Below, piece by piece: positions 1-64,000 of a stretch of DNA of 64,000 bases. The stretch spans positions 35,862 to 99,861 of the forward strand of contig DAGG01000027.1 in assembly GCA_002498125.1 (NCBI GenBank). Direction: 5' to 3'. Position 1 is the first letter of the stretch; every line of letters begins with the position of its first letter. The notes below the pieces were generated by a model. The model was not told the DNA's origin. It did no database searches and was given only the letters and a program-made list of their open reading frames with translations. Source of the DNA: Candidatus Woesearchaeota archaeon UBA525 (GTDB lineage Archaea > Nanobdellota > Nanobdellia > Woesearchaeales > UBA525). Both the position numbers and the translations under genes were made by a program.

Positions 1-723
1 TTCAGGAACCTCGCCTGTTTCGAGTTCTGGTCCAGGCGTTTCCAGACCAGGTGGTGTATGGAGAGCACGACTATGGCGATGGTCATGAGCCCTGCGAGGC
101 TCATCCAGAGGTTTGCGTAGTGGAAGCTCGCGAGGTTGAGGTAGTAGCCGAGGCCCTCGAGGTGGTACGTGGTGGTGCCGTAGGTGATGTACTCGCTCGC
201 GATGAGGAAGTACCATCCGCTGCCAAAGGAGAGGATGCTGCCGGCGATGAGTGGTGGGTAGATGCTCGGCAGCACGACGTGCTTGATGTAGGCCATCCTC
301 CGCAGGCCGAAGATCGCCGCCATGTCATGCATGTGCTGCGGTATGGCTTTGACGCCGGCGATGACGCCGAACACGATGCTCCATGCCATGCTCATGAAGA
401 GCGCGATCACTGTCGCTGTCGTCATGCCGAACACCGGCACGATGAAGAGAATGGCGAAGGGGAAGACCGCGAGCACTGGGACTGACTGCGCGATGTCCAG
501 GAGCGGGATGATGATGTCACCTGCGCGCTGATTCATCGCCGCGAAGATGCCTACAGCCAGGCCGAAGGCGAGGCAGATAAAGTAGGTCATGATGAGCCTT
601 GAGAGGCTGGCTATGGCGTAGTAGGGGAGAAGACGCGTCTGCGGGAACTGCCACGCCTTGAAGAGCACGAACGCATAGAGAGCGAGACCTAATAGTATCC
701 AGACTGCCTTCCCACCTCTCATG
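1..723 (-). CDS. ABC transporter permease, SsuC/TauC-like, partial (C-terminus beyond window start)
   Basis: Manual minus-strand translation from ATG (revcomp 721-723) gives a polytopic membrane protein with a permease-like segment IPLLDIAQSVPVLAVFPFAILFI, open to the window edge. It is absent from the ORF track because no stop falls inside the window. Confidence 0.5.
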
Positions 724-992
724 GGCTTTTTCTACGAGGAGGAGTATATAAAGGTTATTTGAGAGGGAGATGCCCTATAGCATGGAACGCTGCCTTGGAA
801 TAGACCTGAGCTGCCGCGACAACGAGGTGCGCAGCATCGAAGTTGACAGTGCGGCAGCGAAACAAGGTTCGAAGGATGCTTTGCGCTCGCAGAGGGCAAA
901 GCTCGGAATGAAATGACGATGAGAATATGTTCCGCAGCGGAAGAGAACACGAAAAAATTAACTAAATCAAGAACACAGAGAGAAAAAGAAAG

Positions 993-1448
993 TTACTTGC
1001 CCTTCTTGACCTTGGTCTTCGGCGTCTCAGTCTTCGGCGCCTCAGACTGCGACACGCGCACCTTAGGCAGGGGCACAGGCGAAGGCAGGTTCAGGTCCTT
1101 GGCCACGATGAGCGCCTGCAAGTTGCAGCGGTCCAGGACGTGGTTCATGAGCGGCTCTGCCACGACGTTGGGCAGGCGACGCGAGGCTTTCCAGCCAGCG
1201 AGGAGCTCGTCGCTCTGCTTGCTGTCCACCAGGACGATAACATCGCCCTCGAACTGGAGCGTAGCGAAGTCAGGAGCATAAGTGCTCGTGAACTGGAACG
1301 ATACGCGGATCGCGCCCTTAGTCGCGATGCCGAGCTTAGTCTCCGCGACATCCTTGATCGTGATGTTGTTGCTGATATTGATCTGGCCGACGACCGCTTT
1401 CTTGCGCTCTGCGCTGATTTTCGTGAAATTGAATCCTACGATGCTCAT
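993..1448 (-). CDS. hypothetical protein (lysine-rich C-terminal tail)
   Basis: ORF 993..1478; the likely internal start is MSIVGFNF. No recognisable motif. Confidence 0.35.
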   Translation of the reverse strand: MSIVGFNFTKISAERKKAVVGQINISNNITIKDVAETKLGIATKGAIRVSFQFTSTYAPDFATLQFEGDVIVLVDSKQSDELLAGWKASRRLPNVVAEPLMNHVLDRCNLQALIVAKDLNLPSPVPLPKVRVSQSEAPKTETPKTKVKKGK

Positions 1449-1585
1449 GTGTTCACCTTCGGTAATACCAACACCCAAGCCACCACAGGGTCATTTATAA
1501 ACATTGTGGGCGACATTATAAATCAAGTCCTGAAGTTTCAGATTCTGCGAAGCAGGTTTAAAAGGCGCCGAGTGTTGGGCACAGC

Positions 1586-1837
1586 ATGACCAAGCTCAAC
1601 GTGATAATCTACACTATGCACGACTGCCCGTTCTGCCAGCGTGCGAAGGACATCCTGGATGAGCTGAAAGTCCCCTATGACGAGCGCAATGTCTCTGAGA
1701 GCATCAAGTACCGCCAGGATCTCCTCAAGCGCACGAAAGAGGATAAGCTCCCCACGCTCATCATCAATGAGCAGGTGCTCGTGAAACCCGGAGAGGACAA
1801 ATTACGCGCGACGCTCAACTTTGAGAAGCATCGTTGA
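1586..1837 (+). CDS. glutaredoxin-like protein
   Basis: CPFC active site within a YTMHDCPFCQRAK context; thioredoxin-fold size. Confidence 0.75.
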   Translation: MTKLNVIIYTMHDCPFCQRAKDILDELKVPYDERNVSESIKYRQDLLKRTKEDKLPTLIINEQVLVKPGEDKLRATLNFEKHR

Positions 1838-2132
1838 GCTCGTAGGCACGCTGAGGCGTGATGTCACGCTTGCGCGCGATATCAGCAACCTCGAGCTGAC
1901 GTGATACGGGCTCATGCGAGAACCGCTTGAACTGTGCGACATTGTCCTGCAAGTAGTGCGCGAGCTCCTCGCGCTCCTTAGCAGACATCTCCTCATTCTT
2001 CACCTTGCGGTCCAGTGAGGACACCATCTCGCCGAGTATCCTCTCATCCACATGCTGGTAGCCGCGGAGCTTGTTGTAGTACAGCGTAGAGAACCTGTCC
2101 TCTATCGCCTGCTGTACTTTCTTCCTGCCCAT
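1815..2132 (-). CDS. hypothetical protein
   Basis: ORF 1815..2171 with probable start MGRKKVQQ. Confidence 0.35.
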   Translation of the reverse strand: MGRKKVQQAIEDRFSTLYYNKLRGYQHVDERILGEMVSSLDRKVKNEEMSAKEREELAHYLQDNVAQFKRFSHEPVSRQLEVADIARKRDITPQRAYELNDASQS

Positions 2133-2194
2133 GCGTCCGAGGCTGGCAGGGAAGATTATAAAGGTTCGCAAGGAGGATTTTTAAACGCGCAGCG

Positions 2195-2914
2195 ATGCGG
2201 CAGAACATGATCAAGCTGATCTGTCTAGACATCGAAGGTGTCATCATGGACTCGCAGGCATTCTGGCTCCGCCTGCACGAAGCCTACGGAACGCTCGAGC
2301 AAGGCAAGGAACTCACCCAGAAGTACGTCAAGACAGACTACGCCAGGCTCGTGGAAGAGGTCGTGGTGAAGCTCTGGAAAGGACGCGATGAGCGAATCTA
2401 CCACAACCTCGTGCGCTCTATAGAATACAATCCCGGCGCGAAGGAGCTCTTCGAAGAGCTCGACCAGTTCAAGGACGCGCACGGCCACACCATCTCTCGC
2501 GCAGCGATCAGCGGCAGCGCCTATGAACTCGCCGACCGCGTGAACAAGGACCACGGCATCACATTCATCTTCGCAAACCAGCTCCTCTTCGAAGATGACA
2601 AAGTGAGCGGCAAGTTCAAATGGCCTGTCGGCCATGGCGGTTACACAAAACAGCAGATCATCGAGCAACTCTGCGATGACCTCGAAATACTGCCGAGCGA
2701 AGTCCTCGTCATCGGCGACAGCGAAGGCGACATCGAGGCGATGAGGATTGCGGGCGTGAGCATAGCGTTCAATGCAAAGACTGACGATGTGAAAGCGATT
2801 GCGACATACACTGTTGACTCGAAAGACCTAACGAATCTCGTGCCTGTGCTGCGGAAGATACGCGAAGAGGCAGGTGTCGGGAGTTCGACAGAGGAACCGG
2901 GAAGCACACCGTAA
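2195..2914 (+). CDS. HAD-superfamily phosphatase (phosphoserine phosphatase-like)
   Basis: N-terminal DIEGV (DxDGT-like) motif and C-terminal VIGDSEGDIEAM (HAD motif IV). Confidence 0.6.
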   Translation: MRQNMIKLICLDIEGVIMDSQAFWLRLHEAYGTLEQGKELTQKYVKTDYARLVEEVVVKLWKGRDERIYHNLVRSIEYNPGAKELFEELDQFKDAHGHTISRAAISGSAYELADRVNKDHGITFIFANQLLFEDDKVSGKFKWPVGHGGYTKQQIIEQLCDDLEILPSEVLVIGDSEGDIEAMRIAGVSIAFNAKTDDVKAIATYTVDSKDLTNLVPVLRKIREEAGVGSSTEEPGSTP

Positions 2915-2927
2915 GACTTGCATGCGC

Positions 2928-3944
2928 CTATCGGGCAGCAGCCATGACACGAGAGAATTCTTCCGTATAACGAGCAACGGTTCCCGCATCCCTGATGATG
3001 AGCATGTTCTCATCATTGCGAGTATTAGCCGACGCTGTTGGATTATAGCTACCGGTGATGACTGTCCTGTTGTCAATGATGATCACCTTGTGGTGCATCG
3101 TATAGCGGTTGCCATCATTGAATACGTCAAGGCCTGCATCCTGGAGCATGACGTGCTCGCTGTAAGTATCAGACTGCCTGTTCTCCACCACGCCCGATAC
3201 ATCGACGCCACGGTCGGCCGCATCAAGCATCGCCGCCCCAACAGGGTCTGATGTGAACGTGAAGAGCATGAATGAGACGTTGCTACGAGAAGCACGTATT
3301 TCGCTCAACATCGCCGCCTCGCATGATTCCTGCGGGCAGAACCGCTGCTCCACCTCAACCCCGCCCAGACGCACGATGCGCGGCGATGGTGGGCGTTTGA
3401 CGTATGTACTATCGGTGCGCGACGCAAGCTCCTCGTACTCCTGCATGTAGCGCCGCGCCAATGTCGGAGAAACGATGATGACGAGATTATTATCATTGCG
3501 CTCGACATCGTTGATGGTCGGATTCATTGAGCCGGTGATGACGGTGTTCCCGATGACGCAGAACTTGTCATGCATGAGCCCCTTCGATGGGACTGATTCC
3601 ACAGCAAGCCCCTGGACCTTCGCAGCATTGTCCTCGTCGACGAGCACACGCGCATCCTGCGCAGCGAGCGCAGCGATGATCGCCGGATGGTTGAGCTCGT
3701 AGAACGCGCAGTACGGCCGCGTCTCGAGCGCTGCGATGAAGACTGCAGCACAGTCAGCGGTCCTGCACATGACCACCTCTACACTACCTTCCTCTTCGAT
3801 GATCACAGTGCCGAACGCGTCAGGGATGAGGAACACTTTGACTGCGGCGAAGATGACTCCCAGGAGAACCACCGTTCCCATAATGATGAGGACAGTGAGG
3901 AGAGGAGAAGGTCCTGGCCGGTGCTCATCTTCCATCTTCTTCAT
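2928..3944 (-). CDS. phospholipase D-family protein (two HKD motifs), membrane anchored
   Basis: Two HxK(x)4D-type motifs (HHKVIIID..GSYN and HDKFCVIGN..GSMN) and an N-terminal TM helix. Confidence 0.7.
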   Translation of the reverse strand: MKKMEDEHRPGPSPLLTVLIIMGTVVLLGVIFAAVKVFLIPDAFGTVIIEEEGSVEVVMCRTADCAAVFIAALETRPYCAFYELNHPAIIAALAAQDARVLVDEDNAAKVQGLAVESVPSKGLMHDKFCVIGNTVITGSMNPTINDVERNDNNLVIIVSPTLARRYMQEYEELASRTDSTYVKRPPSPRIVRLGGVEVEQRFCPQESCEAAMLSEIRASRSNVSFMLFTFTSDPVGAAMLDAADRGVDVSGVVENRQSDTYSEHVMLQDAGLDVFNDGNRYTMHHKVIIIDNRTVITGSYNPTASANTRNDENMLIIRDAGTVARYTEEFSRVMAAAR

Positions 3945-3973
3945 CAGATGAACAGAAACGCAGTGGCTTTAAG

Positions 3974-4405
3974 TCACTTGCTGTCCTTGCGCAGGAGATC
4001 TGCCGCCGCCTTAAGCCTGTCAGCGCTGCGGGCAAGGGAGAGGAACGTCTGCGGCTGCTTCCGGGCGATTCTCGAAAGCATCTCCCGCACATCGTCATGC
4101 TCTTCGCGTAAGACGGCAATGCTATGCTGCTGCGCGAACCCGATGATATCATCCTCAGGGATCGTGTTGAGGAGGAACGGTCCTTCCGGCGGATCACACT
4201 CCTCCATGAACGATGCGAGGAACGCAGAGCCGTACGCCTCAAGACTCATCAGGCGCACTGAAGGCGCCCCATCCTTGACAGCGAAGTCAGGATGGTCAGC
4301 TAACAGGAGCTTCGCAACTGCCATCTGCATCGCGTTACCATCGAGCGAGACGCACTTGGGCACCGCGCGGAGTTCCTGGCGGAAGCGCTGTTTGATATCC
4401 ATCAT
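3974..4405 (-). CDS. hypothetical protein
   Basis: Clean ORF in an operon-like arrangement with the downstream secreted protein. Confidence 0.35.
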   Translation of the reverse strand: MMDIKQRFRQELRAVPKCVSLDGNAMQMAVAKLLLADHPDFAVKDGAPSVRLMSLEAYGSAFLASFMEECDPPEGPFLLNTIPEDDIIGFAQQHSIAVLREEHDDVREMLSRIARKQPQTFLSLARSADRLKAAADLLRKDSK

Positions 4406-6264
4406 CTCCCTGCCACCGAGGCGCTGGAATCGAGGAACGGCGCATAGATACGCGCATCATAGAACTGCAGGTCCATCTCAACAGTCTTGCGCAACGCATC
4501 GAGATGTTTCGACGGAGCGATCTTCGCTTCAGCGATGACCGCGTTATGGACTGCTTTGATCGCCACGCCATCAACGAGATGGTACTGGCCCGCGTGGCGG
4601 AGTACAGCGATGCGTGTATATGCCGCATCAGCAGGAGTGGCCACGCGTCGTGGAAGCGGAGAAACCACCCCATCCCAGTAGACCACCGGCGATGTCCGTT
4701 CGATCCTGTCCTCGAATTTTTCGAAGAACTCCTCTGACTGGCCTAGCGGTAGGAGCACGCGCGTACCGGCCGGTATCGTGATGTCGCCAATATCGATACC
4801 CTTTTCCGGATACAGGTTGAAATGCCTGAAGTGGGAGTTGTAGCGCTTGAATTCCTCGTTCGACTTGAAGAACGGACGCAACTCCTTCGCCTTCAAGGAA
4901 CGCTTGCCCCTGTAATCAATAGTGACCTGGTCTGCCTCGAATATACGCGAGTCATATTGAGTAAGGCGTTCACGCAGGAGCTGCATGATCGAGAGCGTGC
5001 GCGGCACATACTTCGCGGATTCTATCTTGAACCCTGTGTCATTGTGCGGCAAGCGCCATCCTACCCTGATCATCCATGAACGCTGCACGAGCGATAGAGG
5101 AGCCTCGAAGTCATCATTGGGGTCGCAGAGGATCTCCGGTGTGAAGCCATACTCCGTGGCGATCACTTGCGCGATATCTGAATCGGCCTGTTCTACCTCG
5201 GACGTGTAGAGCGCTCGTGACTTCCAGCCGTTGCCTGGCCCGTGATGATACGCACCTAACCCGTCGGTAAGCGATCCCATGATGAATGAGTACTCGCGTA
5301 CCGTCGGGGCTGACGCGTCGACAGGGAGGAGTGGATGAAAGACCTCGTTGATGTGCGGCCTCGCAGGCTCCTTGAACGATACAATCTTGCGCGTCTTCGT
5401 CTTGCCTTTCACCTTGAACTTCTCAGTCCTGACGCTCTTCACCGGCTTCTCTGCGACGAGCCCTTGTCGCTTCGCCTCTTCATAGCCGAGTTGGAACGGC
5501 CCTTCGTATCCGAGATGCGAGATGCGGTCGATACTAAAGTCGGTCTCCTGGATGGTGTTGGCCCAGATGAGACCGTCGAGTCCTGCCGCCTCTGACCGCT
5601 GCGTAAAATATGTCGCATACGGACGCACACGTTCAATCGCGGCTGCGATAGTATCGGCAGAGCCCACGCGGTAACCGATATCCGCGCGCGTTATCTTGCG
5701 CGTAACAGCCTTTCCATCTTCCTCCACAGTGATTCTCTTGTCCCCAAGGTCGTTCACCATACGGTCGAGCAGGCCGCTCGCAGCCACCATCATGAGTTCA
5801 CGGCGTGTTCCTGTGTCGCTTGTCGTCTCCCATATCACGCGCGCCCTACCTTCTGGGAGCGTGAACTTCGCGATCGGGGTGTCGGAGCCATAGGTGAACA
5901 CGACCTCATCGCTTCGCACCCGGGCGTTGAGATAGTACTCGAACGCTACGCGCTTCGTGATCTGCGGCATGCGCTCCTCTGTCTCATAGAAGCCGTTCCC
6001 GTCGGCGAAGAGTGAATGCTTGAGCGTCGTGGCTTCCGGGCGTGCAGCGATGTGCTCAAGTACAGGTGCGAAGGCAACGGGTTGCTCGATATGGCTCGTG
6101 CTGAATTGCCCAAACGCTGTGCGCTGGTTACGTGTCGCTGCAAAAGCAGCGGGTGCGAAGGCGGGAGAGAGCATCGCACCAAGGAGTATCGCTACCAGTG
6201 TCCTTTTCCCCATGTATCCTGGCGTGCGCGCGATGTTTAAGAGAGTATCGGATTTTCCCGTCAA
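4402..6264 (-). CDS. secreted hypothetical protein (620 aa)
   Basis: N-terminal signal peptide (LVAILLGAMLSPAFAPAAFAAT); no recognised catalytic motif. Confidence 0.5.
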   Translation of the reverse strand: MTGKSDTLLNIARTPGYMGKRTLVAILLGAMLSPAFAPAAFAATRNQRTAFGQFSTSHIEQPVAFAPVLEHIAARPEATTLKHSLFADGNGFYETEERMPQITKRVAFEYYLNARVRSDEVVFTYGSDTPIAKFTLPEGRARVIWETTSDTGTRRELMMVAASGLLDRMVNDLGDKRITVEEDGKAVTRKITRADIGYRVGSADTIAAAIERVRPYATYFTQRSEAAGLDGLIWANTIQETDFSIDRISHLGYEGPFQLGYEEAKRQGLVAEKPVKSVRTEKFKVKGKTKTRKIVSFKEPARPHINEVFHPLLPVDASAPTVREYSFIMGSLTDGLGAYHHGPGNGWKSRALYTSEVEQADSDIAQVIATEYGFTPEILCDPNDDFEAPLSLVQRSWMIRVGWRLPHNDTGFKIESAKYVPRTLSIMQLLRERLTQYDSRIFEADQVTIDYRGKRSLKAKELRPFFKSNEEFKRYNSHFRHFNLYPEKGIDIGDITIPAGTRVLLPLGQSEEFFEKFEDRIERTSPVVYWDGVVSPLPRRVATPADAAYTRIAVLRHAGQYHLVDGVAIKAVHNAVIAEAKIAPSKHLDALRKTVEMDLQFYDARIYAPFLDSSASVAGR

Positions 6265-6482
6265 TAAAAAGCGGAATTTACACAGATGTTCGTCAAACTG
6301 AGGTGACGAAAAAACCTATATTCTGTAACCATTGAATAATAGTGTCAAATCAGAAAAGTATAAATACCCCGCATAGAATGCCTAAATTATCAGCTAAAGA
6401 GCTGGTTTAACTCACCTCTTTTTCCCGGGAAGGTTCGTTGGAGGGCAACTTCCAACGACCTTTCAGGGCCTTCTGGAATGCC

Positions 6483-8210
6483 TCAAGAACGACGCTTTCT
6501 CATCGCGTACTTCCCCAAGAAGAATATCGCGACACCGGCACCGAAGACAGCGCCGAGACTGAAGAGGATTAATCCCTCGAGCACATGTGGCGGAATGTAG
6601 AACCGCTCCTCGCGCGGGAAGTAGATATCGAGATTGGAGAGCTCGAGCGCGTACTCCGAGAACGTCAGCGCACTATATGGATTGTCCTTGCGCAGGTCGC
6701 TCGCGTACTGCATGTAACTGTAGCCAAGGATGGGGAAGAAACCCTTATCCTGCTGCTTCTTGAGGATGAAGAGGTCTGCGTCGAGCTTCTGCTGCACGAG
6801 CGCATCCACACTGGCGCGGTCGACGGAGATCGCGTTAGCGAGCAGGTTCGCCTGTGCCTTGGATTTAGAAGCGGTGAAGATGCACAGTATCGGCTCGACA
6901 GCGGCCAAGCGTTTCGCCTCTTCGAGGAGGGTGTGGCTCTCGAGCACGGCCTGCGGAGCATAGAGTTCCACATAGCTGATGCGCTCCTCTGCCTCGCTGA
7001 TCTTGCTCAGGCATGCGCGCTGCAGGTAGAGTGGATCAAGCTGCACCGGTGTGCTGTCCATACCGAAGAACGTGCTCCAGCTGTGCGCGCTCAAGAGACG
7101 CTCCTGTGCGTACGCGAGAGAGTCACCGTCCGGATTGAGCGCGTCGACGGTATCGAGCAACTGCTGCGCCTCGCGCACGCGTTCCATCACTATGGCATAG
7201 GTCTCCAGGTCACCGATGGTCTCGATGGACCGTTCGCGTGTCTGCGTATCGAGCTCCTGCACCTGCACGCGTAATGCACGGTAGAGGTCGTGACGCGTGG
7301 TGTTGCTTGTGTTCTGCAGTAAGAGTCGCGCAAGCTCGATGTTCTTGCTGAAGCACAAGGATGCGCGGGAGTATGGGTTGCCGTTCACGTGCTCAATGCG
7401 CTGCGTGTAGTTGTTCGTATCATTGTATACTCTACCCATGGCCGCGACATCAGTCTCGAGCTCGGCACTACGGTCGCAGATCTCTGCCGAGATGCCACCC
7501 ATGCGCTCCGCGTACTCTTGCGGAACGACGAGATCAGGAAGCTCCTTGCGGTAGTCCTTGCCTGTGAACTCGTAGAGCGCCTCCTCGACTGTGCTGACGC
7601 GCACAACAGTCACCCGGTCATCGGAGAGCGTTGCGTCCACGCCATTCTGGAGCGGCAGCTGATCAGGCATTGACACATTTGTCGCATTGCTGGTATTGTC
7701 GGGGCTGGTCAGCGCGGGGATGAGCACCTTGCTGATGCCGGCGGATCTCGCGCCGCTCACCTTCGCAGTCACACCCGCCACAGGGCCGATGATGCCGCCG
7801 CTGTTGATCGTGCCAGTCATGGCAGTCTCCTGATCCAGCGGTTCATTGTCGAGCACGGCGACGGTAAGGACGGTGATGGCTGCTCCTGCGCTCGGCCCGC
7901 CGACTATGGCGCTGTTCGCGCGGATAGTGTAGAAGAAGTCGTAGCGGCCGCAGTCGACCTGCAGCATGTCGCACGCTATCTTATTCGCGTAGCGGACGCT
8001 CGCCTGCGTGTCGACACGCGTGAGCGGGAAACTATCGATGAATATCGCTCCGTTGCCAGGCCTGACCACGAGGTACAGATCTGCGGTACCACCTCGCAGG
8101 GTGCCTTCATCGGCGACAGTGAGAAGCGTGATATGTCCTGATTGCGCGTGCGCTGCAGCTACGAGGATGAGCGACAAGAGAAGGAGCATGGCAAATCGTG
8201 CGGCGTCCAT
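6483..8210 (-). CDS. S16 Lon-type peptidase domain protein, secreted/membrane anchored (no AAA module)
   Basis: GPSAGAA serine motif typical of the Lon proteolytic domain; N-terminal signal peptide; C-terminal TM helix plus basic tail. Confidence 0.55.
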   Translation of the reverse strand: MDAARFAMLLLLSLILVAAAHAQSGHITLLTVADEGTLRGGTADLYLVVRPGNGAIFIDSFPLTRVDTQASVRYANKIACDMLQVDCGRYDFFYTIRANSAIVGGPSAGAAITVLTVAVLDNEPLDQETAMTGTINSGGIIGPVAGVTAKVSGARSAGISKVLIPALTSPDNTSNATNVSMPDQLPLQNGVDATLSDDRVTVVRVSTVEEALYEFTGKDYRKELPDLVVPQEYAERMGGISAEICDRSAELETDVAAMGRVYNDTNNYTQRIEHVNGNPYSRASLCFSKNIELARLLLQNTSNTTRHDLYRALRVQVQELDTQTRERSIETIGDLETYAIVMERVREAQQLLDTVDALNPDGDSLAYAQERLLSAHSWSTFFGMDSTPVQLDPLYLQRACLSKISEAEERISYVELYAPQAVLESHTLLEEAKRLAAVEPILCIFTASKSKAQANLLANAISVDRASVDALVQQKLDADLFILKKQQDKGFFPILGYSYMQYASDLRKDNPYSALTFSEYALELSNLDIYFPREERFYIPPHVLEGLILFSLGAVFGAGVAIFFLGKYAMRKRRS

Positions 8211-8803
8211 CAGCTGCCCTTATTGCGCCCTCGCGCCTCAACCTTGCGCAGCCGCTCGATAACCTTCTCCGCGTCCTTGGAATCGCGATACCCCTTGAGG
8301 AAGTGACGGTAGGCGATTGCCAGCACGCGGTGGTGCTTGCTCTCGAGGCTCTGCTTGAAGAGATGTAAGTCCACGGCCTTGTCCTCCTCACGCATCGAGC
8401 TGTAGCCCAGGCCGAAATCGATGAACGTGAGGCGGTGCGTCTCCTTGTCATAGATCATGTTGCTCGTGGTGAGGTCGGCATGGATGATGTGCGCCTCGTG
8501 GAGCTTTGCGAGCATGCGGCCCACCTGGTGGCAGATGATTGGGTCCTCGTCGAGGACTTCTTTCACAGCCACGCCCTTTATCTCGCTGAGGAGGAGCGTG
8601 GTGGCATCGATGGTCCTGACATCAGGCACCTGGACGCCGACAGTTTTCGCCTTCTCCAAAAGGCGCGCCTCATGGCGAGTGCGTGAACGCCGCAGCTCGT
8701 CATCGAGCTTCGGGTGGCGATAAGTCTTTGCAGGACGGGACTTAAGGATGCCTTCGGCGGTGCGTGTGAGTACTGCTTCAGCGCCCATGCCGATGAGAGT
8801 CAT
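8210..8803 (-). CDS. bud32: Bud32/PRPK-type KEOPS kinase
   Basis: ADLTTSNMIYD and FIDFGLGY kinase motifs; 197 aa archaeal Bud32 size. Confidence 0.75.
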   Translation of the reverse strand: MTLIGMGAEAVLTRTAEGILKSRPAKTYRHPKLDDELRRSRTRHEARLLEKAKTVGVQVPDVRTIDATTLLLSEIKGVAVKEVLDEDPIICHQVGRMLAKLHEAHIIHADLTTSNMIYDKETHRLTFIDFGLGYSSMREEDKAVDLHLFKQSLESKHHRVLAIAYRHFLKGYRDSKDAEKVIERLRKVEARGRNKGS

Positions 8804-8878
8804 CTCATACCGGGGGGGCCTGAGCTTTTTATGTGTTTGTTAATAAATGTCCAATTTAAAAACATTGAAAAGACAGGA

Positions 8879-9217
8879 ATGCCCTGCGACTACATGACCA
8901 AGTACAACGTGCCAATCCGCCGGAAGAAGCAGTTTGCCCGCCTGCTCGAGGAGATTGGCGCAGCACTCGATATCGACACTGCCGCGTATTGGTCCTACAG
9001 ACATAGTGGCTTATCGTTCTGCAGTGGCCCCTACGAGAGGTGCATCGCACAATACCTTGATCGGTACCGGCATCCGACCCGCATCGAAATCAAGGCCGCA
9101 CGAGAGGGCCTAGAACTCAAAGTGACAGTGGAAAAGGACAAAGCCTGTATTGAGATAGTCCCCCCATCAAAGGAAGCGGAGAGGATACTGGCGCTCTATA
9201 CTGCTTTCGTCATCTAG
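8879..9217 (+). CDS. hypothetical protein
   Basis: Internal Met start (MPCDYMTKY) of ORF 8714..9217. Confidence 0.3.
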   Translation: MPCDYMTKYNVPIRRKKQFARLLEEIGAALDIDTAAYWSYRHSGLSFCSGPYERCIAQYLDRYRHPTRIEIKAAREGLELKVTVEKDKACIEIVPPSKEAERILALYTAFVI

Positions 9218-9517
9218 GTCGGCGGCTGCGGAACACCTGTGCTTGCGCAGGTCGTCGCGTGAGGCCTCCGGCACCTCTCGCTCCTGAATCGTTCCAAGGC
9301 AGCCAAGCCTTTCAGACGCGGTCCGTACCGTAGGCAGCTTTTTAAATCAAACTCCACTTTCTGACTTTACCCTGTGTCTTAAGCTCCACCGAGACCGCCT
9401 CGTGCGGACTGTGAGGGCGCACTCGGTTCCTCAAGAACCGGTGCCGTAGTTCTCACGAACTACGGAGCGAGTACCACAGGGCCCCTTTCCAATCTTGGTG
9501 CAAACCGGAGATGTCTT

Positions 9518-9712
9518 ATGGCAATGGTCAATGTCACACCTCGGCGGCCGAGCATCATCGGCGTCTTCATCGGCGCAGCGCTACTCGTCCTAGGAGTCTG
9601 GCTGCTCTACACTGAATGGAAGAATCTCCTCCCTCTCCTGAAAATCTTCGGCGGGTTCTTCCTCGTCCTGTTCGGACTCGGCGTGCTCACCGCTTCTGCT
9701 GCGAGAAGGTAG
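9518..9712 (+). CDS. small membrane protein (2 TM)
   Basis: 64 aa with two hydrophobic helices. Confidence 0.4.
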   Translation: MAMVNVTPRRPSIIGVFIGAALLVLGVWLLYTEWKNLLPLLKIFGGFFLVLFGLGVLTASAARR

Positions 9713-9952
9713 TCATCCCCAGCTCCACTTCGGCGGCTCGCCCTTGCGGTAGCAGATAATGAGCAGAATGCCGATGATGAGAGCGATCACTGCCATACCA
9801 ATATCCGGCCGGTCTTCGAAGTATAGGGCGGAAAGCCCAATTGCTACGACTGCCCCAGCAGTGACGTACCATCCTTCTCTAGTCGCTGGCGTCCATCCCC
9901 AGCCATACTTCTTGCGACGGAACCAGAGGTCTGCATCCTGTTTCAGTCTCAT
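9713..9952 (-). CDS. small membrane protein
   Basis: The ORF's hydrophobic C-terminal half; start trimmed to MRLKQDAD so it does not overlap rpp21. Confidence 0.3.
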   Translation of the reverse strand: MRLKQDADLWFRRKKYGWGWTPATREGWYVTAGAVVAIGLSALYFEDRPDIGMAVIALIIGILLIICYRKGEPPKWSWG

Positions 9953-10245
9953 GGTTTGCGTATCCTCTTGATATCCCCGCACTTGAGGCAGGCATAGACC
10001 ACAGAGGCGGGCCGCGTCCTCACGCGCAAGGTCTTTGACGTGAAATAAGAACTGCACTTACGGCAGTGGAGGCGGTTGTACTGCCGCAGCGAGACGCGGT
10101 TGCGTGATGCCGCCTTGCGCGCAATCTCCACATAGCGGTCAGCTCTGCACTGATCAGAGTGTGCAGTCTCTGCCGCGAGCGCGAAGAGCTTGTCGATATC
10201 CTTGCGCGCAGCACCCTGCTCGACACGTTTCGCTTTGCTGACCAT
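9949..10245 (-). CDS. rnp4: RNase P protein component Rpp21/Rnp4
   Basis: ADRYVEIARKAASRNRVSL...CRKCSSY...CLKCG zinc-ribbon pattern characteristic of archaeal Rpp21. Confidence 0.75.
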   Translation of the reverse strand: MVSKAKRVEQGAARKDIDKLFALAAETAHSDQCRADRYVEIARKAASRNRVSLRQYNRLHCRKCSSYFTSKTLRVRTRPASVVYACLKCGDIKRIRKP

Positions 10246-10253
10246 GCGAGCAG

Positions 10254-10904
10254 TCAGGCGTAGCGCACATAAGAATCTTGCGGACTATCATGGTTGTTCG
10301 GGTACCAGAGGTCATAGAGCCGCAAGGACAGCTTCCTCCGGTCACGGACCCACGTCTCATCCAGTCCGTTGAAACCCGGCCGCGCTGACTCGATCGTGCT
10401 GTAGAACTCATTCCTGATATTTTCCGGAGCAGTGAAGACATTGAATGCTTCACGCACACCTATCTTCATGCAACCAAACCATCCCTTGCCACGCTCAAGA
10501 CGCCTGGCACGCGCCAGGAGGAGGTACTCGAGATCGACGTAGGCTGTGCGAGCGATATGGAGACCAGAATCCTGACCGGGGACAGGACCAAAACTGGCTG
10601 CGAGGTCAGACTGACGGCTGTACGACAGCACAGGCATCCTGACAGAGTCGTTGACCTGCCACTCGTACTCCTCCATGAGCGGCCCGTCATTGAACCGATG
10701 CGGATAGCGCAAATCGAAGCGCTTGACGAGATCTGTCTTGATGATGCCGAGCGCTGCGGCGACGCGCTCCACAGAGAACGGCTCAGCCAGGAGCAAGTCC
10801 TTCACATTGAGGAGGTCCTTCGGCTGCAGCCCTTGGATGCGAGGCACAACCAGGTACGGGGGGCTACGCTTTTTATAGGTGATGGCAGCCTTCAGTCTCG
10901 CCAC
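10254..10904 (-). CDS. hypothetical protein
   Basis: 216 aa ORF downstream of rpp21; no recognised motif. Confidence 0.4.
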   Translation of the reverse strand: MARLKAAITYKKRSPPYLVVPRIQGLQPKDLLNVKDLLLAEPFSVERVAAALGIIKTDLVKRFDLRYPHRFNDGPLMEEYEWQVNDSVRMPVLSYSRQSDLAASFGPVPGQDSGLHIARTAYVDLEYLLLARARRLERGKGWFGCMKIGVREAFNVFTAPENIRNEFYSTIESARPGFNGLDETWVRDRRKLSLRLYDLWYPNNHDSPQDSYVRYA

Positions 10905-10927
10905 TATGGCAAAACCATATAAATGAC

Positions 10928-12190
10928 ATGTCGGTGGGAGATGGCATGAGAATCCTCGACCTCATCAGGAGAGCCAAGCCGAACAGGACGCTCGTCTTGG
11001 ACGCGACTGCGACCCGCCAATGGCCGCAGCAGCTCGTCGAGCACCAGGGTCTGGACGCGGAGTTCAGGCGCTTCGCTGAGGACATCGAGGAGACCAAGGC
11101 ATCTGTCATCAAGACCGCGCGCCAGCTCACTGACGAGGATGTCCTCGCCGCCATCCCTGACCGTGCGCGGACCATGAACGCGCTCCACGGCAAGGAATAC
11201 TCATCACGCATCACCAAGCTCATGCAGCATGCATCGTTCACCGACATCTTCAGTTTCGACAAGCAGCAGGACGTCTACTTCGAGGCGGTCAATGAATTCA
11301 AGGACCAGACCTCCAAACACACGTCGGTCCTCAAGGAGTTCATGCACGACGAGCTCAAGGCTATCCAGGCACTCCTGCAGCAGCTTGAGGACAAGGTCAT
11401 CAACTTCACGAAGACGCTCGAAGAGCGGCAGTTCCCAGTGATCAGGAGGATCAATGATGCTGTCATCAAGCTCGACCAGCTCGAGGCGAGACAAGAGAAA
11501 TGCCATAGGCTGCTCACGAGCCTGGAGCAGGACCTCAAGCGCACGCAGGAGAAACGCCAGAAAATAGAGGACGGCATCAAGGAGCAGCTCGCGTTCGTGC
11601 GCAATGAGCAGTCGCTCGCAAGCCTCGACCGCCTTCAGGCACTCGAGCAGGAGCTCCATGACATGGCAGAGCAGTACAGGCAGCTCTCGCAGGAGGTGCA
11701 TACAGTCTACCGCAAGAACCCGACACTCGAGCTCACCTCCGAGGTGAAACTAGTGGTTGGTGAACTAGGCAAGGACACTCTACAATTCATCAGCGGCAAC
11801 GCTGAGCAAATCAAGCGCGCCTTCGAAGCGGTGGTCGTACAGTTCGAGGAGGAACGTCCCGCCAATATCCGCACGCTCGTCGAGCGGCTCACGCGCCTGG
11901 CAGGCAGCGTCGAGCAGGACTGCCGCAAGGCGCAGACCTCTGCTCCCGACCAGCGCAGCCTGAAGAAGGAGATGATGAAGGACATCGCTGCGCTGCAAGT
12001 CTATGACAAGCGGCAGTTCCTCATGCGCGCGCAGGCAGAGGAGGACGCCATCAAGCGCAAAGTGGAGTATCTTCAAGCTGAGGTCGATCCGAACAAGCAG
12101 ACTGTTCTTGAGAGGGAGATCAAGGACGCAGCGAAATCAATGGGTGCACTCATCAAGGACGAGCCTGTGCCAATCCAAGAAACCGCATAA
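10928..12190 (+). CDS. coiled-coil protein (420 aa)
   Basis: Long heptad-rich Q/E/L/K sequence; no enzymatic motif. Confidence 0.5.
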   Translation: MSVGDGMRILDLIRRAKPNRTLVLDATATRQWPQQLVEHQGLDAEFRRFAEDIEETKASVIKTARQLTDEDVLAAIPDRARTMNALHGKEYSSRITKLMQHASFTDIFSFDKQQDVYFEAVNEFKDQTSKHTSVLKEFMHDELKAIQALLQQLEDKVINFTKTLEERQFPVIRRINDAVIKLDQLEARQEKCHRLLTSLEQDLKRTQEKRQKIEDGIKEQLAFVRNEQSLASLDRLQALEQELHDMAEQYRQLSQEVHTVYRKNPTLELTSEVKLVVGELGKDTLQFISGNAEQIKRAFEAVVVQFEEERPANIRTLVERLTRLAGSVEQDCRKAQTSAPDQRSLKKEMMKDIAALQVYDKRQFLMRAQAEEDAIKRKVEYLQAEVDPNKQTVLEREIKDAAKSMGALIKDEPVPIQETA

Positions 12191-12221
12191 CCATTTAAAC
12201 AGCACCTTCTTGGCCACATCT

Positions 12222-12731
12222 ATGGCGCGCACCTTCAACGAGTTCATCAGGCTCTTCGGAGTGGATGAGCTACCAGACGCCGAGGCCTTGAAAAGGCCTG
12301 GCGCCGAGAAGGATCCCTTCTCGAGCGTAGTAAAGATAGGCAAGAGATACTTCTACGATCCCAAGGGGTTGCTCAAGCTCGCGCAGGAGAAGCACTGGGA
12401 CGCGTTCAGCGTCGGGCTCTACTTGGGCGAAGAGAAAGGGGATTTCCGCCCGACGAGCGCGCTCATCGACCTTCTCGCTGCGCGCAGTGAGAAGCGTGTC
12501 ATGGTCGGCAGCAAAGCAGCGTGGCTGTACCTGTGCGGCCGCGATATCCTCATGGACGGCGCGCTGCGCCCAGGAGACTATGTACGCGATGAGCTCGTGT
12601 TCGTCGTGGACAGCGAAGGAGAAATCCTCGGCTACGGCCGCATATTCGCGAACTATGACTCGAAGCTGCGCAACAAGATCTACGTCAAACACCAGCTCGA
12701 CAAGGGCGAGTACCTGCGCAGGGAACGATAA
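12222..12731 (+). CDS. PUA-domain protein, NIP7-like (UPF0113)
   Basis: Internal ATG at 12222; C-terminal KRVMVGSKAAWLYLCGRDIL...VFVVDSEGEILGYGR resembles the Nip7 PUA domain. Confidence 0.45.
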   Translation: MARTFNEFIRLFGVDELPDAEALKRPGAEKDPFSSVVKIGKRYFYDPKGLLKLAQEKHWDAFSVGLYLGEEKGDFRPTSALIDLLAARSEKRVMVGSKAAWLYLCGRDILMDGALRPGDYVRDELVFVVDSEGEILGYGRIFANYDSKLRNKIYVKHQLDKGEYLRRER

Positions 12732-12787
12732 TCTGCCACGTAACAAGTTTTTTATGCTCACAGCAGCTCATCTCACCAGGGTGGAGC

Positions 12788-13312
12788 ATGGGGAACCAAT
12801 CTGTCGATGATCTCGTGGAGGAAGCACTCCATCATCATATCGCGCTCCTGGAGAGCGCAGCGCTCCTGCCTCTGGATAGGGAAGACCGAATCCATCTCTA
12901 CACCTCTGCTGCGGACTGGAGATGCGACCATGATCCTTACCAGGTCCAATACATCGTGCGTCCTGAAGAAATGAACCTGGAGTATGCAGAGTTTGTCACA
13001 TCCCAACGCAGGTACAGGACAGTGCATTGGTTCGATATCTCCGCTCTTCGTGACACGCTCAACGTCGGCGGTGGACCTCTTTGGGATGTCCTCTCCCAAG
13101 AGGTGAGCGAACCCGTCATCACCAGGCCCTCCCGTAATCTTGAGAAACTCATCCCGGAGCTCCTGCCTGATATCGTCCAGATGGGACTGGACCTATACTG
13201 GCAAGACAAGAAGATAGAATGGAGCAAGGCGGTGATTGATGAGCTAGAGAGGAGTAGGAAGCGCAGCGATCGCGTCATCAACATCGCAGAATACAGGAAA
13301 AAGCGTTTATGA
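12788..13312 (+). CDS. hypothetical protein
   Basis: 174 aa ORF; no motif. Confidence 0.35.
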   Translation: MGNQSVDDLVEEALHHHIALLESAALLPLDREDRIHLYTSAADWRCDHDPYQVQYIVRPEEMNLEYAEFVTSQRRYRTVHWFDISALRDTLNVGGGPLWDVLSQEVSEPVITRPSRNLEKLIPELLPDIVQMGLDLYWQDKKIEWSKAVIDELERSRKRSDRVINIAEYRKKRL

Positions 13313-13387
13313 ACGGTCTCCTTTGCGAATCCTGTCGCTACAGCCGATTTAGGGCATACAGTTTCAAGGATTAGTAATATATACCGC

Positions 13388-13852
13388 GTGGGCATACACA
13401 CAGTAGATATGGGAAAGCACAAGAGACACAATCAAACGACGCCTCGGTCCAACGACATGCTCAAGCTAGGCATCGGTGTGCTCGGCATCGCCGTGCTCAT
13501 CGGCACGATATTCTTCATCCGCGCGCAGTTCGACCCAAACCCCGGCTTCGAAAACCAAGCAACCTCAGGCGGAGCGCAGATGCAAGACGGCGCGCAAGTC
13601 GTTAATATGGAAGTGACCTCGTTCGACTACCGACCGGCAGACCTGACGGTGAAGCAGGGCGTGCCAGTGAAGTGGGTGATTGATGGCAGCGGAGCGTCAG
13701 GTTGCACGCAGTTCCTCATTGCGCGCGACTTCGGCATCAGCCAACGCATCGTACGTGGAGAAAACATCATCGAGTTCACGCCGACACAGAAAGGGACCTT
13801 TCCGTTCAGCTGCTCCATGAACATGGCACGCGGCACAATCACGGTCGTATGA
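13388..13852 (+). CDS. cupredoxin-like copper-binding protein, membrane anchored
   Basis: TM anchor followed by a beta-rich domain with Cys/Met (GCTQF...FSCSMNM). Stop overlaps the MCO start (ATGA). Confidence 0.45.
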   Translation: MGIHTVDMGKHKRHNQTTPRSNDMLKLGIGVLGIAVLIGTIFFIRAQFDPNPGFENQATSGGAQMQDGAQVVNMEVTSFDYRPADLTVKQGVPVKWVIDGSGASGCTQFLIARDFGISQRIVRGENIIEFTPTQKGTFPFSCSMNMARGTITVV

Positions 13853-15288
13853 GACGCATCATTGCACTAGGACTCCTCATACCGCTCATTCTTGCCTGCT
13901 CGCAGCTCCCGCAAGCCCAACCTCCGCAGGAGATTGTCGTGGGAAACGGCGGAACATTGCAACTGTATGCGGCAGAGGTCGAGAAGACCATCGCAGGCAA
14001 AGAGCAGCGGATGTACGCGTACAACGGGCAGATACCGGGTCCGCGCATACGGGTCACGCAGGGGTCCGGGATTAAGGTGAATTTCACCAACAGCCTCGAC
14101 GAGCCTACCACTGTGCACTGGCACGGCTTACGGCATGATGTCAAGGATGACGGTGTACCCATCATCTCGCAGAAGGAGGTGCAGCCAGGAGAGAGCTTCC
14201 TCTACAATCTCGATTTCCCTGATGAAGGCATCTTCTGGTACCATCCGCACGTCCGAGAAGACCGCCAGCAAGAGCTGGGTCTCTCCGGCAATATCATCGT
14301 GGAGCCCACAGATAATCACTACAGCCAGGTCGAGCACGAGGAATTCCTCGTCCTGGATGATATCTTCCTCGAAAACGGCAAGATTGTCGGATTCGGCGCA
14401 GAGCACGCTAACTTCGCGCTTATGGGACGATACGGCAACATCCACCTCGTGAACGGAGAGGAGAAATACTCGCTGGACGTCGCGCAAGGGGACGCTGTAC
14501 GTTTTTACATCACCGCGGTCTCCAACGTCAGGCCGTTCAACCTGTCGATTGAAGGCGCGACGCTCAAGCTGGTCGGGGGTGACATCGGACGCTATGAACG
14601 TGAAGAACTCATCGATAGCGTCATTATCGGACCGGCCGAACGCTATGTTGTCGAAGCGACGTTCAACGAGCCTGGGGCCTTCCGCATCCGTAACGTCAAC
14701 ATGTGGGACAGCTACGATCTTGGCGAGATACGCGTCAAGCAGAGTGGCAAGAGAAGTGAGAGCGCATTGCGCAGATACAAAGACGTCGAGGCGGACATCG
14801 CTCAGTACCGCGAGCACTTCGACCGTCGTGTCGATGAGACGCTCCGCCTGAGCGTGGAACTCGAGCATGCAGAGGAGATGCGTAGCCTCACGAACATCGA
14901 ATGGGAGGATACAATGGTCGAGGAGAACCGCCACTCCACACCTGAGGACGTACGGTGGATATTGCGTGACGAGCAGACTGGAGCTGAGAACATGGACATA
15001 TCCTACAGGTTCTTGGTAGGCGATGTGAAGAGGATCCGCGTCATCAATGATGCGGAGTCGGCGCATCCCATGCAGCACCTCATCCACATCCACGGGCAGC
15101 GATTCCTCATCCTCGAACAGGATGGTATAAGGAACACCAACATGGTATGGAAAGATACGTTCCTCATCCCCACAGGAAGCTATGTTGATATCATCCTGGA
15201 CGCGAGCAATCCAGGCACGTGGATGACCCACTGCCACATAGCAGAGCACCTAGAAGCGGATATGATGATGACCATGACGGTCGTATGA
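13849..15288 (+). CDS. multicopper oxidase (lipoprotein)
   Basis: HWHG, HPH and HCHIAEH...M copper-ligand motifs; lipobox LILAC signal peptide. Confidence 0.8.
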   Translation: MRRIIALGLLIPLILACSQLPQAQPPQEIVVGNGGTLQLYAAEVEKTIAGKEQRMYAYNGQIPGPRIRVTQGSGIKVNFTNSLDEPTTVHWHGLRHDVKDDGVPIISQKEVQPGESFLYNLDFPDEGIFWYHPHVREDRQQELGLSGNIIVEPTDNHYSQVEHEEFLVLDDIFLENGKIVGFGAEHANFALMGRYGNIHLVNGEEKYSLDVAQGDAVRFYITAVSNVRPFNLSIEGATLKLVGGDIGRYEREELIDSVIIGPAERYVVEATFNEPGAFRIRNVNMWDSYDLGEIRVKQSGKRSESALRRYKDVEADIAQYREHFDRRVDETLRLSVELEHAEEMRSLTNIEWEDTMVEENRHSTPEDVRWILRDEQTGAENMDISYRFLVGDVKRIRVINDAESAHPMQHLIHIHGQRFLILEQDGIRNTNMVWKDTFLIPTGSYVDIILDASNPGTWMTHCHIAEHLEADMMMTMTVV

Positions 15289-15666
15289 TCATTTCTTGCC
15301 GATACTGACGAATGCCCTGGCGCCTATGGCCTGCGGATAGCTCAGGCAGGTAGAACACTTGCGATTAGGAGGGCAGTGCTGCGTCCCTGCGTGCTTCACG
15401 CTCCACTGCTCGAGCGGCTCGAGGGCCTCATAGAGCGCCTTGCCTGCCGGCGTCAGCTGGTACCTGCCGCGTTGCTCAACGATGCGCTCCTGCTGCAGGA
15501 GCTTGAGCTCACGCGTAAGGATATGGTTCGTGATGAACCGCAGCTCACGCTGCAGGTCCGAAAATCCCATCGGCTCAGACAGTGCCTTGATTATCGGATA
15601 GCTCCACTTGCGCGAGAGCACACGGATAGGGTAGAGGCGCGGACACGATCTTGCGTCTTCAGGCAT
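15289..15666 (-). CDS. HxlR-family winged-helix transcriptional regulator
   Basis: CP..L..KWSYPII..L motif typical of HxlR/MarR-like regulators. Confidence 0.65.
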   Translation of the reverse strand: MPEDARSCPRLYPIRVLSRKWSYPIIKALSEPMGFSDLQRELRFITNHILTRELKLLQQERIVEQRGRYQLTPAGKALYEALEPLEQWSVKHAGTQHCPPNRKCSTCLSYPQAIGARAFVSIGKK

Positions 15667-15784
15667 CAAGAAGAGGCAGGAAAAGCGGATTTATAAATGT
15701 ATCATCAGAGATACGAGATGCTCGATACAAATGCGCGACCACGAGCCATCAAGCATATAAAAGAATAGCGTGTAACGGTAGCAT

Positions 15785-16252
15785 ATGCAGGACATCAACC
15801 AGAAACTCTTCGGCGCAGTGCTCATAGGACTCGCCCTCATCCTCATGTTCGTCCTCATCTTCGTGAAGATACAGAGCGACAAGGAAGGGGCGTTCCTCTG
15901 CCAAATCGTTGCCGAGAGTCCCGACATGAGCATGGCAGACTGCCCTGCACACAACAGCAGCAACTCCTGGCTCATCATGGTCGCCTTTGGAGTGGCATTC
16001 CTCATGCTCGGCGCGGGAGCATACCTCTCATTGCAGGGCCCTAAAGAACGCAGGACCAAGAAGCTCGACGAGGAAGAGCAGCGCATCGTCGAAATCCTCA
16101 AGCAACGCGAAGGATCCATGTACCAGAGCGACCTCATGAAGGAGCTGGACTATACCAAGGTCCGCATGACCAGGACCCTGGACAAGATGGAGAGCAAGCA
16201 CATACTCGAGCGCAAGCGGCGCGGGATGACGAACATCATCGTCCTCAAGTAG
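15785..16252 (+). CDS. membrane-anchored winged-helix regulator (MarR/TrmB-like)
   Basis: Two TM helices followed by an HTH (IVEILKQREGSMYQSDLMKELDYTKVRMTRTLDKME). Confidence 0.5.
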   Translation: MQDINQKLFGAVLIGLALILMFVLIFVKIQSDKEGAFLCQIVAESPDMSMADCPAHNSSNSWLIMVAFGVAFLMLGAGAYLSLQGPKERRTKKLDEEEQRIVEILKQREGSMYQSDLMKELDYTKVRMTRTLDKMESKHILERKRRGMTNIIVLK

Positions 16253-16294
16253 ACACCTCACCTCTTAATCCCGATTTTCTCTCGTTTTTCTCTT

Positions 16295-16354
16295 GTTTCA
16301 AGCGCCTGAAACCCTAGTGAAACTTTTTCTCGTCGAGAAATGAAACTGGTTTCA
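16295..16354 (+). promoter_or_regulatory. cluster of TGAAAC/GTTTCA operator-like repeats upstream of the Cu-island operon
   Basis: GTTTCA(16295-16300)-n6-TGAAAC(16307-16312), TGAAAC(16318-16323), and the perfect palindrome TGAAACtgGTTTCA(16341-16354). Confidence 0.4.
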
Positions 16355-16413
16355 CAGGCACTTAGATATGGTGTTCCGCCTTGAGTCTCTTAAAACACCT
16401 GTGAGGTGCGTGT

Positions 16414-17094
16414 GTGAAAAGAGACAATGCATATACAGTCATCATCGGCCTGATGCTGGCGGCGCTGTTCATCAGCAGCTTCAACATGTATACGTTGAGC
16501 AACCTGGAGATGTCCGCCCAGATGTCAGCCACCACAACGACAGGATCAGTGCAGACCGCGCTTGCGCAGTCGCCATCTGACGTGACGCCGAAGGGCGAGC
16601 CACGCATCTACGGCAAGGAGCTGGGAGTGGCATATGACCACGTGCACGCCAGCAACCCTAAGCTAGCGGATGCGACCATCAACAAGCTGGCAAAGCTCGA
16701 TGTGGACATCCAACTCACCGAGGACCAGAAGGCGCGCTACATCAATATCCTCTACAAGATGGATAACGGCATCTCCTGCGAGTACTGCTGCGGAGCTCGT
16801 GCCATCATCTTCGAGAACGGCGAGCCTGCGTGCGGATGTGCGCACAGCTATGCGATGCGTGGAGTAGCAAAGTACCTTATCACTGAGCACGGCAGCGAGT
16901 TCACCGACGCGCAGATACTAGAAGAAGCCGCGAAATGGAAGACACTCTTCTTCCCGACGCAGTCTGCAGCCAAGGCAGAGATCCTCAAGGCCCAAGGTAT
17001 CGAGCCGAACTACATCAACATCGGCAGCAACAAGTACCGCGGCATTGAGCAGGGCGCCGGCAGCGGCGGCGGCGGAATGGTAGGAGGATGCTAG
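16414..17094 (+). CDS. Cys-rich membrane-anchored protein ending -MVGGC
   Basis: N-terminal TM; CEYCCGARAI...PACGCAH cysteine cluster; Gly-rich tail ending GGGGMVGGC*. Confidence 0.5.
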   Translation: MKRDNAYTVIIGLMLAALFISSFNMYTLSNLEMSAQMSATTTTGSVQTALAQSPSDVTPKGEPRIYGKELGVAYDHVHASNPKLADATINKLAKLDVDIQLTEDQKARYINILYKMDNGISCEYCCGARAIIFENGEPACGCAHSYAMRGVAKYLITEHGSEFTDAQILEEAAKWKTLFFPTQSAAKAEILKAQGIEPNYINIGSNKYRGIEQGAGSGGGGMVGGC

Positions 17095-17103
17095 GTGATA
17101 CAC

Positions 17104-17346
17104 ATGGATGAAGAACATAAATCCCAGAAGTCCAAGCGCAAGACAGAGAGCTCAGCTCTCTTCTACGTCTTGATAGGCATGGTATGCCTGCTGCTCGTCT
17201 TCTCGACGGTGCAGACTGTGCAGATCATGAAGTTCAAGGAGAAAGTGAGCACCGCGAGCAGCGTCACCACTGTGGCGGCAGCAGCGCCAGCAGCGCAAGC
17301 GCCGGCACCGAGACCCGCGGCACCGACAATGGTCGGAGGGTGCTAG
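17104..17346 (+). CDS. small TM protein with Ala/Pro-rich tail ending -MVGGC
   Basis: 80 aa from the internal ATG; one TM helix; ends PTMVGGC*, identical to the upstream protein's C-terminus. Confidence 0.4.
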   Translation: MDEEHKSQKSKRKTESSALFYVLIGMVCLLLVFSTVQTVQIMKFKEKVSTASSVTTVAAAAPAAQAPAPRPAAPTMVGGC

Positions 17347-17347
17347 C

Positions 17348-17806
17348 ATGAAGCGCAACGGCTGGATAGCAACGGCAGCGGTGGCAGTCATCGCTATGGT
17401 GCTCATCTGGTTCGCAGTGAGTCCTGCTGAGGCCTCAGTGCTCGACGGCAAATCCGCTGTCGTGCACAAGGGCGACAGCTGCGGCTGCTGCAATGTGTAC
17501 GTCGGCTATGCAGAGAAGACCATGGCTGTCCAGGTGCTGAACAATGGCGAGGCCATCAAGAACCAGTACAATATCCCGACTGACCTCAGGAGCTGCCACA
17601 CGACAGTGGTCGATGGCTACTTCGTGGAAGGGCATATGCCCCTTGAGGCGATCGAGAAGCTGGTGACTGAGAAGCCCGACATCGCAGGCATCGCGTTGGC
17701 AGGGATGCCGTACGGCAGCCCGGGCATGCCAGGAGCAAAGCAAGGACCGTTCATCGTGTATGCGGTGAACAAGGACGGCACGTACCAGGAGTACATGCGG
17801 ATATGA
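17348..17806 (+). CDS. DUF411/CopG-like metal-binding protein
   Basis: Signal/TM anchor, CGCC motif and conserved His; the family is commonly found in copper-resistance clusters. Confidence 0.6.
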   Translation: MKRNGWIATAAVAVIAMVLIWFAVSPAEASVLDGKSAVVHKGDSCGCCNVYVGYAEKTMAVQVLNNGEAIKNQYNIPTDLRSCHTTVVDGYFVEGHMPLEAIEKLVTEKPDIAGIALAGMPYGSPGMPGAKQGPFIVYAVNKDGTYQEYMRI

Positions 17807-17830
17807 GCAGCGGAGAGGAGGGATGAAACC

Positions 17831-18382
17831 ATGAAAGTACCACCAAAAGCGGCATTATTCCCCCTCTCCATCCTTTTTTCCATTCTCTCTTCAATCCAGG
17901 TCCACGCCCACTGCCCGCTATGCACTATGGGTGCGGCGGCAGCAGCAGGCGGCGCGATGTGGCTCGGAGTCAGCGGCACCGTGGTCGCACTCTTCATCGG
18001 AGCGTTCGCGGTCAGCATGGGATTGTGGATCGGCCGCATAATCAAGAAGCAGTACATCCCGCACCAGACTGCGTGGATAACTCTCGTATCGTTCGCGACG
18101 ACAGCATTGCCGGTGCTGCCATTCATGATGTCTGGCACACCCGGCGACTACATCCCTATCTTCATCTCATGGGCGGGGGAGTACGGATCGCTCCTGAACA
18201 GGACGTACCTCATCAATATCCCCCTCATCGCTACGCTCGTCGGAGCAGGCATAGTGCTCGCGGCACCGTGGATGAGCAGGAAGATTACTGACTTGCGCGG
18301 CGAGACCCTGCCATACCAAGGAGTATCGCTCACGCTCATCATCCTCATCATCAGCGCCACGGCGCTCCAACTCATCATATGA
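17831..18382 (+). CDS. membrane protein with HCPLC motif
   Basis: Signal peptide, HAHCPLC motif, multiple TM helices. Confidence 0.45.
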   Translation: MKVPPKAALFPLSILFSILSSIQVHAHCPLCTMGAAAAAGGAMWLGVSGTVVALFIGAFAVSMGLWIGRIIKKQYIPHQTAWITLVSFATTALPVLPFMMSGTPGDYIPIFISWAGEYGSLLNRTYLINIPLIATLVGAGIVLAAPWMSRKITDLRGETLPYQGVSLTLIILIISATALQLII

Positions 18383-18831
18383 CCATGGATCCCATACTCA
18401 TAGCAGTCATCAGCATCACAACGGTATTCGTCGCCATGCTGCTGGTCAAGAAAGCGCTCGAGCGTCTCATCAAGCATCCCCTATGCGCCATATGCGTGGC
18501 TGTCAGCGTCACCTGGCTGACGCTGCTTGCGCTCAACATCATCGGAGCCTTCGATGACAAGGTGCTCATAGCGCTCCTCATGGGCCAGACAATCATAGGG
18601 CTGTACTACCTCATCGAGCAGAAAGCAGCAGAGCAGCTCATGGTGTTCCGCCTGCCACTCCTGCTCACGCTCACAGCAGCAGGGTACAGCATCATCATAG
18701 GCCGGCACTCATATACGACGATGGGATTCCTCGCAGTTGTCTGGGGAGCGTTCCTCGTCATCTTCGCGTTCAAGGACCGCGGCACACGCGCCTGGTTTAA
18801 CCGGGCAGTGGAGTGCTGCAAGAGGTGGTAG
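18379..18831 (+). CDS. membrane protein with CxxC (HPLCAIC) in TM1
   Basis: 4 TM; possible thiol-disulfide or metal-handling role. Confidence 0.45.
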   Translation: MTMDPILIAVISITTVFVAMLLVKKALERLIKHPLCAICVAVSVTWLTLLALNIIGAFDDKVLIALLMGQTIIGLYYLIEQKAAEQLMVFRLPLLLTLTAAGYSIIIGRHSYTTMGFLAVVWGAFLVIFAFKDRGTRAWFNRAVECCKRW

Positions 18832-18833
18832 AT

Positions 18834-18911
18834 ATGGAATGTTGCGGAAGCGATTGCTGTAAGAACAAGAAGGACAAGAAAGAGAAGAAAGAGGGCTGCT
18901 GTGAGAAGTAG
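18834..18911 (+). CDS. 25-aa Cys-rich peptide MECCGSDCCKNKKDKKEKKEGCCEK (metallothionein-like)
   Basis: Manual translation; three CC pairs; absent from the ORF track (<60 aa). Confidence 0.35.
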   Translation: MECCGSDCCKNKKDKKEKKEGCCEK

Positions 18912-19103
18912 CGCCTGGTTCGCCGCATGCGTCGGCATAGCCATCGTCGCGGCAGCGCTGTTCCTCTACACTGAACGGCCTCTCTTCTGGCTCCTGCTCC
19001 TGCTATGCCCTGCCATTCACCTATGGATGATGAAGAATATGCACAAGAGCGCGGACAATGATGGGGATAAGGGCGCAAGGAAGGATAAGCGGAGTTGCCA
19101 CTA

Positions 19104-19691
19104 ATGGACTGCTGCACGAAAAACGGAGAGACGGCGAAACGCAAGAGGCGGGGCGTGAGAGACCATCGACCATTCCTCTGGGGGCTTGGCGCCGCACTCG
19201 CCATGCTCGCGTTTTACACCGCGCTCCTGTCCATCCTGAATTCGCCTGTTCACGCGTGGGATGAGTTCGCGAAGATGTGGTACTGGATCACTGCCATCGC
19301 TCTCGGCTTCGGCCTGCAGATAGGGATGTACGCGCACATCAAGATAACGCTCAAGCACCGCGAGGGCACCGGCGCTGTCGCGGCCAGCGGCGGGATGTCC
19401 GGCGCGGCGATGGCGGCATGCTGCGCGCACCACCTGAGCGAAGTGCTGCCGCTCCTCGGCCTCGCTGCGCTATCGACGTTCCTCGTGCGCTATCAGTCCG
19501 CATTCCTCGCTGTAGGTCTTGCGTCTAACATCATCGGCATCATCATCATGCTGACACACATCAAGAAGCACGGCCTGTATGCGCGCGGGGGGCTGCTCGA
19601 TAGGCTCCTGCGCAAGCAGGACATGCTCCATGCTGCAGCAGCGCTCGCTGTCGGCGCGCTCATCGCGTTCAGCATCATAGGATTCATCTAG
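19104..19691 (+). CDS. membrane protein starting MDCC with internal AACCAHH motif
   Basis: Internal ATG gives MDCCTKNGE...; ~5 TM helices; second vicinal Cys pair. Confidence 0.45.
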   Translation: MDCCTKNGETAKRKRRGVRDHRPFLWGLGAALAMLAFYTALLSILNSPVHAWDEFAKMWYWITAIALGFGLQIGMYAHIKITLKHREGTGAVAASGGMSGAAMAACCAHHLSEVLPLLGLAALSTFLVRYQSAFLAVGLASNIIGIIIMLTHIKKHGLYARGGLLDRLLRKQDMLHAAAALAVGALIAFSIIGFI

Positions 19692-19700
19692 GAGGTAACT

Positions 19701-20141
19701 ATGGAAGAGAAGAACCTTGTCATCGGCCTGTGGACCATCATTGGTATCGGCCTCGTTTTCGCTGCGTACCTGCTCTTCGGGAGCCAGGACACAATCGCTG
19801 CGAGCAACGTACCGGCGGCAGCGCCAGGGAGCATCGTACGCACAGGCACGACAGATGATGGCGACGTAAGCGTCGACCTGACGCCGCTCGGCATCACCGA
19901 CGGGCATCTCGTCTTCGATATGGCGATCAACACCCATTCAGTCGACCTGAGCGGCATTGACCTGACGCGCGCTGCGCAGCTTGAGTACAACGGCAAGAAG
20001 GTGTACGCTGACGGCGCTCCGCAGTTAGGAGGCCATCACATATACGGCGGGCTCACATTCCCGGTCGAAGGCACGCCCCAGAGCTTCACAGTGACCATCA
20101 AGGGCATACCGAAGCAGCAGGAACGGGTCTTCAGGTGGTGA
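19701..20141 (+). CDS. membrane-anchored hypothetical protein
   Basis: SD-like ggagg 8 nt upstream; N-terminal TM followed by a beta-rich domain. Confidence 0.45.
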   Translation: MEEKNLVIGLWTIIGIGLVFAAYLLFGSQDTIAASNVPAAAPGSIVRTGTTDDGDVSVDLTPLGITDGHLVFDMAINTHSVDLSGIDLTRAAQLEYNGKKVYADGAPQLGGHHIYGGLTFPVEGTPQSFTVTIKGIPKQQERVFRW

Positions 20142-20275
20142 TGATGGACTGCTGCAAGCCAAAAGAGACGATGCCAGGACTGAAAGAGGAACCGAAGGAG
20201 AACGGCAGCAAGGTGCTCATCGCGGCGTTCCTCATCCTCGTGCTCATCGGAGGGCTGCTGCTCGTCTTCCTCTAA
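20141..20275 (+). CDS. 44-aa protein MMDCCKPKE... with C-terminal TM helix
   Basis: Manual translation; start overlaps the upstream stop (TGATG); not in the ORF track. Confidence 0.35.
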   Translation: MMDCCKPKETMPGLKEEPKENGSKVLIAAFLILVLIGGLLLVFL

Positions 20276-20329
20276 CGCGAGGACATTGGAGCACTGAATA
20301 GATATTCAATCAATAGTGGGAGGGATAAC

Positions 20330-20521
20330 ATGAAGAGAATCGTTTTCGCAATGCTGCTCATCGGCGTGCTCTTGCTCGCTGGGTGCGCACAGAATGATGG
20401 ACAGCGCAGCAGTGACACATACGCACCGTACCAGAACTCGGTCGGAGGCGGCTGCGGAGTGGCAGCACCTGCGGAGCCAGTAGAAGCAATCACGAGCATC
20501 GCAGAAGTGCCTGCAGCATAG
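20330..20521 (+). CDS. small lipoprotein
   Basis: Lipobox LLLAGC; 63 aa. Confidence 0.4.
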   Translation: MKRIVFAMLLIGVLLLAGCAQNDGQRSSDTYAPYQNSVGGGCGVAAPAEPVEAITSIAEVPAA

Positions 20522-20529
20522 GTGAACTA

Positions 20530-21003
20530 ATGTCAAGGAAAGACCGAAAGCGCAGGCAGGAAGAGGAGCGGCAGCGGCTCGCGGAGTCCAACGCACAGGT
20601 GCAGGAGCGCATCGTGAAGAGTGCGACTGAGCAAGCGAATGCGAGCAGGCGATGGAAGTGGATTGCCGCAGGCGGTGGAACGCTCATCATCATCCTGACA
20701 GTCGTCTTCGTAGTCAACGCCAGGGTGGCTGCGCAGCAGCCAGGCATGTACGACTCGTTCGCACAATGCCTCACAGAGAAGGGCGTGGTCGTCTACGGCG
20801 CCCTGGCCACCTGCAAGTACACTCAGGCGCAGGCAAACATGTTCGGGAACTCCTTCAAGTACCTCGACTACCGCGATTACCGCGAGTACGAGGGGCTGCC
20901 GAGGATTACCATCACGCCCACATGGCTCATCGATGATCAACGTTACGAGCGTGTGCAGTCCTTCGAGCGACTCTCTGCACTCACAGGATGTCCTGTAAGG
21001 TAG
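20530..21003 (+). CDS. membrane-anchored thioredoxin-fold-like protein
   Basis: TM anchor; VVVYGALATCKY and ITITPTWLIDD resemble the glutaredoxin/thioredoxin core (single Cys). Confidence 0.35.
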   Translation: MSRKDRKRRQEEERQRLAESNAQVQERIVKSATEQANASRRWKWIAAGGGTLIIILTVVFVVNARVAAQQPGMYDSFAQCLTEKGVVVYGALATCKYTQAQANMFGNSFKYLDYRDYREYEGLPRITITPTWLIDDQRYERVQSFERLSALTGCPVR

Positions 21004-21041
21004 AGAGATGGTGAACAGGTGCGATAAGATATGGTGAAAGC

Positions 21042-21815
21042 ATGTTGCCTTATGTGACTATACCATCGTGGAGCATCGGCCCGCTGCACATGAACCTGTA
21101 CGGCGTGATGTTCGCCAGCGGCGTGTTCGTCGCCGCGCTCCTTGCCGAACGTGAGGCGAAACGGCAAGGCTTCAGTGCCGAGATGGTGCAACAGCTGGTG
21201 CTCTGGATGATGCTCGGCATAGTCGTCGGCGCACGGCTATTCTATGTTCTGTTCTACTGGCCCGAGGATCTCCCACGCACGCTCATAGGCACCATCGCAG
21301 TCTGGAAGGGAGGTCTTGCTTTCCTGGGGGGCTTCCTCGGAGCGGTCAGCGCGGGGTATCTGTTCACAAGAGCGAAGAAGCTGCCGTTCTGGCGGCTCGC
21401 AGACATATTCACCATACCTCTCGTGATAGGACACATCATCGGCAGGATAGGTGACTACCTTACAGGAGCGCATCCTGGCGCGATCACAGATCTCCCCTGG
21501 GGCATCCCATTGCATGGAGCGATACGCCACCCGGTGGTCCTCTACGAGATACTCGGGCTTGTCATCATCGTGGCAGCGCTGTTGGTCCTGCGCAAGCGGC
21601 TGCGGGGCGATGGTATGCTATTCACGGCATATGTGACACTCTATGCGCTTCAGCGGCTCATCCTCGATGTGTTCAGAATCCCTGCAACCGATCCCCGCTA
21701 TCTAGGCATGACGCCTACGCAGATGGGCCTGGTCGTAATAGCTGCATTACTCATCATATACCAGTACAGAGGGCGCCGCAAGCAAAGTGCCGGATTCCGC
21801 AAGCGAACAGCATAA
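21042..21815 (+). CDS. lgt: prolipoprotein diacylglyceryl transferase
   Basis: SIGP...YG, GARLFYVLFY, WKGGLAFLGG and GRIGDY signature blocks collinear with E. coli Lgt. Confidence 0.8.
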   Translation: MLPYVTIPSWSIGPLHMNLYGVMFASGVFVAALLAEREAKRQGFSAEMVQQLVLWMMLGIVVGARLFYVLFYWPEDLPRTLIGTIAVWKGGLAFLGGFLGAVSAGYLFTRAKKLPFWRLADIFTIPLVIGHIIGRIGDYLTGAHPGAITDLPWGIPLHGAIRHPVVLYEILGLVIIVAALLVLRKRLRGDGMLFTAYVTLYALQRLILDVFRIPATDPRYLGMTPTQMGLVVIAALLIIYQYRGRRKQSAGFRKRTA

Positions 21816-21840
21816 GAGAAGCATCCTGCTGAAGGAAACA

Positions 21841-21873
21841 TTTATATACATCATATGATTTTATCTTCATATG
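21841..21873 (+). promoter_or_regulatory. TATA box (TTTATATA) plus CATATGA-n8-TCATATG inverted repeat overlapping the arsR start codon
   Basis: A/T box ~25 nt upstream of ATG 21871 (leaderless arrangement); perfect 7-bp IR at 21852-21858 / 21867-21873. Confidence 0.35.
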
Positions 21874-22191
21874 AAATCTTGTTCATGTATGGGGGGATGC
21901 AAGTGCACAAACTGCAGCTGCAAGAGCTACTCGGCAGTTTTTGAGGCACTCGGAAACCAGAACCGACTGCACATCATCAACGCGCTCCGCAAGGAACCGC
22001 ATAACGTCAGCGAGATCATCGCCAAAACAGGCCTCGAGCAGACGTGCGTATCGCACTGCCTGCGCAAGCTCGAGGAAGGCGGCCTCGTTGATGTAGAACG
22101 CCAAGGGAAATTCAGGGTATACACACTCAACAAGAAGACTGTGGAGCCGCTGCTCCAGGCAATAGACCAGCATACGAAGGTGAAGAGATGA
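21871..22191 (+). CDS. ArsR/SmtB-family metalloregulator with N-terminal Cys cluster
   Basis: MKSCSCMGGCKCTNCSC followed by an ArsR HTH (NRLHIINAL...VSEI). Confidence 0.75.
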   Translation: MKSCSCMGGCKCTNCSCKSYSAVFEALGNQNRLHIINALRKEPHNVSEIIAKTGLEQTCVSHCLRKLEEGGLVDVERQGKFRVYTLNKKTVEPLLQAIDQHTKVKR

Positions 22192-22391
22192 AGACGGACA
22201 TCACAATCAAGGGAATGCACTGCCACAGCTGCGAGATGCTGCTCACCGACGTCCTTTCGGACATCGACGGCGTCGATGAAGCCAAGGTCAGTATCAAGGA
22301 AGGGAGAGCAGAGGTCAAGTACGACCCTGCGAAGACCGATGAGGCAAAGATGCGCGCAGCGATAGAGGCTGAAGGTTACACTACGGAGTAA
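22188..22391 (+). CDS. copZ: copper chaperone CopZ (HMA domain)
   Basis: GMHCHSCE (MxCxxC) motif; 67 aa. Confidence 0.8.
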   Translation: MKTDITIKGMHCHSCEMLLTDVLSDIDGVDEAKVSIKEGRAEVKYDPAKTDEAKMRAAIEAEGYTTE

Positions 22392-22393
22392 AA

Positions 22394-23305
22394 ATGGTCA
22401 CTGAACGCATCACCATCCACGGAACGCATTGCAGCTCCTGCGAGAAGACCATCACGAGGACCCTCGCGAAAGAAGGAGTGAAAGTAGAGAGCATCTCGCA
22501 CAAGACTGGCAAGGCCACGATTACCCACGACAGCATACCGCACGATAGGATAGACGCGATGCTACAGAGCAAAGGATACGGCATCGAAAAGTGCCGCGAT
22601 GGCACTTGCACCCCAGATGACATGCATAAGCACCAACCACTCTCGGAGAAGACATTCGATACTGAGCGCCGCATCATCACCAACGGCATCCTCGCGCTCA
22701 TCATTCTCGTCGCTACGCAGATAGGGCTCGTCTACGCGATATACAGCATCATGCCAGGGTACTCGAGCAAGTACATGCTCCCGCTCATCTATATCCCTGT
22801 GGCGGTGGTCACGAATCTCGTGGCGCTCTGGCACCAGCGCGCTTACCGCCGCGAGGTCAGCTGCATGACCGGCATGATGATCGGCATGACCATCGGCATG
22901 ACGAGCGGCTTCGTCATCGGCGGCATCTCGGGACTGATCAACGGCATGTTCACCGGCTCGGTGATCGGCACAGCGATCGGGATAGCGGCAGGAGTCTACG
23001 CTGGCAGGTGCTGCGGCACCATGGGCATGATGGAAGGCATGATGGCAGGGCTCATGAGCGGCACCATGGGTGCCATGCTCACCGTCATGATGATCGGAGA
23101 CCACGTCGAGGCGTTCCTCATCATCCTCATCGCAATTACTATCCTGATCCTCGCGGGACTCATGCGCGTCACAGTAGAGGAGACACGCGGCTCAGAGAAT
23201 GACGTGAAGCCATGGCCGTTATGGGCGGTGGTAGGAGTAGGGTTCATCGCAATGACAGTGATTAGCGCCGCGATAATGCTCGCGCCAAAGAGCATCTACG
23301 GATAA
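22394..23305 (+). CDS. HMA-domain fused to Met/Gly-rich polytopic membrane protein
   Basis: N-terminal GTHCSSCE HMA motif; TM region with MTGMMIGMTIGMTSG...GRCCGTMGMMEGMMAGLMSGTMG. Confidence 0.55.
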   Translation: MVTERITIHGTHCSSCEKTITRTLAKEGVKVESISHKTGKATITHDSIPHDRIDAMLQSKGYGIEKCRDGTCTPDDMHKHQPLSEKTFDTERRIITNGILALIILVATQIGLVYAIYSIMPGYSSKYMLPLIYIPVAVVTNLVALWHQRAYRREVSCMTGMMIGMTIGMTSGFVIGGISGLINGMFTGSVIGTAIGIAAGVYAGRCCGTMGMMEGMMAGLMSGTMGAMLTVMMIGDHVEAFLIILIAITILILAGLMRVTVEETRGSENDVKPWPLWAVVGVGFIAMTVISAAIMLAPKSIYG

Positions 23306-23309
23306 GACG

Positions 23310-25604
23310 ATGGACCATTCAAAGCACCTAGCCAGAGACCACCCTACACCGCCCGCTGAAGACGCTCTCTCTGCAAAGCCGGCAGAACAAAGCAAGGTCA
23401 CGAAACTCAGCATCGAGGGCATGCACTGTGCGAGCTGCGCGAACATCATCACGAGAGGACTGAGCAAGGTGTCTGGCGTCACGTCAGCAAACGTGAACTA
23501 CGGCACGCACAAGGCGACAGTCACGCACGACCCCTCGGTCTCCGATGCGCAGCTCATCGCAGCAGTGAAATCGAAAGGGTACGGCGCGAGCACTATAACG
23601 GGCGACGAGGACCCTGAACTGCAGCAGAAACGCGAGCGCGCGGAGTACGATGCCCTTAAGCACCTATTCATAATCTCAACGATCTTCGCCACGCCTGCGC
23701 TCATCCTCGGCATGCTCTTCATGGAGGACAGTTTCCTCTTCATCGGCTACAGCCTGCCGCACATCGCAATCGTACTCTTCCTGCTCGCGACACCGGTACA
23801 GTTCTACGTCGGCGCCATGTTCTACAAGGGCGCATGGGCCGCACTGCGCAATAGCACAGCGAACATGGATTCGCTCATCGCGCTCGGCACGAGCGCCGCA
23901 TACCTATACAGCGTCTATCTCGTATTCGTCGCAAGGGAGATGACACAGTACTTTGAGATCAGCGCAGTGCTCATCACACTCGTCATCATGGGCAAGCTCC
24001 TCGAGAGCAAGGCCAAGGGGAGGACTTCGGAGGCCATCAAGAAGCTCATGGAACTCTCACCGAAGACCGCGACAGTCCTGCGCGACGGACAGGAGATGGT
24101 CATCGACATCGATGACGTCAAGCCCGGCGACATCGTGCTCGTCAAGCCCGGTGAGCGCGTTCCTGTCGATGGAATGGTCGTCGAAGGGTCGTCATCTGTT
24201 GATGAGAGCATGATCACTGGCGAGAGCATCCCTGTCGAGAAGTTAGAGGGGAGCGAAGTAATCGGCGGCACCATCAACAAGAACGGCAGTCTGAAGTTCA
24301 AGGCGACGAAGGTCGGCGCAAACACGACGCTCGCCAATATCGTTAAACTCATCGAGGACGCGCAAGGCCAGAAGGCACCCATTCAGCGTTTCGCCGACTT
24401 GATCAGCAGCTACTTCGTACCGATAGTGGTCGTCATTGCGCTCTTGACTTTCAGCACATGGTACTGGATGATCGGCCAACCATTCGGCTTCGCGCTCCAG
24501 ACCGCTATCGCTGTGCTCGTCATCGCATGCCCCTGCGCGCTCGGCCTCGCCACCCCCACCGCCATCATGGTCGGGACAGGTAAGGGAGCGCAAAACGGCA
24601 TCCTCATCAAAGGAGGAGAGGCGCTTGAGACTGCGCACAAGGTGCGCGCAATAGTCTTCGACAAGACCGGTACACTCACGGAAGGCAAGCCGCAGGTCAC
24701 TGACATCGTCCCGCTCCACGGCCTCTCGGAGAAACAATTCCTGCACATCGCTGCGAGCATCGAAAAGCACAGTGAGCACCCGCTCGCAGACGCTATCGTG
24801 CGCCATGCGCATGAGCACAAGGTACCGCTCGTCGCAGCGACGCACTTCAAGGCCATCCCTGGTTACGGCATCACCGCAAATGTGGAACACCATACGTTCC
24901 ATTTCGGTAACCTACGCCTGATGCAACAGCAGAACGTGCACATGGATGAGTCGTTGCAGCAGGTCGCGGATCTTGAGAGCGCAGGCAAGACAGTGATGTT
25001 CCTCGCCACAGGCCAAAAACTTGCAGGTATGATCGCTGTTGCCGACACCATCAAGGAGACGACGCCGGCAGCAGTCGCGAAGCTGCGCAAGATGCACGTC
25101 GAGGTCTACATGATCACCGGCGATAATCGCAGGACAGCGGAAGCGATAGCGCGCCAGGCGGGCATCAAGGCAGAGAACGTGTTCGCAGAGGTCCTGCCGC
25201 AGGACAAAGCAGCGCATGTCGCCAAGCTTCAGGAAGGCGGCCGCAAGGTCGCGATGGTCGGCGATGGCATCAACGATGCTCCAGCTCTCGCCAAGGCCGA
25301 CATCGGCATCGCGATGGGCAGCGGCACTGACGTCGCGATGGAGACTGGTAATGTGGTGCTCATGCGTAACGACCTCTCGGACGTACCGCGTGCGCTGCGG
25401 CTCTCGCGGCTCACAATGAGCAAGATCCGCCAAAACATGTTCTGGGCGCTTATCTACAATATTATTGGCATCCCTATCGCTGCAGGACTGCTCTACTACA
25501 GCACCGGCTGGCTGCTCTCGCCGATCCTCGCTGGCGCTGCGATGGCGCTCAGCTCGGTGAGCGTCGTGAGCAACTCGCTGCTGCTGAAGGCAAAGAGACT
25601 ATAG
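23310..25604 (+). CDS. copA: copper-translocating P1B-type ATPase
   Basis: N-terminal HMA (GMHCASC); CPC (IACPCALGLATP); DKTGTLT; GDGINDAP. Confidence 0.9.
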   Translation: MDHSKHLARDHPTPPAEDALSAKPAEQSKVTKLSIEGMHCASCANIITRGLSKVSGVTSANVNYGTHKATVTHDPSVSDAQLIAAVKSKGYGASTITGDEDPELQQKRERAEYDALKHLFIISTIFATPALILGMLFMEDSFLFIGYSLPHIAIVLFLLATPVQFYVGAMFYKGAWAALRNSTANMDSLIALGTSAAYLYSVYLVFVAREMTQYFEISAVLITLVIMGKLLESKAKGRTSEAIKKLMELSPKTATVLRDGQEMVIDIDDVKPGDIVLVKPGERVPVDGMVVEGSSSVDESMITGESIPVEKLEGSEVIGGTINKNGSLKFKATKVGANTTLANIVKLIEDAQGQKAPIQRFADLISSYFVPIVVVIALLTFSTWYWMIGQPFGFALQTAIAVLVIACPCALGLATPTAIMVGTGKGAQNGILIKGGEALETAHKVRAIVFDKTGTLTEGKPQVTDIVPLHGLSEKQFLHIAASIEKHSEHPLADAIVRHAHEHKVPLVAATHFKAIPGYGITANVEHHTFHFGNLRLMQQQNVHMDESLQQVADLESAGKTVMFLATGQKLAGMIAVADTIKETTPAAVAKLRKMHVEVYMITGDNRRTAEAIARQAGIKAENVFAEVLPQDKAAHVAKLQEGGRKVAMVGDGINDAPALAKADIGIAMGSGTDVAMETGNVVLMRNDLSDVPRALRLSRLTMSKIRQNMFWALIYNIIGIPIAAGLLYYSTGWLLSPILAGAAMALSSVSVVSNSLLLKAKRL

Positions 25605-25613
25605 GAGGACAAC

Positions 25614-26057
25614 ATGAAGAACACAGCACTTATCATCGCCGCACTGCTCATGATTATCGGCACCATCGCGTACATAGCGACCGGCGCTTACAAGGCACCG
25701 GAGATGGAGAGCCAAGGTCTTACCTTGTTCCCGGATGGGGAAGGAGAGCGGCTCTTTATCATGACCTCGCCTGAGGGACACATCAAGTTCTTCTACGAGA
25801 GCGCTGTGCCTATCGGCGAGCCGCGCGAAGGGTCTGCAGATGGTTACAGGACGCAGGATATCGATGGAGTAACGTACCAGCCGGTGCTCATCGGTAGCGC
25901 AGAGGCCGCAATGATGCGAGAGGAAAAACTCTTCTCGCAGCCAGGCGACACCATCAGCGGGTTCTTCGGCCAGGACGTCATCGTCGTAGGCGTGCTCGAG
26001 GAGACAGGCACATCGCTTGACATGATGCACGTGGTCCTACCTGGAGTGTTCCGTTGA
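25614..26057 (+). CDS. membrane-anchored hypothetical protein
   Basis: SD ggagg upstream; one TM. Confidence 0.4.
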   Translation: MKNTALIIAALLMIIGTIAYIATGAYKAPEMESQGLTLFPDGEGERLFIMTSPEGHIKFFYESAVPIGEPREGSADGYRTQDIDGVTYQPVLIGSAEAAMMREEKLFSQPGDTISGFFGQDVIVVGVLEETGTSLDMMHVVLPGVFR

Positions 26058-26428
26058 GAGCGCTGGGCGCGGTAATGCTCGCACTGCTACTTACTGCGTG
26101 CGCACAAACGCCCGCTGAGCGGCAGCAGGACCTCTCCCCCGAGCAGTTCAGAGAGTACATCTCGAATGACGGCGTCTTCGTCATCGACGTCCACATCCCT
26201 GAGCAGCAGCACATCCCCGGCACAGATGCTGTGATTCCGTATAACGAGCTGCGCATGCAATCACGGTCGCTGCCAGATGACCGGGATACCTCTATCGCAA
26301 TCTACTGCCGAAGCGGCAGCATGAGCGAGGAAGCGATGCAGACGTTCAAGGAAATGGGCTACACCGACGTCGTCCACCTCGAGGGCGGCCTGAACGCCTG
26401 GCAGGCGGCAGGTTATGAGGTAAAATGA
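26054..26428 (+). CDS. rhodanese-domain sulfurtransferase (lipoprotein)
   Basis: Lipobox LLLTAC; catalytic loop CRSGSMS. Confidence 0.7.
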   Translation: MRALGAVMLALLLTACAQTPAERQQDLSPEQFREYISNDGVFVIDVHIPEQQHIPGTDAVIPYNELRMQSRSLPDDRDTSIAIYCRSGSMSEEAMQTFKEMGYTDVVHLEGGLNAWQAAGYEVK

Positions 26429-26811
26429 TGTACAGCTACACAAAAGAGAGTGGTAAAAGCTTCGCAGATGCAGAAGCAGCAGTACGTGAAGCGCTCAAGG
26501 CGCGTGGATTCGGTGTGATAACTGAGATTGACGCGCAGAGGACGGTGAAGGAGAAGCTCGGTCAGGATATGCTGCCATATAAGATCCTCGGTGCGTGCAA
26601 TCCGCAATTCGCCCATAAGGCCATGACTGCAGAGCCAGGCATCGGCGTTCTGCTGCCGTGCAACGTGCTCATCCGGGAGGACGCCGGCAAGACAGTCATC
26701 TCCTGCATCCTACCGACAGTCCAGCTCGGCAAAGCCGACAACCCGTCACTCCTCTCTATGGCAGAAGATGTGGAGCGTCTCCTCAAGCAAACAGTGGACG
26801 AAGCTTCCTGA
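26425..26811 (+). CDS. DUF302-family protein
   Basis: YKILGACNP motif and size typical of DUF302. Confidence 0.55.
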   Translation: MMYSYTKESGKSFADAEAAVREALKARGFGVITEIDAQRTVKEKLGQDMLPYKILGACNPQFAHKAMTAEPGIGVLLPCNVLIREDAGKTVISCILPTVQLGKADNPSLLSMAEDVERLLKQTVDEAS

Positions 26812-26832
26812 TTTTTTCCTTTTCTCTCAAAG
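26812..26832 (+). terminator. poly-T archaeal-type terminator
   Basis: TTTTTTCCTTTTCTCTC immediately after the stop codon. Confidence 0.35.
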
Positions 26833-26865
26833 ATTCTTTTATATCATCAAGCATGCACTGCTGAT

Positions 26866-27579
26866 GTGAGACCGCACTATCCCGCGTCGCTATTCATCAT
26901 CTATCTTGTGGTCGCCGCATGGTCTGCGATACGCCCGAATTACTACAACGGCTGGGCTGCGGAGATGGTGCTGCCTGTCGCGTTCGTCGTCGTGCTAGTC
27001 GTCACCTACCGGAAGTTCCCGCTCTCACGCATATCCTACACGCTCATCTTCATGTACCTCCTCCTGCACACGATAGGCGCGCACTACACCTACGCGGAAG
27101 TCCCGTTCGGGAACTGGTTGCAGGAGGTCTTCAGCCTTGAACGCAACCCGTACGACCGCATCGTGCACTTCAACTTCGGGCTGCTCCTCGCATATCCTGT
27201 GCGCGAAGTATTCCTTCGCGTCGCGAGCACACGTGGCGCGTGGGGGTACTGGCTACCGCTCGAGCTCACGCTCGCGTTCTCTGCTATCTATGAGATCATC
27301 GAATGGGGTGTGGCGGTGGTGTCGCCCGGCGGAGGGACTGCGTTCCTCGCGACGCAGGGCGATCAGTTCGATGCGCAAAAGGACATGGCCCTCGCAGGAC
27401 TCGGCGCACTCTTCAGCATGGGAGGGGTGATGGCGTACAACATACGCAACGACCCCTGGTTCATGGAGAACCTGCGCAGGAGCCTGACCATCAAGCGGCA
27501 TAGGCCACTCGGAGAGGTCCGCCTGCGCGAGATGGTTTCGGAGATGCGGCGCAGACGTAAGGAGAGGAAGCAGAAGTGA
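26866..27579 (+). CDS. polytopic membrane protein (DUF2238/YjdF-like)
   Basis: 6-7 TM; a weak resemblance to YjdF-type proteins. Confidence 0.4.
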   Translation: MRPHYPASLFIIYLVVAAWSAIRPNYYNGWAAEMVLPVAFVVVLVVTYRKFPLSRISYTLIFMYLLLHTIGAHYTYAEVPFGNWLQEVFSLERNPYDRIVHFNFGLLLAYPVREVFLRVASTRGAWGYWLPLELTLAFSAIYEIIEWGVAVVSPGGGTAFLATQGDQFDAQKDMALAGLGALFSMGGVMAYNIRNDPWFMENLRRSLTIKRHRPLGEVRLREMVSEMRRRRKERKQK

Positions 27580-27629
27580 ATGCAAATGAATGCGAATGAA
27601 TCATTGATGATGCATCAATGGCACCACGA

Positions 27630-28784
27630 TTAGATATTCCTGCACAGCCGCAGCATGTGCTCCTGCTCGTCGACCTCGACGGCCCAGACCTGGACCTTCC
27701 CCTTGGAGAGCTGGACAGGCATCTCCTTCTCGAGCGCCGCTGGGTCGATCTCTATGCCGAACTCCTGCAGATCACGCAGGATACGCTCGCGCATGCGCGG
27801 GGCGCGCGGCATCCCGCCTGAGAGCACGATGCAGTCAACTCCACCTAACACTGCGAGGTACGCACCGAGGTACTTGCGCATGCGGTAGGCGAAGAGGTCA
27901 AGCGCGAATGCTGCAACCTTATCGCCAGCGCGTTCGCGCTGAAGGAGCTTACGCACGTCCGGCTCGCCGGCGATACCCTTGAGACCGCTCTCCTTCTCGA
28001 GCATGTCGAGCACAGCCTCCGGAGTCATGCTGGCGTGATGCGCGAGGTAGATGACCGCCGCAGGGTCGATATCGCCGCTGCGCGTCCCCATGACGAGGCC
28101 TTCGAGCGGCGTGAGTCCCATTGATGTGTCAATGCTGCGGCCGTCCTTGATTGCGCATAGGCTCGCGCCGTTTCCCAACTGACAGGTGATGGCGCGAGAG
28201 AACTTGCGGCCGGCAAGACGCTCTGCCTCAAGCAGCATCGCTTCGTGCGCGAGACCGTGGAATCCATAGCGGTAGATGCCGTGCTTGCGCGCGACATCGA
28301 TTGGTATCGCGTAGGTGCGCGCGACCTCCGGCATCTTGCGGTGGAACATAGTGTCGAAGCAGGCGATATGCTTGGCCTCGGTGCTCTGCATGAACGCCTT
28401 GATGAGCCCGATGCTCGGCGGGAGATGGAGCGGCGAGAGTGGTATGAGTATCTCGAGTTCCTTGAGGATGTGAGGCGTGACGATGACGGGAGCATCGTGG
28501 TACTCGCCGTGCGTCACGCGATGAATGATGCGTGTCGGCCGCACGCTGTCGCAGAGCTTGAGTATGACCTTACCTGCATGGTTGTAAGTCGCGACCTTCT
28601 CATCGCAGGTAATCACTTCGCCGCGATGGCGCGCCTCAATCACCGTTTCGCCGCCTATCGCGTCGATGACTCCGTCAAGGAGGATATCATCGTGGCCTCC
28701 ATGACCGCGTTCGTAAAGGCGGAACTTCACGCTCGAGCTGCCAGCATTCAGGATGAGCGTGGGCTCAATGCCACTTCCAGCCAT
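27630..28784 (-). CDS. ackA: acetate kinase
   Basis: ILNAGSSSVKF N-terminus and YGFHGLAHE motif; start trimmed to the internal MAGSGIEPT Met. Confidence 0.85.
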   Translation of the reverse strand: MAGSGIEPTLILNAGSSSVKFRLYERGHGGHDDILLDGVIDAIGGETVIEARHRGEVITCDEKVATYNHAGKVILKLCDSVRPTRIIHRVTHGEYHDAPVIVTPHILKELEILIPLSPLHLPPSIGLIKAFMQSTEAKHIACFDTMFHRKMPEVARTYAIPIDVARKHGIYRYGFHGLAHEAMLLEAERLAGRKFSRAITCQLGNGASLCAIKDGRSIDTSMGLTPLEGLVMGTRSGDIDPAAVIYLAHHASMTPEAVLDMLEKESGLKGIAGEPDVRKLLQRERAGDKVAAFALDLFAYRMRKYLGAYLAVLGGVDCIVLSGGMPRAPRMRERILRDLQEFGIEIDPAALEKEMPVQLSKGKVQVWAVEVDEQEHMLRLCRNI

Positions 28785-31119
28785 GGACGCCCTCCGGGTC
28801 GCTGCCGTGGCGCAGGATGTATGCCTTGTGCTCAAGGATCTTGCTCTCGTACGTTGCGACCAGGAGCTCTGCCTTGGCGGCGACCTGCGGGTTAACCCTC
28901 GCGCCGTGGCGGATGAGGCGCATGGCGAGGTGGTACCTGCTCACGTTGTTGCGGATGAACATGTCGAATGGCGTCGTGGTCGTTCCCTTCTCTATGTAGC
29001 CGTATACGTGGAACCGATCGTTCCTCGGCCTGTCGAAGAGTATCTGCTTCACCGCGCCCGGATAGCCGTGGAATGTGAACACGACCTTGCGGTCCAGCGG
29101 GAAGAGCATGTTGAATGTCGCCTCGTCCATCGCGTTCGGGTAGAACGGGTTTACGCCCAGGCTATTGAGCTCGCTCACGTTCACGAACTGCACGCGCAGC
29201 TCAGGCACCTGGTGGCGGAGCATCATGATTGTCGCGAGCGCCTCCTGCGTCGCGTAGTCCCCGCATGCAGCGAGTACCACGTCAGGATTCTGCGCACTGG
29301 CGAAGTCCCAAACGGCTGCACCAGTGAGGCACTGCTCGACTGCCTGCTCATACGTCCGCCACTGGCGAATGAGCTGCTTATCGGCGACGATGACATTCAC
29401 GCGGTTCGTGCTGCGCAGGCTATGGTCCATCATCGCGAGCGCCATGTTCGCGTCAGCGGGGAAGTACAGCCTGATGTTGTGCTCCTCACGCGCCTTGTTC
29501 AGCAGCGTGCTGACGAAGCCGGGGTTCTGGTGGCTGAAACCATTATGGTCCTGTCGCCAGCAAACGCTCGTGAGGATGTAGTTCAAGCTCGGCACTGGGG
29601 TGCGCCACTTGCGCTGCTCCGAGAGCTCGATGAACTTGATGTACTGGCTCACCATGCTATCCACGATGGGCAAGAACGCCTCGTAGCTCGGGAATATGCC
29701 GTGGCGACCAGTGAGGTTGTACCCCTGGAACCAGGACTGGAGCGTGTGCTCGCTGAGCATCTCCATGACGCGGCCGGTCTGGCCAATCTTCGCGTCCTTG
29801 GCATCCTCTGTCGGCCACACGTAGACCTTGTCAGTGATGTCCAGAACAGCGTCGAGCTTGTTGCTCGCGAGTTCGTCAGGGCTGAATATCCTGAAGTTGT
29901 GCTTGTCGGCGTTCAGGATGAGGACGTGCTTGAGGTACTGGCCGATGGTCGGTGTGCTCGCGCCGTGGACGCTACCGGGGCGGTCGAGCTTTATCTCAAG
30001 GCGGTGCGGGTCAGGCAGCGTGAGCGGGATGCGCATGTTGCCGCCCAGCGCGTTCGGGTTGCTGCCGATGCGCAGGTCACCCATCGGGACGTAATCGAGG
30101 AGGTCGGCAGGGATTTTTCCACCTGGGAAGATGTCATGCGGCTTGTAGCTCTTCAGCCATTTCTCCACCTCCTTGAGCGACTCATGGTTTGTCTGGCAGT
30201 CCTTGGCCGGCACCTGGTGGCTGCGGAAGCTGCCTTCGACCTTGTGCCCCTCGTGCATCTTGACACCAGTCCATCCTTTTGGCGTGCGCAAGAGAATCAC
30301 CGGCCACTTCGGGCGCGCGATTGGTTTGCCGCTGCGTGCGGTGTTCTGGATGCGCTTGATGCGCTGGTAGGCATTCTCTATCGCCTCGCCCATCTCCTTG
30401 TGGTCCGGGCCGACGAACAATGGCTCATAGCCGTAACCGATGAAGAGGCTCTTCAGCTCCGCATCGCTCATTGTCCCGTACACTGTCGGGTTGCTGATCT
30501 TGAATCCGTTGATGTGGACGATAGGCAGCACCGCGCCGTCAATCTTCGGGTTGAGCCATTTGGTGCTATGCCACGCTGTGGCTGTTGGTCCTGTCTCTGC
30601 TTCACCGTCACCGACGATGCATGCTGCGATGAGATCAGGATTGTCGAGCACTGCGCCAAAAGCCGTGCCGAGCGAGTAGCCGAGCTCGCCGCCTTCGTGG
30701 ATGCAGCCCGGGACGCCGGGGTTGAGGTGGCTCGGGAACCCTTCTGGCCAGCAGAACATCTTGATGAGATTGCCCATGCCTGCTTTGTCGTGCGTGAGCT
30801 GTGAATAGTAGGGCTGTAGGCTGCCTTCGAGGAAGTTGTTCGCGAGGATCGCAGCGAAGCCGTGGCCTGGTCCTGTGAGGAGGAGCACAGGCTGCTCATG
30901 CTTCACGATCATGATGTTCAGGTGGGTGTAGATGAAGTTGATGCCTGGGCACGTGCCCCAGTGGCCGAGGAGGGAATCTTTGATATGGCTTGGCTTGAGC
31001 GGCTCTTCAACGAGGAAGTTGTCCTTCAGGTAGATGCTCGCCGCTGCGAGATAATTGGCCGCTGTCCAGTACTTCTGTGCCCAATCGAGCTCCTGCTTAG
31101 AGAGAACCAATCCCCTCAC
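28765..31119 (-). CDS. xfp: xylulose-5-P/fructose-6-P phosphoketolase
   Basis: GHWGTCPG signature; 784 aa; collinear with known Xfp. Confidence 0.9.
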   Translation of the reverse strand: MRGLVLSKQELDWAQKYWTAANYLAAASIYLKDNFLVEEPLKPSHIKDSLLGHWGTCPGINFIYTHLNIMIVKHEQPVLLLTGPGHGFAAILANNFLEGSLQPYYSQLTHDKAGMGNLIKMFCWPEGFPSHLNPGVPGCIHEGGELGYSLGTAFGAVLDNPDLIAACIVGDGEAETGPTATAWHSTKWLNPKIDGAVLPIVHINGFKISNPTVYGTMSDAELKSLFIGYGYEPLFVGPDHKEMGEAIENAYQRIKRIQNTARSGKPIARPKWPVILLRTPKGWTGVKMHEGHKVEGSFRSHQVPAKDCQTNHESLKEVEKWLKSYKPHDIFPGGKIPADLLDYVPMGDLRIGSNPNALGGNMRIPLTLPDPHRLEIKLDRPGSVHGASTPTIGQYLKHVLILNADKHNFRIFSPDELASNKLDAVLDITDKVYVWPTEDAKDAKIGQTGRVMEMLSEHTLQSWFQGYNLTGRHGIFPSYEAFLPIVDSMVSQYIKFIELSEQRKWRTPVPSLNYILTSVCWRQDHNGFSHQNPGFVSTLLNKAREEHNIRLYFPADANMALAMMDHSLRSTNRVNVIVADKQLIRQWRTYEQAVEQCLTGAAVWDFASAQNPDVVLAACGDYATQEALATIMMLRHQVPELRVQFVNVSELNSLGVNPFYPNAMDEATFNMLFPLDRKVVFTFHGYPGAVKQILFDRPRNDRFHVYGYIEKGTTTTPFDMFIRNNVSRYHLAMRLIRHGARVNPQVAAKAELLVATYESKILEHKAYILRHGSDPEGVHGWKWH

Positions 31120-31225
31120 CTCACGTCACAAACCCGTGGAGGGCGCTTATAAACCTTTTTGTTACCTGGGAGATACTAAGGAAGAAGGGAAGAGGAACAG
31201 ACATCAGCGTCGCCTTGGCTCCAAT

Positions 31226-31276
31226 CCGAGGGCGAGCGACGAAACGCGAAGTCGTTTCGACAGTGCTCGCCCGAGA
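31226..31276 (+). other. long perfect-stem hairpin in the xfp/dph6 divergent intergenic region
   Basis: GGGCGAGC...GCTCGCCC 8-bp outer stem, with an inner GACGAAACG/CGTTTCGAC stem. Confidence 0.3.
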
Positions 31277-31331
31277 CAAGCCACGCAGATGGCCGCGACG
31301 CAAGTATGAAAAAGAGGAAGTGAACACTAGT

Positions 31332-32000
31332 ATGATGCGAATCGGAATACTCTTCAGCAGCGGCAAGGACAGCACAACAGTACTATGGAAAGCCAAGGAG
31401 CATTACGAAGTCGTCTGCCTCATGTCTATACTCCCCGACAACCCTGATTCATACATGTTCCAAAAGCCACTGAAGGAACTGCTCGAACGGCAAGCAGCAT
31501 CCCTGCACCTGCCCCTAATCACGCAGCACACCGCTGGCGAGAAAGAGGATGAACTCGCAGAGCTGATACTCCTGCTGCGGCGGGCGAAGGAAGAGCACGG
31601 CATCGAGGCAGTAGGTGTCGGCGCGATAGCATCAAGTTACCAGAACGATCGCGTGAAGGCCATCTGTGATGATTTAGGGCTTGAGGTCTACGCTCCGCTG
31701 TGGAATGCTGATCCTCAGAAGCACATACGCGAGCTTCTCGCCGCGGGCTTCGACATCCGCATGACGCGCATCGCAGCAGACGGCCTCACTGCCGAGTGGC
31801 TCGGCCGGCGCCTGACGCCGGATGACGTGGACCGGCTCGTGCAGCTGCACGAGAAACTAGGACTCAGCGTCGCGGGCGAAGGCGGAGAGTTCGAGACCAT
31901 AGTCCTCGACGGCCCCATCTTCTCTGAGCCGATTAGCATAGAGTACGAAGTCAAGATGGAATCAGAGAACAGGGGAGAGCTTACTCTAGTCGTCAGGTGA
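31332..32000 (+). CDS. dph6: diphthine-ammonia ligase (Dph6-like PP-loop ATPase, MJ0570 family)
   Basis: MRIGILFSSGKDS PP-loop and EGGEFET motif. Confidence 0.7.
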   Translation: MMRIGILFSSGKDSTTVLWKAKEHYEVVCLMSILPDNPDSYMFQKPLKELLERQAASLHLPLITQHTAGEKEDELAELILLLRRAKEEHGIEAVGVGAIASSYQNDRVKAICDDLGLEVYAPLWNADPQKHIRELLAAGFDIRMTRIAADGLTAEWLGRRLTPDDVDRLVQLHEKLGLSVAGEGGEFETIVLDGPIFSEPISIEYEVKMESENRGELTLVVR

Positions 32001-32486
32001 TATGCGCTCCAGCGGCGGCAACTCGTAGCGTGGCGCGCCGAAGTGCTGGACGAAGAGCTCTGCATCCACTATCTCTTTCGCAGTCAGGTGATGCAGGTGC
32101 AGCGGAAGGTCGGCATCGCCATAGCTTTTCGTTATACGCAAGAAACCGTTCTCAGGAGTCCACAACCCGTCGGATGAGAGGGAGAACTCCACATCTCCGG
32201 CATACAGAGTCAATCCTAGGAATTTCTCGACGGAGAGCCGCACGATGTCCTCAGGATGCACAGACCTGCCGCGGTAGGAGATGCCCGGGGGTGCGACATC
32301 ATATGCCAGGATGGCAGTGAACGGCCTATAGGCGTCGATAGCATCGGAGAAGCGTGCGATCGTATCGATATGAGACGCAGTGCTCTTGCCAGAATCCACG
32401 CTCCATCGCGCCCACGGCCTGCTACCATAACCCCACTCCACGGCATGAGGATACTGGCGAGCATACTTAAGCTTGACGCAATGCAT
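31986..32486 (-). CDS. hypothetical protein
   Basis: 166 aa ORF. Confidence 0.3.
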   Translation of the reverse strand: MHCVKLKYARQYPHAVEWGYGSRPWARWSVDSGKSTASHIDTIARFSDAIDAYRPFTAILAYDVAPPGISYRGRSVHPEDIVRLSVEKFLGLTLYAGDVEFSLSSDGLWTPENGFLRITKSYGDADLPLHLHHLTAKEIVDAELFVQHFGAPRYELPPLERISPDD

Positions 32487-32514
32487 TTAAGGAAGCCTTC
32501 CTCTTGAAAAGGGA

Positions 32515-32763
32515 ATGACTGAGCGCAGATCCACGGGCGGAAGGAAAGAATTCTCGTACACAGAGGAGGACCTCGAGCGCATCCGCAACACCGATACTCC
32601 CCCAACAAAGGAGTTCAAAGAGGAGTACCGTAAGTGGCAGGAGCGCCGCATCGTCGAGCGTGACGTTGAACGCAAGCTCCGCCTGCGACAGCGTAACATG
32701 ATGATACTCCTCGCATTGCTCTTCGGCATGCTTTTCGTCCTCCTCACCATAAGAGTCCTGTAG
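32515..32763 (+). CDS. small protein with C-terminal TM
   Basis: Charged N-terminus and hydrophobic C-terminus. Confidence 0.35.
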   Translation: MTERRSTGGRKEFSYTEEDLERIRNTDTPPTKEFKEEYRKWQERRIVERDVERKLRLRQRNMMILLALLFGMLFVLLTIRVL

Positions 32764-32798
32764 AAAGGTTTTTCAAGGAGTCGCGGTTCGCGTGACCC

Positions 32799-33656
32799 AT
32801 GGGTGGTAAGTGGGCGGCAGCGTTAGCGTTCTCTCTCTTAGCATGCTCCGGGCCTACGCCGGTGCAGACAGCGCAGATACCAGAACCTACACCGATTAAG
32901 AGGGTCTCCCGTCAGGAGCATGAGCGCATGCTCGCCCAGCAGTGCATGGGCGGTTACGAAGCGGTGCGCGCATACCTGCCATCACAAGGACGGTCTGATG
33001 ATCTCACGATGATAGCGGCGAACGCAGGCCCAACGAGCCAGGTACAGATGAATCCGATACTCCTCGAGAAGACGCTCAGCGAAAACGATGAGCTGAGCAT
33101 GGACCACTGCCATCCTGGCTTCGAACGCATGCCAATGTTCGCGAACGGCGAACTCGAGCGTCGCGTGGGAGCGGCAGCAGCGCAAGAAGGCATGCCTACT
33201 GAGCAGCTCCTGCAGCTGTACAAGACACGCTTCGCATGGAACGACCGCACACCCTCGTACGACGATGTCGGGACTGCGGTCGGACAGGCCATCTGGTTCT
33301 ACACCCGTCATCCGCAGGGGAGCATCGGCTTTCGCGTCGTGACGGGTGAACCGCAGGATCCGTACGTGACTGAGATTAAGTTCTCGCCTGCGCTCGAGGC
33401 GCGCATCCGCCATGCCGCGCGCGACTACTCATCGATGCCTGAGAGCGCGGAGAAAGCGAGGCTCGAGATTGCGCGCAACAACGAGATCAATGCCCTGATG
33501 GATGGTGCCATCCAAGGATACGGGCGACTGCAAAACGAGTTCCTCCGCAAGCCTGACCGCTTCCTCGATAATGCCGACGGCATCGTGAAGCAGTGGAATG
33601 ACTATCTCGTCGAGAAGGAATCGGACATCACGCTAGGCTACAATCAATCGCGTTGA
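32799..33656 (+). CDS. lipoprotein, hypothetical
   Basis: Lipobox LLAC. Confidence 0.45.
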   Translation: MGGKWAAALAFSLLACSGPTPVQTAQIPEPTPIKRVSRQEHERMLAQQCMGGYEAVRAYLPSQGRSDDLTMIAANAGPTSQVQMNPILLEKTLSENDELSMDHCHPGFERMPMFANGELERRVGAAAAQEGMPTEQLLQLYKTRFAWNDRTPSYDDVGTAVGQAIWFYTRHPQGSIGFRVVTGEPQDPYVTEIKFSPALEARIRHAARDYSSMPESAEKARLEIARNNEINALMDGAIQGYGRLQNEFLRKPDRFLDNADGIVKQWNDYLVEKESDITLGYNQSR

Positions 33657-33767
33657 GAACTGATTGCGTCTAACTTCTCAGGCAGCTCGCGCAGTGAATG
33701 GATGAGATCCGTGCACTACTCGTTCTGCGTGATGAACATCCGGCAGACCTTGAGGAATATGCCCTCC

Positions 33768-34739
33768 CTACGTATCCCGCCCCTCGATGATGGCGCGCGG
33801 CAAGGATGTGATGAAATGTTCAGTGTAACCGACGAACACCTCGTAGTTCCTGACGTCCGGCGAGAGTACGGCTTTGAACTCCTTGAAGATGCGGTGGAAC
33901 TCAGAAGTGCTTCCCACGGCGATGTACGCGAGGATGTCCCATGTGCCAACAGTTTTGACGCAGCGAGCGACGGCGGGCGTGGTCCTCACGAACTCAAGCA
34001 CCCGTTGCTGGTAGCGCTCGTCGAACTGCTTCATCTGGACCGCGATCGTGTACCACTGCCGACCCATGCGCTGCGGATCGGTGATGATGGTGAAGCGCTT
34101 GATGATACCGGTTTCCTTGAGGCGCTTGATGCGTTTGATGACCGCGTCAGGACCGATCTCGATACGCTTCGCTATATCGACAGCGCTCGTTCTCGCATCA
34201 TCAGCGAGGAGGCGCAGTATGGCGAGGTCTGTCGCATCGAAGGACTTCACGGCAGAGGACCGCGCCTTGCCCCACCTCACGACCACGAGCGTGTCCCGCT
34301 CCGAGATAATGTCGGAGTACTTGGTGGATATGCGCATGAGGATCGTGTCGAGCTCCTCGAGGTCCTTGGCCAGCAACCTCCACTGCACGTCCCATTTATC
34401 ATTGTACTCGAGCAGCGCCTCGGTGTTCGGGTGCTGGCGCAGCTCCTGCATGAGCTCCCGCTGCCGTTGCAGGCTCACTTCGTCGAGGACCATGAAGACC
34501 TTGCAGACGAAGTAGCCGAAGACACTCCTGTCAATCTCAGCGTAGTGCTTCCTGATGACGCGGAGCTGCTCCATGCGGCGCACCCTATAGGTGACTGTGT
34601 CCCTGTTCATCCCCACTCGTTTGGAGAGGCCAGATACCGGCATCCTCGAGTCCTCCCGCAGGAGGGCGAGGAGCTTCATGTCCTTCACATCTAGTTTCAC
34701 CGGCAGGTCTCCGTCGGGATGCGCAGCGCTTTTAGGCAT
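33768..34739 (-). CDS. tandem (duplicated) Lrp/AsnC-family transcriptional regulator
   Basis: Two complete HTH+RAM units (LLALLREDSRMPVSGLSKRVGM... and LAILRLLADDARTSAVDIAKRIEI...). Confidence 0.7.
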   Translation of the reverse strand: MPKSAAHPDGDLPVKLDVKDMKLLALLREDSRMPVSGLSKRVGMNRDTVTYRVRRMEQLRVIRKHYAEIDRSVFGYFVCKVFMVLDEVSLQRQRELMQELRQHPNTEALLEYNDKWDVQWRLLAKDLEELDTILMRISTKYSDIISERDTLVVVRWGKARSSAVKSFDATDLAILRLLADDARTSAVDIAKRIEIGPDAVIKRIKRLKETGIIKRFTIITDPQRMGRQWYTIAVQMKQFDERYQQRVLEFVRTTPAVARCVKTVGTWDILAYIAVGSTSEFHRIFKEFKAVLSPDVRNYEVFVGYTEHFITSLPRAIIEGRDT

Positions 34740-34953
34740 TGATGCACACTAACCGCCTCAATTATATAAAATTATCTGGAAATACGAATAATACAGTTGA
34801 ATATTTCTTATATCTCAACACCATCACCTGAATCAAGCGGAGCAAAGGAGACGCAGAAGGCGTCTGCCCGACGCCAAAAACCGCTAATAGTACAGTAACT
34901 ACTACGAGAGAGTGACATAAGGGAATATTTTTAAATCGAAGGGATACCCCCAG

Positions 34954-35619
34954 GTGAACGACATGACCTACATGAACAGGTTGAAGGAACGCGCGAAGCA
35001 GCTCGCGAACAACGTCCGTCAGAAGGTAGAGGATGAAGGCGGCCTCGGCAACATCGTCGAGAAAACCACCCTCGAACTCAGCGAGAAGGCAGGAAAAGCT
35101 GCCGGACACGTGGCCAAAGCGATAGACGGAGCAATCAACTACGAAGGAGACAGCCTCAACCCGAAGGATATCTACAACGCAGGCACTGTCGACGTAGGTG
35201 CGACCGCGCAGAAGGCACGCGAGTTCGCAGGCAAAGGCGTAACACACACACGTACAGCCGCAGCGACGATAACTGATAAGGTCAAGACAGCAGCAGAGGA
35301 CGCGAAACACTACGCATCGGAGGTCAACGGAGCGATCAACGACATCGCGACAGGGCCAGATCACGTCGTGGGCATCGGCAACCGCTTCTACTGGGTCCGC
35401 TCGCACAGCAAGCTCGAGATCGGACAGGTGAAGCAGTACCTGACGACAATCTCCGCAGCCATCCCGCCGGCGACGACGGGCAGGCAGGAGGTCCTCACCT
35501 TCATCGCCGACAACGCAATCAGCACCGAAGGCAGGCTCTACGATCTCTGGGAGAAGCAGAAGATGCCAGAGCTGAAGGCGCTGACCTATATCGCGAATGC
35601 GCGCAACACTCATACATAG
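34954..35619 (+). CDS. hypothetical protein (operon gene 1)
   Basis: GTG/ATG start downstream of a TATA-like ATATTTTTAAAT; no motif. Confidence 0.45.
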   Translation: MNDMTYMNRLKERAKQLANNVRQKVEDEGGLGNIVEKTTLELSEKAGKAAGHVAKAIDGAINYEGDSLNPKDIYNAGTVDVGATAQKAREFAGKGVTHTRTAAATITDKVKTAAEDAKHYASEVNGAINDIATGPDHVVGIGNRFYWVRSHSKLEIGQVKQYLTTISAAIPPATTGRQEVLTFIADNAISTEGRLYDLWEKQKMPELKALTYIANARNTHT

Positions 35620-35645
35620 TACTAGGATACTAGGAGGAAACAACA

Positions 35646-36755
35646 ATGGCAGAACTCAAAATTCAGAAGGAGATGTCCAAGCTAGAGACGCTCCGCGCGC
35701 AGCGCAAGCGCGACCTCTCAGGGGTCTACAGTGGCCTCGACCAGAGGACCAACGACCTGCTCGGCGCACGCAACAAGGAGCAGGCACGCACCACGGCCCA
35801 GAGTCATCGCGCGAAGCTGGATGAAGGACTGAGCCACTTCCAGAGCTACAGGCAGGACATCGCGACGCTGAGCGCAGGGCTCCAGGAGAACCTCGAGCTC
35901 TACGTTGAGTTTGCGAACAAGTTCGAGAACTACCAGGGCAAAGAGAAGGTCGTGAAGGTCATCGGTATGAAGGGCCTCGCGAACAAGTGGCGCCACCAGC
36001 GCATCTCCACACAATCGCCCAAGGAGAACCTGCAGCAGATCGTCGACTACGGCATGCAGCTCGTCCGCGAGCTTGAGGATGTCCGCGAGGAGGCTATCAA
36101 CCAGTACGAGAGCCTGCAGGGCAGCGTCGACATGATCACTGTGAAGCTTAAGGATTACCAGCCACTCGAGGCAGAGCTCAAGGAGCGCCTCGATGCGATG
36201 AAGGCAATCTACGACGAGAAGAACGGGAAGTTCAAGAACGCTTCACCGACGGAGCAAGTCACTCTCGCAGACGAGATGAACAACCTGCACAAGCAGTTGA
36301 CCACAATCCAGGACGAGTACGACACCGCCCTGACTGTGTACAGCCAGGCGCAGCAGGCGCTCCAGAGCAACATCGAGTCGCGCGACGCGTTCGACCAGAT
36401 GCAGCGCGACCTCGGACGCCAGGCGAACATGATCCAGGAGAAGCTGGAGAACGTCGTCAAGATCTACGAGGCAGCACCCGAAGCGCTGAAGGTGATGATG
36501 AAGACGAAGGGCACGGAGACGCTCGACAAGAGCATCAACTACGCCACAAGTGAGTCCGTGAGGACCATCATCAAGGCAGCCAGCGGAGTCAACGACGCCA
36601 CCCTCGCACGCGAGGAGATCCAGCTCGTTGACGCTGCTGTAGTGCGTGAGTTCATGGACGAGACCACGCGCCGCAAGAATGACTTCGAGGCCCGCTATCT
36701 AGGCATCCGCGAGAAGGCACTGGAGAGCCAGGCCGAGCGCTACGCCGCGAAGTGA
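35646..36755 (+). CDS. long coiled-coil protein (operon gene 2)
   Basis: SD ggagg upstream; 369 aa, heptad-rich throughout. Confidence 0.5.
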   Translation: MAELKIQKEMSKLETLRAQRKRDLSGVYSGLDQRTNDLLGARNKEQARTTAQSHRAKLDEGLSHFQSYRQDIATLSAGLQENLELYVEFANKFENYQGKEKVVKVIGMKGLANKWRHQRISTQSPKENLQQIVDYGMQLVRELEDVREEAINQYESLQGSVDMITVKLKDYQPLEAELKERLDAMKAIYDEKNGKFKNASPTEQVTLADEMNNLHKQLTTIQDEYDTALTVYSQAQQALQSNIESRDAFDQMQRDLGRQANMIQEKLENVVKIYEAAPEALKVMMKTKGTETLDKSINYATSESVRTIIKAASGVNDATLAREEIQLVDAAVVREFMDETTRRKNDFEARYLGIREKALESQAERYAAK

Positions 36756-36780
36756 GCATCCTATTTTTTTCCTTTCCATC
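36756..36780 (+). terminator. T-rich stretch (possible intra-operon attenuator/terminator)
   Basis: CTATTTTTTTCCTTTCC after the stop. Confidence 0.3.
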
Positions 36781-36806
36781 AATGTTAGATAGAAGAATGT
36801 GGGAAC

Positions 36807-37943
36807 ATGAAAGAACGCATGAGAATCAAAGATAGGCCATACCTCGCCTTCGTTGTGCCTAAACCGCAGGTGACATCGCAGGACGACGGCAAGACGCTCT
36901 CTCCTGATGAAACGCTCGAGCACCTGGAGATGATTCTACGGCCGCTGCGCATGCTCCCAAGGTTCGTGTATGAGAAACTGCCGCAGGACGGCGGCGAGAA
37001 CACCCCGCTGCGCGAGTACATGATCCGTGTGGCGGACACCATCGAGGCCATCGGCATGAAGACACGCATGGAGCTGGAGCTGCCGCGCGACACGCACTTC
37101 CCGTGCATGATTGACCCGTCGGCATCAGGCTATCCGCTCTTCGCGCGCGACCTGCGCATGATGGTCACGGACAAGAACCAGGCAGTGGAGCGCCTCTCCG
37201 CGATGCGCACCGACAGCATCCTGGTAGAGGACGCGATCCATGCAATCATGCGCGGCAAGTTCCCTGCGGATGCAGTGTATGAGAAGCTTAGACGGGAGTA
37301 CTTCGGCCATCTGCAGGAACTCGCGATGCCCGAGCCGGTCAGGCTCCACGCCCCGACCTTCGTGAAAGAACAGGGCGCGTTCAGCCACTGGACAATGTCG
37401 GCGGAAAGGCTCGACGACCACCATAACATCCCGCGATTCTACACGCTCAGCTACAAGATACCGAACCGCTCCGTGAACAACCCGGCGGTGCACAGCGCGT
37501 TCAATGAGCGCGTCGAACGATCCTTCACCGTATCCACGGACCTCGAACTGCAACTCATGGCAGGCGAAGTAGAGAGCATCGAAGGCATCCAGCTGCAGGC
37601 GATTGAGCGCTACGACCTCGGCCCGCTATTCAACAGGTTCACTAACAACAGCCCTGAGGTACAGCGCCTCCTCGACGCAGGACGCAAGGACGACACCATC
37701 ATGGTGTACAAGAAGCAGACAGTGCATCGCAGGGGAGAGACCCCGAAACAGGGCCTCATGGATCGCCTGAACGCATTCCTCAGCGGCGACCACAGCGATG
37801 GTATATTCAGCCCTGTCGTGTCATCACCATACTACGCACTCATGCCGCGCCGCCTCATAGAGAAGGTGCACCATCTCGACATAGACCTCGGTCAGAATGT
37901 CAGAATGTACGGAATAACAAGCACAGGTGATCTCGTTGACTGA
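36807..37943 (+). CDS. hypothetical protein (operon gene 3)
   Basis: 378 aa; no motif. Confidence 0.45.
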   Translation: MKERMRIKDRPYLAFVVPKPQVTSQDDGKTLSPDETLEHLEMILRPLRMLPRFVYEKLPQDGGENTPLREYMIRVADTIEAIGMKTRMELELPRDTHFPCMIDPSASGYPLFARDLRMMVTDKNQAVERLSAMRTDSILVEDAIHAIMRGKFPADAVYEKLRREYFGHLQELAMPEPVRLHAPTFVKEQGAFSHWTMSAERLDDHHNIPRFYTLSYKIPNRSVNNPAVHSAFNERVERSFTVSTDLELQLMAGEVESIEGIQLQAIERYDLGPLFNRFTNNSPEVQRLLDAGRKDDTIMVYKKQTVHRRGETPKQGLMDRLNAFLSGDHSDGIFSPVVSSPYYALMPRRLIEKVHHLDIDLGQNVRMYGITSTGDLVD

Positions 37944-39912
37944 AGCCAATAGCCCTATCGACATCAACCACGAACTCGTGGAGAAGTACCACAAGGAAGT
38001 AGAGGAGACTCTCGTCACCTATGACTTCGGCAACAAGCGTCACTCGCTCCCCGAGCTCATGAACAAGATCGACAAGAAAGAGCCCTATGTCATGAGCGAC
38101 ATCGAGCGCGACAGCTACCTCGCGATCCGTGAGGGCATGCAGGTCTTCCGTGCGACAGCGCAGCTCGTCGGCGAGAAGGTCGGACTCAAGGAGAAGCTCG
38201 TCAACCTCGGATCGAAGGACCCTGAGCTGCTCAAGCTCAAGGACTTCTGCTACAGCTACGCCACGTTCGTGGCATCGAAGTACGTCGTGAAGAAGCTCGA
38301 CATGATTGTTGCAGCGAACAACGACGGCGGCATCCCCACCCCTGAGATGGACCTGGCCGCCCTCAAGCTCAACAACACGAGCGCCGAGAGCCTGGCCATG
38401 CGCCACCTGCTCGCGCCGGTGTACAAGTCATTACTGGACCATCTCGACGACAAGGACGCAGAGTACGGCCACCCCGTCCAGTTCGCGATGGAGATGCGCG
38501 AGGTCTTCACGCAGTACGCGAAGCTCGCGGCGGAGAAAGAGGACCAGTACCCGGACCTCGACCGCCACGTGAAGAACTACCAGTTCCGCGTGCTGGACGA
38601 CTTCATCGAGCTCAACGGCTTCGAGGACAAGAGTATCCCCGTCGCGAAGAAGCAGCAGGCGGCGAAGCTCACATTCCAGCCCATCAGCCCGAACGAGATC
38701 GTCGGCAACAAGATGGCGAAGCGTAAGATTGCGCGTTACATGGACCGCATCGCGCTCTACAACGCCACACAGCAGAACAACCCAATCCTCGACCTGGGAG
38801 GCCTCTCGTGGACCAACCTATTCGACGGCCCCCCAGGCACAGGCAAGTCATCCATGTTCCGCATGGCCATGACCATCCTGCAGAAGAGGGCGGAGCAGAT
38901 CGGACTTCCGTATAACGTCGTGATGGTCGACCAGTCGATTAAGGACGAGTTCTACGGCAAGACAGGTAAGATTCTGCTCAACAGGCTCGAAGTCACTAAT
39001 GACCCAAAGGCACTGAGCGTCGTAGTGTTTGACGACATCGACCTGCTCACGAGCAAGCGCGACGACGCGCAGGGAGCGGACAACGACGTCAACAACATCA
39101 TCATGCAATACCTAGATGGCGTCTTCACCGTCCGCCGCGGCAACGTAATCAACTTCGCGGCGACGAACAAGCCGACAGGTCTGGACGACGCGATGCGCAA
39201 CCGCTTCAACGACCGCCTGCTCATCGATGGCCCGATAACGAAGGAAGACTTCGCTGACCTCCTCGTGCTCCGCCTCGGCAAGCTCCAGAAGAGCGGCCTG
39301 GTCACCATGGACATCGGCTACAAGCCGTTCCAGACGCAGGACCAGATGGACGAGCACGGCCACTGGAGCGGCGGCAAGGTCGCCGAGTACATGGCCGAAG
39401 AGTTCGAGAAGCGCAAGGACTCGACATTCTTCAATGTCGGAGAGTTCTTCGCTGACCTCAAGAAGAAGAACCCGAAGATCAGCGGACGCTCAGCAAACGC
39501 CATCATCGAGGCCATCAAGGAGCGCTCAGCGGACTTCGATATCCCTGATGATTGGTTCGAGAACCGTGCGGCCTTCATCGAGCAGCCGTATGACACGCAG
39601 CGGGCGATGCTCAAGGATCTGTACGTAAAGATTGACGGCAGCATCTTCTTCCAGGAAGCCAAGCGCTACTTCGATTCGGAGGAGCGTTATGCGGAGAACG
39701 AGGCGAAGAGCGCCGTGGAGAGGAACTACAACGCCCACGCATGGGATGTCCAGGCGAGGATTCAGGTGCTGCGCGACCAGATAGTCGGCGGCGACAAGTC
39801 GAACATGGCTGAGCTCGCTGGCCTCGAGGCGCAGATGGAAGCGATCCAACAGGACAGGATAAAGACTGTGAGAGAAGTTGAGAAGCACGCAAAGGAGGAG
39901 AAGCGCAGATGA
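37927..39912 (+). CDS. AAA+ ATPase, classical/meiotic-clade-like, with long N- and C-terminal extensions
   Basis: Walker A GPPGTGKS, Walker B VVVFDDIDLL, sensor-1 ATNKP, second region of homology DDAMRNRFNDR; 661 aa. Confidence 0.8.
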   Translation: MISLTEANSPIDINHELVEKYHKEVEETLVTYDFGNKRHSLPELMNKIDKKEPYVMSDIERDSYLAIREGMQVFRATAQLVGEKVGLKEKLVNLGSKDPELLKLKDFCYSYATFVASKYVVKKLDMIVAANNDGGIPTPEMDLAALKLNNTSAESLAMRHLLAPVYKSLLDHLDDKDAEYGHPVQFAMEMREVFTQYAKLAAEKEDQYPDLDRHVKNYQFRVLDDFIELNGFEDKSIPVAKKQQAAKLTFQPISPNEIVGNKMAKRKIARYMDRIALYNATQQNNPILDLGGLSWTNLFDGPPGTGKSSMFRMAMTILQKRAEQIGLPYNVVMVDQSIKDEFYGKTGKILLNRLEVTNDPKALSVVVFDDIDLLTSKRDDAQGADNDVNNIIMQYLDGVFTVRRGNVINFAATNKPTGLDDAMRNRFNDRLLIDGPITKEDFADLLVLRLGKLQKSGLVTMDIGYKPFQTQDQMDEHGHWSGGKVAEYMAEEFEKRKDSTFFNVGEFFADLKKKNPKISGRSANAIIEAIKERSADFDIPDDWFENRAAFIEQPYDTQRAMLKDLYVKIDGSIFFQEAKRYFDSEERYAENEAKSAVERNYNAHAWDVQARIQVLRDQIVGGDKSNMAELAGLEAQMEAIQQDRIKTVREVEKHAKEEKRR

Positions 39913-41159
39913 GCCGCACACTGCAAGGCGAACAGATGCTCTTCAAGAGGCTCTTCCCCATCGAGGGTGAGCTCGTGGAGAGCTACAATCGCGCGCTCAG
40001 GAAGGTCACCGGTATGGAGACGAAGCTGTCCGCGTTCCATGTGGACCGGCGCGGAAAGTCTCCTGAAATCCAGCGCGAGCTGGGGCCGGACTACCTGCAG
40101 GCGGGTCATGCGAGGTACATGATCGTGGTCTCGCCTGAACAGGCAGGTATGGACATCATCCATCCTGAATTCTCGTTCGACGAGACGCTCTTCGAGAATC
40201 TGTACCAGAACCACCTCAGCGGTATCAGTATCGTCACGCGCGTAGATGGCCTGTACGGCGAGCTCGAGGACGGGCTGCGCGCCTACTCTGCCGACGATAT
40301 CACAGGCATCAAGTGGACGAAGACCCGCCTACACACACCATCAGGATTCATCACGAAGGCACGTGAGCTCAAGACGCTCATCGAGCAGCTTGAAACCGAT
40401 CCCTCCCTCCTCGTGAAGGAGAAGAGTGCTCACCTACGCAAGATGGTCGCGCTCGCCGAGGAGGTCGGAGACATCCGCGGCTACAGCATCACGAACATCA
40501 ACGCGACGCGCGATGTCGGCAGCTTCAGCACAACGCTGCATGGCGGGATGTATATCATCCGCGACGATGGCAACGGCACGATCAAGCTCAAGCGCCCCGG
40601 CCGCAGGGCCACGCGCAGGGAATCAGCAGTGACCGGACGCTCCTACGTCATCAGCGAAGCCGAAGTCTCATCGCCTGGCGTGACGCACATCCCACTCAAC
40701 GACGGCAAGCAGGTCATTGAGTTCCTCGTGCACAACCATCTCGCAGGCATCGATCCATCGCTCATCCCCGCGAGGCTGACGCAGATGGAAGATCTCATGC
40801 TCCTGCAGGCGCAGCACCCTGTAGCCAGGATGAACAAGTATGAGCGCCAGCAGGCGCTCGGCAAGGAACGCATGACACACATGCACCAGGAGCTGCTCGA
40901 TCTCAACAGGGCAATGGTCTACGGCGACGCGGTCGACCAGTATGATCTGGATGCAGGAGTCGTCGCCGCGCTCCTCACGCCGATAGAAGGCCCGCACGCG
41001 GGCGTCGTTTCGACGCTCACCACACACCTGTGGCCCCACGACTACACGCGCATGGCGAAGCACGACCCGTCACGCCTCGAGACGATATTCTCTGGCGCTG
41101 ACACGAACACTCAAGATTACATCATCAAGAAGCTCAAAGGTGAAGAATATGCCGACTGA
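39909..41159 (+). CDS. hypothetical protein (operon gene 5)
   Basis: Overlaps the upstream stop (ATGA); 416 aa. Confidence 0.45.
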   Translation: MSRTLQGEQMLFKRLFPIEGELVESYNRALRKVTGMETKLSAFHVDRRGKSPEIQRELGPDYLQAGHARYMIVVSPEQAGMDIIHPEFSFDETLFENLYQNHLSGISIVTRVDGLYGELEDGLRAYSADDITGIKWTKTRLHTPSGFITKARELKTLIEQLETDPSLLVKEKSAHLRKMVALAEEVGDIRGYSITNINATRDVGSFSTTLHGGMYIIRDDGNGTIKLKRPGRRATRRESAVTGRSYVISEAEVSSPGVTHIPLNDGKQVIEFLVHNHLAGIDPSLIPARLTQMEDLMLLQAQHPVARMNKYERQQALGKERMTHMHQELLDLNRAMVYGDAVDQYDLDAGVVAALLTPIEGPHAGVVSTLTTHLWPHDYTRMAKHDPSRLETIFSGADTNTQDYIIKKLKGEEYAD

Positions 41160-41988
41160 ACACAATTGGACATATGATATGGCAGGTCACTACGGCGCGG
41201 GTATCGTGCTATCGCTCGCCGATTACACAGCATACCGCCTCCGCTCGAAGAGCGAGGACCGCATCGCGCAGAAGAAGCGCTGCCTCGAGAGCATCGAGAC
41301 CATACTCAATGCGCAGGATATGAAGAACGTCACTGAAGAGACGCCGGCAATCCCGAGCGCCCCGAAGATCGACCGCGAATCCATGCAGTACGCGCTCAAT
41401 GTCGCGGAGGTCAAGCGCTACCTGACCATGGAGGACATGATCAAGGAGCCTTCGATATTCAAGCGCCTCGGCAACTACTTCCGCAGTGTGCCGCGCCACG
41501 AGCTCATCAACCCGCTCAGGTGGACGAACACACTCTACTTCGCGATGACCGCGGAGCTCGCGGAGAATGTTGTGGCCTGGGACTACTACACCAAGACTGT
41601 CGGGGACAGCCCGATTGGCGGTCTTGCGCGTAACGTCTACCAGGTGCCTGCATTCTTCGTCGGCCTCCAGACCGGCAAGGCCATCCGAAAGCCAATCGAT
41701 TGGATGGTGAAGCCCTCCGACGAAAAGAAGGCGGACAGGATGATCAAGGACCTCGTGCTCGATACGCCGATCGTTCAGATCGTGACAGAGTACGAACCGT
41801 CGGACAACGTACAACACCAGCTCGACGCGAGAGGCATGAGCTTCAATGCGCTCGCTGCACCGTTCAGCCGCGGCCTCAAGCAGCTCGCCGGCAGCGTGAC
41901 CGAATACGGCAAGCGCGCTGAGGCAAAACGCAAGGCGGAATCTGACGCGCGCATCAGCGGTTTCGACGATCTCACGAAGGATAGGTGA
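41140..41988 (+). CDS. hypothetical protein (operon gene 6)
   Basis: Overlapping, co-directional; 282 aa. Confidence 0.45.
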   Translation: MKNMPTEHNWTYDMAGHYGAGIVLSLADYTAYRLRSKSEDRIAQKKRCLESIETILNAQDMKNVTEETPAIPSAPKIDRESMQYALNVAEVKRYLTMEDMIKEPSIFKRLGNYFRSVPRHELINPLRWTNTLYFAMTAELAENVVAWDYYTKTVGDSPIGGLARNVYQVPAFFVGLQTGKAIRKPIDWMVKPSDEKKADRMIKDLVLDTPIVQIVTEYEPSDNVQHQLDARGMSFNALAAPFSRGLKQLAGSVTEYGKRAEAKRKAESDARISGFDDLTKDR

Positions 41989-43694
41989 ACAATATGGGCA
42001 ATGACGTCATGGACAGGCTGAACGCGCACCTGAAGAAGGAACGCAAGCAGCAGGACCTCTCCACCAAGGCAGGCAGGCTGAAGCGGAACCTGAAGAGCTT
42101 CGGCAAGAAAGCAGCCATCGGTGCAGCAATCCTCGGGACGCTCGGAGGCATCGGCACCTACTATCTCGGCAAGGATTACGTGACAAAGAGGCAGAACTAC
42201 CCTATCAGAAGGGTCCTCTACCACACGCAGGAGACCATGAACTTCGCTGGCGGCGAAGAGGAGTTCACATCACGCTACGCCGACCGCCATGAGGAGACGA
42301 CGATCCAGCGCGGCAGCATGGACGGCACGAAACTCGGCGACCCGCTCGGCTACATGCGTTATACGACAAATGATGAGCTCATGAACTACCGCCTTGAGGA
42401 CCAGGACAAGAACCAGATCGCGTTCGCGTCAGAGAAGCGCGAGCACCTCCAGGCAGGCCCACGCATAAGCGGCGGCATTGACTTCCAAGAACTCCAGGCG
42501 GACCTACTCGTCGGCAAGAAGGGCAAATTCATCACTTACACCTTTATGCCGGAGCGAGGCCTTGAGAACAAGCAGCTCAACTTACTCATGGACGACCACG
42601 GGGAGCTGCACCTAATGAACGAACTCGTCACCCGCCGCACGTGGGGGATTGGTTGGCTCAAGGGCGACGTGTTCCGCAGTGGCGCACGCATCAGCGAGTT
42701 CGCAGACACGCCGGAGAATAAGAAGATCAGCGCACAGCTCATCGCGGCAATCAAGGACTACAACAGCCATATCACACCATCGCAGCGCCAGCGCGAGAAG
42801 CTCGTGTATGAAATGATGTCGCTCAGCGAGAAGCTCGAGCGCGTGCCTGTGAGCGTGAGCCACGAGGACGGCATCATCGACTGGCTTCCACAGGAGTCAA
42901 CGACGTACCTCTTCAGCGACCCGTCGCTGGCTGAGCGCGCCAGGCTCCTCCTCCCGCAGAACTACAAGGGGACGAACACTCCCCGCATGCCAGAGAATGA
43001 ATCGTGGAGCGAACTCAAGTCCCACGGCATCAAGGACGGCGAAACCATCAAGCTGCGCGTGGAGAACGACTGGGACTTGTGGCCAGGCAACTACTACGGA
43101 CTCAACAAGATCGCCTTCGGCAAAGCACCGAACCTGCTTCGCCCCTTTGCGCACTACAACAACGGCGGCTACAGCATCATGGACCGCCGCGGCGAGGTCG
43201 CACGCGTGGAGATAAAGGACTTCATCCTATACTACGGCGACGACACCCTGTTCAAGTACTACCTTGACAAGAATGGCGACGGTCGCATCGACGAGAAGAA
43301 GGAGCTCATCGGACAGGTGCTCTTCCATATCAGCCAGGACGAGAGGAAGGACCTAGAGGGTGTCATCGGCAAGGGCCATGCAAAGAAGGACGTCACGAAG
43401 CGCTACAACTACTCGTTCATGGCAGGCAGTGACTGGGAGACAAGAAATGAGGACTTCTACCTCTGCAACACCATCGAGAGCTTCATGATGAACGAGATCA
43501 ACCGCGGCTACGGCAAGCACTCGTTCCTCGGCTATGTGAACAATCAGCGTTCGGCCATCATGATGCTCGAGACCAGGAGCCTCCCGAACCTCGCACGTGC
43601 GTTGACGAACGAGAGTACGCTCGTGATCAAGGGCGACCACATCGCGCTCATGCGCGCGGCCGGACGCGATTACGTCGACAAACGCGTCGAGTAA
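41985..43694 (+). CDS. membrane-anchored protein with EF-hand-like loop (operon gene 7)
   Basis: N-terminal TM (AAIGAAILGTLGGIGTYYLG); DKNGDGRIDEKKE resembles a Ca-binding loop. Confidence 0.45.
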   Translation: MNNMGNDVMDRLNAHLKKERKQQDLSTKAGRLKRNLKSFGKKAAIGAAILGTLGGIGTYYLGKDYVTKRQNYPIRRVLYHTQETMNFAGGEEEFTSRYADRHEETTIQRGSMDGTKLGDPLGYMRYTTNDELMNYRLEDQDKNQIAFASEKREHLQAGPRISGGIDFQELQADLLVGKKGKFITYTFMPERGLENKQLNLLMDDHGELHLMNELVTRRTWGIGWLKGDVFRSGARISEFADTPENKKISAQLIAAIKDYNSHITPSQRQREKLVYEMMSLSEKLERVPVSVSHEDGIIDWLPQESTTYLFSDPSLAERARLLLPQNYKGTNTPRMPENESWSELKSHGIKDGETIKLRVENDWDLWPGNYYGLNKIAFGKAPNLLRPFAHYNNGGYSIMDRRGEVARVEIKDFILYYGDDTLFKYYLDKNGDGRIDEKKELIGQVLFHISQDERKDLEGVIGKGHAKKDVTKRYNYSFMAGSDWETRNEDFYLCNTIESFMMNEINRGYGKHSFLGYVNNQRSAIMMLETRSLPNLARALTNESTLVIKGDHIALMRAAGRDYVDKRVE

Positions 43695-43710
43695 ATCCTC
43701 TTTTTTCACT

Positions 43711-44364
43711 CTATTTTGACATCTTCTCCACTTTCTCAGGTAGCTCACGCAGTGAATGGATGATGTTCTCGCCGCGTTTCTCTCCAGAACGGTCAATGAG
43801 TATCGCTTTCGCACCTGATGCGACCGGGACTGAGAAGTCCGACACAATATCATCGCCGACGTGGAGGATATTATGCGGCTCGGCGCCGAGACGCTCCATG
43901 ACAAGCCTAAATGCGCTCGGGTCCTTCTTGAGCACGCGCAACTCCGCCGGCGCAGAGACAATCTCTTTGAAGTACTTACGCAAGCCTAGCGCGTCGAGCT
44001 TCATATTAAGGAACTTCGGCTCCGAATCTGAGACGATAACAAGACGGTACTCCTTTGAGAGCATCTCGAGCACTGGGATCACATCACTGTACACGAAGAT
44101 ATGATGGCGCATACGCTCCATCAGGCTCTGCCAATCATGCAGCGCAAGACGCTTGAACCACATGTCGATGTCTGTCCAGTTCTTCACGTACTCTATGTAG
44201 AGCGCCTTGTAGTACTCAGAGTAGACCTCCTTCTTCGCAGTCTCAAGGTCAACACCGTGCGTATCAGCGTAGAGCTTGGGAATCTCCGTGTTCCAGATGA
44301 TTTTGTCGAACTGCTTCTCCGCCAGCGTGCCGTCGAGGTCGAAGGAGATGCAGGTGATGGGCAT
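43711..44364 (-). CDS. HAD-superfamily hydrolase
   Basis: ISFDLDGTL motif I and VGDDIVSD motif IV. Confidence 0.65.
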   Translation of the reverse strand: MPITCISFDLDGTLAEKQFDKIIWNTEIPKLYADTHGVDLETAKKEVYSEYYKALYIEYVKNWTDIDMWFKRLALHDWQSLMERMRHHIFVYSDVIPVLEMLSKEYRLVIVSDSEPKFLNMKLDALGLRKYFKEIVSAPAELRVLKKDPSAFRLVMERLGAEPHNILHVGDDIVSDFSVPVASGAKAILIDRSGEKRGENIIHSLRELPEKVEKMSK

Positions 44365-44451
44365 GATAATTAGAATACAAGACAGAGTTATAAACTCTTT
44401 CTAGAAAATCTATCAAGAGATTTTATATAGAAATAAATTGGTACGAGACTG

Positions 44452-46873
<2,422 letters not shown>

Positions 46874-46905
46874 AAGTATAAAAAGCCGCGTGCGTTCGTC
46901 CGATT

Positions 46906-47301
46906 ATGAACCTCCGCAACGTGCATCTGGATGAGCCACTCACCGCCCCAGCGACGGCGTCCGTTATAGAGATTGCTCGCCTGCTACGTGACAAGAAGCG
47001 TAGGCACATCTACCTCCTGGACGAGAAGGAATTCCCTATAGGCATCATTAGCATCACCGATATCAACGCTAAGGTCGTTGCTGAAGGGAAGTCTCCTGAC
47101 GGGCTCGTTGCGACGGACATCATGACAACTCCGCTCCACATGATCGATATCGAGAATGATATCGAGAAGGCGTACTACGAGATGGTCGCCCATGAAACTC
47201 TCGCGGTGCCTGTGACTGACAACGGTTTACTCGCGGGAGTTCTCTCATTGAGCGAGGCGCTCAGGCTCATGCTACGAGGAGACGATGGCGCTCGAAGATA
47301 A
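46906..47301 (+). CDS. CBS-domain pair protein
   Basis: Two CBS motifs. Confidence 0.6.
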   Translation: MNLRNVHLDEPLTAPATASVIEIARLLRDKKRRHIYLLDEKEFPIGIISITDINAKVVAEGKSPDGLVATDIMTTPLHMIDIENDIEKAYYEMVAHETLAVPVTDNGLLAGVLSLSEALRLMLRGDDGARR

Positions 47302-47851
47302 GCTGCGCGTGGCGAAAGCGGCGGGCGGCTTGGCTGCAGCGGTGCTTCCGGCCTTCAAGAGAATCAATCTCGATGAAGAGGTGGAGTACCTCGTCAAGCA
47401 CAACCCTATCATTGAGGAGTACGTGACGCGGAACCCCGCATACCGCAATGACCTCTTGGAGATCGCTAAGACGCAGTACACCAAGTACCGGCCCTACCTC
47501 ATCGGCGGCAACATGGTGGATAGCCTCGACAGGATCCTGAGCGCTGGGGGTATGCTCGCCGACGTTGCAGGCATCAGCACAGGAGGGCTCGGTAACGCGC
47601 TTTCGCTCGGCGAGGAGGGCGTCGAGATGACGTTCAAGCTGCCGTACATGCTCCTGTATACGCGCACGGGCGACTACGGGGCCATTCCCTACTGGCTCGC
47701 GCTCGAAGCGGCATCCACCATCCCGCTGGTTGGCGATGCGATTGACATGACGAATGCGTATAGTAACAGGGCGCACAGGTCATTCAGGAAAAGCATTGAG
47801 GAGCAGTTCCTCAGCAAGGTATCGAACGGGAAGAGTAGGACCTCGCACTAG
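47285..47851 (+). CDS. hypothetical protein
   Basis: 188 aa. Confidence 0.35.
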   Translation: MALEDKLRVAKAAGGLAAAVLPAFKRINLDEEVEYLVKHNPIIEEYVTRNPAYRNDLLEIAKTQYTKYRPYLIGGNMVDSLDRILSAGGMLADVAGISTGGLGNALSLGEEGVEMTFKLPYMLLYTRTGDYGAIPYWLALEAASTIPLVGDAIDMTNAYSNRAHRSFRKSIEEQFLSKVSNGKSRTSH

Positions 47852-48056
47852 ACTGGATATCTGAGCAAGGCTCTCGTCGAGAGATGTTCATCATTGATGC
47901 GTACATGAAAGACCATCTCCTCGAGTTCCGCAATCTACGGGATGAGCTCCTAAACGTCTCAAGCGCGCTGCTTAAGCGCCATAGCGCCATATAATACTGC
48001 TTTCTCACATACTCTGTCGTGACTATTATAAACCGATTCGCGCCACGAATGGTGGG

Positions 48057-48860
48057 ATGGGGCTTCGTCGATATGTAAACCGCGCCAGCATCGGCATCAT
48101 CGCCGGTACGGCCATAGCGATTCAGGCATGCGTCTACACTGCGTCCGCGAAGTTCGATGTGACGCCCAAGGCAGTGGTGCAGTACTTCTCGCGTTCCCAT
48201 CACAAAACGAGCATCAGCGAAGAGCTCCGGCATCCGAAGACTGTGGAGCAGCTCTCCTCGCTTTTCGATTTTAGCAAGAGCATGAATCCTGGAGGACTCG
48301 TCTACAGACAGGATGACGGATCCCTGAGGTTCTATCCAATCGTGCCGGAAAAAGCCTTCATCATCGCTGCAGAGAACGAGAGTTTGCAGAGGGCACTCGA
48401 GGACGCTTTGAGCCACTCTGATCCGCAAATCGCGTATAGGGAAGCCGAACGCGTCCTCAAAAGCCCCACCGTGAAGGAACGTATGGAGCAGAACTCGCTC
48501 AACGCCAATCATCAGAATGGCCTCATCATGCAGAAGTTGGAGAAGGCAATGCAGCAACCGGCACTGGAGCAGAGACTCAAGGATCTTGATGTGCTCACAT
48601 GGGTCTTTAGCAGTAATGCCTTGACAGAGTATGATGCGTCATTGTCAGATCATCTGTTATTCTATGGCCGCCAGCAGCCCAGTGGACGGTTTGTCGGCGA
48701 GTACCATTGCCATGGCCCGACGCAGATAGCTACTGAGGAAGCGAGGGAGGGCAGGCATCTCGTCCTCTACAGGAGCGGGCAGGCATTCCTCATCGAGGAA
48801 TTGGACCGTGGAGAACACCTGAAGCACATCATTCCTCCACCATTATCAGCCCGCCGCTGA
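48057..48860 (+). CDS. hypothetical protein (N-terminal TM)
   Basis: 267 aa with a balanced composition, unlike the overlapping antisense ORF. Confidence 0.4.
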   Translation: MGLRRYVNRASIGIIAGTAIAIQACVYTASAKFDVTPKAVVQYFSRSHHKTSISEELRHPKTVEQLSSLFDFSKSMNPGGLVYRQDDGSLRFYPIVPEKAFIIAAENESLQRALEDALSHSDPQIAYREAERVLKSPTVKERMEQNSLNANHQNGLIMQKLEKAMQQPALEQRLKDLDVLTWVFSSNALTEYDASLSDHLLFYGRQQPSGRFVGEYHCHGPTQIATEEAREGRHLVLYRSGQAFLIEELDRGEHLKHIIPPPLSARR

Positions 48861-49034
48861 TGCGCAATATTTATAAATGAACCACTGATTCTCGACAGTA
48901 CCCATTTTACAGGCCTGTACCAGCGGGCTTTCCCAAGGGTTGCTCCTGCGGGCAGTGGAAGGTATCTAAGCGAATTACGTGACAGTCCTGACACGCGATG
49001 CGTGTCTCATCGAAAAACAATCCGAGGTAAATTC

Positions 49035-49844
49035 ATGGCAGAGAAGCAGGTCAAGACGAAGATCAAGAAGAAGCACTGGGCGCAGATCATCGCGCCGAAA
49101 CTGTTCGAGAACATGGTGCTCGGTGAAAGCCACATCACTGAGAAGGACCAGATGCTAAACAAGAGCATCACCGCGAACCTTATGGTGCTCACCGACGATC
49201 CGCGCAAGCAGGGCTACAGCGTCCGCTTCGACGTGAAAGAGGTCAAGGATGGCAAGGCATACACGCAGGTCGTGGGCATCGAGATGACGCTCTCGGCAGT
49301 CAAGCGCCTCGTCAGGCGCGGCCGTGATAAGGTCGATGACAGCTTCATCCTCCGCATCGGCGGTGGTCGCCTCGTACGCATCAAACCGGTCGTTGTCACG
49401 AACACAAAAGCATCCAAGGCAGCGCAGACTGAGATCAGGCTCCTGGTTCGCAAGAAACTGCGCGAGATGTACGCGAAGATGCGTTTCGAAGATATCGTCA
49501 GGGACATCATCGAGCTCAAGGTGCAGCGCATGCTCAAGGACCTCTGCAGCAAGACGCACCCGGCGCGTTCTGTCGACATCCGCGAGATTACCATCATCTC
49601 CAAGGACCGCAAGATGACTGAGGAGATGGAGACACTCCTCGAGCAGGAGGCTGCCGAGGAGGATGCGCGCCGTGCGACGCTCGCGTCCGCTGCAGCAGCG
49701 GCGAGTGTCGGCGAGGAGACGGTGGCGGCAGCGCCCCGTAGCCGCAAGCCGCGCAAGAAGGAGCTCGCTCCGCAGGAGATCGAGGAGGCCGAAGAGGCAG
49801 GCAAGAGCCGCGCCGATGTCGGTCCCGAAGAGCCTGGCGTATAG
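49035..49844 (+). CDS. rps3ae: 30S ribosomal protein S3Ae (eS1) with acidic/Ala-rich C-terminal extension
   Basis: MAEKQVKTKIKKKHWAQIIAPKLF N-terminus typical of S3Ae. Confidence 0.7.
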   Translation: MAEKQVKTKIKKKHWAQIIAPKLFENMVLGESHITEKDQMLNKSITANLMVLTDDPRKQGYSVRFDVKEVKDGKAYTQVVGIEMTLSAVKRLVRRGRDKVDDSFILRIGGGRLVRIKPVVVTNTKASKAAQTEIRLLVRKKLREMYAKMRFEDIVRDIIELKVQRMLKDLCSKTHPARSVDIREITIISKDRKMTEEMETLLEQEAAEEDARRATLASAAAAASVGEETVAAAPRSRKPRKKELAPQEIEEAEEAGKSRADVGPEEPGV

Positions 49845-50066
49845 GCCAATCCTATCTTTCATTTTTCTCTTTATGTCTCAACTGCAAGATTTGATTCTCC
49901 CCGATTTATTTTCTATATAGAAATGGTTGTTCCACTCGACGAAACCGTCGGGATTGCATCCCGGGGTTTCGCGAGCTCCGCTCGCCGAAACGTAGGAAAC
50001 AAAGTTTCCTGGCTTCGAAAACATGTTCTCGAAACCTTTAAATCCCTCTGCAGGAGAAGAGCAAGT

Positions 50067-51113
50067 ATGGTGGGGCACGCACTCGTTCTTGACTGGCAGA
50101 AGAAGCTCGGCTTCAGGAAAGACCCGTTCGATACAGGCATACCACAACCTGTTGCAAGACACATCGTCGGCATGGAGGAGCTACAGGAACGCATGAACCT
50201 CTTCCTCATCAAAGACGAGCGTTTCGGGACAGTGCGCGGCGGCAAAGGCATGGGCAAGACCATGTTCCTGCGCTGGGCAGAGCACGAACTCGCTCCGCAG
50301 AAGACGCACCTGCAGCACTACATCGACGCATCGAAGTCAGATTCGCGAGAGAGCATCGTCTCGCAGCTACTCAAGGAACGGCTCACATTCATCGAGCGCT
50401 TCCGCAAGAAGCCGCTCAAGGCCAGCGCAGAGGAGAAGGAGCGCACGCTCCTGGAGCGTCTCGCTCACGAGGACCGCAATGTCCTCCTCGTGGACAACGC
50501 CGGAAGCTTAGGCGAGGAGGAGCTCGGGCTCATCATGATGATCATCGAGCGCACGCCTACGCATGCAATCTTCGCCGATACACGGGAGCGCTTGGCGAAG
50601 ATGAAGCTGCCGCAGGACAGGTTACAGCTCGAGCTGCCCACATACACGCGGGAGCAGCTCATCGAAATCCTGCAGCGCCGCATCGAGAGCGCTGGCGGCA
50701 GAGGGACATACCCATTCAGCGAGCAGGACCTCGCTTCGCTCACAAAACGCATGCCGTCGCCGGCAGACCTGTTCGTGCATGCGCGCGAGCGTGCCATCGA
50801 GCTCAGCCTCAAAGCGGCTCCCGCGCCCAAATCAGACTCCAAGTTCCTTAGCATCAAGGTCCAACGGCCTGAACCGGTCGCCGAACCCATCGCTGATGCT
50901 GCAGCTCTCTCCGAAGTCGTGAACGCGAAGCCGGAGCCGGCTCCAGCGCCCAAGGCAGTGGAGAAACCGGTCTCCTTGGAAGAGGTGACCGCCTCGCTCA
51001 AGCGCCATCCGCGCAAGAAGAAAGAAGCTGTCATGCAGCGCCCAAAGGAGCGTAAAAAGAACGTTCGCAAGACCAAGCACGACAAGCTTGTTGAGAGAAT
51101 CGCTAAAAGGTGA
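50067..51113 (+). CDS. P-loop NTPase-like protein with lysine-rich C-terminal tail
   Basis: GGKGMGKT Walker-A-like motif; LLVDNA Walker-B-like motif lacking the acidic residue. Confidence 0.4.
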   Translation: MVGHALVLDWQKKLGFRKDPFDTGIPQPVARHIVGMEELQERMNLFLIKDERFGTVRGGKGMGKTMFLRWAEHELAPQKTHLQHYIDASKSDSRESIVSQLLKERLTFIERFRKKPLKASAEEKERTLLERLAHEDRNVLLVDNAGSLGEEELGLIMMIIERTPTHAIFADTRERLAKMKLPQDRLQLELPTYTREQLIEILQRRIESAGGRGTYPFSEQDLASLTKRMPSPADLFVHARERAIELSLKAAPAPKSDSKFLSIKVQRPEPVAEPIADAAALSEVVNAKPEPAPAPKAVEKPVSLEEVTASLKRHPRKKKEAVMQRPKERKKNVRKTKHDKLVERIAKR

Positions 51114-51116
51114 ATT

Positions 51117-51914
51117 ATGGAAGAGATGGAGATCAGCATGAAAATCAAGCCCATCTACCTCGAGCGACTGCTGTACTGGATCATCATCCTCGTGCTTGCA
51201 GTGCTGCTCGTGATCGCGTGGGCAGACGATACGGTCACTGATGAGACCGACACTAAGACGGTCGGACAGGAGCAGGGGGCAGGCACAGTGACGCCGCCGG
51301 CAGAAGAGACGCCGGTAGCCGAACCTGAAGAGAGCTGCAGCGACGGCTCCAAGAACCAAGATGAAACCGACATCGATTGCGGCGGCGATTGCACGAAGTG
51401 CGCGCTCACCAAGGCTTGCGCAGTAAACAGCGATTGCATCAGCGGCATCTGCAGCCAGAACGTCTGCGTCAAGGAAGCCCCGGTCACCTTGAGTGGCAAG
51501 ATGGAGATGGACGTCACTGCAATCGATAAAACCATTGCAACCAACAACGGTGCAGTAAAAGTGACTGCGCTTACATTCACAGTAAAGAATGGCCTCGAGG
51601 ACGACTACGACCAACTCCTCGTGAAGGTCTATGTGAAGAACAAGGGAGGCACGAGGTGCTACAACCAGCAGACACCAGGCCTGTGCGATGACTCCTATGC
51701 TGAGTTCTTCACCGGCGCAGTCAAAAGCGGCAAGACGCTGACGACTTCCAAGTCGCTAAGCAAGGATGACTATACCTCCAAAGTCGGCAACTTCGTAGTG
51801 GATGACACAAGCGCGCCCGCATCGGAGTTCCAGGTCGTAGCCTATGTCTACGACAAGAACGGCAACGAGATTGACGGCAAGAGCATCAGCGACGCCATCG
51901 TCGTGAAGGCTTAA
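51117..51914 (+). CDS. membrane-anchored secreted protein with Cys-rich module
   Basis: TM anchor; CSDGS...DCGGDCTKCAL...CISGICSQNVC. Confidence 0.4.
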   Translation: MEEMEISMKIKPIYLERLLYWIIILVLAVLLVIAWADDTVTDETDTKTVGQEQGAGTVTPPAEETPVAEPEESCSDGSKNQDETDIDCGGDCTKCALTKACAVNSDCISGICSQNVCVKEAPVTLSGKMEMDVTAIDKTIATNNGAVKVTALTFTVKNGLEDDYDQLLVKVYVKNKGGTRCYNQQTPGLCDDSYAEFFTGAVKSGKTLTTSKSLSKDDYTSKVGNFVVDDTSAPASEFQVVAYVYDKNGNEIDGKSISDAIVVKA

Positions 51915-52139
51915 TCTTTTTCGTACTTTTTTCATATTTTCCTTACTCCTAACATTTGCTAATCCATACTCATTTTTCCTAATTCCAAAAACGCTGCCTT
52001 GGCTTGAATCAAAGGGCGCAGCGACTCGGAGGCCACAGGCCGAACGAGACAGTGCTGCGCCCGACTTCACGCTGCACCAGCAGCAAGGCGCCGCAGCAAA
52101 AAAGGCCGCGGGTGCATAACCTTTTTCGGGGGTGAACAC

Positions 52140-52628
52140 ATGAAGAACCATATCATCGCAGCCGTCGCAGTCGCGATGCTGCTCGTCACTATCGCAAGCG
52201 CTCTAGCATTGGTCGCGGGACCATTCACGAGAGAAGAGGCGCTCGCGGCATCGCAGGACCCGCGATTCTACAACGAGCTCGGGTACATGCTCGCGCAGCA
52301 AGAAGAGACCGCGGCAGCACAGGATGCCTTCGAGCGCGCAGTCGAGATGGACTCGCAGTATGTCCGCGCCCGCAGCAACCTCGCCACTATCGCGTTCCAG
52401 AACGCTGACTACACGACGGCGATTGAGCAGCTGCGTTGGCTGACCAGCGAGTCCCCTGATGCAGGTTACAGCTTCGACCTAGCGCAGAATCTCGTCCACC
52501 AAGCGCGCTTCGTAGACCAGGACCTCACCAAACTCGAGGAGGCCGCTGCAATCTTCGAGAGCCTTGGCGACTACCCGAACGCGGCGGAGAATGCGAGAAT
52601 TGTCAGGAACGTGCTGGGAACAGTCTAA
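52140..52628 (+). CDS. secreted TPR-like protein
   Basis: Signal peptide; helical repeat character. Confidence 0.4.
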   Translation: MKNHIIAAVAVAMLLVTIASALALVAGPFTREEALAASQDPRFYNELGYMLAQQEETAAAQDAFERAVEMDSQYVRARSNLATIAFQNADYTTAIEQLRWLTSESPDAGYSFDLAQNLVHQARFVDQDLTKLEEAAAIFESLGDYPNAAENARIVRNVLGTV

Positions 52629-52649
52629 TACTATTTTTTCATATTTTTT

Positions 52650-53105
52650 CTACTTCACACTCATCGAAGCTGTCAGGCAGAGCGTTGAGTAGGCAAGGAA
52701 CATGTCATCGACACAGTCCTTGACCAGCGCAGGGTTCTCACGCATCTGAGCAGCATTCACCACTGCGCTGCTGAGGTAATAGACTGCTGCGGCAGCAGTA
52801 GGCGCACGGGTGAACCAGGTCAAGGTCTTCGCAGTCATGTTCCATGGCTTCTCAGAATCCCGGCAGACATTGCGCATGAGATCGGCGGTGTACGCCACCC
52901 CGAACGCCATAATCCCTGCCGGCGTCTCATCCTGCCTCGCGACATAACCGCACATCCCGCCAAAGGCAGCGAAATTCAGCAGGTGGGCGAGGAGGTAGCT
53001 CGAGCCCACACGCGCCTCCCATGAGCGCTTCACACCTGAGAACACGCCGATAATCTCGCTGTTGACAGTATTACCCGCACGTACAAAGCCCTCTAAGCCA
53101 CCCAT
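52650..53105 (-). CDS. hypothetical protein
   Basis: 151 aa. Confidence 0.3.
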   Translation of the reverse strand: MGGLEGFVRAGNTVNSEIIGVFSGVKRSWEARVGSSYLLAHLLNFAAFGGMCGYVARQDETPAGIMAFGVAYTADLMRNVCRDSEKPWNMTAKTLTWFTRAPTAAAAVYYLSSAVVNAAQMRENPALVKDCVDDMFLAYSTLCLTASMSVK

Positions 53106-53234
53106 ATGAAAGAATTCCTGAGAACAGTTGATAAGGATTATGGCCTGGATGCGTCACTCTTCAACACCGGTACCCCTCCTGGCGCCATGCATCATACCAC
53201 TCCGCGCGCCATCGATGTTTAACAGCGAGTTTGG

Positions 53235-54038
53235 CTAGAGCCGCTTGTGGAAACCTGATCGCTGCATCTCAAACGACGGAAGCACGGGCTTCACATCCGC
53301 CATATCGTTGAGCCACAAGGGCACACGATAAGTGTCTGGTCGCACCGGGTCGTTCTTCGCCAGGTAACGGTGTGAAGGTGCGAATCCCATCGTATAGAGA
53401 GAGGAAATAACTTCAGGAGAGGAGAGTGGTGCGCCCTCGTTCTTCTGCAGCAGCACAGAGAGGTAGAGCGACTGGCCCTCCGTCGTGTCGAAATCCACGC
53501 CATACACCTGCGCCACATTCCCTCCCATCACAGGAGCTGGGAAGGAACTATCTGAGAACAGCCACAGGTGTCGCGATATGCGGTACAAGTCACTATCGCC
53601 ACCGCCAAGAGTGGCTGCATTGGATGACTGCGGCGAGAGGCCGGCGCGAAAAAGAATCATGCGCACATCATCGAAAGCTGATGGGATAAGCCTCTTGTCA
53701 TTAGTCTGGAAGTAGCGTTTGTCGAGCTCCATGCGAGAAGGGAGTCTGGTCCTGTTTATTTAGCTTCTCCACGGAGAATGCCCAAAGGCGATGAGCATGT
53801 CAAAGCCGAGGTGGCGGACGTGGATGGGCGCGTCGCAGGCGCCAAAGCAGGAGTCTGCCCAGAACACGAGCTGGATACCAGGGCATTCCCGGGCGATGGT
53901 CCTCCTGATCTGGTCAGCGTGCGGCTTGAGGCCGTCAGGGAGCTGGATGAGGATCATCTTCGCTTCTTTGGCCTTGATCTCCTTTATGGCGTCATCAAGT
54001 TGGAGATCGTAGGTCTCGTTCTCTATGGTGTGCGCCAT
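53235..54038 (-). pseudogene. dph2: dph2 (2-(3-amino-3-carboxypropyl)histidine synthase) interrupted by one in-frame TAA: N-part 53760..54038, C-part 53235..53732
   Basis: The N-part (ILIQLPDGL...CFGACD...IAFGHS) aligns to the Dph2 N-terminus and the C-part resembles downstream Dph2 segments. Both parts are in the same frame, separated by a TAA at 53760-53762 plus 9 codons. Confidence 0.55.
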
Positions 54039-54080
54039 TGCTTCGGAGAACTCTAGGCCGTTTAAAAAGCTAGTGTAGAA

Positions 54081-54674
54081 CTACCACTTGCAGTTCAGCC
54101 AATGGTCCTTCATTTCGAAAGGAGACTCGGCGGGTTCAGGCAGCACGCCGTGTTCTTTCCTGATGAGCCGAGCGGCATATGCACAGGTATCTTCCAAGGT
54201 GTTGTGCACCGGGACGTGCGGCAAATCCTGCATTATCCTCCGCTTGATGTAACGGCCTCCGCTGAAGCCATCTTCGATGCCGATAGCGAACCCACGCTCT
54301 GCCCAGGTCGGCAAGTGGTGCCTGCGGTACCAGCCGAACCACTCGCCAAGCTCGAAGCGCGAGGTCTGAGCGTACGCCCGGCCGCAGTCATGACGGTCCT
54401 CCTTAGCAAGCCACAAGAGAATAGTGCCGTAGTTCGCGGCATCGCGCAGGTGATGCGTCTCCCAGTCCACCTGCTCGTTGTACATCTCATCGCTGAAATC
54501 CCCCTTGAATTCCACATCCCTGCGCGGGTTAGCGATGATGAGATTCGGCTCGAGACTGTGGATGATGCCTGCAGCTGTCTGCTGCCAGTTGTCCGCGCCC
54601 TGGATAGGACCTGCGAGAAAAACGCTAGGATTGCTGTACTGCCGGTATGATGGAGGCGTCAGCACGATGCCCAT
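54081..54674 (-). CDS. nucleoside 2-deoxyribosyltransferase-like protein
   Basis: VFLAGPIQG motif. Confidence 0.45.
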   Translation of the reverse strand: MGIVLTPPSYRQYSNPSVFLAGPIQGADNWQQTAAGIIHSLEPNLIIANPRRDVEFKGDFSDEMYNEQVDWETHHLRDAANYGTILLWLAKEDRHDCGRAYAQTSRFELGEWFGWYRRHHLPTWAERGFAIGIEDGFSGGRYIKRRIMQDLPHVPVHNTLEDTCAYAARLIRKEHGVLPEPAESPFEMKDHWLNCKW

Positions 54675-54708
54675 ACTCTCCCAATCATAACCTAGAATAA
54701 AAAGTTAT

Positions 54709-56985
54709 TCACTCATTACTCTTCTTTGGGATCTTCACGATTGTCTTGCAATCCGGGTAGCGGTCGCAACCCAGGAACATGCCGTACATGCTCTTGCGAA
54801 GCGCGAGCTTACCCTGGCCGCAATTCGGGCACGGCTTACCCTCGCCAGCCTCTGCCGCGAGTTTCTTCTGCTCCTCGTCTGCCTTGAGCTTGACTGGGCA
54901 CTGTGGATTGACACACTGGGCTGATGGCCCCTTGCCCTTGCGGATGATTGTGACCTGCGGGAACTGGCAGTGCTCGCAGGGCTTGTCGTTCTTCTGGACC
55001 AGGCCGAACTGCGGCAGCGAGAATATCGTGCTGCAGTCAGGGTACTTGTCGCAGCCGATGAAGCGGCGCTTGGTCTTCTTGCTGAACATGATCTTGAGCG
55101 TCCCCTCCTTGCACACAGGGCAGGGGGAGAGCGTGCTGACGATGTCCTGCTCCATGCGTCGCGCCTCGATGAGGCCTTCTCCAGTCTTCAGCTCGGTCTT
55201 CTTGAACTTCTTCAGGATCTTATCGAGCTCTGTCTTGGCCTCGTCAAGCACCTCATCAGAAGTCTTCTCGTTGCTGCGGATCTGCTCGAGCTCTTCTTCG
55301 AAGTGCTGCGTGAGCGCCTCGTCCACTATCTCAGGCGCTGCCTTCTCTAGGATCTCGTAGATTTTCATGCCGAGCTCTGTCGCCTCGAAGCTCCGCTGGC
55401 CCTTCACGTAGTTACGGCGCACGAGGGCGTCGATGATCTCAGCACGCGTCGCCTTGGTGCCGAGGCCACGCTTCTCCAGCTCGTTCACGAGCGAGGCGGG
55501 CGTGTAGCGGCGCGGCGGCTGCGTCTGCTTTTTGAGCATATGGAGCTTGTCATAGGCAACGGTCTCGTGCTCCTTGAAGCTGGGCAGCTCCTCCTCTTTG
55601 AGGTCGACGAACGGGTCGTAGAGCTCGTGCCAGCCGCGCTTGATTGTGCGCGTTCCCTTGGTGATGAAGCGCTCGCCTGCGATGACGATGGACACGGTGT
55701 TGGTCTCGCGCACCGCCTCCTCGCCGAACGTGGCCATGAAGCGCTTGACGATGAGCTCGTAAACCTTGGCCTCTCGTCCACTCACGCTCGGGATGAGTCC
55801 TGTCGGGAAGATGGCCGGGTGCGCTGGGTCCTCCTTCTTTCCTTCGTTCGGTGTGAGCAAGGATTTATCGAGTAGGAACTCTGCGTTCTTGCTGAAGTGC
55901 TCGTGCTTGGCGAGCAGTCCCAGGATTTTGCGATAGCCGATCTTCGGCGGGAGCTTCTGGCTGCTCGTACGCGGGTAGGAGATGTATGCGCCGGTGTAGA
56001 GGCTCTGGGCGATGGCGAGTGTGTCCTTGGGGCTGATGCCGAAGGCACGGTATGATTCTGTCTGTAGCGATCCGAGGTCGAATGGTGTCGGGGCTGACTG
56101 CTTGAACTCGCGCCGCTCGACGCGGTCGATGACTGCGGGCTTTCCCTTGCACTTCTTGAGTATGTCCTTGGCGGCACTTTCCTTGTCGAAGGAGTCGTTC
56201 TCGTGGAGCGCTATCCAGCGCTTGGCGCGGTGCTCGCCAGTGAGCTCAATCTGCCAGTAGTCCTCTGGGATGAATGCCTTGATTTCGCGCTCGCGCTCCA
56301 CCACTATCTTGAGCGATGGTCCCTGTACGCGGCCGGTGCTGAGGATCATGAAGCTGCCCGCGGTCTTGACGCTGGTCGTGAGTGCGCGGCTTACGTTGAT
56401 GCCGTAGAACCAATCGAGGATGTGGCGCGTGACGCCGGCGTTCGCCTGTCCCCAGTCGAGGTGGGACTGCTTCTCGCTATAGGCCTCGCGGAGGTCTTCG
56501 GCGGTGACTGTGCTGAACTTCATGCGGTTCGCGTCCTTCTGGCCGCAGAGGTGCTTGATGATATTGAGTCCTATGGTCTCGCCTTCGATATCGTAGTCTG
56601 TGGCGACCGTGAACTCCTTGGCGCCCTTGGAGAGCTTCTTGAGCGCTGTGGCGTACTTGCGACTGAACGAGGATCCTTTCTCGACATCTGCGGTGAGGTG
56701 CCATTCGACATCGTAGCTCGGGTACTTGAAGCTCTTCTCCTTCTCCGCGACAGTGTAGAGGTGTCCTACAGCGCTTGCCACCACGATATCCTTGCCGCTA
56801 TTGCTGAGTTCATAGAAGTTCACGCCGCTATCAGATTTCTTGAGCGGCTTGCCGTCAGCGAGCGCCTGGGCAATCTTCTCCATCGTGGAGGGCTTCTCGC
56901 AGATGATGAGCTCATAGCCAGAACCGGCCGGAGATGCACTGCGGGTGGCTGTCTTCGTCGCTTTCTTCACTGCCTTTTTCGCCAT
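54709..56985 (-). CDS. topA: DNA topoisomerase I (type IA) with C-terminal zinc ribbons
   Basis: Toprim LIICEKPS; active-site GAYISYPRTSS; CPVC...C ribbons. Confidence 0.9.
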   Translation of the reverse strand: MAKKAVKKATKTATRSASPAGSGYELIICEKPSTMEKIAQALADGKPLKKSDSGVNFYELSNSGKDIVVASAVGHLYTVAEKEKSFKYPSYDVEWHLTADVEKGSSFSRKYATALKKLSKGAKEFTVATDYDIEGETIGLNIIKHLCGQKDANRMKFSTVTAEDLREAYSEKQSHLDWGQANAGVTRHILDWFYGINVSRALTTSVKTAGSFMILSTGRVQGPSLKIVVEREREIKAFIPEDYWQIELTGEHRAKRWIALHENDSFDKESAAKDILKKCKGKPAVIDRVERREFKQSAPTPFDLGSLQTESYRAFGISPKDTLAIAQSLYTGAYISYPRTSSQKLPPKIGYRKILGLLAKHEHFSKNAEFLLDKSLLTPNEGKKEDPAHPAIFPTGLIPSVSGREAKVYELIVKRFMATFGEEAVRETNTVSIVIAGERFITKGTRTIKRGWHELYDPFVDLKEEELPSFKEHETVAYDKLHMLKKQTQPPRRYTPASLVNELEKRGLGTKATRAEIIDALVRRNYVKGQRSFEATELGMKIYEILEKAAPEIVDEALTQHFEEELEQIRSNEKTSDEVLDEAKTELDKILKKFKKTELKTGEGLIEARRMEQDIVSTLSPCPVCKEGTLKIMFSKKTKRRFIGCDKYPDCSTIFSLPQFGLVQKNDKPCEHCQFPQVTIIRKGKGPSAQCVNPQCPVKLKADEEQKKLAAEAGEGKPCPNCGQGKLALRKSMYGMFLGCDRYPDCKTIVKIPKKSNE

Positions 56986-57231
56986 TGTGGACCTAATTCT
57001 TTTCTATATACTATAGTGTGCAGGGTGGTAAGGACCCAGTGTGGCTTTAAAAAGGTTTTCTGGCGACCCTGGGAAACCCTCCGGAACAGCCCAATAACTC
57101 TTATTACCCCTGCGCCAATAGACCAATAACTGCCAGGATGTCTGAACTACGCCGAGTAGGACATAATCATATCCGTTTCCTTAAATAAGGTTTATATATG
57201 CTCATATACGGGTCAGTGCAAGAGGGTTATA

Positions 57232-57780
57232 TTGCACTGGAGTAGCGTACCCGAAGATGTGATGCAGCAATTACGAATTACCCTTCGAGGCGACTGGCAA
57301 ACGTTACCCAACATCTACCCAGGCAATCCCGGCAGCCTTGGCGCAGTGATGGGGGCGCTACGCGATATAGTACCACGAAATTCTCCGCTTGATCACTACA
57401 TCAACAGGACTGCGCGAAGGCAGTGGGCAAATCCCGCATCACGCAATCCTGCTCTCGCACTCATCATCCTCAAGGAATCCCCGGAGATTAGGGAGCGCAC
57501 CTTCCCCGAACACCTGGAGTACGTGCTCAGCAAGGAGATGCTCAGCGCAGCGCAAGCGCCACTGCTCGTCTATGATACATTGAGAGCATTCTACCCAAAC
57601 AGGCAAGTGCCTGCAAAGCTCAAGGAAATCTACAGCAGGGAGATGGTGAGATCTCTCCTCGAAGACCGCTATCGCAACCACAGTGGTGTCGCTGATGCGT
57701 ATATGCGCGAACTCTACCCTGCAAGACCACGCCCCGAGCACAGAGGCACAGGCGTGCCTGCTCATGCCTTGCTCAAGTGA
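57232..57780 (+). CDS. hypothetical protein
   Basis: 182 aa. Confidence 0.35.
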   Translation: MHWSSVPEDVMQQLRITLRGDWQTLPNIYPGNPGSLGAVMGALRDIVPRNSPLDHYINRTARRQWANPASRNPALALIILKESPEIRERTFPEHLEYVLSKEMLSAAQAPLLVYDTLRAFYPNRQVPAKLKEIYSREMVRSLLEDRYRNHSGVADAYMRELYPARPRPEHRGTGVPAHALLK

Positions 57781-57861
57781 CCTCTAAATTTAAATACGCC
57801 TCGCGTGGTCCCTCATCATCACCTCGGGTCTATGGTTTCGCGAAATCAAGGACCTGAGTAA

Positions 57862-57934
57862 GGGCCTATGGTGTAGCCTGGTATCACACGAGGTTTGGGA
57901 CCTCGGAACCGCGGTTCGAATCCGCGTAGGCCCG
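57862..57934 (+). tRNA. tRNA-Pro (anticodon TGG)
   Basis: Hand-folded: acceptor GGGCCTA/TAGGCCC, anticodon stem CGAGG/CCTCG with loop TTTGGGA, T-arm CGCGG-TTCGAAT-CCGCG, discriminator G. Confidence 0.65.
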
Positions 57935-58043
57935 TCAGGCTTTCAGCCTGACAGAACTCTGCGCTGCGGATTCGAACGTTCGCTCATTTCATTCGCTCGT
58001 TCGGCTCCTTTCGGACCCGAACAATCCGCGTAGGGCCGTGAAT

Positions 58044-58445
58044 TTAGTCTTTTCTCCGCAAGCCGATGATATAGAGCACTAGCAGGTTGACTATTGCGAC
58101 AGCCACCAGTACAATGGTGATGACGCCCGGCACAAGAAATTGCACCCCCCAAGTATTCTCTCCACATTGACTGTCCATGAAAGAGAAACTGAACAGGCCA
58201 AGGCCGAAAGCTATCAGGCCGCCGATGATGAACGCAATCAGAAAGCTCCAGTGCTTCCCCCTCGGCTTGAGCGAGTAGAAGGCGATGCTGCCGAGGACCC
58301 ACATCAAGGGCCACGTGAAAACTACGCCAATGCAGAGAAGATCACTGAAGAACTCTATGTGATCGAGCCACGCCCAAGACACCACCCACAAGAGAATGAT
58401 AGCTACGAACGTGATGTAGAACCATTGAGTCACTTTACGATTCAT
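58044..58445 (-). CDS. membrane protein (4 TM)
   Basis: Hydrophobic helices. Confidence 0.4.
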   Translation of the reverse strand: MNRKVTQWFYITFVAIILLWVVSWAWLDHIEFFSDLLCIGVVFTWPLMWVLGSIAFYSLKPRGKHWSFLIAFIIGGLIAFGLGLFSFSFMDSQCGENTWGVQFLVPGVITIVLVAVAIVNLLVLYIIGLRRKD

Positions 58446-58714
58446 ACGGCATCACCTCCATAGCACGATATAAAAATATGCTGGTAGAACGAGAACTGTC
58501 ACGCATCGGCACGGCAGGGAGCAGTTGAGTTAGTCTCGCATCCTAACATAACTGCCTCGTCGGAACTCGTGCCGAACCGAATGCATTTTTCTCGTCGGAG
58601 CGCTCGTACGCGCGCGAACGTATGTCCTAGAAGACCTAAAATTACTTAAAAGGACTGGTGTGACCACGATGGTCAAAAGAACCGGCGTGCTGAAGTGCGT
58701 CGGGAGGTGACAAA

Positions 58715-58840
58715 ATGTCAGAAGAGAACCAGAATCAGCCAGCACCGGAGACCGAGCAGACTGAGCAGCCTCAGGAAGAGACGCAGGAGGACAGCTCTTC
58801 TGAGCAGCCTTCCGAGCCTTCGTCAGAGACGGAAGAGTAA
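58715..58840 (+). CDS. 41-aa highly acidic peptide
   Basis: Manual translation MSEENQNQPAPETEQTEQPQEETQEDSSSEQPSEPSSETEE. Confidence 0.2.
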   Translation: MSEENQNQPAPETEQTEQPQEETQEDSSSEQPSEPSSETEE

Positions 58841-58891
58841 ATTTTCTTTACATCCTCTTTTTCAGTTTCTTAAAAAATGTGAAAAAAAATA

Positions 58892-59506
58892 TCACTCTGC
58901 ACGCGCCTGGAGCGAACCTGTACTGAAGTGAGAGATGCTATCTCCTGCTTTCATGTACTCGATGTTGAATGACGCCCTCATGCGACCGGATTCAAGCGGG
59001 CAGCTGAACGATGCCTGCGCAGAACCGCCGTTAGCAATCGGACCGAGGTCAATGGGAACGCCCGCCGGAGCATCGTAGCCGCAGCCGACAGTCATCTTGG
59101 CGCTGCTCATGTCCGCGCCAGCATAGTTACTGATACTGATAGTCGCATCGTCACCAGTCACACGGTACTGCGTGCAGCTGAAAGGCGGATTCGTTGTACA
59201 CTTGTCAGGCAGGAACTTATCAGGTTGGAGGACTCCGAAGTACGCGATCATGCCTACGATCATGAGGAACAGGAAGATGAGGTTGGTGACCAGGCCGATG
59301 ATGCCAAGCACGAGACCCGCTGTGGCCATGCCATTAGGAGCGATGGCCTTCTGCTTGCGCCAGTAGACTATGGCAAGGATACCGGTCACGAGACCGATAA
59401 TTGGGACGAGGAGTGCGACGAGACCCATGACAAGACTGATAGTCGCGTTCTTCGTGTCTGGAGTTGCTTGTATAGGTTGTGCCTGAGGGTCTGCCATGGC
59501 CTCCAT
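58892..59506 (-). CDS. membrane protein with extracytoplasmic Cys-containing domain
   Basis: Two TM helices followed by a C-terminal domain with 4 Cys. Confidence 0.45.
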   Translation of the reverse strand: MEAMADPQAQPIQATPDTKNATISLVMGLVALLVPIIGLVTGILAIVYWRKQKAIAPNGMATAGLVLGIIGLVTNLIFLFLMIVGMIAYFGVLQPDKFLPDKCTTNPPFSCTQYRVTGDDATISISNYAGADMSSAKMTVGCGYDAPAGVPIDLGPIANGGSAQASFSCPLESGRMRASFNIEYMKAGDSISHFSTGSLQARAE

Positions 59507-59530
59507 ACGGTAGAATCAGTTCTTAAGGTT

Positions 59531-60109
59531 TTAGCATCTGATAGCCTTCTGGCCACCAGTCGCACATACGATGCGGTCATCAGATACAGAGTAGCTGTCT
59601 ATCGCAGGGTTATCGACACGCTGCATGCAGCAGAGCCTGCGCGCGGCATCAGCAATCACTGCATCCTGCGCATCTTCACACCTCTCGAGGTCGCTCTTGA
59701 GGTTGGCGATATCAGTCCCCAGGCTCTTGATGATGAACTTGCTCTGGTTCGCAGTCTTATTCGCGAGATCGGTCACCGCGATGATCTCTGCACTGCACAC
59801 AGCGAGCTGACTCTGCGCAGTCTGGGCATCGAGCTTTGCGCTGTCGTACGCCTGCTGCAAGCGGAGGTTCTCATCTGTAAGCTCGCCAATCCGGTCATCA
59901 CTGTCCACATCAGTCTTATCACCTGAGAACAGCAGCATGAGAATAATAATGATGGCGGCAGCGATAGCGCTGACAATCACAAGCCGCTCCCGCACCCAAC
60001 GAAGGCCTATTCCCCAATCCATCAGCCTCCACCACACCCAGGGGTTTTTAAACATAGGTGTTCTCTCAGAGGAGAAACAAGATACCGCCTCCGTCGATAC
60101 CCCACCCAA
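59531..60109 (-). CDS. membrane-anchored coiled-coil protein
   Basis: TM helix followed by a coiled coil; start codon uncertain. Confidence 0.4.
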   Translation of the reverse strand: MGGVSTEAVSCFSSERTPMFKNPWVWWRLMDWGIGLRWVRERLVIVSAIAAAIIIILMLLFSGDKTDVDSDDRIGELTDENLRLQQAYDSAKLDAQTAQSQLAVCSAEIIAVTDLANKTANQSKFIIKSLGTDIANLKSDLERCEDAQDAVIADAARRLCCMQRVDNPAIDSYSVSDDRIVCATGGQKAIRC

Positions 60110-60152
60110 ACCTTTTTAAATCACCTGGCAATCCTCCAACATCTGAGGTCAT

Positions 60153-60398
60153 ATGGCAACCAAGAAGACGATCACACGTTTCGGCACACGCTACGGCCGC
60201 ACGATCAGGGAGCGCCTCGCGACTATCGAGGCAGGCTACCGCGGCAAGCACAAGTGCCCATACTGCAGCTACAATGACGTGACGCGCAAGGCAGCGGGTA
60301 TCTGGGAGTGCACGAAGTGCGCCACCAAGTTCACATCACGCGCATACCAGCTCACCAAGCCCACTGCGGTGAAGCGCGAGCAGGCAACGGAGGAGTGA
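60153..60398 (+). CDS. rpl37ae: 50S ribosomal protein L37ae
   Basis: FGTRYG...CPYC...GIWECTKC zinc-ribbon pattern. Confidence 0.85.
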   Translation: MATKKTITRFGTRYGRTIRERLATIEAGYRGKHKCPYCSYNDVTRKAAGIWECTKCATKFTSRAYQLTKPTAVKREQATEE

Positions 60399-60399
60399 G

Positions 60400-60531
60400 A
60401 TGTACAAATGCTTCTTCTGCAATAAAGAGCTCAAAGAGGAGAACATCAAGAAGCGCGTCAGGTGCATCTACTGCGGCAGCAAGATTGTCTTCAAAGGACG
60501 CACCAGCCCGACGAAAGTCATTGCTAGGTAA
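60400..60531 (+). CDS. rpoP: RNA polymerase subunit P (Rpo12/RpoP)
   Basis: 43 aa MYKCFFCNKE...RCIYCGSKI zinc ribbon; manual call immediately after rpl37ae. Confidence 0.65.
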   Translation: MYKCFFCNKELKEENIKKRVRCIYCGSKIVFKGRTSPTKVIAR

Positions 60532-60598
60532 TCTCCATCATTTTTTACGCTTAACACATCAACAGACGCCAGTGTCGCCGCGACACGCATGAGCGAAC

Positions 60599-60829
60599 AT
60601 GAAGCTCACAGCAACGATCACCACGGAAGAACCGTACGGCAAGATGCAGAGGCTCTTCGCGTCAGAGCTCGAGCGCAAACACGAGCGGTCCAGCATCACA
60701 CTGGAGGACGAGGACGGCAACGCATCGTTCCGTATAACAGCCAATGACACCACCGCGCTACGCGCGGCGGTGAACACCGTGACGAGCACGCTCGGAATGC
60801 ACGAGAAGACGCTTGAGGCGACCAAATGA
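60599..60829 (+). CDS. pcc1: KEOPS subunit Pcc1-like
   Basis: ~76 aa; position next to the translation genes; ALRAAVNT pattern. Confidence 0.45.
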   Translation: MKLTATITTEEPYGKMQRLFASELERKHERSSITLEDEDGNASFRITANDTTALRAAVNTVTSTLGMHEKTLEATK

Positions 60830-61140
60830 CTGACGATTCTAAGCTCCAACGCATGCAATCAGTAGAGCAAGCACTCCATACCCAGACAGCGCAGCGCGCA
60901 GCACACCAATCGCAGATGAACGAGGTAGAGAACGCGACGCGCGAACTCGCTGAAGCGAAGGAGAGCTACCGCATCGTCGGGAACATCATGGTCAAGGCAG
61001 CTCCTGAGAAGCTGAAAAGCGAGCTTGAGGAGCGCAAAGCGACGCTGCAGGCGCGCATCAGCGCGATTGAGCGCCAGGAGCAGAAGCTACGCGAGGAGAT
61101 GCAGCGGCTGCAGAAGGAGATACTGGGGGCGAAAGAATGA
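60826..61140 (+). CDS. pfdB: prefoldin beta subunit
   Basis: Coiled-coil / beta-hairpin (YRIVGNIMV) / coiled-coil architecture. Confidence 0.7.
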   Translation: MTDDSKLQRMQSVEQALHTQTAQRAAHQSQMNEVENATRELAEAKESYRIVGNIMVKAAPEKLKSELEERKATLQARISAIERQEQKLREEMQRLQKEILGAKE

Positions 61141-61382
61141 AATTCACAAAGGTAGAGATATCGATGAGGATGCTCCAAGAGGATACCAGCACGCCGCGCA
61201 GCGTCCGCGAGAAGCTCGGGAACATGATCAACTACCTCAGGACGGCAGAAGATGACAGCACCAAGGTCTCAAACGTCCTCGGCCAGCTCGAAGAGCTCTC
61301 AAGCGACGTGAACATCCCACCGTTCGTGCGCACGCAGCTCTTCAGCATCAGCAGCATGCTCGAGCAGATAGAGAACAACTAG
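61137..61382 (+). CDS. small conserved archaeal protein (UPF0147-like)
   Basis: 81 aa helical protein in the pfdB neighbourhood. Confidence 0.35.
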   Translation: MKFTKVEISMRMLQEDTSTPRSVREKLGNMINYLRTAEDDSTKVSNVLGQLEELSSDVNIPPFVRTQLFSISSMLEQIENN

Positions 61383-61386
61383 CCTC

Positions 61387-61812
61387 TTGAATTCTCCACT
61401 CTTCATGTCCATCGAGCTAGCGACAGAGCAGGATCTTGAGGGGATTATGCAAGCCAACAAAGGGCTCAAATCCATAGAGCACAAGATCCACAATCCCGAG
61501 ACTGTGAAGCTGCTCATCAGCAATGAACAATTCTATGTCGCAAAAGGCGATGAGGTCTACGGAGCACTATCCCTTGGCGAGAAGGATGAATTCCTCTATA
61601 TCTACACGCTCTCTGTCCGGGAAGAGCATAAACATAGAGGAGTTGGCACATCTCTCGTCGAATTCGCCATATCCCTGGCCCGCGAGGGGGAGTACCCTGG
61701 AGTGAAAGTCTCTTCGCACCACTCCTTCCATGCGAAAGAGTTCTACCTGAAGCACGGTTTTGAGATAGAGAAAGATTACGGGGACGGATACCTCTTCACC
61801 ATGCAGTTCTAA
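61387..61812 (+). CDS. GNAT N-acetyltransferase
   Basis: HRGVGTSLV acetyl-CoA binding motif. Confidence 0.7.
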   Translation: MNSPLFMSIELATEQDLEGIMQANKGLKSIEHKIHNPETVKLLISNEQFYVAKGDEVYGALSLGEKDEFLYIYTLSVREEHKHRGVGTSLVEFAISLAREGEYPGVKVSSHHSFHAKEFYLKHGFEIEKDYGDGYLFTMQF

Positions 61813-64000
61813 CGCTGCATGAGCTCCATATCGACGACGAGCTCATCCCACCCGACAGACAATAGCTTTTTCCTAATCTCGGTCTCAGACACTCCCTTCG
61901 TGCGCTGCGCAATGATGTACTGCCGAAGCGGCAGCATCGGATCGTGTTCTGGCGGACGGCTGTGGCTGGCAGCGCGTTGCTGTTCGCCTTCTGCTTTCAC
62001 CTCCTCGAGATGCGCAGTCTCCCGTTCCTGGTACTCCTGGTACTGCCTCACGCCAACGCTTGCACCGACACCGACGATGATCAACACGCCGATAACGTAG
62101 ACCCAACTCGGAATGCTGCTCTTCTTTGGCAGAGGGGCAGATACGAACTCAGCAGGCTTCTCCTCCGCGGGGACAACCGGGACCTCGGTGCTGGCGACAG
62201 GAGCTGTGACGGTCTCGCTTGCCGGCGCTCCTTGCGGGGGAGCGCTCAAGCGACCGATGGCGAAGAAGCTGAAGCCAGGCACATATGACATGTAGACATA
62301 GTCGTATCCCGTGTCGCCAGTCTTGAGCGCGTCGTACGCCACCCACTTCCCCGACTCTAGGCGGTAAAGCCCGATGTCATCGACAGTGATGCCCCGCTCT
62401 TTCATCCATGCTTTAGACACCTTGAACTCAATGATGCGCTGGTCCGTTCCTTCAAGCCCCTGGTGATCGATAGAGAGGTACTTGTAGATTGTGCTCGGCG
62501 CGTCAGGAATCGCTGTCGGCTTGCCATTGTGCTGGTTGATTGTCACCTTAGCGGAAGCCACCTCTGATGCGAATCGGAGCGTGATGCTCGTGAACACGAG
62601 GTCCTTGGGCACATAGGTGATGGTCTGCCCCGGCTTTATCGCACCCCATACACGCGCATCGCGCTTCTCCACAGCACCAGGGAGCGGCGCTCCACTAGCT
62701 CCGCCTCCGCCCGCTCCAGCACTCGAACCCATACTCGGCGAGAGGGTGGTGAAGAACCCTGTCGCTGACGTACCACAGTTGCCCTTGGCGTCGCAGCCAG
62801 TGAGGTTGTAGTAGTACGTCGTCTCCTCCTCCAAGTCCGTGAGTGTGATGGTCGTGGAATTCTTCTGCGTCGTATCGCTCTTGGTTGAAGTGAGATTGCC
62901 CAACCCTATACCATAACGTACCGCAAAGGTCACTGGCTCGTTTGCGCTGCCGCTGATCTCCGCACGCGTCCTGTCGACAGTGCCGAGCGTGACGCCGGAG
63001 ATGTTCGGCCTGACCGTGTCGTTGACTGTGATGACACTCCGGTCCACGCTGCTCACACCGAACCTGTTCGTGCAGTTCACGCTGAGGTTGTAGACACCGT
63101 CCGTAGCGGAATGATTTGCGTAGTGGCGCAAGGAGTCCCCCTCATCAAAGAAGTCATCAAGGTCAAGCGCTCCGGTCTTGTATGTCGTGCCGACGCTGCC
63201 ATTCCAAAGGCTGATGTTGTATGCGCAATACGATGTCGTGGATGGGAATGAATCGGTAACATGGATATAGAGCTGCACCACGCTCTGGTTGATAGTGGCA
63301 GGAGAGACCATGCCTGTGCTGATGATCGATGGCGCCTGGATGACTTCGATACCATCAGTGCCTGTGAACATGGGCAAGAAGAGCTTGACAGACTCGGATG
63401 TGTTCGTGTAGCAGACGTCCGAGAGAGCGATAGGCCCTACCGGCACCGAGCTGCACTCTGGTACGCGAGTCCATATCGGAGGAGTGACATAGTAGAACGA
63501 CTTGTTCACAGAGGAGAAGTTGAACTCGACACTCACGACCGCATCCACCCCCTGATCGAAGAAGGCTGCCGAAGAGGAGCTGTAGAGGCTCAGCGTCGCG
63601 TTCTCTGCGCTGCTCGGCTCAGCCATGATGAAGGAGAACTCCTCATCAGACGCATTCCATCGCAGGCCGAGGCCGTCGAGACCGGAGTGGTTGATAATCG
63701 CTCTGAACGGCAATCGGTTGGTGCTGTTTTCGAGGGTAACAATGACATCGACCGTCTTGTTGATGTAGTCAGTAATGCTCGTGATATCCGTGCCGTTCGT
63801 CACATTGAAACCCGTGATCATGCCTTTGCCCACATACTGCAATGCTATTGCCGACAGGTTGAGCGGCACATTGGCTACAAGCTCAATATCGACCGTGTCC
63901 GAGAACACCGCGGGATCCATGGTCGCATTGATGCTGATGTAGTTCTTTCCCGCCGTGAGGTTGTACACCACTGACGCCGGAACGCTCGAGAGCGAGATCT
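61809..64000 (-). CDS. large cell-surface (S-layer-like) glycoprotein, partial; N-terminus beyond window end
   Basis: Dozens of N-x-S/T sequons; beta-rich; C-terminal TM helix plus ~90-aa cytoplasmic tail. Confidence 0.5.
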   Translation of the reverse strand, partial: ISLSSVPASVVYNLTAGKNYISINATMDPAVFSDTVDIELVANVPLNLSAIALQYVGKGMITGFNVTNGTDITSITDYINKTVDVIVTLENSTNRLPFRAIINHSGLDGLGLRWNASDEEFSFIMAEPSSAENATLSLYSSSSAAFFDQGVDAVVSVEFNFSSVNKSFYYVTPPIWTRVPECSSVPVGPIALSDVCYTNTSESVKLFLPMFTGTDGIEVIQAPSIISTGMVSPATINQSVVQLYIHVTDSFPSTTSYCAYNISLWNGSVGTTYKTGALDLDDFFDEGDSLRHYANHSATDGVYNLSVNCTNRFGVSSVDRSVITVNDTVRPNISGVTLGTVDRTRAEISGSANEPVTFAVRYGIGLGNLTSTKSDTTQKNSTTITLTDLEEETTYYYNLTGCDAKGNCGTSATGFFTTLSPSMGSSAGAGGGGASGAPLPGAVEKRDARVWGAIKPGQTITYVPKDLVFTSITLRFASEVASAKVTINQHNGKPTAIPDAPSTIYKYLSIDHQGLEGTDQRIIEFKVSKAWMKERGITVDDIGLYRLESGKWVAYDALKTGDTGYDYVYMSYVPGFSFFAIGRLSAPPQGAPASETVTAPVASTEVPVVPAEEKPAEFVSAPLPKKSSIPSWVYVIGVLIIVGVGASVGVRQYQEYQERETAHLEEVKAEGEQQRAASHSRPPEHDPMLPLRQYIIAQRTKGVSETEIRKKLLSVGWDELVVDMELMQR

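Follow-up and report, generated by a model that had tools for sequence, protein, structure and literature searches.

The window analyzed here (i.e., the whole stretch of 64,000 nucleotides) contains two adjacent open reading frames (ORFs), designated A and B, that both end in the residues MVGGC. A TAG stop codon directly follows the terminal Cys in each, as a sequence-only reading of the same DNA had described. ORF A is identical to a public gene call (P0001; 100% over the full length), and the 80-aa form of ORF B is public gene call P0121; an alternative GTG start would extend B to 83 aa (17095..17346). The start codon of the next gene lies 1 nt after the ORF B stop. The features of the two genes are as follows.

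16414..17094, + strand: ORF A, 226 aa, GTG start; type II membrane protein of a new Cys-rich family
16438..16506, + strand: N-terminal membrane anchor of A (residues 9-31; AF2 helix 4-36)
16777..16791, + strand: CEYCC motif of A (C122, C125, C126), first half of the Cys cluster, defined from alignments
16831..16845, + strand: CGCAH motif of A (C140, C142, H144), second half of the Cys cluster, defined from cross-clade invariance
17050..17076, + strand: Gly/Ser-rich flexible linker of A (QGAGSGGGG), defined by comparison of homologs
17077..17094, + strand: MVGGC tail of A (codons 17077..17091) with TAG stop
17104..17346, + strand: ORF B, 80 aa from ATG
17329..17346, + strand: MVGGC tail of B (codons 17329..17343) with TAG stop

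Only A and B end in GGC among the 890 ORFs of the window (stop to stop, >=40 aa, all six frames). By chance, a five-residue ending common to two neighboring genes would be expected anywhere in the window with a probability of approximately 7e-5. Because synonymous codons differ between the two tails (GTA/GTC and GGA/GGG), the tails do not represent a duplicated piece of DNA.

Architecture of protein A and its small partners

Each of the two proteins has one strongly hydrophobic N-terminal segment, which bears out their earlier description as membrane anchored. The description of A as Cys rich also held, with five invariant cysteines in its domain in addition to the terminal Cys. We identified 1985 homologs of A; those with names were labeled DPANN archaea (Woese-/Nanoarchaeota), and most carried no source names. 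No match to A was found in Pfam (E<=0.01), NCBIfam, or the PDB sequences. Pfam searches with 24 A members at E<=10 returned nothing useful, the A profile matched PDB sequences at noise level only (E>0.4), and a Foldseek search of the A model against the PDB gave nothing below E=1. The CxxCC motif (CEYCC in the window) did not vary in alignments A1, A2, and A6, nor among the 41 superfamily sequences that matched CxxCC; one divergent 182-aa paralog lacks it. CGCAH follows it after 11 to 14 residues (rarely 44), and C140, C142, H144, and R149 are invariant residues of the domain. The polar motif at the exit of the anchor has the consensus FNSYQL (FNMYTL in the window copy), with N24 at least 90% conserved.

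The AF2 model of A (mean pLDDT, 87.9) depicts an all-helical domain with a small Cys knuckle, in which CEYC(C) directly follows helix 103-118 and CGCAH opens helix 143-159. The tail had a pLDDT of 85-86 in model 2 and approximately 70 in model 1, compared with 42-52 for truly disordered linkers, and thus appears in these models to have a defined, docked conformation. The modeled domain shows the three-helix-bundle periplasmic fold of CcmH (PDB 2hl7, PF03918), and its helical core resembles that protein. We claim a likeness of fold only, because hhalign comparisons with CcmH gave no support: 120 A sequences against 10 CcmH/NrfF sequences (from E. coli and plasmid records) yielded a probability of 0.4%, and E. 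coli CcmH alone was likewise unsupportive. The sole aligned stretch placed CEYC(C) opposite the CcmH CPKC, without significance. The two also differ in that A contains an additional helical part at the N terminus and a Cys knuckle insertion, and carries CxxCC...CGCxH in place of the LRCxxC of CcmH, the Leu-Arg being absent. CcmH is a thiol-disulfide oxidoreductase of System I cytochrome c maturation that engages the Cys motif of a client peptide. Whereas its client is a CXXCH heme site, the presumed client of A would be its own C-terminal tail or that of a partner. No ccmF/E/C-like clusters occurred among the conserved neighbors of A in 81 loci.

ORF B consists of a basic cytoplasmic N terminus, one transmembrane (TM) helix, a VQTVQI exit motif, an Ala/Pro-rich linker, and MVGGC, and looks like A without the domain. 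A single-sequence homology search with ORF B recovered only ORF B itself (weak matches to FliL/GltJ were rejected as low-complexity noise), and a profile of 35 of its positional equivalents recovered 642 proteins. In the partner alignment, Q37, Q40, and the tail alone were conserved; a polar TM-exit motif, [NQ]-x-x-Q, is common to A (N24) and the partners (Q37/Q40). The tail lies 16-191 residues beyond the sole hydrophobic segment, with a linker of variable length. Screening of 80 loci revealed 96 GGC-ending ORFs without the strict CGCAHS motif, 92 of which were small partners after a size filter. WTExEKMNYEMHGTIPAR was present in 23 of these 96 partners, and ETYEEMMARMHPDQV was present in 12. 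Met/His patterns of this kind are typical of periplasmic Cu(I) sites.

The charge distribution predicts that A and its partners have an N-in topology, with the tail outside the cell. The K+R content per 15 residues was 2.2-2.3 on the N-terminal side of the helix versus approximately 1.0 on the other, and the N-terminal side was the richer in K/R in 50 A proteins (5 were opposite) and in 53 small partners (18 were opposite). Several known types of C-terminal Cys or Gly-Gly ending were considered and rejected. CaaX/Rab prenylation motifs require Cys at position -4 or CC/CXC and are cytoplasmic, whereas the tail has a single Cys at the last position and is predicted to lie outside the cell. Ubiquitin-like, ThiS, and SAMP proteins are cytoplasmic, have a beta-grasp fold ending in Gly-Gly, and work with an E1-like partner, whereas A is all helical, B has no folded domain, and the predicted location is extracytoplasmic. 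A and B are also unlike RiPP precursors that end in Cys, being TM anchored and having no conserved maturase gene beside them. Nor do they belong to the HMA metallochaperones (ferredoxin-like fold with GMxCxxC): neither A nor B has a Pfam HMA match, the HMA proteins nearby being separate genes.

Conservation, restriction, and co-variation of the tail

A check of homologs for -GGC termini had been proposed along with the initial observation, and it revealed that the tail recurs: MVGGC ends 117 of the 120 best A homologs (MIGGC ends two and TVGGC ends one). These proteins are otherwise only 50-60% identical, and the linker before the tail differs in composition and length among homologs while its flanks are constant. 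Across the superfamily (150 representatives clustered at 50% identity), 126 representatives end in [MQW][VAI]G[GASDE]C-COOH, and the remainder are mostly fragments. In approximately 30% of the representative clusters, Gln takes the place of the Met at position -5, and Trp does so in a few; this Met is thus not an obligatory Cu ligand, which weakens the case for a simple Met+Cys chelate. At position -1, G/A/S predominate, and D or E also occurs (MVGDC, WVGDC, and MVGEC).

The tail is confined to one module. GGC is the ending of 169 ORFs in 80 genome loci (any other three-residue ending occurs at most 33 times). Each of these ORFs is either A or a small ORF, and almost every small one lies directly downstream of A. 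An unbiased 18-mer scan of metagenome DNA recovered 40 A-superfamily proteins, approximately 51 small one-TM partners, and 10 fragments; the remaining matches were featureless chance ORFs, and no third tail-bearing family appeared in that scan. The proposal of a general sorting signal consequently found no support, since the tail occurs on a single domain superfamily and its adjacent partners and is not followed by a hydrophobic segment. PGF-CTERM/archaeosortase, LPXTG/sortase, and PEP-CTERM systems, in which a hydrophobic helix and a basic tail come after the signature motif on many different cargo proteins, were rejected on similar grounds (nothing follows the Cys, there is no NCBIfam match, and the tail is restricted to one module).

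The loci contain two to four tail-bearing genes each, and the tails within a locus tend to match (Fisher test, p=2.4e-5). Examples are MAGAC/MAGAC in L047, QVGGC/QVGGC in L065, L071, L216, and L222, and MVGDC/MVGDC in L080, and in clade 2 both proteins of a locus have an extended [DN]LPxMVGGC ending. The paired tails are identical in DNA in L047 and L065, and differ synonymously in L071 and L080; the latter two loci speak against a recent gene-conversion tract, and gene conversion does not explain the matching by itself in every locus. The A domains of variant-tail lineages showed a few scattered substitutions and no pattern of compensatory changes. Several A proteins lack the tail and occur with a tailed small partner (L038, L070, and the clade-3 proteins of L033 and L073), and the tail can be supplied in trans by the small partner of a tail-less A.

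These data strongly support the earlier view that the common ending is functional rather than coincidental, given its near invariance, superfamily-wide persistence, and within-locus co-variation. Homologs lacking the tail, or a frameshift or assembly artifact, had been named as outcomes that would count against it. The tail instead recurs, with differing synonymous codons, in hundreds of independent assemblies (NCBI, JGI, ENA, and Logan), and together with the low chance of a common ending in neighboring genes, this makes coincidence or artifact exceedingly improbable. By sequence comparison, MVGGC is an almost invariant and undescribed mark of a new Cys-rich family and its small partners; a full-text literature search for "MVGGC" retrieved only unrelated papers, and a search on DPANN, copper, and cysteine-rich proteins retrieved nothing relevant.

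Two further explanations were weighed. The A domain could be a Cys/His transpeptidase- or ligase-like enzyme that recognizes the tail as a processing or ligation signal, such that the terminal Cys would be removed or activated and the Gly-Gly end of A and the partners coupled to a surface molecule. The strict coupling of domain and tail (with a possible supply in trans), the invariant Cys, His, and Arg of the domain, and a co-varying tail at the extreme C terminus behind Gly-Gly are consistent with such an enzyme. However, A has no likeness in fold or sequence to sortases, archaeosortases, papain-like enzymes, or ubiquitin-system enzymes, an enzyme bearing its own substrate tail would be unusual, and thioester chemistry would be the only energy source outside the cell. 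We know of no candidate acceptor and consider this explanation doubtful. Alternatively, the terminal cysteines could be purely structural, stapling A to its partners in a membrane complex through permanent disulfides between the molecules or a metal bridge common to them, with no carrier or relay function. An identical motif on proteins expected to associate, which also have the TM-exit motif in common, and the matched variants, which would suit a symmetric tail-tail contact, fit this idea. Long flexible linkers are poorly suited to a staple, however, and tail-less A proteins beside tailed partners, the confident tail conformation in the AF2 monomer, and thioredoxin-type neighbors, which point to reversible thiol chemistry, also argue against it. 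A purely structural role therefore seems similarly improbable.

Copper-resistance islands and the Lgt homolog

We surveyed the neighborhoods of 81 A loci (±10 kb). The operon lies in copper-resistance islands, of which the window provides an example with the following genes.

13702..15288, + strand: multicopper oxidase (Pfam Cu-oxidase_3/_2/Cu-oxidase, E=3.6e-34, 1.1e-26, and 1.1e-13)
15785..16252, + strand: two-TM protein; C-x18-CPAH in its outside loop, winged-helix domain on the cytoplasmic side (DUF7343/MarR-like; Pfam DUF7343, E=1.5e-12)
17348..17806, + strand: DUF411/CopG-type protein (CGCC motif), the immediate downstream neighbor of B (Pfam DUF411, E=1.1e-23)
17831..18382, + strand: membrane protein; signal peptide, AHCPLC motif (conserved gene order, no Pfam family)
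18379..18831, + strand: membrane protein; CAIC in TM2, CCKRW at the C terminus (clusters c8/c6, no Pfam family)
19095..19691, + strand: membrane protein; DCC at the N terminus, CCAHH within the membrane (cluster c4, no Pfam family)
19701..20141, + strand: "GGHH" beta-rich ectodomain protein (cluster c4, no Pfam family)
21042..21815, + strand: homolog of Lgt, prolipoprotein diacylglyceryl transferase (Pfam LGT, E=5.3e-51, full length)
21871..25604, + strand: ArsR-type regulator, HMA (CopZ-like) protein, HMA-membrane protein, and Cu-type P1B ATPase (Pfam HTH_5, HMA, and E1-E2_ATPase)

The winged-helix two-TM gene was found in 65 of the 81 loci, usually directly upstream of A, and probably encodes a membrane-bound sensor-regulator. 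The cluster of the DUF411 protein (c1, which includes a fusion-linked membrane protein) was equally frequent (65/81) at offsets +2/+3; in L053, a multi-pass membrane domain is fused to DUF411, and in other clades multi-thioredoxin proteins stand at the DUF411/CopG position. Clusters c8 and c6 were present in 19 and 30 loci, respectively, at offsets +3 to +7, and the DCC/CCAHH and "GGHH" pair (19095..20141; c4) was present in 45 loci and fused in L033. The cluster containing the HMA proteins and P-type ATPases (c5, heterogeneous and built by single linkage) occurred in 44 of the 81 loci, and DsbA-like proteins and Met/His-rich secreted proteins were also found near A. Promoter/terminator, Rfam, and tRNA scans of the region yielded nothing bearing on the tail.

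Two described copper systems resemble this module in part. CopG, a periplasmic protein, binds a Cys-bridged Cu4 cluster via CxCC plus Met, acts in anaerobic Cu resistance, and is found beside multicopper oxidases and copA (PMC7558416). The window presents a similar context, with a multicopper oxidase and copA-type neighbors, the DUF411 CGCC gene is a conserved downstream neighbor of the A/B module, and A has a vicinal-Cys motif (CxxCC) like that of CopG. CopG differs in having a thioredoxin fold and no described C-terminal Cys tail, and neither A nor B matches PF04214 (DUF411). The CutF-like/DUF2946 proteins of Rhodobacter cutFOG, which act as periplasmic copper relays, are small, exported, and poorly conserved and are encoded beside a multicopper oxidase and a CopG homolog; their conservation is limited to a Cys motif and a short motif at the C terminus, both of which are essential (PMC8456105). 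The small partners follow the same design logic with no homology: CutF is proteobacterial, has a central CxxxC and a C-terminal Pro-Pro, and is soluble after signal-peptide cleavage, whereas the partners are archaeal and TM anchored and have a single terminal Cys. ORF B had no Pfam match to this family, lacks a central Cys pair, and ends in VGGC.

The Lgt homolog, which lies 3.7 kb downstream, introduces the main rival explanation, in which the tail is a C-terminal lipobox whose Cys is S-lipidated by this homolog or by archaeal AliA/AliB. The tail would then be a second lipid anchor, or the sole anchor if the N-terminal helix were cleaved. The lipobox has been given as [LVI][ASTVI][GAS]C, and Archaea have been reported to have no Lgt homolog (PMC12462473). 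VGGC, VGAC, and VGSC fit a permissive lipobox pattern (positions -3 to +1), whereas VGDC and VGEC do not. G at position -2 is admitted by a looser, PROSITE-type pattern and lies outside the version quoted above. The predominance of G/A/S at position -1 also fits a lipobox, and short motifs that enzymes recognize are typically kept strictly invariant.

Further Lgt homologs were found in L034 (as the last gene after A, partner, DUF411, and, farther on, DsbA), L049, and L073 (directly upstream of a clade-3 A, an NLPSMVGGC partner, and a thioredoxin protein). An Lgt homolog thus lies within 10 kb of A, in same-strand gene arrays, in 4 of the 81 loci; a rough Poisson estimate, which assumes one Lgt per 1-Mb genome, gives p ~0.03 for this frequency, yet the remaining neighborhoods have none. 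The window copy retains the catalytic Y26, R143, G154, and R239 of E. coli Lgt, but the residues aligned with H103, N146, and E151 are replaced. It is possible that the homolog is linked to the lipobox-like tail or that it serves the classical lipoproteins of the island. N-terminal lipoboxes are present on the multicopper oxidase (LILAC; its true start is likely to be near 13849, judging from the sequence) and on a rhodanese (LLTAC), and these would be an ordinary task for Lgt.

The tail itself differs from a bacterial lipobox in several respects. A lipobox ends an N-terminal signal peptide and is normally preceded by the membrane-embedded core of that peptide, whereas the tail forms the last five residues behind a polar linker and tolerates D/E at position -1. 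A general lipidation signal would also be expected on many kinds of proteins, whereas the tail is limited to the A-domain module, and lineage-specific co-variation is difficult to reconcile with a housekeeping enzyme serving all lipoproteins. The lipidation tag that the sequence-only reading had offered is compatible with the V-G-[GAS]-C pattern and the nearby Lgt homolog, and the VGDC/VGEC variants lie outside that pattern. On balance, S-lipidation of the terminal Cys seems unlikely, and the narrower version, a lipobox moved to the extreme C terminus and modified by the Lgt homolog of the island, with the CcmH-like domain of A presenting the tail or keeping it reduced, seems less likely still.

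A candidate thiol arm and its significance

Short Cys motifs on flexible C termini, located near small residues, carry electrons, or a thiophilic metal ion, to a Cys site in the protein interior in several known cases, including thioredoxin reductase (-GCUG), MerA (a C-terminal Cys pair), and Ctr1 (-HCH). These arms are cytoplasmic, belong to large enzymes or transporters, and mostly have two chalcogen ligands, whereas an MVGGC arm would have a single Cys, be extracytoplasmic, and also occur as a free-standing mini-protein. A metal-ligating tag had been among the functions first suggested, and a metal-ligating or redox-active thiol fits best because of the copper-island context, the Met/His motifs of the partners, the thioredoxin-fold neighbors, and the CcmH-like domain; the sequence itself points neither to a particular metal nor to metal over redox chemistry.

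We therefore favor, with a confidence slightly short of even, a reading in which the terminal thiol, tethered outside the cytoplasm, docks on the CcmH-like Cys domain and serves to carry Cu(I), to exchange thiols, or both. MVGGC would be the working end of a flexible, membrane-tethered arm outside the cell, and its Cys thiol, beside a free carboxylate and after two glycines, may allow the chain to enter a narrow pocket. The DPANN module has two parts: A, with a new Cys5-His ectodomain and a CcmH-like helical core, and one to three arm-only proteins (anchor, linker, and tail) whose linkers often carry Met/His motifs. The tail of A would dock in cis on the Cys cluster of its own domain, and partner tails would dock in trans; the terminal thiol would then take or give Cu(I) or form a transient mixed disulfide, with either direction of transfer being conceivable. 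DUF411/CopG proteins or CxxC thioredoxins, together with the Cys-bearing membrane proteins, may keep the arm reduced or take the metal onward, and the upstream membrane-bound winged-helix sensor may switch the whole operon. Several observations weigh against the thiol arm: sequence methods and Foldseek gave no support for CcmH homology, the Met at position -5 is replaceable, the A domains of variant-tail lineages showed no compensatory changes that would point to a tail-binding site, the near-invariant Val-Gly-Gly would also suit enzyme recognition, and the island has an Lgt homolog alongside a lipobox-like tail.

DPANN archaea have tiny genomes with largely unannotated genes. At least 285 species-level genomes contain the A/partner module, which ranks with the most sharply conserved DPANN surface features and has no name, Pfam/NCBIfam model, or literature of its own. 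It defines a new family of Cys-rich ectodomains built on a CcmH-like core, a class of mini-proteins that comprise hardly anything beyond an anchor in the membrane and a thiol tail of five residues, and the rule that tails within one genome have to match. Under either reading, the Lgt homologs on archaeal contigs bear directly on the recent claim that Archaea have none. If the lipobox reading were true, the module would represent the first functional bacterial-type Lgt chemistry in Archaea and the first thioether lipid anchoring via the last residue of a protein, and the picture of archaeal lipoprotein biogenesis would change. If the thiol-arm reading is true, the module would show how carriers of copper or thiols can be kept at the membrane in organisms without a periplasm, and would provide a compact, testable model of peptide-tail recognition.

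A C-terminal tail shared by two adjacent proteins

ORF A, which encodes a Cys-rich membrane protein, and ORF B, which encodes a small partner, are abutting genes on the same strand whose products both end in MVGGC (here, with its variants, the tail).

16414 to 17094 (+): ORF A, GTG start, 226 aa, MVGGC followed directly by TAG
17104 to 17346 (+), ATG start, 80 aa, or 17095 to 17346 (+), GTG start, 83 aa: ORF B, MVGGC followed directly by TAG

The identical endings, first noticed in a sequence-only reading, were confirmed by translation, by public gene calls (which give the 226-aa form of A, P0001, and the 80-aa form of B, P0121), and by a six-frame census of the window (890 stop-to-stop ORFs of at least 40 aa), in which ORFs A and B alone end in GGC. 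The same reading held that the shared ending is no coincidence, and this was borne out: the probability of a common five-residue ending in any adjacent gene pair of the window is ~7e-5, and the tail is kept in homologs. Synonymous codons differ between the tails of the two ORFs.

A search among 5.8 billion proteins identified 1,985 relatives of A (E ≤ 1e-3), mostly without a source name; the named ones carry mostly DPANN labels (Woese-, Nano-, and Diapherotrites), with one Bacteroidia. The best 120 of these 1,985 relatives are 51 to 70% identical to A, only the self-hit being closer; a Pfam domain is recorded for none of them, and they end in MVGGC (117/120), MIGGC (2/120), or TVGGC (1/120), behind a linker rich in Gly, Ser, Ala, and Gln that varies in both length and sequence. 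When 1.84 billion cluster representatives were searched with a profile, just 303 related clusters matched, so the A superfamily is small and sharply delimited. Among the best 150 of the 303 representatives, 72 end in MVGGC, 37 in another xxGGC (mostly QVGGC), and 17 in further terminal-Cys variants (MVGAC, MVGSC, MVGDC, MVGEC, WVGDC, and others); most of the other 24 are truncated or run on for a few residues. In general the tail reads [MQW][VAI]G[GASDE]C-COOH, and most clades have [LIM]-P-x before it. A few tails are followed by 1 to 15 extra residues, as in ...MVGGCQRDGRRT, ...MAGACG, and ...QIGGCG (L032 10901 to 11185; P0138, P0140, P0259, P0262, and P0270), reflecting either sequencing or stop-codon errors or a free carboxylate that is not strictly required.

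Small partners and matching of tails

A single-sequence search with ORF B gave no match beyond B itself. A relative of A is encoded in 285 species, and 80 loci were fetched from species-representative genomes. In these loci 169 ORFs end in GGC, the runner-up three-residue ending occurring 33 times. About half of the 169 are A; the remainder are small, and nearly all of them lie on the same strand directly downstream of A, with one to three per locus. These partners share a plan: an optional basic cytoplasmic N terminus, with a CC motif in some; a single transmembrane (TM) helix, ending in two-thirds of them in a polar motif such as VQAFQI; and a low-complexity A/S/G/T/P/Q linker of 16 to 191 residues leading to the tail. 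Their linkers contain WTExEKMNYEMHGTIPAR in 23 of 96 cases and ETYEEMMARMHPDQV in 12 of 96. In an alignment of 35 partners, conservation is confined to the initiator Met, a pair of Gln residues at the TM exit, and the tail; a profile of this alignment retrieved 642 proteins. ORF B is thus no orphan and belongs to this class; given the common plan and a related motif at the TM exit of A (FNSYQL), it is in effect "A without the domain."

We also scanned metagenomes, independently of protein family, with an 18-mer encoding MVGGC-TAA. The 155 matches, on 120 contigs, comprised 40 proteins from several clades of the A superfamily, 10 fragments of such proteins at contig ends, about 51 small one-TM partners (41 of which share their contig with an A gene), and short or featureless ORFs that we regard as chance hits. 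No third tail-bearing family occurs among the 155, which argues against a general secretion or sorting signal; the sorting role entertained in the sequence-only reading can accordingly be set aside, and that reading was too open on the nature of the tail. Since only the A superfamily and its partners bear it, the tail is functionally tied to the A domain, the sole component that always co-occurs with it.

Where A carries a variant tail, its partner usually carries the identical variant (P = 2.4e-5, 2 × 2 Fisher test).

Variant tails of A and partner at individual loci
L047: A, MAGAC; partner, MAGAC
L065 and L071: A, QVGGC; partner, QVGGC
L080: A, MVGDC; partner, MVGDC
L216 and L222: A, QVGGC; partner, QVGGC

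In the second large clade, an extended [DN]LPxMVGGC is found on A and partner alike; mismatches occur at two loci (L035 and L076). The tail DNA of A and partner is identical in L047 and L065, where gene conversion may contribute, whereas paired tails differ at synonymous sites in L071 and L080, so the match is maintained there at the protein level. Tail-less A proteins stand beside tailed partners in L038, L070, and, as long clade-3 forms, L033 and L073, which implies that the tail can be supplied in trans. Matching and supply in trans both speak for a component dedicated to reading the tail.

The copper-island context

A conserved array was read from crude gene calls and clustering across 81 loci.

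Conserved gene array around A
Gene 1: protein with two TM helices, a Cys loop outside the cell, and a winged-helix domain (DUF7343) in the cytoplasm; 65 loci
Genes 2 and 3: A, then the small partner(s)
Gene 4: DUF411/CopG; 65 loci
Genes 5 and 6: AHCPLC membrane protein; membrane protein with CxxC in a helix and a C-terminal CC
Genes 7 and 8: "CCxHH" membrane protein, paired with a "GGHH" ectodomain protein

In the other A clades, two different proteins follow the partner, one thioredoxin-like and one with multiple thioredoxin domains (Pfam Thioredoxin_3, E = 7.5e-9). Cluster c5 (HMA proteins and P-type ATPases) is present in 44 of the 81 loci, and DsbA-like and Met/His-rich secreted proteins surround the array elsewhere. 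The island in the window also encodes a rhodanese, DUF302, and DUF2933, together with the following:

13702 to 15288: multicopper oxidase
21871 to 25604: ArsR regulator, two HMA proteins, and a Cu-type P1B ATPase

CopG proteins bind a Cu4 cluster via CxCC and two methionines and contribute to copper resistance in anaerobic conditions (PMC7558416). The nearest functional analogues of the small partners are the CutF-like proteins of proteobacterial copper operons, which are small, exported, and poorly conserved and have a single Cys motif plus a C-terminal motif that is essential (PMC8456105).

Several further features of these neighborhoods were observed. The protein at 15785 to 16252 (+), of a type directly upstream of A in most loci, has two TM helices, a winged helix of DUF7343/MarR-like type in the cytoplasm, and a conserved loop (C-x18-CPAH) on the outside; it looks like a one-component membrane-bound sensor-regulator of an extracytoplasmic metal or thiol signal. 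Several island membrane proteins (window 19095 to 19130; from L045 4169, L024 7918, L035 1388, L066 2458, and others), among them about 15 to 20% of the small partners, begin with a short cytoplasmic "D/E-C-C" motif followed by K/E-rich sequence (MPLMDCCTKNG, MSDCCKTKGKK, MEDCCKPDND, and MNCCTKETK). In L053 (11106 to 12302), a fusion joins DUF411 to a multi-pass membrane domain whose first helix contains a Cys (..GIHPCTISVLLFF..); by eye this domain resembles CcdA/DsbD-type thiol transporters, a hint that DUF411 is coupled to a path for electrons or metal across the membrane. Two different tail-variant lineages, MRGGC (L221 2289 to 3497) and QVGGC (L222 3741 to 4907), have a cysteine-desulfurase-type gene (Pfam Aminotran_5) shortly after the A operon, which may be a link to sulfur or persulfide. 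In several lineages, A stands beside genes for secreted proteins with an extreme content of Met and His (in repeats such as MHxxMHG and MMGMM), which look like copper or silver sponges (L216 1398 to 1709; L218 1202 to 1444; L222 3421 to 3723; cluster c10, e.g., L057 10612 to 11115). Between two operon genes of the window, a 67-aa DUF2933 protein (18901 to 19104, +; E = 4.7e-6) is overlapped by a longer ORF (18797 to 19204, −) favored by the crude gene caller; the plus-strand gene is likelier to be real. Just past the island, phosphoketolase (XFP) and acetate kinase genes adjoin (27630 to 31119, −), a compact pentose/hexose-phosphate-to-acetate fermentation pair.

The island also bears on lipidation, another role proposed from the sequence alone, whose weight changes with the presence of a homolog of Lgt in the window. 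Full-length homologs of this bacterial enzyme, prolipoprotein diacylglyceryl transferase, are encoded on four archaeal (DPANN) contigs, each within a same-strand island.

Window, 21042 to 21815 (+): Lgt homolog (Pfam LGT, E = 5e-51)
L034, 13317 to 14162: Lgt homolog, last gene of the A array
L049, 1966 to 2760: Lgt homolog
L073, 3119 to 3886: Lgt homolog, directly before a clade-3 A, an NLPSMVGGC partner, and a thioredoxin protein

A 2025 paper states that Archaea have no identified Lgt homolog (PMC12462473); the window is archaeal, with genes for ribosomal protein S3Ae and a RIO/Bud32-type kinase. In an alignment with Escherichia coli Lgt, Y26, R143, G154, and R239 are conserved in all four copies, and H103, N146, and E151 are kept in three, the window copy having L, D, and A at these positions. 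V-G-[GAS]-C fits a lipobox, so the tail might be a C-terminal lipobox lipidated by this enzyme. We nevertheless consider this, the main rival to the reading proposed below, unlikely: Lgt is present in only 4 of 81 neighborhoods, the tail has no preceding hydrophobic core, accepts D or E at position −1, and is limited to one module, and its co-variation by lineage is not what one would expect of a housekeeping enzyme. Classical N-terminal lipoboxes in the island moreover give Lgt a conventional role; they occur in the multicopper oxidase (LILAC; MRRIIALGLLIPLILAC..., 13849 to 13899, the upstream TTG start listed for this ORF probably not being real) and the rhodanese (LLTAC; MRALGAVMLALLLTAC..., 26054 to 26428).

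The A domain as a putative reader of the tail

A had no match in Pfam, NCBIfam, or PDB sequence searches. It is predicted to lie N-in with its ectodomain outside the cell, Lys plus Arg averaging 2.3 before the helix versus 0.9 after (N-side higher in 50 proteins and lower in 5). All A clades contain [ST]C[ED][YFH]CC[GS], 11 to 14 residues, and CGCxH, that is, five Cys and one His. An AlphaFold2 model from 120 sequences (mean pLDDT, 87.9) consists of a TM helix, a disordered spacer, and a helical domain, with CxxCC in a small beta-knuckle and CGC starting helix 143 to 159. The last two C-terminal blocks have pLDDTs of 74 and 69 in this model and 86 and 85 in a clade-2 model, above the disordered spacers (42 to 52), so the tail does not behave as a free end; the models suggest that it packs against the A domain, and we infer contact with the Cys cluster.

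A Foldseek search of the PDB with the A model found nothing, and hhalign returned a probability of 0.4% when A was compared with a CcmH/NrfF alignment drawn from E. coli and plasmid records. Membership of the CcmH family was dropped, sequence methods lending homology no support; we call the domain CcmH-like in fold. The comparison remains instructive: CcmH, a periplasmic oxidoreductase tethered to the membrane, engages a Cys motif in its client polypeptide, and a partner with a thioredoxin fold serves it.

Pfam and NCBIfam have no curated family model for A or B, and a full-text literature search found no paper mentioning MVGGC. The motif, the A domain family, the mini-protein partners, and the matching rule therefore appear undescribed; precedents for the type of device are the terminal thiol arm, the CcmH-type reader, and the copper-island context.

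We propose that the tail is a tethered extracytoplasmic thiol that works with the Cys5-His domain of A within a copper/thiol-homeostasis system; A's own tail would act in cis and the tails of the partners in trans. Spacing suggests that C122, C125, C140, and C142 could form a structural four-Cys knuckle, leaving C126 and H144 free; with an incoming tail Cys, these would make a Cys2-His site of the Cu(I)-binding kind. Alternatively, the tail might form a mixed disulfide with the vicinal Cys pair. Thioredoxin-fold neighbors and Cys-bearing membrane proteins would reduce the arm or accept metal. Gln frequently replaces Met at position −5, which argues against Met as an obligatory ligand and favors recognition of the peptide as such. 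We advance this composite reading tentatively, as one nearly as apt to hold as to fail, and have less confidence in Cu(I) specifically as the metal. The core of the reading is the firmer part: in a metal/thiol context, the tail would serve as a functional thiol that the A domain reads.

Follow-up and report, generated by a model that had tools for sequence, protein, structure and literature searches.

We analysed the whole of a 64-kb stretch of DNA (the window), in which a copper island carries the following genes and motifs.

16414..17094, + strand: X226, with CEYCCG...ACGCAH motifs and a C-terminal MVGGC
17104..17346, + strand: X80, an N-in single-TM protein that ends in MVGGC and, in the window copy, has a Cys-free start, MDEEHKSQ
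17348..17806, + strand: DUF411/CopG-like protein with a CGCC (CxCC) motif
17831..18382, + strand: B183, a membrane protein in which a signal-like segment precedes an invariant AHCP-x-C motif, in most cases AHCPLCT
18379..18831, + strand: C150, a 5-TM protein with CAIC in TM2 and a cytoplasmic C-tail ending ..AVECCKRW
18834..18911, + strand: D, a 25-aa Lys/Glu-rich peptide, MECCGSDCCKNKKDKKEKKEGCCEK, with three CC pairs
18901..19104, + strand: E, a DUF2933 small membrane protein with the motif LLLLLCPAIHLWMM and a C-terminal SCH
19104..19691, + strand: F, 195 aa, 5 TM, starting MDCCTKNGE...; alternative start at GTG 19155
19410..19433, + strand: M103-A-A-C106-C107-A-H109-H110 of F, intramembrane (TM3), the family signature
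19701..20141, + strand: G, an N-in single-TM protein with an extracytoplasmic beta-sandwich
20141..20275, + strand: H, a 43/44-aa tail-anchored protein, (M)MDCCKPKETMPGLKEEPKENGSK plus TM, starting MMDCCKPKE...
22394..25604, + strand: HMA-membrane protein (RCCG) and P1B-1-type CopA with CPC, YN, and MALSS motifs

A copper setting, claimed in a preliminary description of this DNA, is borne out by the gene content of the island, which includes CopA with CPC, YN, and MxxSS motifs, HMA proteins, a multicopper oxidase, a cupredoxin, and members of DUF411/CopG and DUF2933. The DUF411/CopG-like gene scored 83.1 bits against Pfam PF04214 (cut-off, 27) and has the CGCC motif, and E scored 27.1 bits against PF11666, the model for DUF2933 (cut-off, 21; E value, 4.7e-6). 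X226 is a conserved gene that stands first among the structural genes of the DPANN-type island. The closest relatives of the island were found in Woesearchaeota, Micrarchaeota, and Iainarchaeum MAGs, from which we take the island to be probably of DPANN origin; the window contains no rRNA. The HMA-membrane protein and CopA provide copper context and are a candidate Cu(I) acceptor. At least five conserved families in the island (F, G, C150, B183, and X226/X80) have no Pfam match; a sixth, a soluble family ending DCCKEW, occupies the C150 slot in related loci, and all six are built on Cys/His motifs. For DPANN and other uncultured archaea, what can be said of how copper is handled derives, to our knowledge, almost solely from annotation transfer.

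Cysteine pairs at protein termini

The preliminary description reported three consecutive genes whose products begin M-(D/E)-C-C. The three open reading frames exist (18834-18911, 19104-19691, and 20141/20144-20275), but they are not consecutive, as the DUF2933 gene E lies between the first and second and G between the second and third. The products are otherwise as described: the 25-aa peptide D has three CC pairs, the large membrane protein F has a second CC (AACCAHH) in a predicted TM segment, TM3, and H has one C-terminal TM in 44 or 43 aa. The sequence ATGGANTGYTGY (ATG-GAN-TGY-TGY) occurs exactly three times on both strands of the window together, each time at a gene boundary, where it forms the start of D, F, or H. 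Shuffled sequences held 0.10 +/- 0.30 copies, and none of 100 shuffles reached three. Since Cys accounts for only 0.9% of residues outside the island, the chance of CC at any fixed position is ~8e-5, and CC dipeptides on this Cys-poor contig were found only inside the copper island. The M-(D/E)-C-C starts are non-random, beyond what chance would produce. A repeated DNA element was considered as the source of the identical ATGGACTGCTGC and ruled out, the repeat being 12 to 14 nt long and consisting of the motif codons alone.

The tag is better defined as [DE]CC[KR] at either terminus than as MxCC. The idea of a special N-terminal MxCC module was right in that the motif is non-random and lies in a copper setting, but it was drawn too narrowly, the tag being wider; vicinal Cys also have precedents. 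Its carriers in the window are the C terminus of C150, peptide D, and the N-tails of F and H; these tails are flexible and charged and, from the positive-inside rule and tail-anchor topology, are predicted to be cytoplasmic and beside the membrane.

The C-terminal form is conserved. C150 belongs to an unnamed family of 377 representatives with no Pfam model, in which [EA]CC[KR]xW forms the C terminus of 133 of the 135 full-length representatives and an early CxxC is present in every one of the 135; the window protein has both, as CAIC and ECCKRW (E145-W150, positions 18811-18828). The context of the tail is stereotyped, with an amphipathic K/R-rich helix followed by CC and K-x-W. An acidic residue before CC is not obligatory, because about half of C150 tails have Ala instead of Glu at that position. 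The soluble family in the C150 slot is unrelated to C150 and has KKI[VI][DN]CCKE(W) as its C-terminal end in 10 loci; in locus L072, the tail is a separate 23-aa ORF ending ..EECCD. Directly after B183, where downstream sequence is present, usually comes C150 or the soluble DCCKEW family; a metagenome scan with a 4-sequence B183 alignment returned at least eight loci.

The N-terminal form recurs, in 7 of 25 DPANN-type clusters, as M[DE]CC tails on small membrane proteins that are unrelated to one another. Related clusters with N-terminal tags are L002, L043, L052, L060, L088, L089, and L090. Variants on small N-in membrane proteins of orthologous clusters are M[DE]CC, MGCC, and MEHECC. Orthologues of X80 start MDCCKEKV (L052), MDCCKTENEEGCCK (L090), or MEHECCK (L060), so that N-terminal CC is present in 3 of 17 members of that family. 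H, whose N-tail is predicted to be cytoplasmic, starts 0 to 3 nt after the G stop or overlaps it, has a Shine-Dalgarno sequence (AGGTGG) 5 nt ahead of ATG 20144, and is present among the JGI gene calls; a homology search against 5.8 billion proteins returned only H itself. In L002, a 51-aa protein (MDCCGGKHHKHGG..TM) lies directly after the G gene, in the same slot as H, and was assigned as its orthologue by gene position and architecture only. Occurrences of M[DE]CC in L009, L017, L032, L045, and L067 were excluded because they lie within long secreted proteins, in a conserved D[IV]M[DE]CC, and are not N-terminal. No MxCC ORFs are present on the contigs that carry the nearest relatives of F (P0003, P0004, and P0005). 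Judged on these sequences, the N-terminal tag is sporadic (3/17 X80 members and 7/25 DPANN-type clusters). Literature searches on DUF2933 and on DPANN copper clusters turned up no account of the motif.

Membrane protein F and its neighbors

The F family comprises 548 loci among GTDB representative genomes, and we found nothing closer to the window protein than 52% identity. M103, C106, C107, H109, H110, P116, and Q72 were invariant in an alignment of 58 sequences (A4), H110 being only nearly invariant in one of 23 sequences (A1). C106-C107 falls within predicted TM3 (H90-118), and all 120 F homologues have exactly one CC, at this position. Like its family, F has five TM segments, the invariant Q in TM2, M-x-x-C-C-x-H-H...P in TM3, and an adjacent or fused G. 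F, H, and D matched no Pfam family at E <= 1. F against NCBIfam gave a noise match alone (TIGR02865; E, 0.7) and no Mer model, a Pfam scan of 58 F-family members returned nothing, Mer families included, and a profile search of F against PDB sequences found no relative. Fold searching allowed no transporter family to be assigned to F, the matches being generic or designed helical bundles.

G is the functional partner of F, to which it is adjacent or fused. A word-index search with G gave only 2 hits, and its relatives were instead collected among fusion proteins and by running phmmer over translated loci. T78-H79, D87, and G111-H112-H113 are invariant. A fold search with G gave generic beta-sandwich matches, among them the copper chaperones CrdA, PCuAC, and ScsB-N.

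The N-tail of F before TM1, MDCCTKNGETAKRKRRG.., is basic, predicted to be cytoplasmic, and disordered; in the AlphaFold model (pLDDT, 83.9) residues 1-21 have a pLDDT of 55-60 and no secondary structure. N-terminal CC before TM1 was found in 0 of 120 F homologues and 0 of 80 loci, and on this comparison the tail is specific to the lineage of the window. Conservation in orthologous clusters, raised in the preliminary description, thus stands for the recurrence of M[DE]CC in 7/25 clusters but fails for F homologues and is sporadic elsewhere; since no F homologue and only 3/17 X80 members carry the tag, it is not essential to either. In the F homologues P0113 (HMA) and P0119 and P0120 (HMBD), a metal-binding domain stands in place of the MDCC tail, an arrangement that fits a putative capture module feeding the membrane protein.

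Peptide D starts 2 nt past the C150 stop, behind a Shine-Dalgarno sequence (AGAGGTGG) and a 5-nt spacing that are typical of the operon, and ends overlapping the start region of E in another frame. Its six Cys (of 25 residues) form three isolated CC pairs split by a K/E-rich linker. There was no Pfam hit of D to metallothionein, and the YHS/TRASH treble-clef motif (P-V-C-G-M ... F-C-S-x-x-C) is absent from it. Its slot is occupied in L022 and L083 by a 51-aa YHS-like protein ending KKHGCCH, in which the treble-clef motif is present and which scores 22.6 bits for YHS, below the threshold of 30.3; small YHS-like metal-binding proteins ending GCC[HG] occur in D's slot or nearby in 11 loci. Either D is a micro-ORF in its own right, or it is an N-terminal tail that has become detached from E.

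It is possible, if somewhat doubtful, that D and E are one DUF2933 gene split by a +1 frameshift (a mutation, an assembly error, or programmed), which would make MECC..CC..CC the cytoplasmic N-tail of a DUF2933 protein and would change the anatomy and leave the proposed function as it is. In an alignment of DUF2933 proteins (A6), C58, H62, and M66 are invariant and the LLLLLCPAIHLWMM motif of E aligns with the LLLCPxxHxxMM of its relatives in TM2. However, E has AC at the start of TM1, where relatives keep a conserved CC, and lacks their H-x-H N-tail; its own N-tail has 6 residues, against 15-35 in DUF2933 relatives from F-containing loci. A hypothetical +1 fusion of D, which ends at the start region of E in the adjacent frame, would be 89 aa long, a normal length for DUF2933, given 52-88 aa in the aligned relatives and as much as roughly 100 aa elsewhere; D would then cover the H-x-H tail. 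The gene order of L044, where C150 is directly followed by a full-length DUF2933 gene and then F, points the same way. On the other hand, E has its own GTG with a good Shine-Dalgarno sequence (AGAGGG + 5 nt), and the junction has no homopolymer or obvious slippery site. Moreover, the neighboring genes that were looked up (H, G, and C150) have identical copies in JGI, NCBI, ENA, and Logan, although these sources may share reads.

The start codon of F is ambiguous. Its ATG at 19104 overlaps the stop of E (TAATG), and GTG 19155 has a Shine-Dalgarno sequence (AGAGG + 6 nt) as good as that of the ATG start. The MDCC start given for F in the preliminary description therefore exists as an ORF from 19104, but F may instead begin at GTG 19155. 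We consider it unlikely that D is not translated and that F begins at GTG 19155, which would leave MDCC in a 50-nt spacer as a lineage peculiarity with little function and only H and the C150 tail as real CC termini. Several observations favor this nonetheless: D and the long form of F are both absent from the JGI gene calls, where F begins at M37; the Shine-Dalgarno sequence of GTG 19155 matches the operon norm, and the resulting N terminus (MRDHRPF...) is like homologue starts such as MKRHIL..; the tail is absent from every F homologue examined; and the searches gave nothing closer than 52% identity to F and, for H, only H itself. Against it, the 12-nt ATGGACTGCTGC is that of the H start and sits exactly on the upstream stop codon, which is very improbable in a non-coding spacer (0.10 expected per window). 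D also has ribosome-binding signals typical of the operon, a small Cys-tailed protein fills its slot in L022 and L083, and L089 mirrors the window, with ..DCCKE stop, 2 nt, and then MECC...

Proposed metal binding by the terminal tag

Sequence and gene context, together with recurrence in related archaeal clusters, make it probable that the terminal CC did not arise by chance and marks a kind of copper-catching tail that has not been described before. We see about an even chance that the three MxCC starts belong to a wider vicinal-Cys Cu(I)-binding tag, of the form [DE]-C-C-[KR/G/T], at the extreme N or C terminus of proteins that are unrelated in other respects. Under the reducing conditions of the cytoplasm, Cu(I) or Ag(I) would be bound by the pair of thiolates, with help from Met1 or neighboring tails, at a low coordination number or in small Cu(I)-thiolate clusters. 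The tails could in this way enrich the metal on the cytoplasmic side of the membrane, where ligand exchange would hand it to membrane partners. One possible partner is the intramembrane M-x-x-C-C-x-H-H of F, which, if F is a transporter, as we infer, would relay it to the His site of extracytoplasmic G; another is the CopA ATPase.

Vicinal Cys are already known as Cu(I) or Hg(II) ligands in COX17, MerA, CueR, and CopG. In COX17, the two adjacent Cys of CCXC bind one Cu(I), and polycopper thiolate oligomers are possible (PMC7909247). COX17 resembles what is proposed for the window tails in being a small protein with flexible N-terminal vicinal Cys that bind Cu(I) and pass it on. However, it has the twin-CX9C CHCH fold and works in the intermembrane space, whereas the window proteins have no CX9C, are membrane-anchored or only 25 aa long, and carry CC at residues 3-4 or at the C terminus; by inspection, the CX9C spacing of COX17/CHCH is absent from D, residues 1-25 of F, and H.

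The TM helices of MerT and MerF contain CC pairs. MerA needs its C-terminal vicinal Cys pair, which sits on a mobile tail, captures a soft metal, and delivers it to a buried site (PMC3466566), and mercurial uptake through MerE depends on a pair of Cys within a TM helix (PMC5715351). The MerA tail can be likened to the terminal tails of the window and the Cys pair of MerE to C106-C107 of F, which has the Mer-type feature of vicinal Cys in a TM helix; the resemblance is one of mechanism only. No mer genes are present, and F, H, and D match no Mer model in Pfam or NCBIfam. The setting differs too, being one of copper (P1B-1 CopA, multicopper oxidase, cupredoxin, and the CopG-like protein), and, unlike the Mer transporters, F has 5 TM segments with CC and then HH in TM3.

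The conserved C-terminal CCHH of Escherichia coli CueR is another precedent; its Cys are reported as auxiliary ligands on Hg(II) binding (PMC6899792), and the effect of deleting CCHHRAG on Ag(I) binding has been studied (PMC9542689). CueR shares with the window proteins CC(HH) at the extreme C terminus of a cytoplasmic Cu(I) protein. It is, however, a DNA-binding regulator of the MerR type, whereas the window carriers are membrane proteins and micro-proteins, with a flanking consensus of [EA]CC[KR]xW or M[DE]CCK as opposed to CCHHRAG. CopG/DUF411, which binds a Cu4 cluster via CxCC (PMC7558416), likewise has a copper-binding vicinal-Cys motif, and a CGCC member is encoded in the same operon, but its motif is internal to a folded, thioredoxin-like periplasmic domain and not on a terminal cytoplasmic tail. 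HMA (MxCxxC), HMBD, and YHS are comparable as cytoplasmic N-terminal metal-capture modules on membrane transport proteins; they are folded domains of 40-70 residues, in contrast to the 4-6 residues of the window tag on a disordered tail.

A redox role, in which the terminal CC is part of a thiol-disulfide or electron relay or is a vicinal-disulfide switch, seems improbable to us. The terminal CC would be the cytoplasmic end of such a relay, which would pass by way of the CxxC motifs that C150 and B183 have in the membrane and reach Cys proteins or thioredoxin-fold proteins outside the cytoplasm (DUF411/CopG and X226). In its favor, the pairing of an early TM CxxC with the terminal CC in C150 (135/135 and 133/135), the invariant AHCP-x-C of B183, the thioredoxin-like fold of CopG-like proteins (PMC7558416), and a CcdA/DsbD_TM gene adjoining F-G in L094 can be cited. 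However, the known membrane relays (DsbD/CcdA, DsbB, and VKOR) use CxxC or separated Cys and not terminal vicinal pairs, and C150, B183, and F match none of the Pfam models of those families. The tags also occur on tiny tail-anchored peptides, D-like peptides have the His-rich stretches typical of metal binding, and copper genes dominate the setting. We find it very unlikely that the [DE]CC[KR] termini serve recognition or modification (S-acylation for anchoring or docking to a common partner, for example) and are not metal ligands: the stereotyped K/R-rich helix, CC, and K-x-W do resemble a docking or membrane-interface element shared by unrelated proteins, but there is no acyltransferase candidate, the Lgt gene of the island adjoins its own conventional lipobox substrate (LLAGC, 20330-20521), most carriers already have a membrane anchor, and the CC of relatives is accompanied by His-rich and YHS-like sequences.

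Returning to metal capture, we can take the proposal a step further, with clearly less confidence than in the tag itself. The terminal [DE]-C-C-[KR] tags might be a new Cu(I) relay code, in which several membrane proteins and micro-proteins of a conserved DPANN-type archaeal system, each with its vicinal dithiolate on the cytoplasmic side of the membrane, would jointly assemble or shuttle Cu(I) into a new transporter class, F-G, independently or upstream of CopA, with the Met-Cys-Cys-His-His site in F passing copper to the His-site beta-sandwich of G and the copper being thereby supplied or detoxified. Since the F-G pair occurs, often beside CopA and Lgt, in 548 GTDB species representatives of both archaea and bacteria, it is a good candidate for a new type of membrane system that translocates or inserts copper. 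Should they bind Cu(I), the tags would be smaller than any metal-capture module so far described on a membrane protein, and they would allow soft-metal trafficking proteins, among them micro-proteins missed by gene callers, to be recognized by a simple rule of sequence.

Operon layout and copper setting

The region from 16414 to 20275 is a single compact operon on the + strand, whose genes are listed below. On the 5′ side of X226 lie genes for a cupredoxin, a multicopper oxidase, and two regulators, while the 3′ side of H carries those for a lipoprotein, a 157-aa protein, Lgt, an ArsR-type regulator, an HMA protein, an HMA-membrane protein, and CopA. CopA contains the P1B-1 motifs CPC, YN, and MALSS, which in P1B-ATPases are well-established marks of Cu(I)/Ag(I) specificity. 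This copper island is probably of archaeal origin.

Genes of the operon (window positions)
X226, 16414-17094, +: CEYCCG...ACGCAH motifs; MVGGC at the C terminus
X80, 17104-17346, +: single TM; MVGGC at the C terminus
DUF411, 17348-17806, +: CopG-like; CGCC motif
B183, 17831-18382, +: membrane protein; HAHCPLCT motif
C150, 18379-18831, +: 5 TM; C-terminal AVECCKRW (tail 18811-18828)
D, 18834-18911, +: 25 aa, MECCGSDCCKNKKDKKEKKEGCCEK
E, 18901-19104, +: DUF2933, 27.1 bits against a cut-off of 21
F, 19104-19691, +: 195 aa, N-terminal MDCC...
G, 19701-20141, +: TM plus beta-sandwich
H, 20141/20144-20275, +: (M)MDCCKPKE..., then TM

The consecutive families X226 and X80 share a conserved [MQ]-V-G-G-C C terminus (17 loci), and the X226 motifs resemble the PCYCGC family. 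A lipobox lipoprotein (LLAGC; 20330-20521) and the Lgt homologue (21042-21815) both lie within the island. The ArsR/HTH_5 regulator (21889-22191) has the Cys-rich N-terminal tail MGGCKCTNCSCKS; tails of this kind are used by thiophilic-metal ArsR/SmtB sensors. The JGI start calls for B183 (17927 rather than 17831) and F (19203 rather than 19104) are too late, dropping the conserved signal segment plus HAHCPLC of the former and the conserved first half of TM1 of the latter.

Cysteine pairs at the starts of D, F, and H

The preliminary description reported three consecutive genes whose products begin with M-(D/E)-C-C. This observation was real, yet incompletely and partly inaccurately described: D, F, and H are present as operon ORFs with such starts, but they are not consecutive, since E and G separate them. 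The window contains three copies of ATGGANTGYTGY, where shuffles gave 0.10 ± 0.30, and every copy sits at a gene boundary. Outside the island cysteine makes up 0.9% of residues, and among ORFs 100 aa or longer, CC dipeptides (vicinal cysteine pairs) are confined to the island save for one odd ORF with 19 cysteines. The M-(D/E)-C-C starts are not due to chance. A longer DNA repeat was rejected as the source of the 12-mer that F and H have in common at their starts, as the shared string is only 14 nt; it supplies the codons for x-[DE]-C-C-[KT] and also encodes the C-terminal V-E-C-C-K of C150. The 19-Cys ORF (34762-35646, - strand; 294 aa, two CC pairs), which alone among long ORFs beyond the island has CC in an otherwise Cys-poor contig, may be spurious.

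One alternative is that the pattern is partly an artefact, with D untranslated and F initiated at GTG 19155. Operon genes typically have a GGAGG- or AGGTG-type Shine-Dalgarno sequence 5 to 6 nt upstream, a pattern matched by D (AGAGGTGG plus 5 nt) and by H at ATG 20144 (AGGTGG plus 5 nt). For F, ATG 19104 overlaps the stop of E (TAATG) and is preceded only by GGAG at 9 nt; GTG 19155 has AGAGG at 6 nt, and its product, MRDHRPF..., resembles the homologue starts MKRHIL.. and MKKPVL... The TAATG overlap suggests translational coupling. Although the start call is ambiguous, we consider ATG 19104 the likely start of F, because a spacer would be most unlikely to carry a perfect ATGGACTGCTGC right at the stop codon of the preceding gene.

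A second alternative is that D and E form one frameshifted DUF2933 gene. D overlaps the GTG start of E by 11 nt in a neighbouring frame. Since E lacks the 15- to 35-residue H-x-H N-tail found in its relatives at these loci, and a hypothetical +1 D-E fusion would be 89 aa compared to 52 to 88 aa in aligned relatives, D may be the detached N-tail of E. Whether D is separate or fused to E, the product would begin MECC.

Terminal cysteine tags and their proposed role

C150, which the preliminary description did not mention, ends in ECCKRW, with its stop 2 nt before D. Searched in full with HMMER, 1.84 billion representatives yielded 377 relatives, 135 of them full length; the C terminus [IL][IV]-[EA]-C-C-[KR]-x-W is present in 133 of these 135 and an early CxxC in all 135. 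The family has no Pfam model. At 10 further loci, B183 is followed in place of C150 by a soluble, unrelated protein (157 to about 210 aa) that ends KKI[VI][DN]CCKE(W) (L002 3857-4390, L088 5483-6064, L089 1054-1527, L052 2815-3360, and six others) and has no Pfam match. The C150 homologue in L072 stops early and is directly followed by a separate 23-aa ORF, MKFLSKVKNFLKKVLKKFEECCD (7094-7165), ending ..EECCD, so that its CC tail may come from a micro-ORF or via a frameshift; this split has its counterpart in D and E of the window. The D slot of L022 (5813-5968) and L083 (2556-2711) encodes a 51-aa YHS-like protein ending KKHGCCH, and small YHS- or treble-clef-like proteins with a GCC[HG] C terminus occur at 11 archaeal and bacterial loci, the others being L010, L016, L024, L041, L066, L070, L077, L078, and L085. 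Nitrospirota loci L012, L025, and L029 encode TM-anchored peptides ending H[GS]CC[HG].

With N- and C-terminal cases together, the general feature is thus a vicinal cysteine pair among the first or last few residues of a charged tail, often with the core [DE]-C-C-[KR]. The proposal that N-terminal MxCC is a metal-capture motif is partly supported. N-terminal MxCC is a single aspect of a terminal vicinal-cysteine tag, which in its C-terminal form hardly varies across a neighbouring family.

Since no CC precedes TM1 among 120 F-family proteins or in 80 loci, the MDCC of F is lineage specific; N-terminal CC tails nevertheless recur on unrelated small membrane proteins with cytoplasmic N termini in 7 of 25 orthologous DPANN-type clusters. 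In L002 (Woesearchaeota), MDCCGGKHHKHGG...TM (51 aa) lies directly 3′ of the G gene, in the H slot. Three of 17 X80-family proteins have an N-terminal CC (MDCCKEKV.. in L052, MDCCKTENEEGCCK.. in L090, and MEHECCK.. in L060), and the window X80 begins MDEEHKSQ. L088 encodes MGCCSSN...TM between CopA and B183, MECCHPKHNKK.. of L089 begins 2 nt past the ..IIDCCKE stop, and L043 has the 20-aa MHDHCCRQAGKEHCCQEETK. M[DE]CC matches in L009 (1508), L017 (5107), L032 (12335 and 10643, - strand), L045 (1674, - strand), and L067 (6644) were excluded as internal to long secreted proteins. These proteins, near F genes, share an internal D-[IV]-M-[DE]-C-C-[LMV] and have a signal peptide, an Ig-like N-terminal part, and, at the C terminus, a TM and a coiled coil. 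A rhodanese lipoprotein at the island edge (26054-26428) has a homologue adjoining the L032 MDCC ORF.

Judged by the positive-inside rule and by tail-anchor topology, these tails would all be cytoplasmic: the basic KDRGTRAWFNR-AVECCKRW of C150, KRKRRG of F, the N-terminal tails of both H and X80, and soluble D. Residues 1 to 21 of F are disordered in a structure model. We propose that such flexible tails, with two adjacent thiolates, could bind Cu(I) or Ag(I) beside the membrane and exchange it with membrane partners, either the intramembrane site of F or CopA. Such chemistry has precedents. Two adjacent cysteines of the COX17 CCXC motif bind one Cu(I) (PMC7909247), the C-terminal vicinal pair of MerA is essential (PMC3466566), MerE has a Cys pair in a TM (PMC5715351), and CopG binds a Cu4 cluster via CxCC (PMC7558416). 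CueR has a conserved C-terminal CCHH, its C-terminal cysteines reportedly serving as auxiliary ligands when Hg(II) binds (PMC6899792), and the effect of deleting its CCHHRAG fragment on Ag(I) binding has been explored (PMC9542689). The tag would be kin to known cysteine-based soft-metal capture tails, and it sits amid uncharacterised families. Alternatively, a thiol-redox relay could run through the CxxC motifs that C150 and B183 carry in the membrane, or the CC termini could serve as a docking or lipidation tag.

The F-G pair

The preliminary description also placed a second CC of F in a TM segment, and the model agrees, with M-A-A-C-C-A-H-H midway along predicted TM3. The large F family has 185 matches among 5.8 billion proteins and 548 loci among GTDB species representatives, which include DPANN archaea, Methanosarcinales, Nitrospirota, Chloroflexota, and Spirochaetota as well as other groups; it has no Pfam family and no relatives in the PDB by fold or sequence. 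In a 58-sequence alignment Q72, M103, C106, C107, H109, H110, P116, G119, and G145 are invariant, H110 being only nearly so in a 23-sequence alignment; invariant residues of G include T78-H79, D87, and G111-H112-H113. G is fused to the F C terminus in 13 aligned homologues and is adjacent or fused to F, in either order, in 54 of 80 loci. F (invariant MxxCCxHH, TM3) and G (invariant TH...GGHH beta-sandwich) form a fused or adjacent pair in 548 species representatives of archaea and bacteria, often beside CopA and Lgt, and the pair has neither a Pfam model nor a PDB relative. Given the invariant Cys/His sites and the fusion or adjacency, F-G resembles a membrane device of two parts, in which soft-metal ligands sit within the bilayer and His ligands lie outside it, and we infer that it may be a transporter. 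Some F homologues carry N-terminal HMA or HMBD domains, and CopA and Lgt are within reach of F in 23 and 16 of the 80 loci, respectively. At the bacterial locus L094 (5001-9685), F-G adjoins genes for CcdA/DsbD_TM, a PCYCGC protein, a FixG-like Fer4_5 protein, and CcmH, neighbours hinting that the pair is linked to the maturation of cytochromes or cuproenzymes and not to resistance.

Follow-up and report, generated by a model that had tools for sequence, protein, structure and literature searches.

A divergent Lgt homologue in a copper and thiol-redox gene cluster of a Woesearchaeota-like archaeon

The 64-kb stretch of DNA analysed here, referred to as the window, contains an open reading frame with an ATG start encoding a protein of 257 amino acids with seven predicted transmembrane (TM) helices and a very short head domain (Table 1). 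The protein matches Pfam PF01790 (E 5e-51; 173.7 bits, cut-off 24.9; profile positions 4-231 of 240) and the NCBIfam equivalog TIGR00544 'lgt' (137.9 bits, cut-off 118.9), both above the curated cut-offs, and aligns to E. coli Lgt (PDB 5azb) with E 4.6e-19 at 25% identity. Its AF2 model (pLDDT 87.1, pTM 0.83) shows the Lgt-type seven-TM body and the arm hairpin, with helices at residues 19-41, 46-71, 92-111, 116-141, 165-184, 192-211 and 225-256 and strands within residues 10-17. A Foldseek search with this model returned 5azb (E 2.5e-11, TM 0.72) and no other PDB match at E < 0.1. The original prediction had recognised the gene as lgt from collinear signature blocks, and all four are present in the translation (WSIGPLHMNLYG, GARLFYVLFY, WKGGLAFLGGFLG and GRIGDYLTG); together with the profile and fold matches this confirms that the reading frame encodes a true Lgt-family protein. 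The JGI gene call for the same Lgt (P0001) comprises 241 residues; judged by alignment, the 257-residue start is the better one, as its 16 additional N-terminal residues can be aligned to those of homologues (consensus MIPYKxFPMFxLGPLHxNMYG). Sequence comparison places the protein in a divergent Lgt subfamily forming a mainly DPANN clade, hereafter group A.

The gene lies in a co-directional accessory cluster of roughly 14 kb (13.4-27.6 kb), in which lgt is found together with a Cu-ATPase, a Cu chaperone, a multicopper oxidase (MCO) and a metalloregulator, the gaps between the genes from 20330 to 26811 ranging from -4 to 55 bp. This copper/thiol-redox context had been missed by the original prediction. 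The thioredoxin-like protein encoded upstream of lgt (g28) has its homologue in the Trx-like domain of VKOR-Trx proteins from bacteria, but its active-site CxxC motif is reduced to C-K-Y-T. Neither Pfam nor NCBIfam matches were obtained for the four membrane proteins g23-g26, and the 285-residue lipobox protein outside the island belongs to no known family.

Table 1. Features of the window, with positions counted from its first nucleotide; loci of relatives carry the prefix L.
Feature	Position	Strand	Basis
Bud32/RIO-type kinase	8210-8803		
Cupredoxin-like protein, TM-anchored, overlapping MCO start	13457..13852	+	PF13473 (JGI annotation, same sequence)
Multicopper oxidase (MCO), lipobox signal peptide MRRIIALGLLIPLILAC	13849..15288	+	PF07732/PF00394/PF07731
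HxlR-type transcription regulator	15289..15669	-	PF01638
DUF7343/MarR-like regulator, membrane-anchored	15785..16252	+	PF24034; homologues in L012, L019
DUF411 protein (CopG-type metal-binding), TM-anchored	17348..17806	+	PF04214, 83 bits; homologues in L009, L012, L017
g23-g26, four membrane proteins, three with CxxC/CC motifs	17831..20141	+	BLAST synteny, conserved in DPANN islands
Small lipoprotein, 63 aa, lipobox LLAGC, second Cys in VGGGCGVA	20330..20521	+	Lipobox rule
g28, thioredoxin-like protein with N-terminal membrane anchor, 38 bp upstream of lgt	20530..21003	+	PDB 4nv6/3kp9, E 2-4e-4
lgt homologue (group A, DPANN clade)	21042..21815	+	PF01790, TIGR00544, AF2 model, 5azb fold match
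GGLAFLGG block of Lgt (E. coli G98-G99-MSF-H103-G104-G105), H103 replaced by Leu95	21309..21332	+	Residue tables
TM4 signature motif of Lgt, G130-H131-x2-G134-R135-I-G137-D138-Y-L-T141-G142-A-H144-P-G146	21429..21479	+	Residue tables, invariant columns
ArsR/SmtB-type metalloregulator, Cys-rich N-terminus	21871..22191	+	PF01022; homologues in 7 group A loci
CopZ-like HMA metallochaperone	22188..22391	+	PF00403, 61 bits
HMA domain fused to Met/Gly-rich polytopic membrane protein, 24 Met	22394..23305	+	PF00403; homologues in L001, L009
CopA-type P1B ATPase	23310..25604	+	Translation: CASC HMA motif, CPC
Rhodanese-domain lipoprotein, lipobox LLLTAC	26054..26428	+	PF00581, lipobox
DUF302 protein	26425..26811	+	PF03625, 89 bits; also in L001 and L007 islands
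DUF2238 membrane protein, right end of co-directional cluster	26866..27579	+	PF09997
Diphthamide synthase	31215-32000		
285-aa lipobox protein (AALAFSLLAC), outside island	32799..33656	+	Lipobox rule
S3Ae	49035-49844		
Prefoldin	60826-61140		
UPF0147	61137-61382		
Rpr2/Rpp21 and UPF0113			Annotated on independent JGI contig covering the same region

The contig is archaeal (Woesearchaeota-like, DPANN) and not a chimera. Of the archaeal context described in the original prediction we recovered the Bud32/RIO-type kinase, Rpr2/Rpp21 and prefoldin, and found diphthamide synthase, S3Ae, UPF0113 and UPF0147 as further archaeal markers. The same prediction had considered bacterial contamination or a chimera. 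A reading of this kind, with a bacterial copper island joined to an archaeal contig, is suggested by Lgt, CopA, MCO, phosphoketolase and GyrB all looking bacterial and by three short group A contigs being binned as bacteria. However, the composition is uniform over the window (57% GC; r 0.94 between the tetranucleotide signatures of the island and of the remaining sequence), archaeal markers are found on both sides of the island, and the identity of S3Ae to Woesearchaeota proteins amounts to 60-75%. The left island junction is crossed by an independent JGI assembly of 51 kb, which runs from Rpr2/RIO1/UPF0113 into cupredoxin-MCO. The same island architecture moreover recurs on contigs from unrelated studies that carry relatives, measure 132-302 kb and belong to Nanoarchaeota, Woesearchaeota and Aenigmatarchaeota. 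We therefore rejected this reading, which is effectively refuted and to which we assign only a minimal residual probability. A tRNA-Pro gene lies at 57862, far from the island, and the 7 kb beyond the left end of the window held nothing relevant.

The window protein has about 65 close relatives with 50-62% identity, mainly encoded by Woesearchaeota, Nanoarchaeota and Aenigmatarchaeota metagenome-assembled genomes, and the nearest bacterial proteins reach only 35-38% identity. A second DPANN clade consists of canonical Lgts (group B), and in two Nanoarchaeota genomes a group A and a canonical group B gene lie ~5 kb apart. In a neighbour-joining phylogeny of moderate support only (72-83%), CPR bacteria (Saccharibacteria, Peribacteria) come closest outside the archaea, and the grouping of group A with CPR reaches 83% bootstrap; in sequence space the nearest neighbours of group A are Lgts of a W26/C146/H152 class (D243; E. 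coli numbering). The affinity to CPR would suit a scenario in which the gene is recent bacterial cargo, carried passively or working poorly in the membrane of an archaeon, on a copper island moving among bacteria, CPR and DPANN. This would also agree with only island genes being common to the group A loci, with gene order varying between them, with Enterococcus likewise having lgt on copper islands and on plasmids, and with one group A contig (L013) that encodes a two-component system of OmpR type and could be of true bacterial origin. We consider this scenario improbable in view of the low identity to bacterial proteins and of the fully ameliorated composition, with 57% GC in the window compared to 30-40% GC in relatives whose proteins are 50-60% identical and with the tetranucleotide correlation given above. 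Further points against it are the conservation of the clade in three DPANN phyla with 40 invariant columns, and that neither an integrase or transposase was seen beside the island nor relatives on IMG/VR viral contigs.

E. coli Lgt (5azb/5azc) is the phosphatidylglycerol:prolipoprotein diacylglyceryl transferase, which moves the diacylglyceryl moiety of phosphatidylglycerol to the lipobox Cys and thereby gives lipoproteins their lipid anchor. Comparison with this enzyme shows the same family and 7-TM fold, the arm-1 hairpin and the GG..GG block, with R143/R239, Y26, G154, Y235, H196-P197 and Y201-E202 in common, whereas the periplasmic head is almost deleted (~19 versus ~42 residues) and the gene resides in an archaeal host and in a copper island instead of a housekeeping context. 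The essential residues Y26, R143, G154 and R239 are all kept (Y20, R135, G146 and R205 of the window protein), as are G99, G142, G145, Y235 and R246 (G91, G134, G137, Y201 and R212), and these nine are retained in 65-69 of the 69 clade members. Kept and (nearly) invariant across the 69 members are Y26, R73, G98, G99, G104, D129, G142, R143, G154, H196, Y201, E202, Y235, R239 and R246. In an alignment of 27 group A sequences with a mean identity of 57%, 40 columns are invariant, indicating purifying selection.

Other positions of the active site are changed. The TM4 motif corresponds to E. coli G142-R143-LG-N146-FING-E151-LW-G154 with N146 replaced by Asp and E151 by Ala, and in group A as a whole it reads GH..GR.GDY.TG.HPG, with H103 being exchanged for Phe or Leu, N146 for Asp and E151 for Gly or Ala compared to E. 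coli, and with new invariant His residues at E. coli positions 139 and 152 (H131 and H144). Phe replaces H103 in 62 of the 69 clade members, whereas the window protein has Leu95; N146 and E151 are D138 and A143 in the window protein, the clade having Asp in 65/69 and Gly in 58/69, respectively, and E243 is Asp in the window protein as well. Two of the six residues indispensable in E. coli Lgt, H103 and N146, are thus altered and, with the changes at E151 and E243, canonical chemistry of the window Lgt is therefore not guaranteed. Absence of the catalytic His and Tyr had been named in the original prediction as evidence that would speak against Lgt: Tyr26 and Tyr235 are in place, whereas His103, the proposed catalytic or positioning His of the HGGL motif, is lost. 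This loss does not refute the identity as Lgt because functional bacterial Lgts exist in which H103 is replaced by Tyr, Trp or Phe (PMC13251419), so that the family does not universally require it. N146C and E151C/D variants are also known among bacterial Lgts, N146D not being described there, and the N146C class includes the Leptospira Lgt, which partially complements E. coli, so position 146 tolerates change (PMC13251419). These N146C enzymes (Leptospira interrogans, M. smegmatis MSMEG_5408, CPR; PMC13251419) have H152-P-G and D243 like the window protein, whereas group A, which is predominantly archaeal, differs in position 146 (Asp instead of Cys), in position 26 (Tyr instead of Trp) and in its invariant His139.

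The clade-specific His and Asp residues would, as judged from helical periodicity only, face the cavity. They form the basis of another explanation, according to which the protein is a neofunctionalised Lgt-fold enzyme that has kept the fold and the phosphate-binding arginines and catalyses a different reaction in the copper/thiol island by a re-tooled pocket made up of a His131-Arg135-Asp138 stripe on TM4 and His144. It might use another lipid, act only on the small GGGCG lipoprotein or modify a non-protein thiol, leaving general lipoprotein lipidation to the canonical group B Lgt or to AliA. The substitutions fall exactly at signature-motif positions, the proximity of group A and group B genes in two Nanoarchaeota genomes suggests non-redundancy, the tie to copper islands holds for group A and neither for group B nor for the C146 sub-branch, and other substrates or mechanisms were proposed in mBio 2026 for some deviant bacterial Lgts (PMC13251419). 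Nevertheless, we regard this explanation as rather unlikely: R143 and R239, which position the phosphate of phosphatidylglycerol (PG), have been preserved along with Y26, G154 and Y235, the nearest class (W26/C146/H152) includes the sole Lgts of lipoprotein-rich bacteria, e.g. Leptospira (PMC13251419), and lipobox-containing reading frames are enriched beside group A and not beside group B lgt.

Potential substrates are encoded in the direct vicinity. The four lipobox neighbours reported in the original prediction were verified, i.e. the MCO (MRRIIALGLLIPLILAC), the rhodanese (MRALGAVMLALLLTAC), the 63-residue protein (MKRIVFAMLLIGVLLLAGC) and the protein encoded at 32799 (MGGKWAAALAFSLLAC), which is a further candidate substrate. 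They represent the classical lipobox reading frames of the window, three of the four being located inside the island; the MCO of L001/L015 likewise has a lipobox, and a conserved counterpart of the 63-residue lipoprotein is encoded directly downstream of lgt in L001/L015. Since lipobox proteins are common across DPANN in general (PMC12462473), their presence alone is weak evidence. A loose PROSITE-like pattern matched many shadow reading frames, and under the stricter rule used for the counts, which misses the MCO due to a Pro in its h-region, we obtained 0.93 lipobox reading frames per 10 kb near core group A lgt compared to 0.23 near bacterial lgt (binomial p 2e-4). The lspA and lnt genes proposed as a check were found neither in the window and its flanks (~71 kb of this genome) nor in the archaeal relatives' loci. 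LspA (signal peptidase II) was searched by phmmer with E. coli and B. subtilis LspA queries, validated by strong matches in 20 bacterial loci having lspA beside lgt. LspA (PF01252) gave no match in the 64-kb window, in the 7 kb to its left or in L088, and the archaeal loci contained none up to 10 kb away from lgt; likewise, precomputed Pfam annotations contained no LspA in the annotated stretches, covering ~71 kb of the window's genome. No domain of apolipoprotein N-acyltransferase (Lnt/CN_hydrolase) occurs in the annotated stretches of the window, its flank and the archaeal relatives' loci, and Lnt is optional even in bacteria. The original prediction had proposed either the acquisition of a bacterial lipoprotein pathway or a rare archaeal Lgt, and each alternative is partly right: the archaeal Lgt stands, and what we see in the stretches covered is Lgt alone, not a pathway.

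The association of lgt with copper genes is recurrent. CopA, ArsR, HMA, DUF411, DUF302, MCO and g24-g28 recur beside core group A lgt, the arrangement being found also in L001, L007, L009, L010, L017 and L019, and CopA of the window is 49-63% identical to ATPases adjoining lgt in nine group A loci. Homologues of g28 adjoin lgt in L001 (43% identity) and in the CPR Peribacteria locus L025, the latter keeping a CPHC motif; the order in L001 is Redoxin-DsbD_TM-lgt (4-bp overlap)-small lipoprotein-Trx-like. Paralogues of lgt coupled to copper-resistance islands are present in DPANN, Enterococcus and some Acidobacteria. The Enterococcus tcrYAZB-cueO copper island is known to have its own lgt (PMC4511184), and we found lgt on 233 Enterococcus plasmids, e.g. 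CP012367. As in the window, this extra lgt of the tcrYAZB-cueO-cusRS island is linked to a CopA/CopB-type ATPase, a chaperone, an MCO and a metalloregulator, and both islands would follow the same functional logic, lipoprotein acylation under copper stress. In contrast to the window gene it is bacterial and plasmid- or transposon-borne, the Enterococcus durans copy having a C-terminal His/Met-rich tail, and its product belongs to another clade. With only ~31% identity to the window Lgt and canonical H103/N146/E151 in Enterococcus, common descent of the two island genes is not supported, and the association therefore appears convergent. Coupling of lgt to copper islands across domains fits the experimentally observed impairment of lipoprotein acylation by copper in E. 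coli (PMC6538781). A related theme, the protection of envelope cysteines from copper, is common to the DPANN islands and the extracytoplasmic thiol-reducing systems of the Scs (suppressor of copper sensitivity)/CcdA-TlpA type; in the DPANN islands, copper genes are paired with DsbD_TM/CcdA, redoxin/thioredoxin-like and VKOR-Trx-like proteins. The Trx-like protein of the window, however, is a monothiol one (CxxT), and a DsbD_TM could not be recognised there. To our knowledge, no Scs protein is an Lgt.

Archaeal lipoprotein lipidation has been assigned experimentally to AliA/AliB (arCOG02177/02178) in Haloferax volcanii (PMC12462473). Their presumed job is alike, i.e. thioether lipidation of the archaeal lipobox Cys, they have two conserved arginines in a membrane pocket, and they could lipidate the same lipoboxes. 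AliA matches PF01790 with only 29% HHpred probability (PMC12462473) compared to E 5e-51 for the window Lgt, from which we infer that the latter is not AliA.

Taking the evidence together, we consider it probable that the gene is a native, functional lgt of a Woesearchaeota-like archaeon and part of a copper/thiol-redox cluster, its product most likely lipidating lipobox cysteines, particularly of the copper-handling proteins of the island. The cluster unites genes for copper export and oxidation (CopA, CopZ-like HMA, MCO, cupredoxin, DUF411, ArsR-type regulator) and genes for thiol chemistry outside the cytoplasm (membrane-anchored Trx-like protein, rhodanese, CxxC membrane proteins). In our model the exported lipobox precursors (MCO, rhodanese, the 63-residue GGGCG protein and others, e.g. 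that encoded at 32799) would receive the glyceryl-lipid moiety of a phosphatidylglycerol-type lipid on the lipobox Cys thiol, the resulting thioether anchoring them at the external face of the membrane. The donor may be a diacyl or an archaeol-based lipid. Either an Lgt of bacterial type would need to work with archaeal sn-2,3 ether lipids, or bacterial-type PG would need to be present in the cell. A PLDc_2 gene (2928-3944) was dropped as evidence for PG/cardiolipin, its similarity to NucT nucleases and cardiolipin synthases being weak and far below NCBIfam cut-offs. Since lipoprotein acylation in E. coli has been shown to be blocked by copper, an Lgt encoded on the island would sustain lipidation during copper stress, and the adjacent Trx-like partner could hold the target thiol reduced or copper-free. 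Far more tentatively, we suggest that DPANN may make lipoproteins with genuine Lgts of at least two clades, one canonical and one, group A, adapted to copper stress and forming the thioether despite Cu(I) competition. The His-Arg-Asp stripe on TM4, the His of the HPG loop and the monothiol Trx-like partner might enable this, with archaeol-based or host-scavenged lipids as possible donors.

Archaea are described as being devoid of Lgt in a 2018 review (PMC6098224), in the 2025 paper on AliA/AliB (PMC12462473) and in the 2026 phylogenomic analysis of Lgt (PMC13251419), the latter two resting on the genomes of arCOG and RefSeq, in which DPANN are poorly represented. Our search for literature on Lgt or Lsp in DPANN/Woesearchaeota found nothing relevant; some archaeal Lgt homologues are automatically annotated in GenBank, and we found no paper discussing them. 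Hong et al. 2025 flagged lipobox-rich archaea without AliA/AliB as a gap (PMC12462473). Our data place bona fide Lgt homologues on long contigs of Woesearchaeota, Nanoarchaeota and Aenigmatarchaeota, and concrete genes are now at hand for complementation tests of an archaeal Lgt. If the proposed function holds true, DPANN Lgts would fill this gap and overturn the textbook view of Lgt being absent from archaea, and group A would represent a new functional subclass, one tied to metal stress. DPANN cells depend on hosts, and the finding leads one to ask how an enzyme of bacterial type handles the archaeal or scavenged lipids in them.

All four motif blocks quoted in the original prediction of a bacterial-type Lgt are present in the translation of the window gene, which matches Pfam family PF01790 (LGT) over profile positions 4-231 of 240 (E 5e-51; 173.7 bits, cut-off 24.9) and the NCBIfam equivalog TIGR00544 'lgt' (137.9 bits, cut-off 118.9). 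E. coli Lgt (5azb) is the sole solved relative (E 4.6e-19). The AlphaFold2 model, computed from 27 clade members (mean pLDDT 87.1, pTM 0.83), consists of an N-terminal β-hairpin (arm-1) and seven long helices, and Foldseek against the PDB returned 5azb as the one significant match (E 2.5e-11, probability 1.00, TM 0.72), the second-best match being at E 0.27. The periplasmic 'head' is cut down to ~19 residues. The JGI gene call starts at Met17, resulting in 241 aa; since residues 1-16 align with homologues, the originally predicted coordinates are preferable. We are highly confident that the reading frame belongs to the Lgt family and is of archaeal origin.

The archaeal gene context claimed for the window is borne out by archaea/eukaryote-type genes flanking lgt left and right (see table) and by ribosomal protein S3Ae, whose named relatives at 60-75% identity are all Candidatus Woesearchaeota. 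GC content is even along the window (0.53-0.60), and the tetranucleotide profile of the island, the copper/thiol-redox gene cluster around lgt (13849-27579), correlates with the remaining window at r = 0.94, falling within the values of other 4-kb segments (0.86-0.94). An independent 51-kb JGI contig is continuous from archaeal markers into the cupredoxin-multicopper oxidase (MCO) genes, and other parts of the window were recovered in two Logan assemblies. Even composition, flanking archaeal markers and independent assemblies together render bacterial contamination or chimerism, the objection attached to the original prediction, very unlikely, and an artefact is scarcely credible. Bacterial-type genes for a full-length phosphoketolase (XFP_N/XFP/XFP_C) and DNA gyrase B are also found beside the archaeal core. 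For a membrane-anchored PLDc_2 protein, resemblance to NucT nucleases and cardiolipin synthases is weak and stays under the cut-offs; should it act as a phosphatidyl-transferase, it would bear on which glycerophospholipids the host cell has. A block of six large co-directional ORFs, including an AAA ATPase (661 aa), a DUF6638 protein (416 aa) and unannotated members, may represent a defence or other uncharacterised system.

Searching 5.8 billion proteins for relatives revealed a close tier of ~65 proteins (50-62% identity, 268-334 bits), the named ones from Woesearchaeota, Nanoarchaeota or Aenigmarchaeota, followed by a sharp step down to bacterial Lgts of ~35% identity and at most 143 bits. 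Among GTDB species representatives the close tier is likewise from Woesearchaeota, Nanoarchaeota and Aenigmatarchaeota, on contigs including ones of 132, 188, 252 and 302 kb. An exhaustive search of 1.84 billion cluster representatives yielded 16,116 of the Lgt family, 65 of them with E <1e-30. Part of the close tier is labelled 'uncultured Methanosarcinales' (co-assembly bins), and three short contigs carry a bacterial label: L011 encodes DUF1670, which we take to be an archaeal family; L016 encodes CopA, a cytochrome c and a redoxin; and on L013 (6.3 kb, Spirochaetaceae bin) lgt adjoins an OmpR-type histidine kinase/response regulator pair. L013 may be truly bacterial; the clade may then include real bacteria, or the module may move between domains.

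A neighbour-joining tree of Lgt copies extracted from 80 loci (200 bootstraps) separates two archaeal groups, the window's mainly DPANN group A (core 72%; 83% together with CPR) and the more canonical group B (72%), with CPR Saccharibacteria and Peribacteria being the nearest neighbours of group A. Group B Lgts occur in Woesearchaeota, Nanoarchaeota and unclassified archaeal MAGs (L001, L015, L037, L042, L044, L047, L061, L077, L080). In two Nanoarchaeota species (L001, L015) a group A and a group B gene lie ~5.5 kb apart, and the group B gene of L001 adjoins a Thioredoxin_4/DsbA-like gene.

Alignment to E. coli Lgt, with a reference consistent with the PDB alignment, shows Y26, R73, G98, G99, G104, D129, G142, R143, G145, G154, H196-P197, Y201-E202, Y235, R239 and R246 to be retained in the clade, the window protein included. 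N146 and E243 are both replaced by D, H103 by F in the clade and L in the window, E151 by G in the clade and A in the window, and L139 and L152 by invariant His, resulting in the clade motif G-H-x2-G-R-x-G-D-Y-x-T-G-x-H-P-G (window residues 130-146). H131, R135 and D138, spaced i, i+4, i+7 on helix 116-141, should, judging from helical periodicity, lie on one helix face, towards the central cavity. Of the catalytic His and Tyr named originally as decisive, Y26 and Y235 are thus kept and H103 is lost, at a position where other bacteria naturally have Y, W or F (PMC13251419). E. coli Lgt cannot do without Y26, H103, R143, N146, G154 or R239, and distant Lgts with C at N146 include that of Leptospira, which partly complements E. 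coli (PMC13251419); the window protein keeps four of these six, H103 and N146 being changed. H103 is a naturally variable position and N146D a new variant. Among the nearest 150 cluster representatives W26/C146/H152/D243 is the dominant pattern, which makes group A a small Y26/D146 offshoot of the N146C-type subfamily. In group B Lgts N146 and E151 are canonical and E243 is mostly so; those of L001 and L015 retain H103 as well. Given these replacements on the one hand and the retained residues on the other, a neofunctionalised enzyme with an Lgt fold is rather unlikely.

The island is co-directional save for the HxlR gene and encodes, in order, a cupredoxin, a lipobox MCO, HxlR (opposite strand), a DUF7343 regulator, two unknown genes, DUF411, four unknown membrane proteins, a 63-aa lipoprotein, the thioredoxin-like g28, Lgt, ArsR, a CopZ-like HMA protein, an HMA-Met-rich membrane fusion, CopA, an unknown gene, a lipobox rhodanese, DUF302 and DUF2238, with intergenic gaps of -4 to 55 bp between 20330 and 26811. 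TM-anchored g28 is homologous to the thioredoxin-like domain of Synechococcus VKOR-Trx (3kp9/4nv6, E ~3e-4); of its CxxC, C-K-Y-T is left in the window and L001, and the Peribacteria homologue encoded immediately upstream of lgt (L025) retains C-P-H-C. Three successive membrane proteins with CxxC or CC motifs (HAHCPLC, HPLCAIC, MDCC...AACCAHH) lack any Pfam or NCBIfam match and are conserved across several DPANN copper islands. The fusion of an HMA domain with a polytopic membrane protein rich in Met and Gly (24 Met in all, with runs like GMMIGMTIGMTSG and GMMEGMMAGLMSGTMG) belongs to no known family, has conserved counterparts in the islands of L001 and L009 and may conduct Cu(I) through the membrane. 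The ArsR-family regulator (8 Cys in 106 aa), whose N-terminus is unusually rich in Cys (MKSCSCMGGCKCTNCSCKS), is probably the operon's metal sensor.

Coordinates of features in the window and in compared loci
Feature	Position	Strand	Remark
PLDc_2 protein	2928-3944	-	
RIO/Bud32-type kinase	8210-8803		archaea/eukaryote-type, one side of lgt
Rpr2/Rpp21 and UPF0113			archaea/eukaryote-type, listed with the kinase
Island	13457-27579		
CxxC/CC membrane proteins	17831-19691	+	
lgt homologue	21042-21815	+	ATG start, 257 aa
ArsR-family regulator	21871-22191	+	
HMA-Met-rich protein	22394-23305	+	
Phosphoketolase	28765-31119	-	
Diphthamide synthase	31215-32000		archaea/eukaryote-type
Six-ORF block	35646-43694	+	
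DNA gyrase B	44693-46873	+	
Ribosomal protein S3Ae	49035-49844		archaea/eukaryote-type
Prefoldin	60826-61140		archaea/eukaryote-type
UPF0147	61137-61382		archaea/eukaryote-type
L001 paired lgt	4460-5251; 10001-10765		
L015 paired lgt	3834; 9375		
L013 lgt and adjoining kinase/regulator pair	971-2820; 3692-4471		
L087 Lgt fusion	~7990-9000		frame 3

When each gene of the window was compared with all loci by BLAST, island genes alone proved to be shared. L001 has the order Redoxin, DsbD_TM, lgt (4-bp overlap), a 69-aa lipoprotein, a g28 homologue and, further on, MCO, ArsR and then cupredoxin, CopA and DUF302; the module comprises DsbD_TM, YHS, glutaredoxin, PF18916, lgt, CopA and DUF7343 in L003/L019, and DUF302, lgt, DsbD_TM, YHS, glutaredoxin, CopA and ArsR in L005/L007. 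This linkage to the island genes applies to the D146 core of group A, not to the C146 sub-branch, group B or the two CPR loci. It is quite improbable that lgt is horizontally acquired cargo, passive or poorly functional. Several N146C-type lgt genes of Acidobacteria/Gemmatimonadota (L027, L030, L039, L040, L043, L046, L060, L063) have CopA, MCO, DUF411, HMA or DUF302 homologues within 10 kb; coupling of lgt to copper genes may extend beyond DPANN and Enterococcus.

The four lipoboxes originally named were all found in window ORFs. Under strict criteria, which required a basic n-region, an uncharged and hydrophobic h-region and [LVIMF]-x-[GAS]-C at positions 14-32, lipobox ORFs number 0.93 per 10 kb around core group A lgt, 0.23 around bacterial (binomial p = 2e-4) and 0.10 around group B lgt; three of four in the window lie inside the 14-kb island (p = 0.036). 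In L001/L015, lipoboxes are present in the MCO, in a cupredoxin-like protein and in the 69-aa ORF that follows lgt; the L001 version of this ORF shares LAGC and VGGGCGVA with the window's 63-aa ORF. No LspA-like ORF was detected in the window, in the 7 kb to the left of it or less than 10 kb from any archaeal lgt; in 20 bacterial loci these queries did pick up lspA beside lgt. Locally, precomputed annotations of the examined stretches contain no Lnt-type domain.

A bacterial parallel for lgt within copper genes is the Enterococcus island tcrYAZB-cueO-cusRS, encoding a prolipoprotein diacylglyceryl transferase whose gene is missing in copper-sensitive strains (PMC4511184). Enterococcus accounts for 233 of 491 plasmids with an Lgt homologue, and on plasmid CP012367 lgt directly adjoins genes for CopY, a P-type ATPase, chaperones and a copper oxidase. 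Its Lgt has canonical H103/N146/E151, whereas the window Lgt is changed at all three. In this Enterococcus durans plasmid (L087) the Lgt reading frame continues into an additional hydrophobic segment and a His/Met-rich tail, MMFMHKGHGHAGHHHMHGEDHSKH, in a region with no gene entry in the plasmid table, suggesting a direct copper-binding appendage on a bacterial Lgt. Copper impairs lipoprotein acylation in E. coli (PMC6538781), offering a mechanistic rationale for lgt in a copper island.

As a summary, the original reading, an acquired bacterial pathway or a rare archaeal Lgt, is essentially supported and can be sharpened. We consider it likely that the window protein is a functional Lgt-type transferase of a DPANN copper/thiol-redox accessory island; it would lipidate lipobox cysteines, notably on the island's own exported proteins, and g28 may keep the target thiol available. 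The protein is not categorically new, since Lgt is a well-known family and such proteins already bear the Lgt label in GenBank and JGI pipeline annotation; distinctive are its archaeal host, its own active-site motif and the conserved copper-island setting. In Haloferax the lipidation factors were identified as AliA/AliB, AliA resembling PF01790 no more than marginally (PMC12462473). A literature search found no paper connecting Lgt with DPANN. An archaeal Lgt contradicts the repeated statement that archaea lack this enzyme (PMC6098224, PMC12462473, PMC13251419), which is based on 524 arCOG genomes in PMC12462473 and on RefSeq genomes of February 2021 in PMC13251419.
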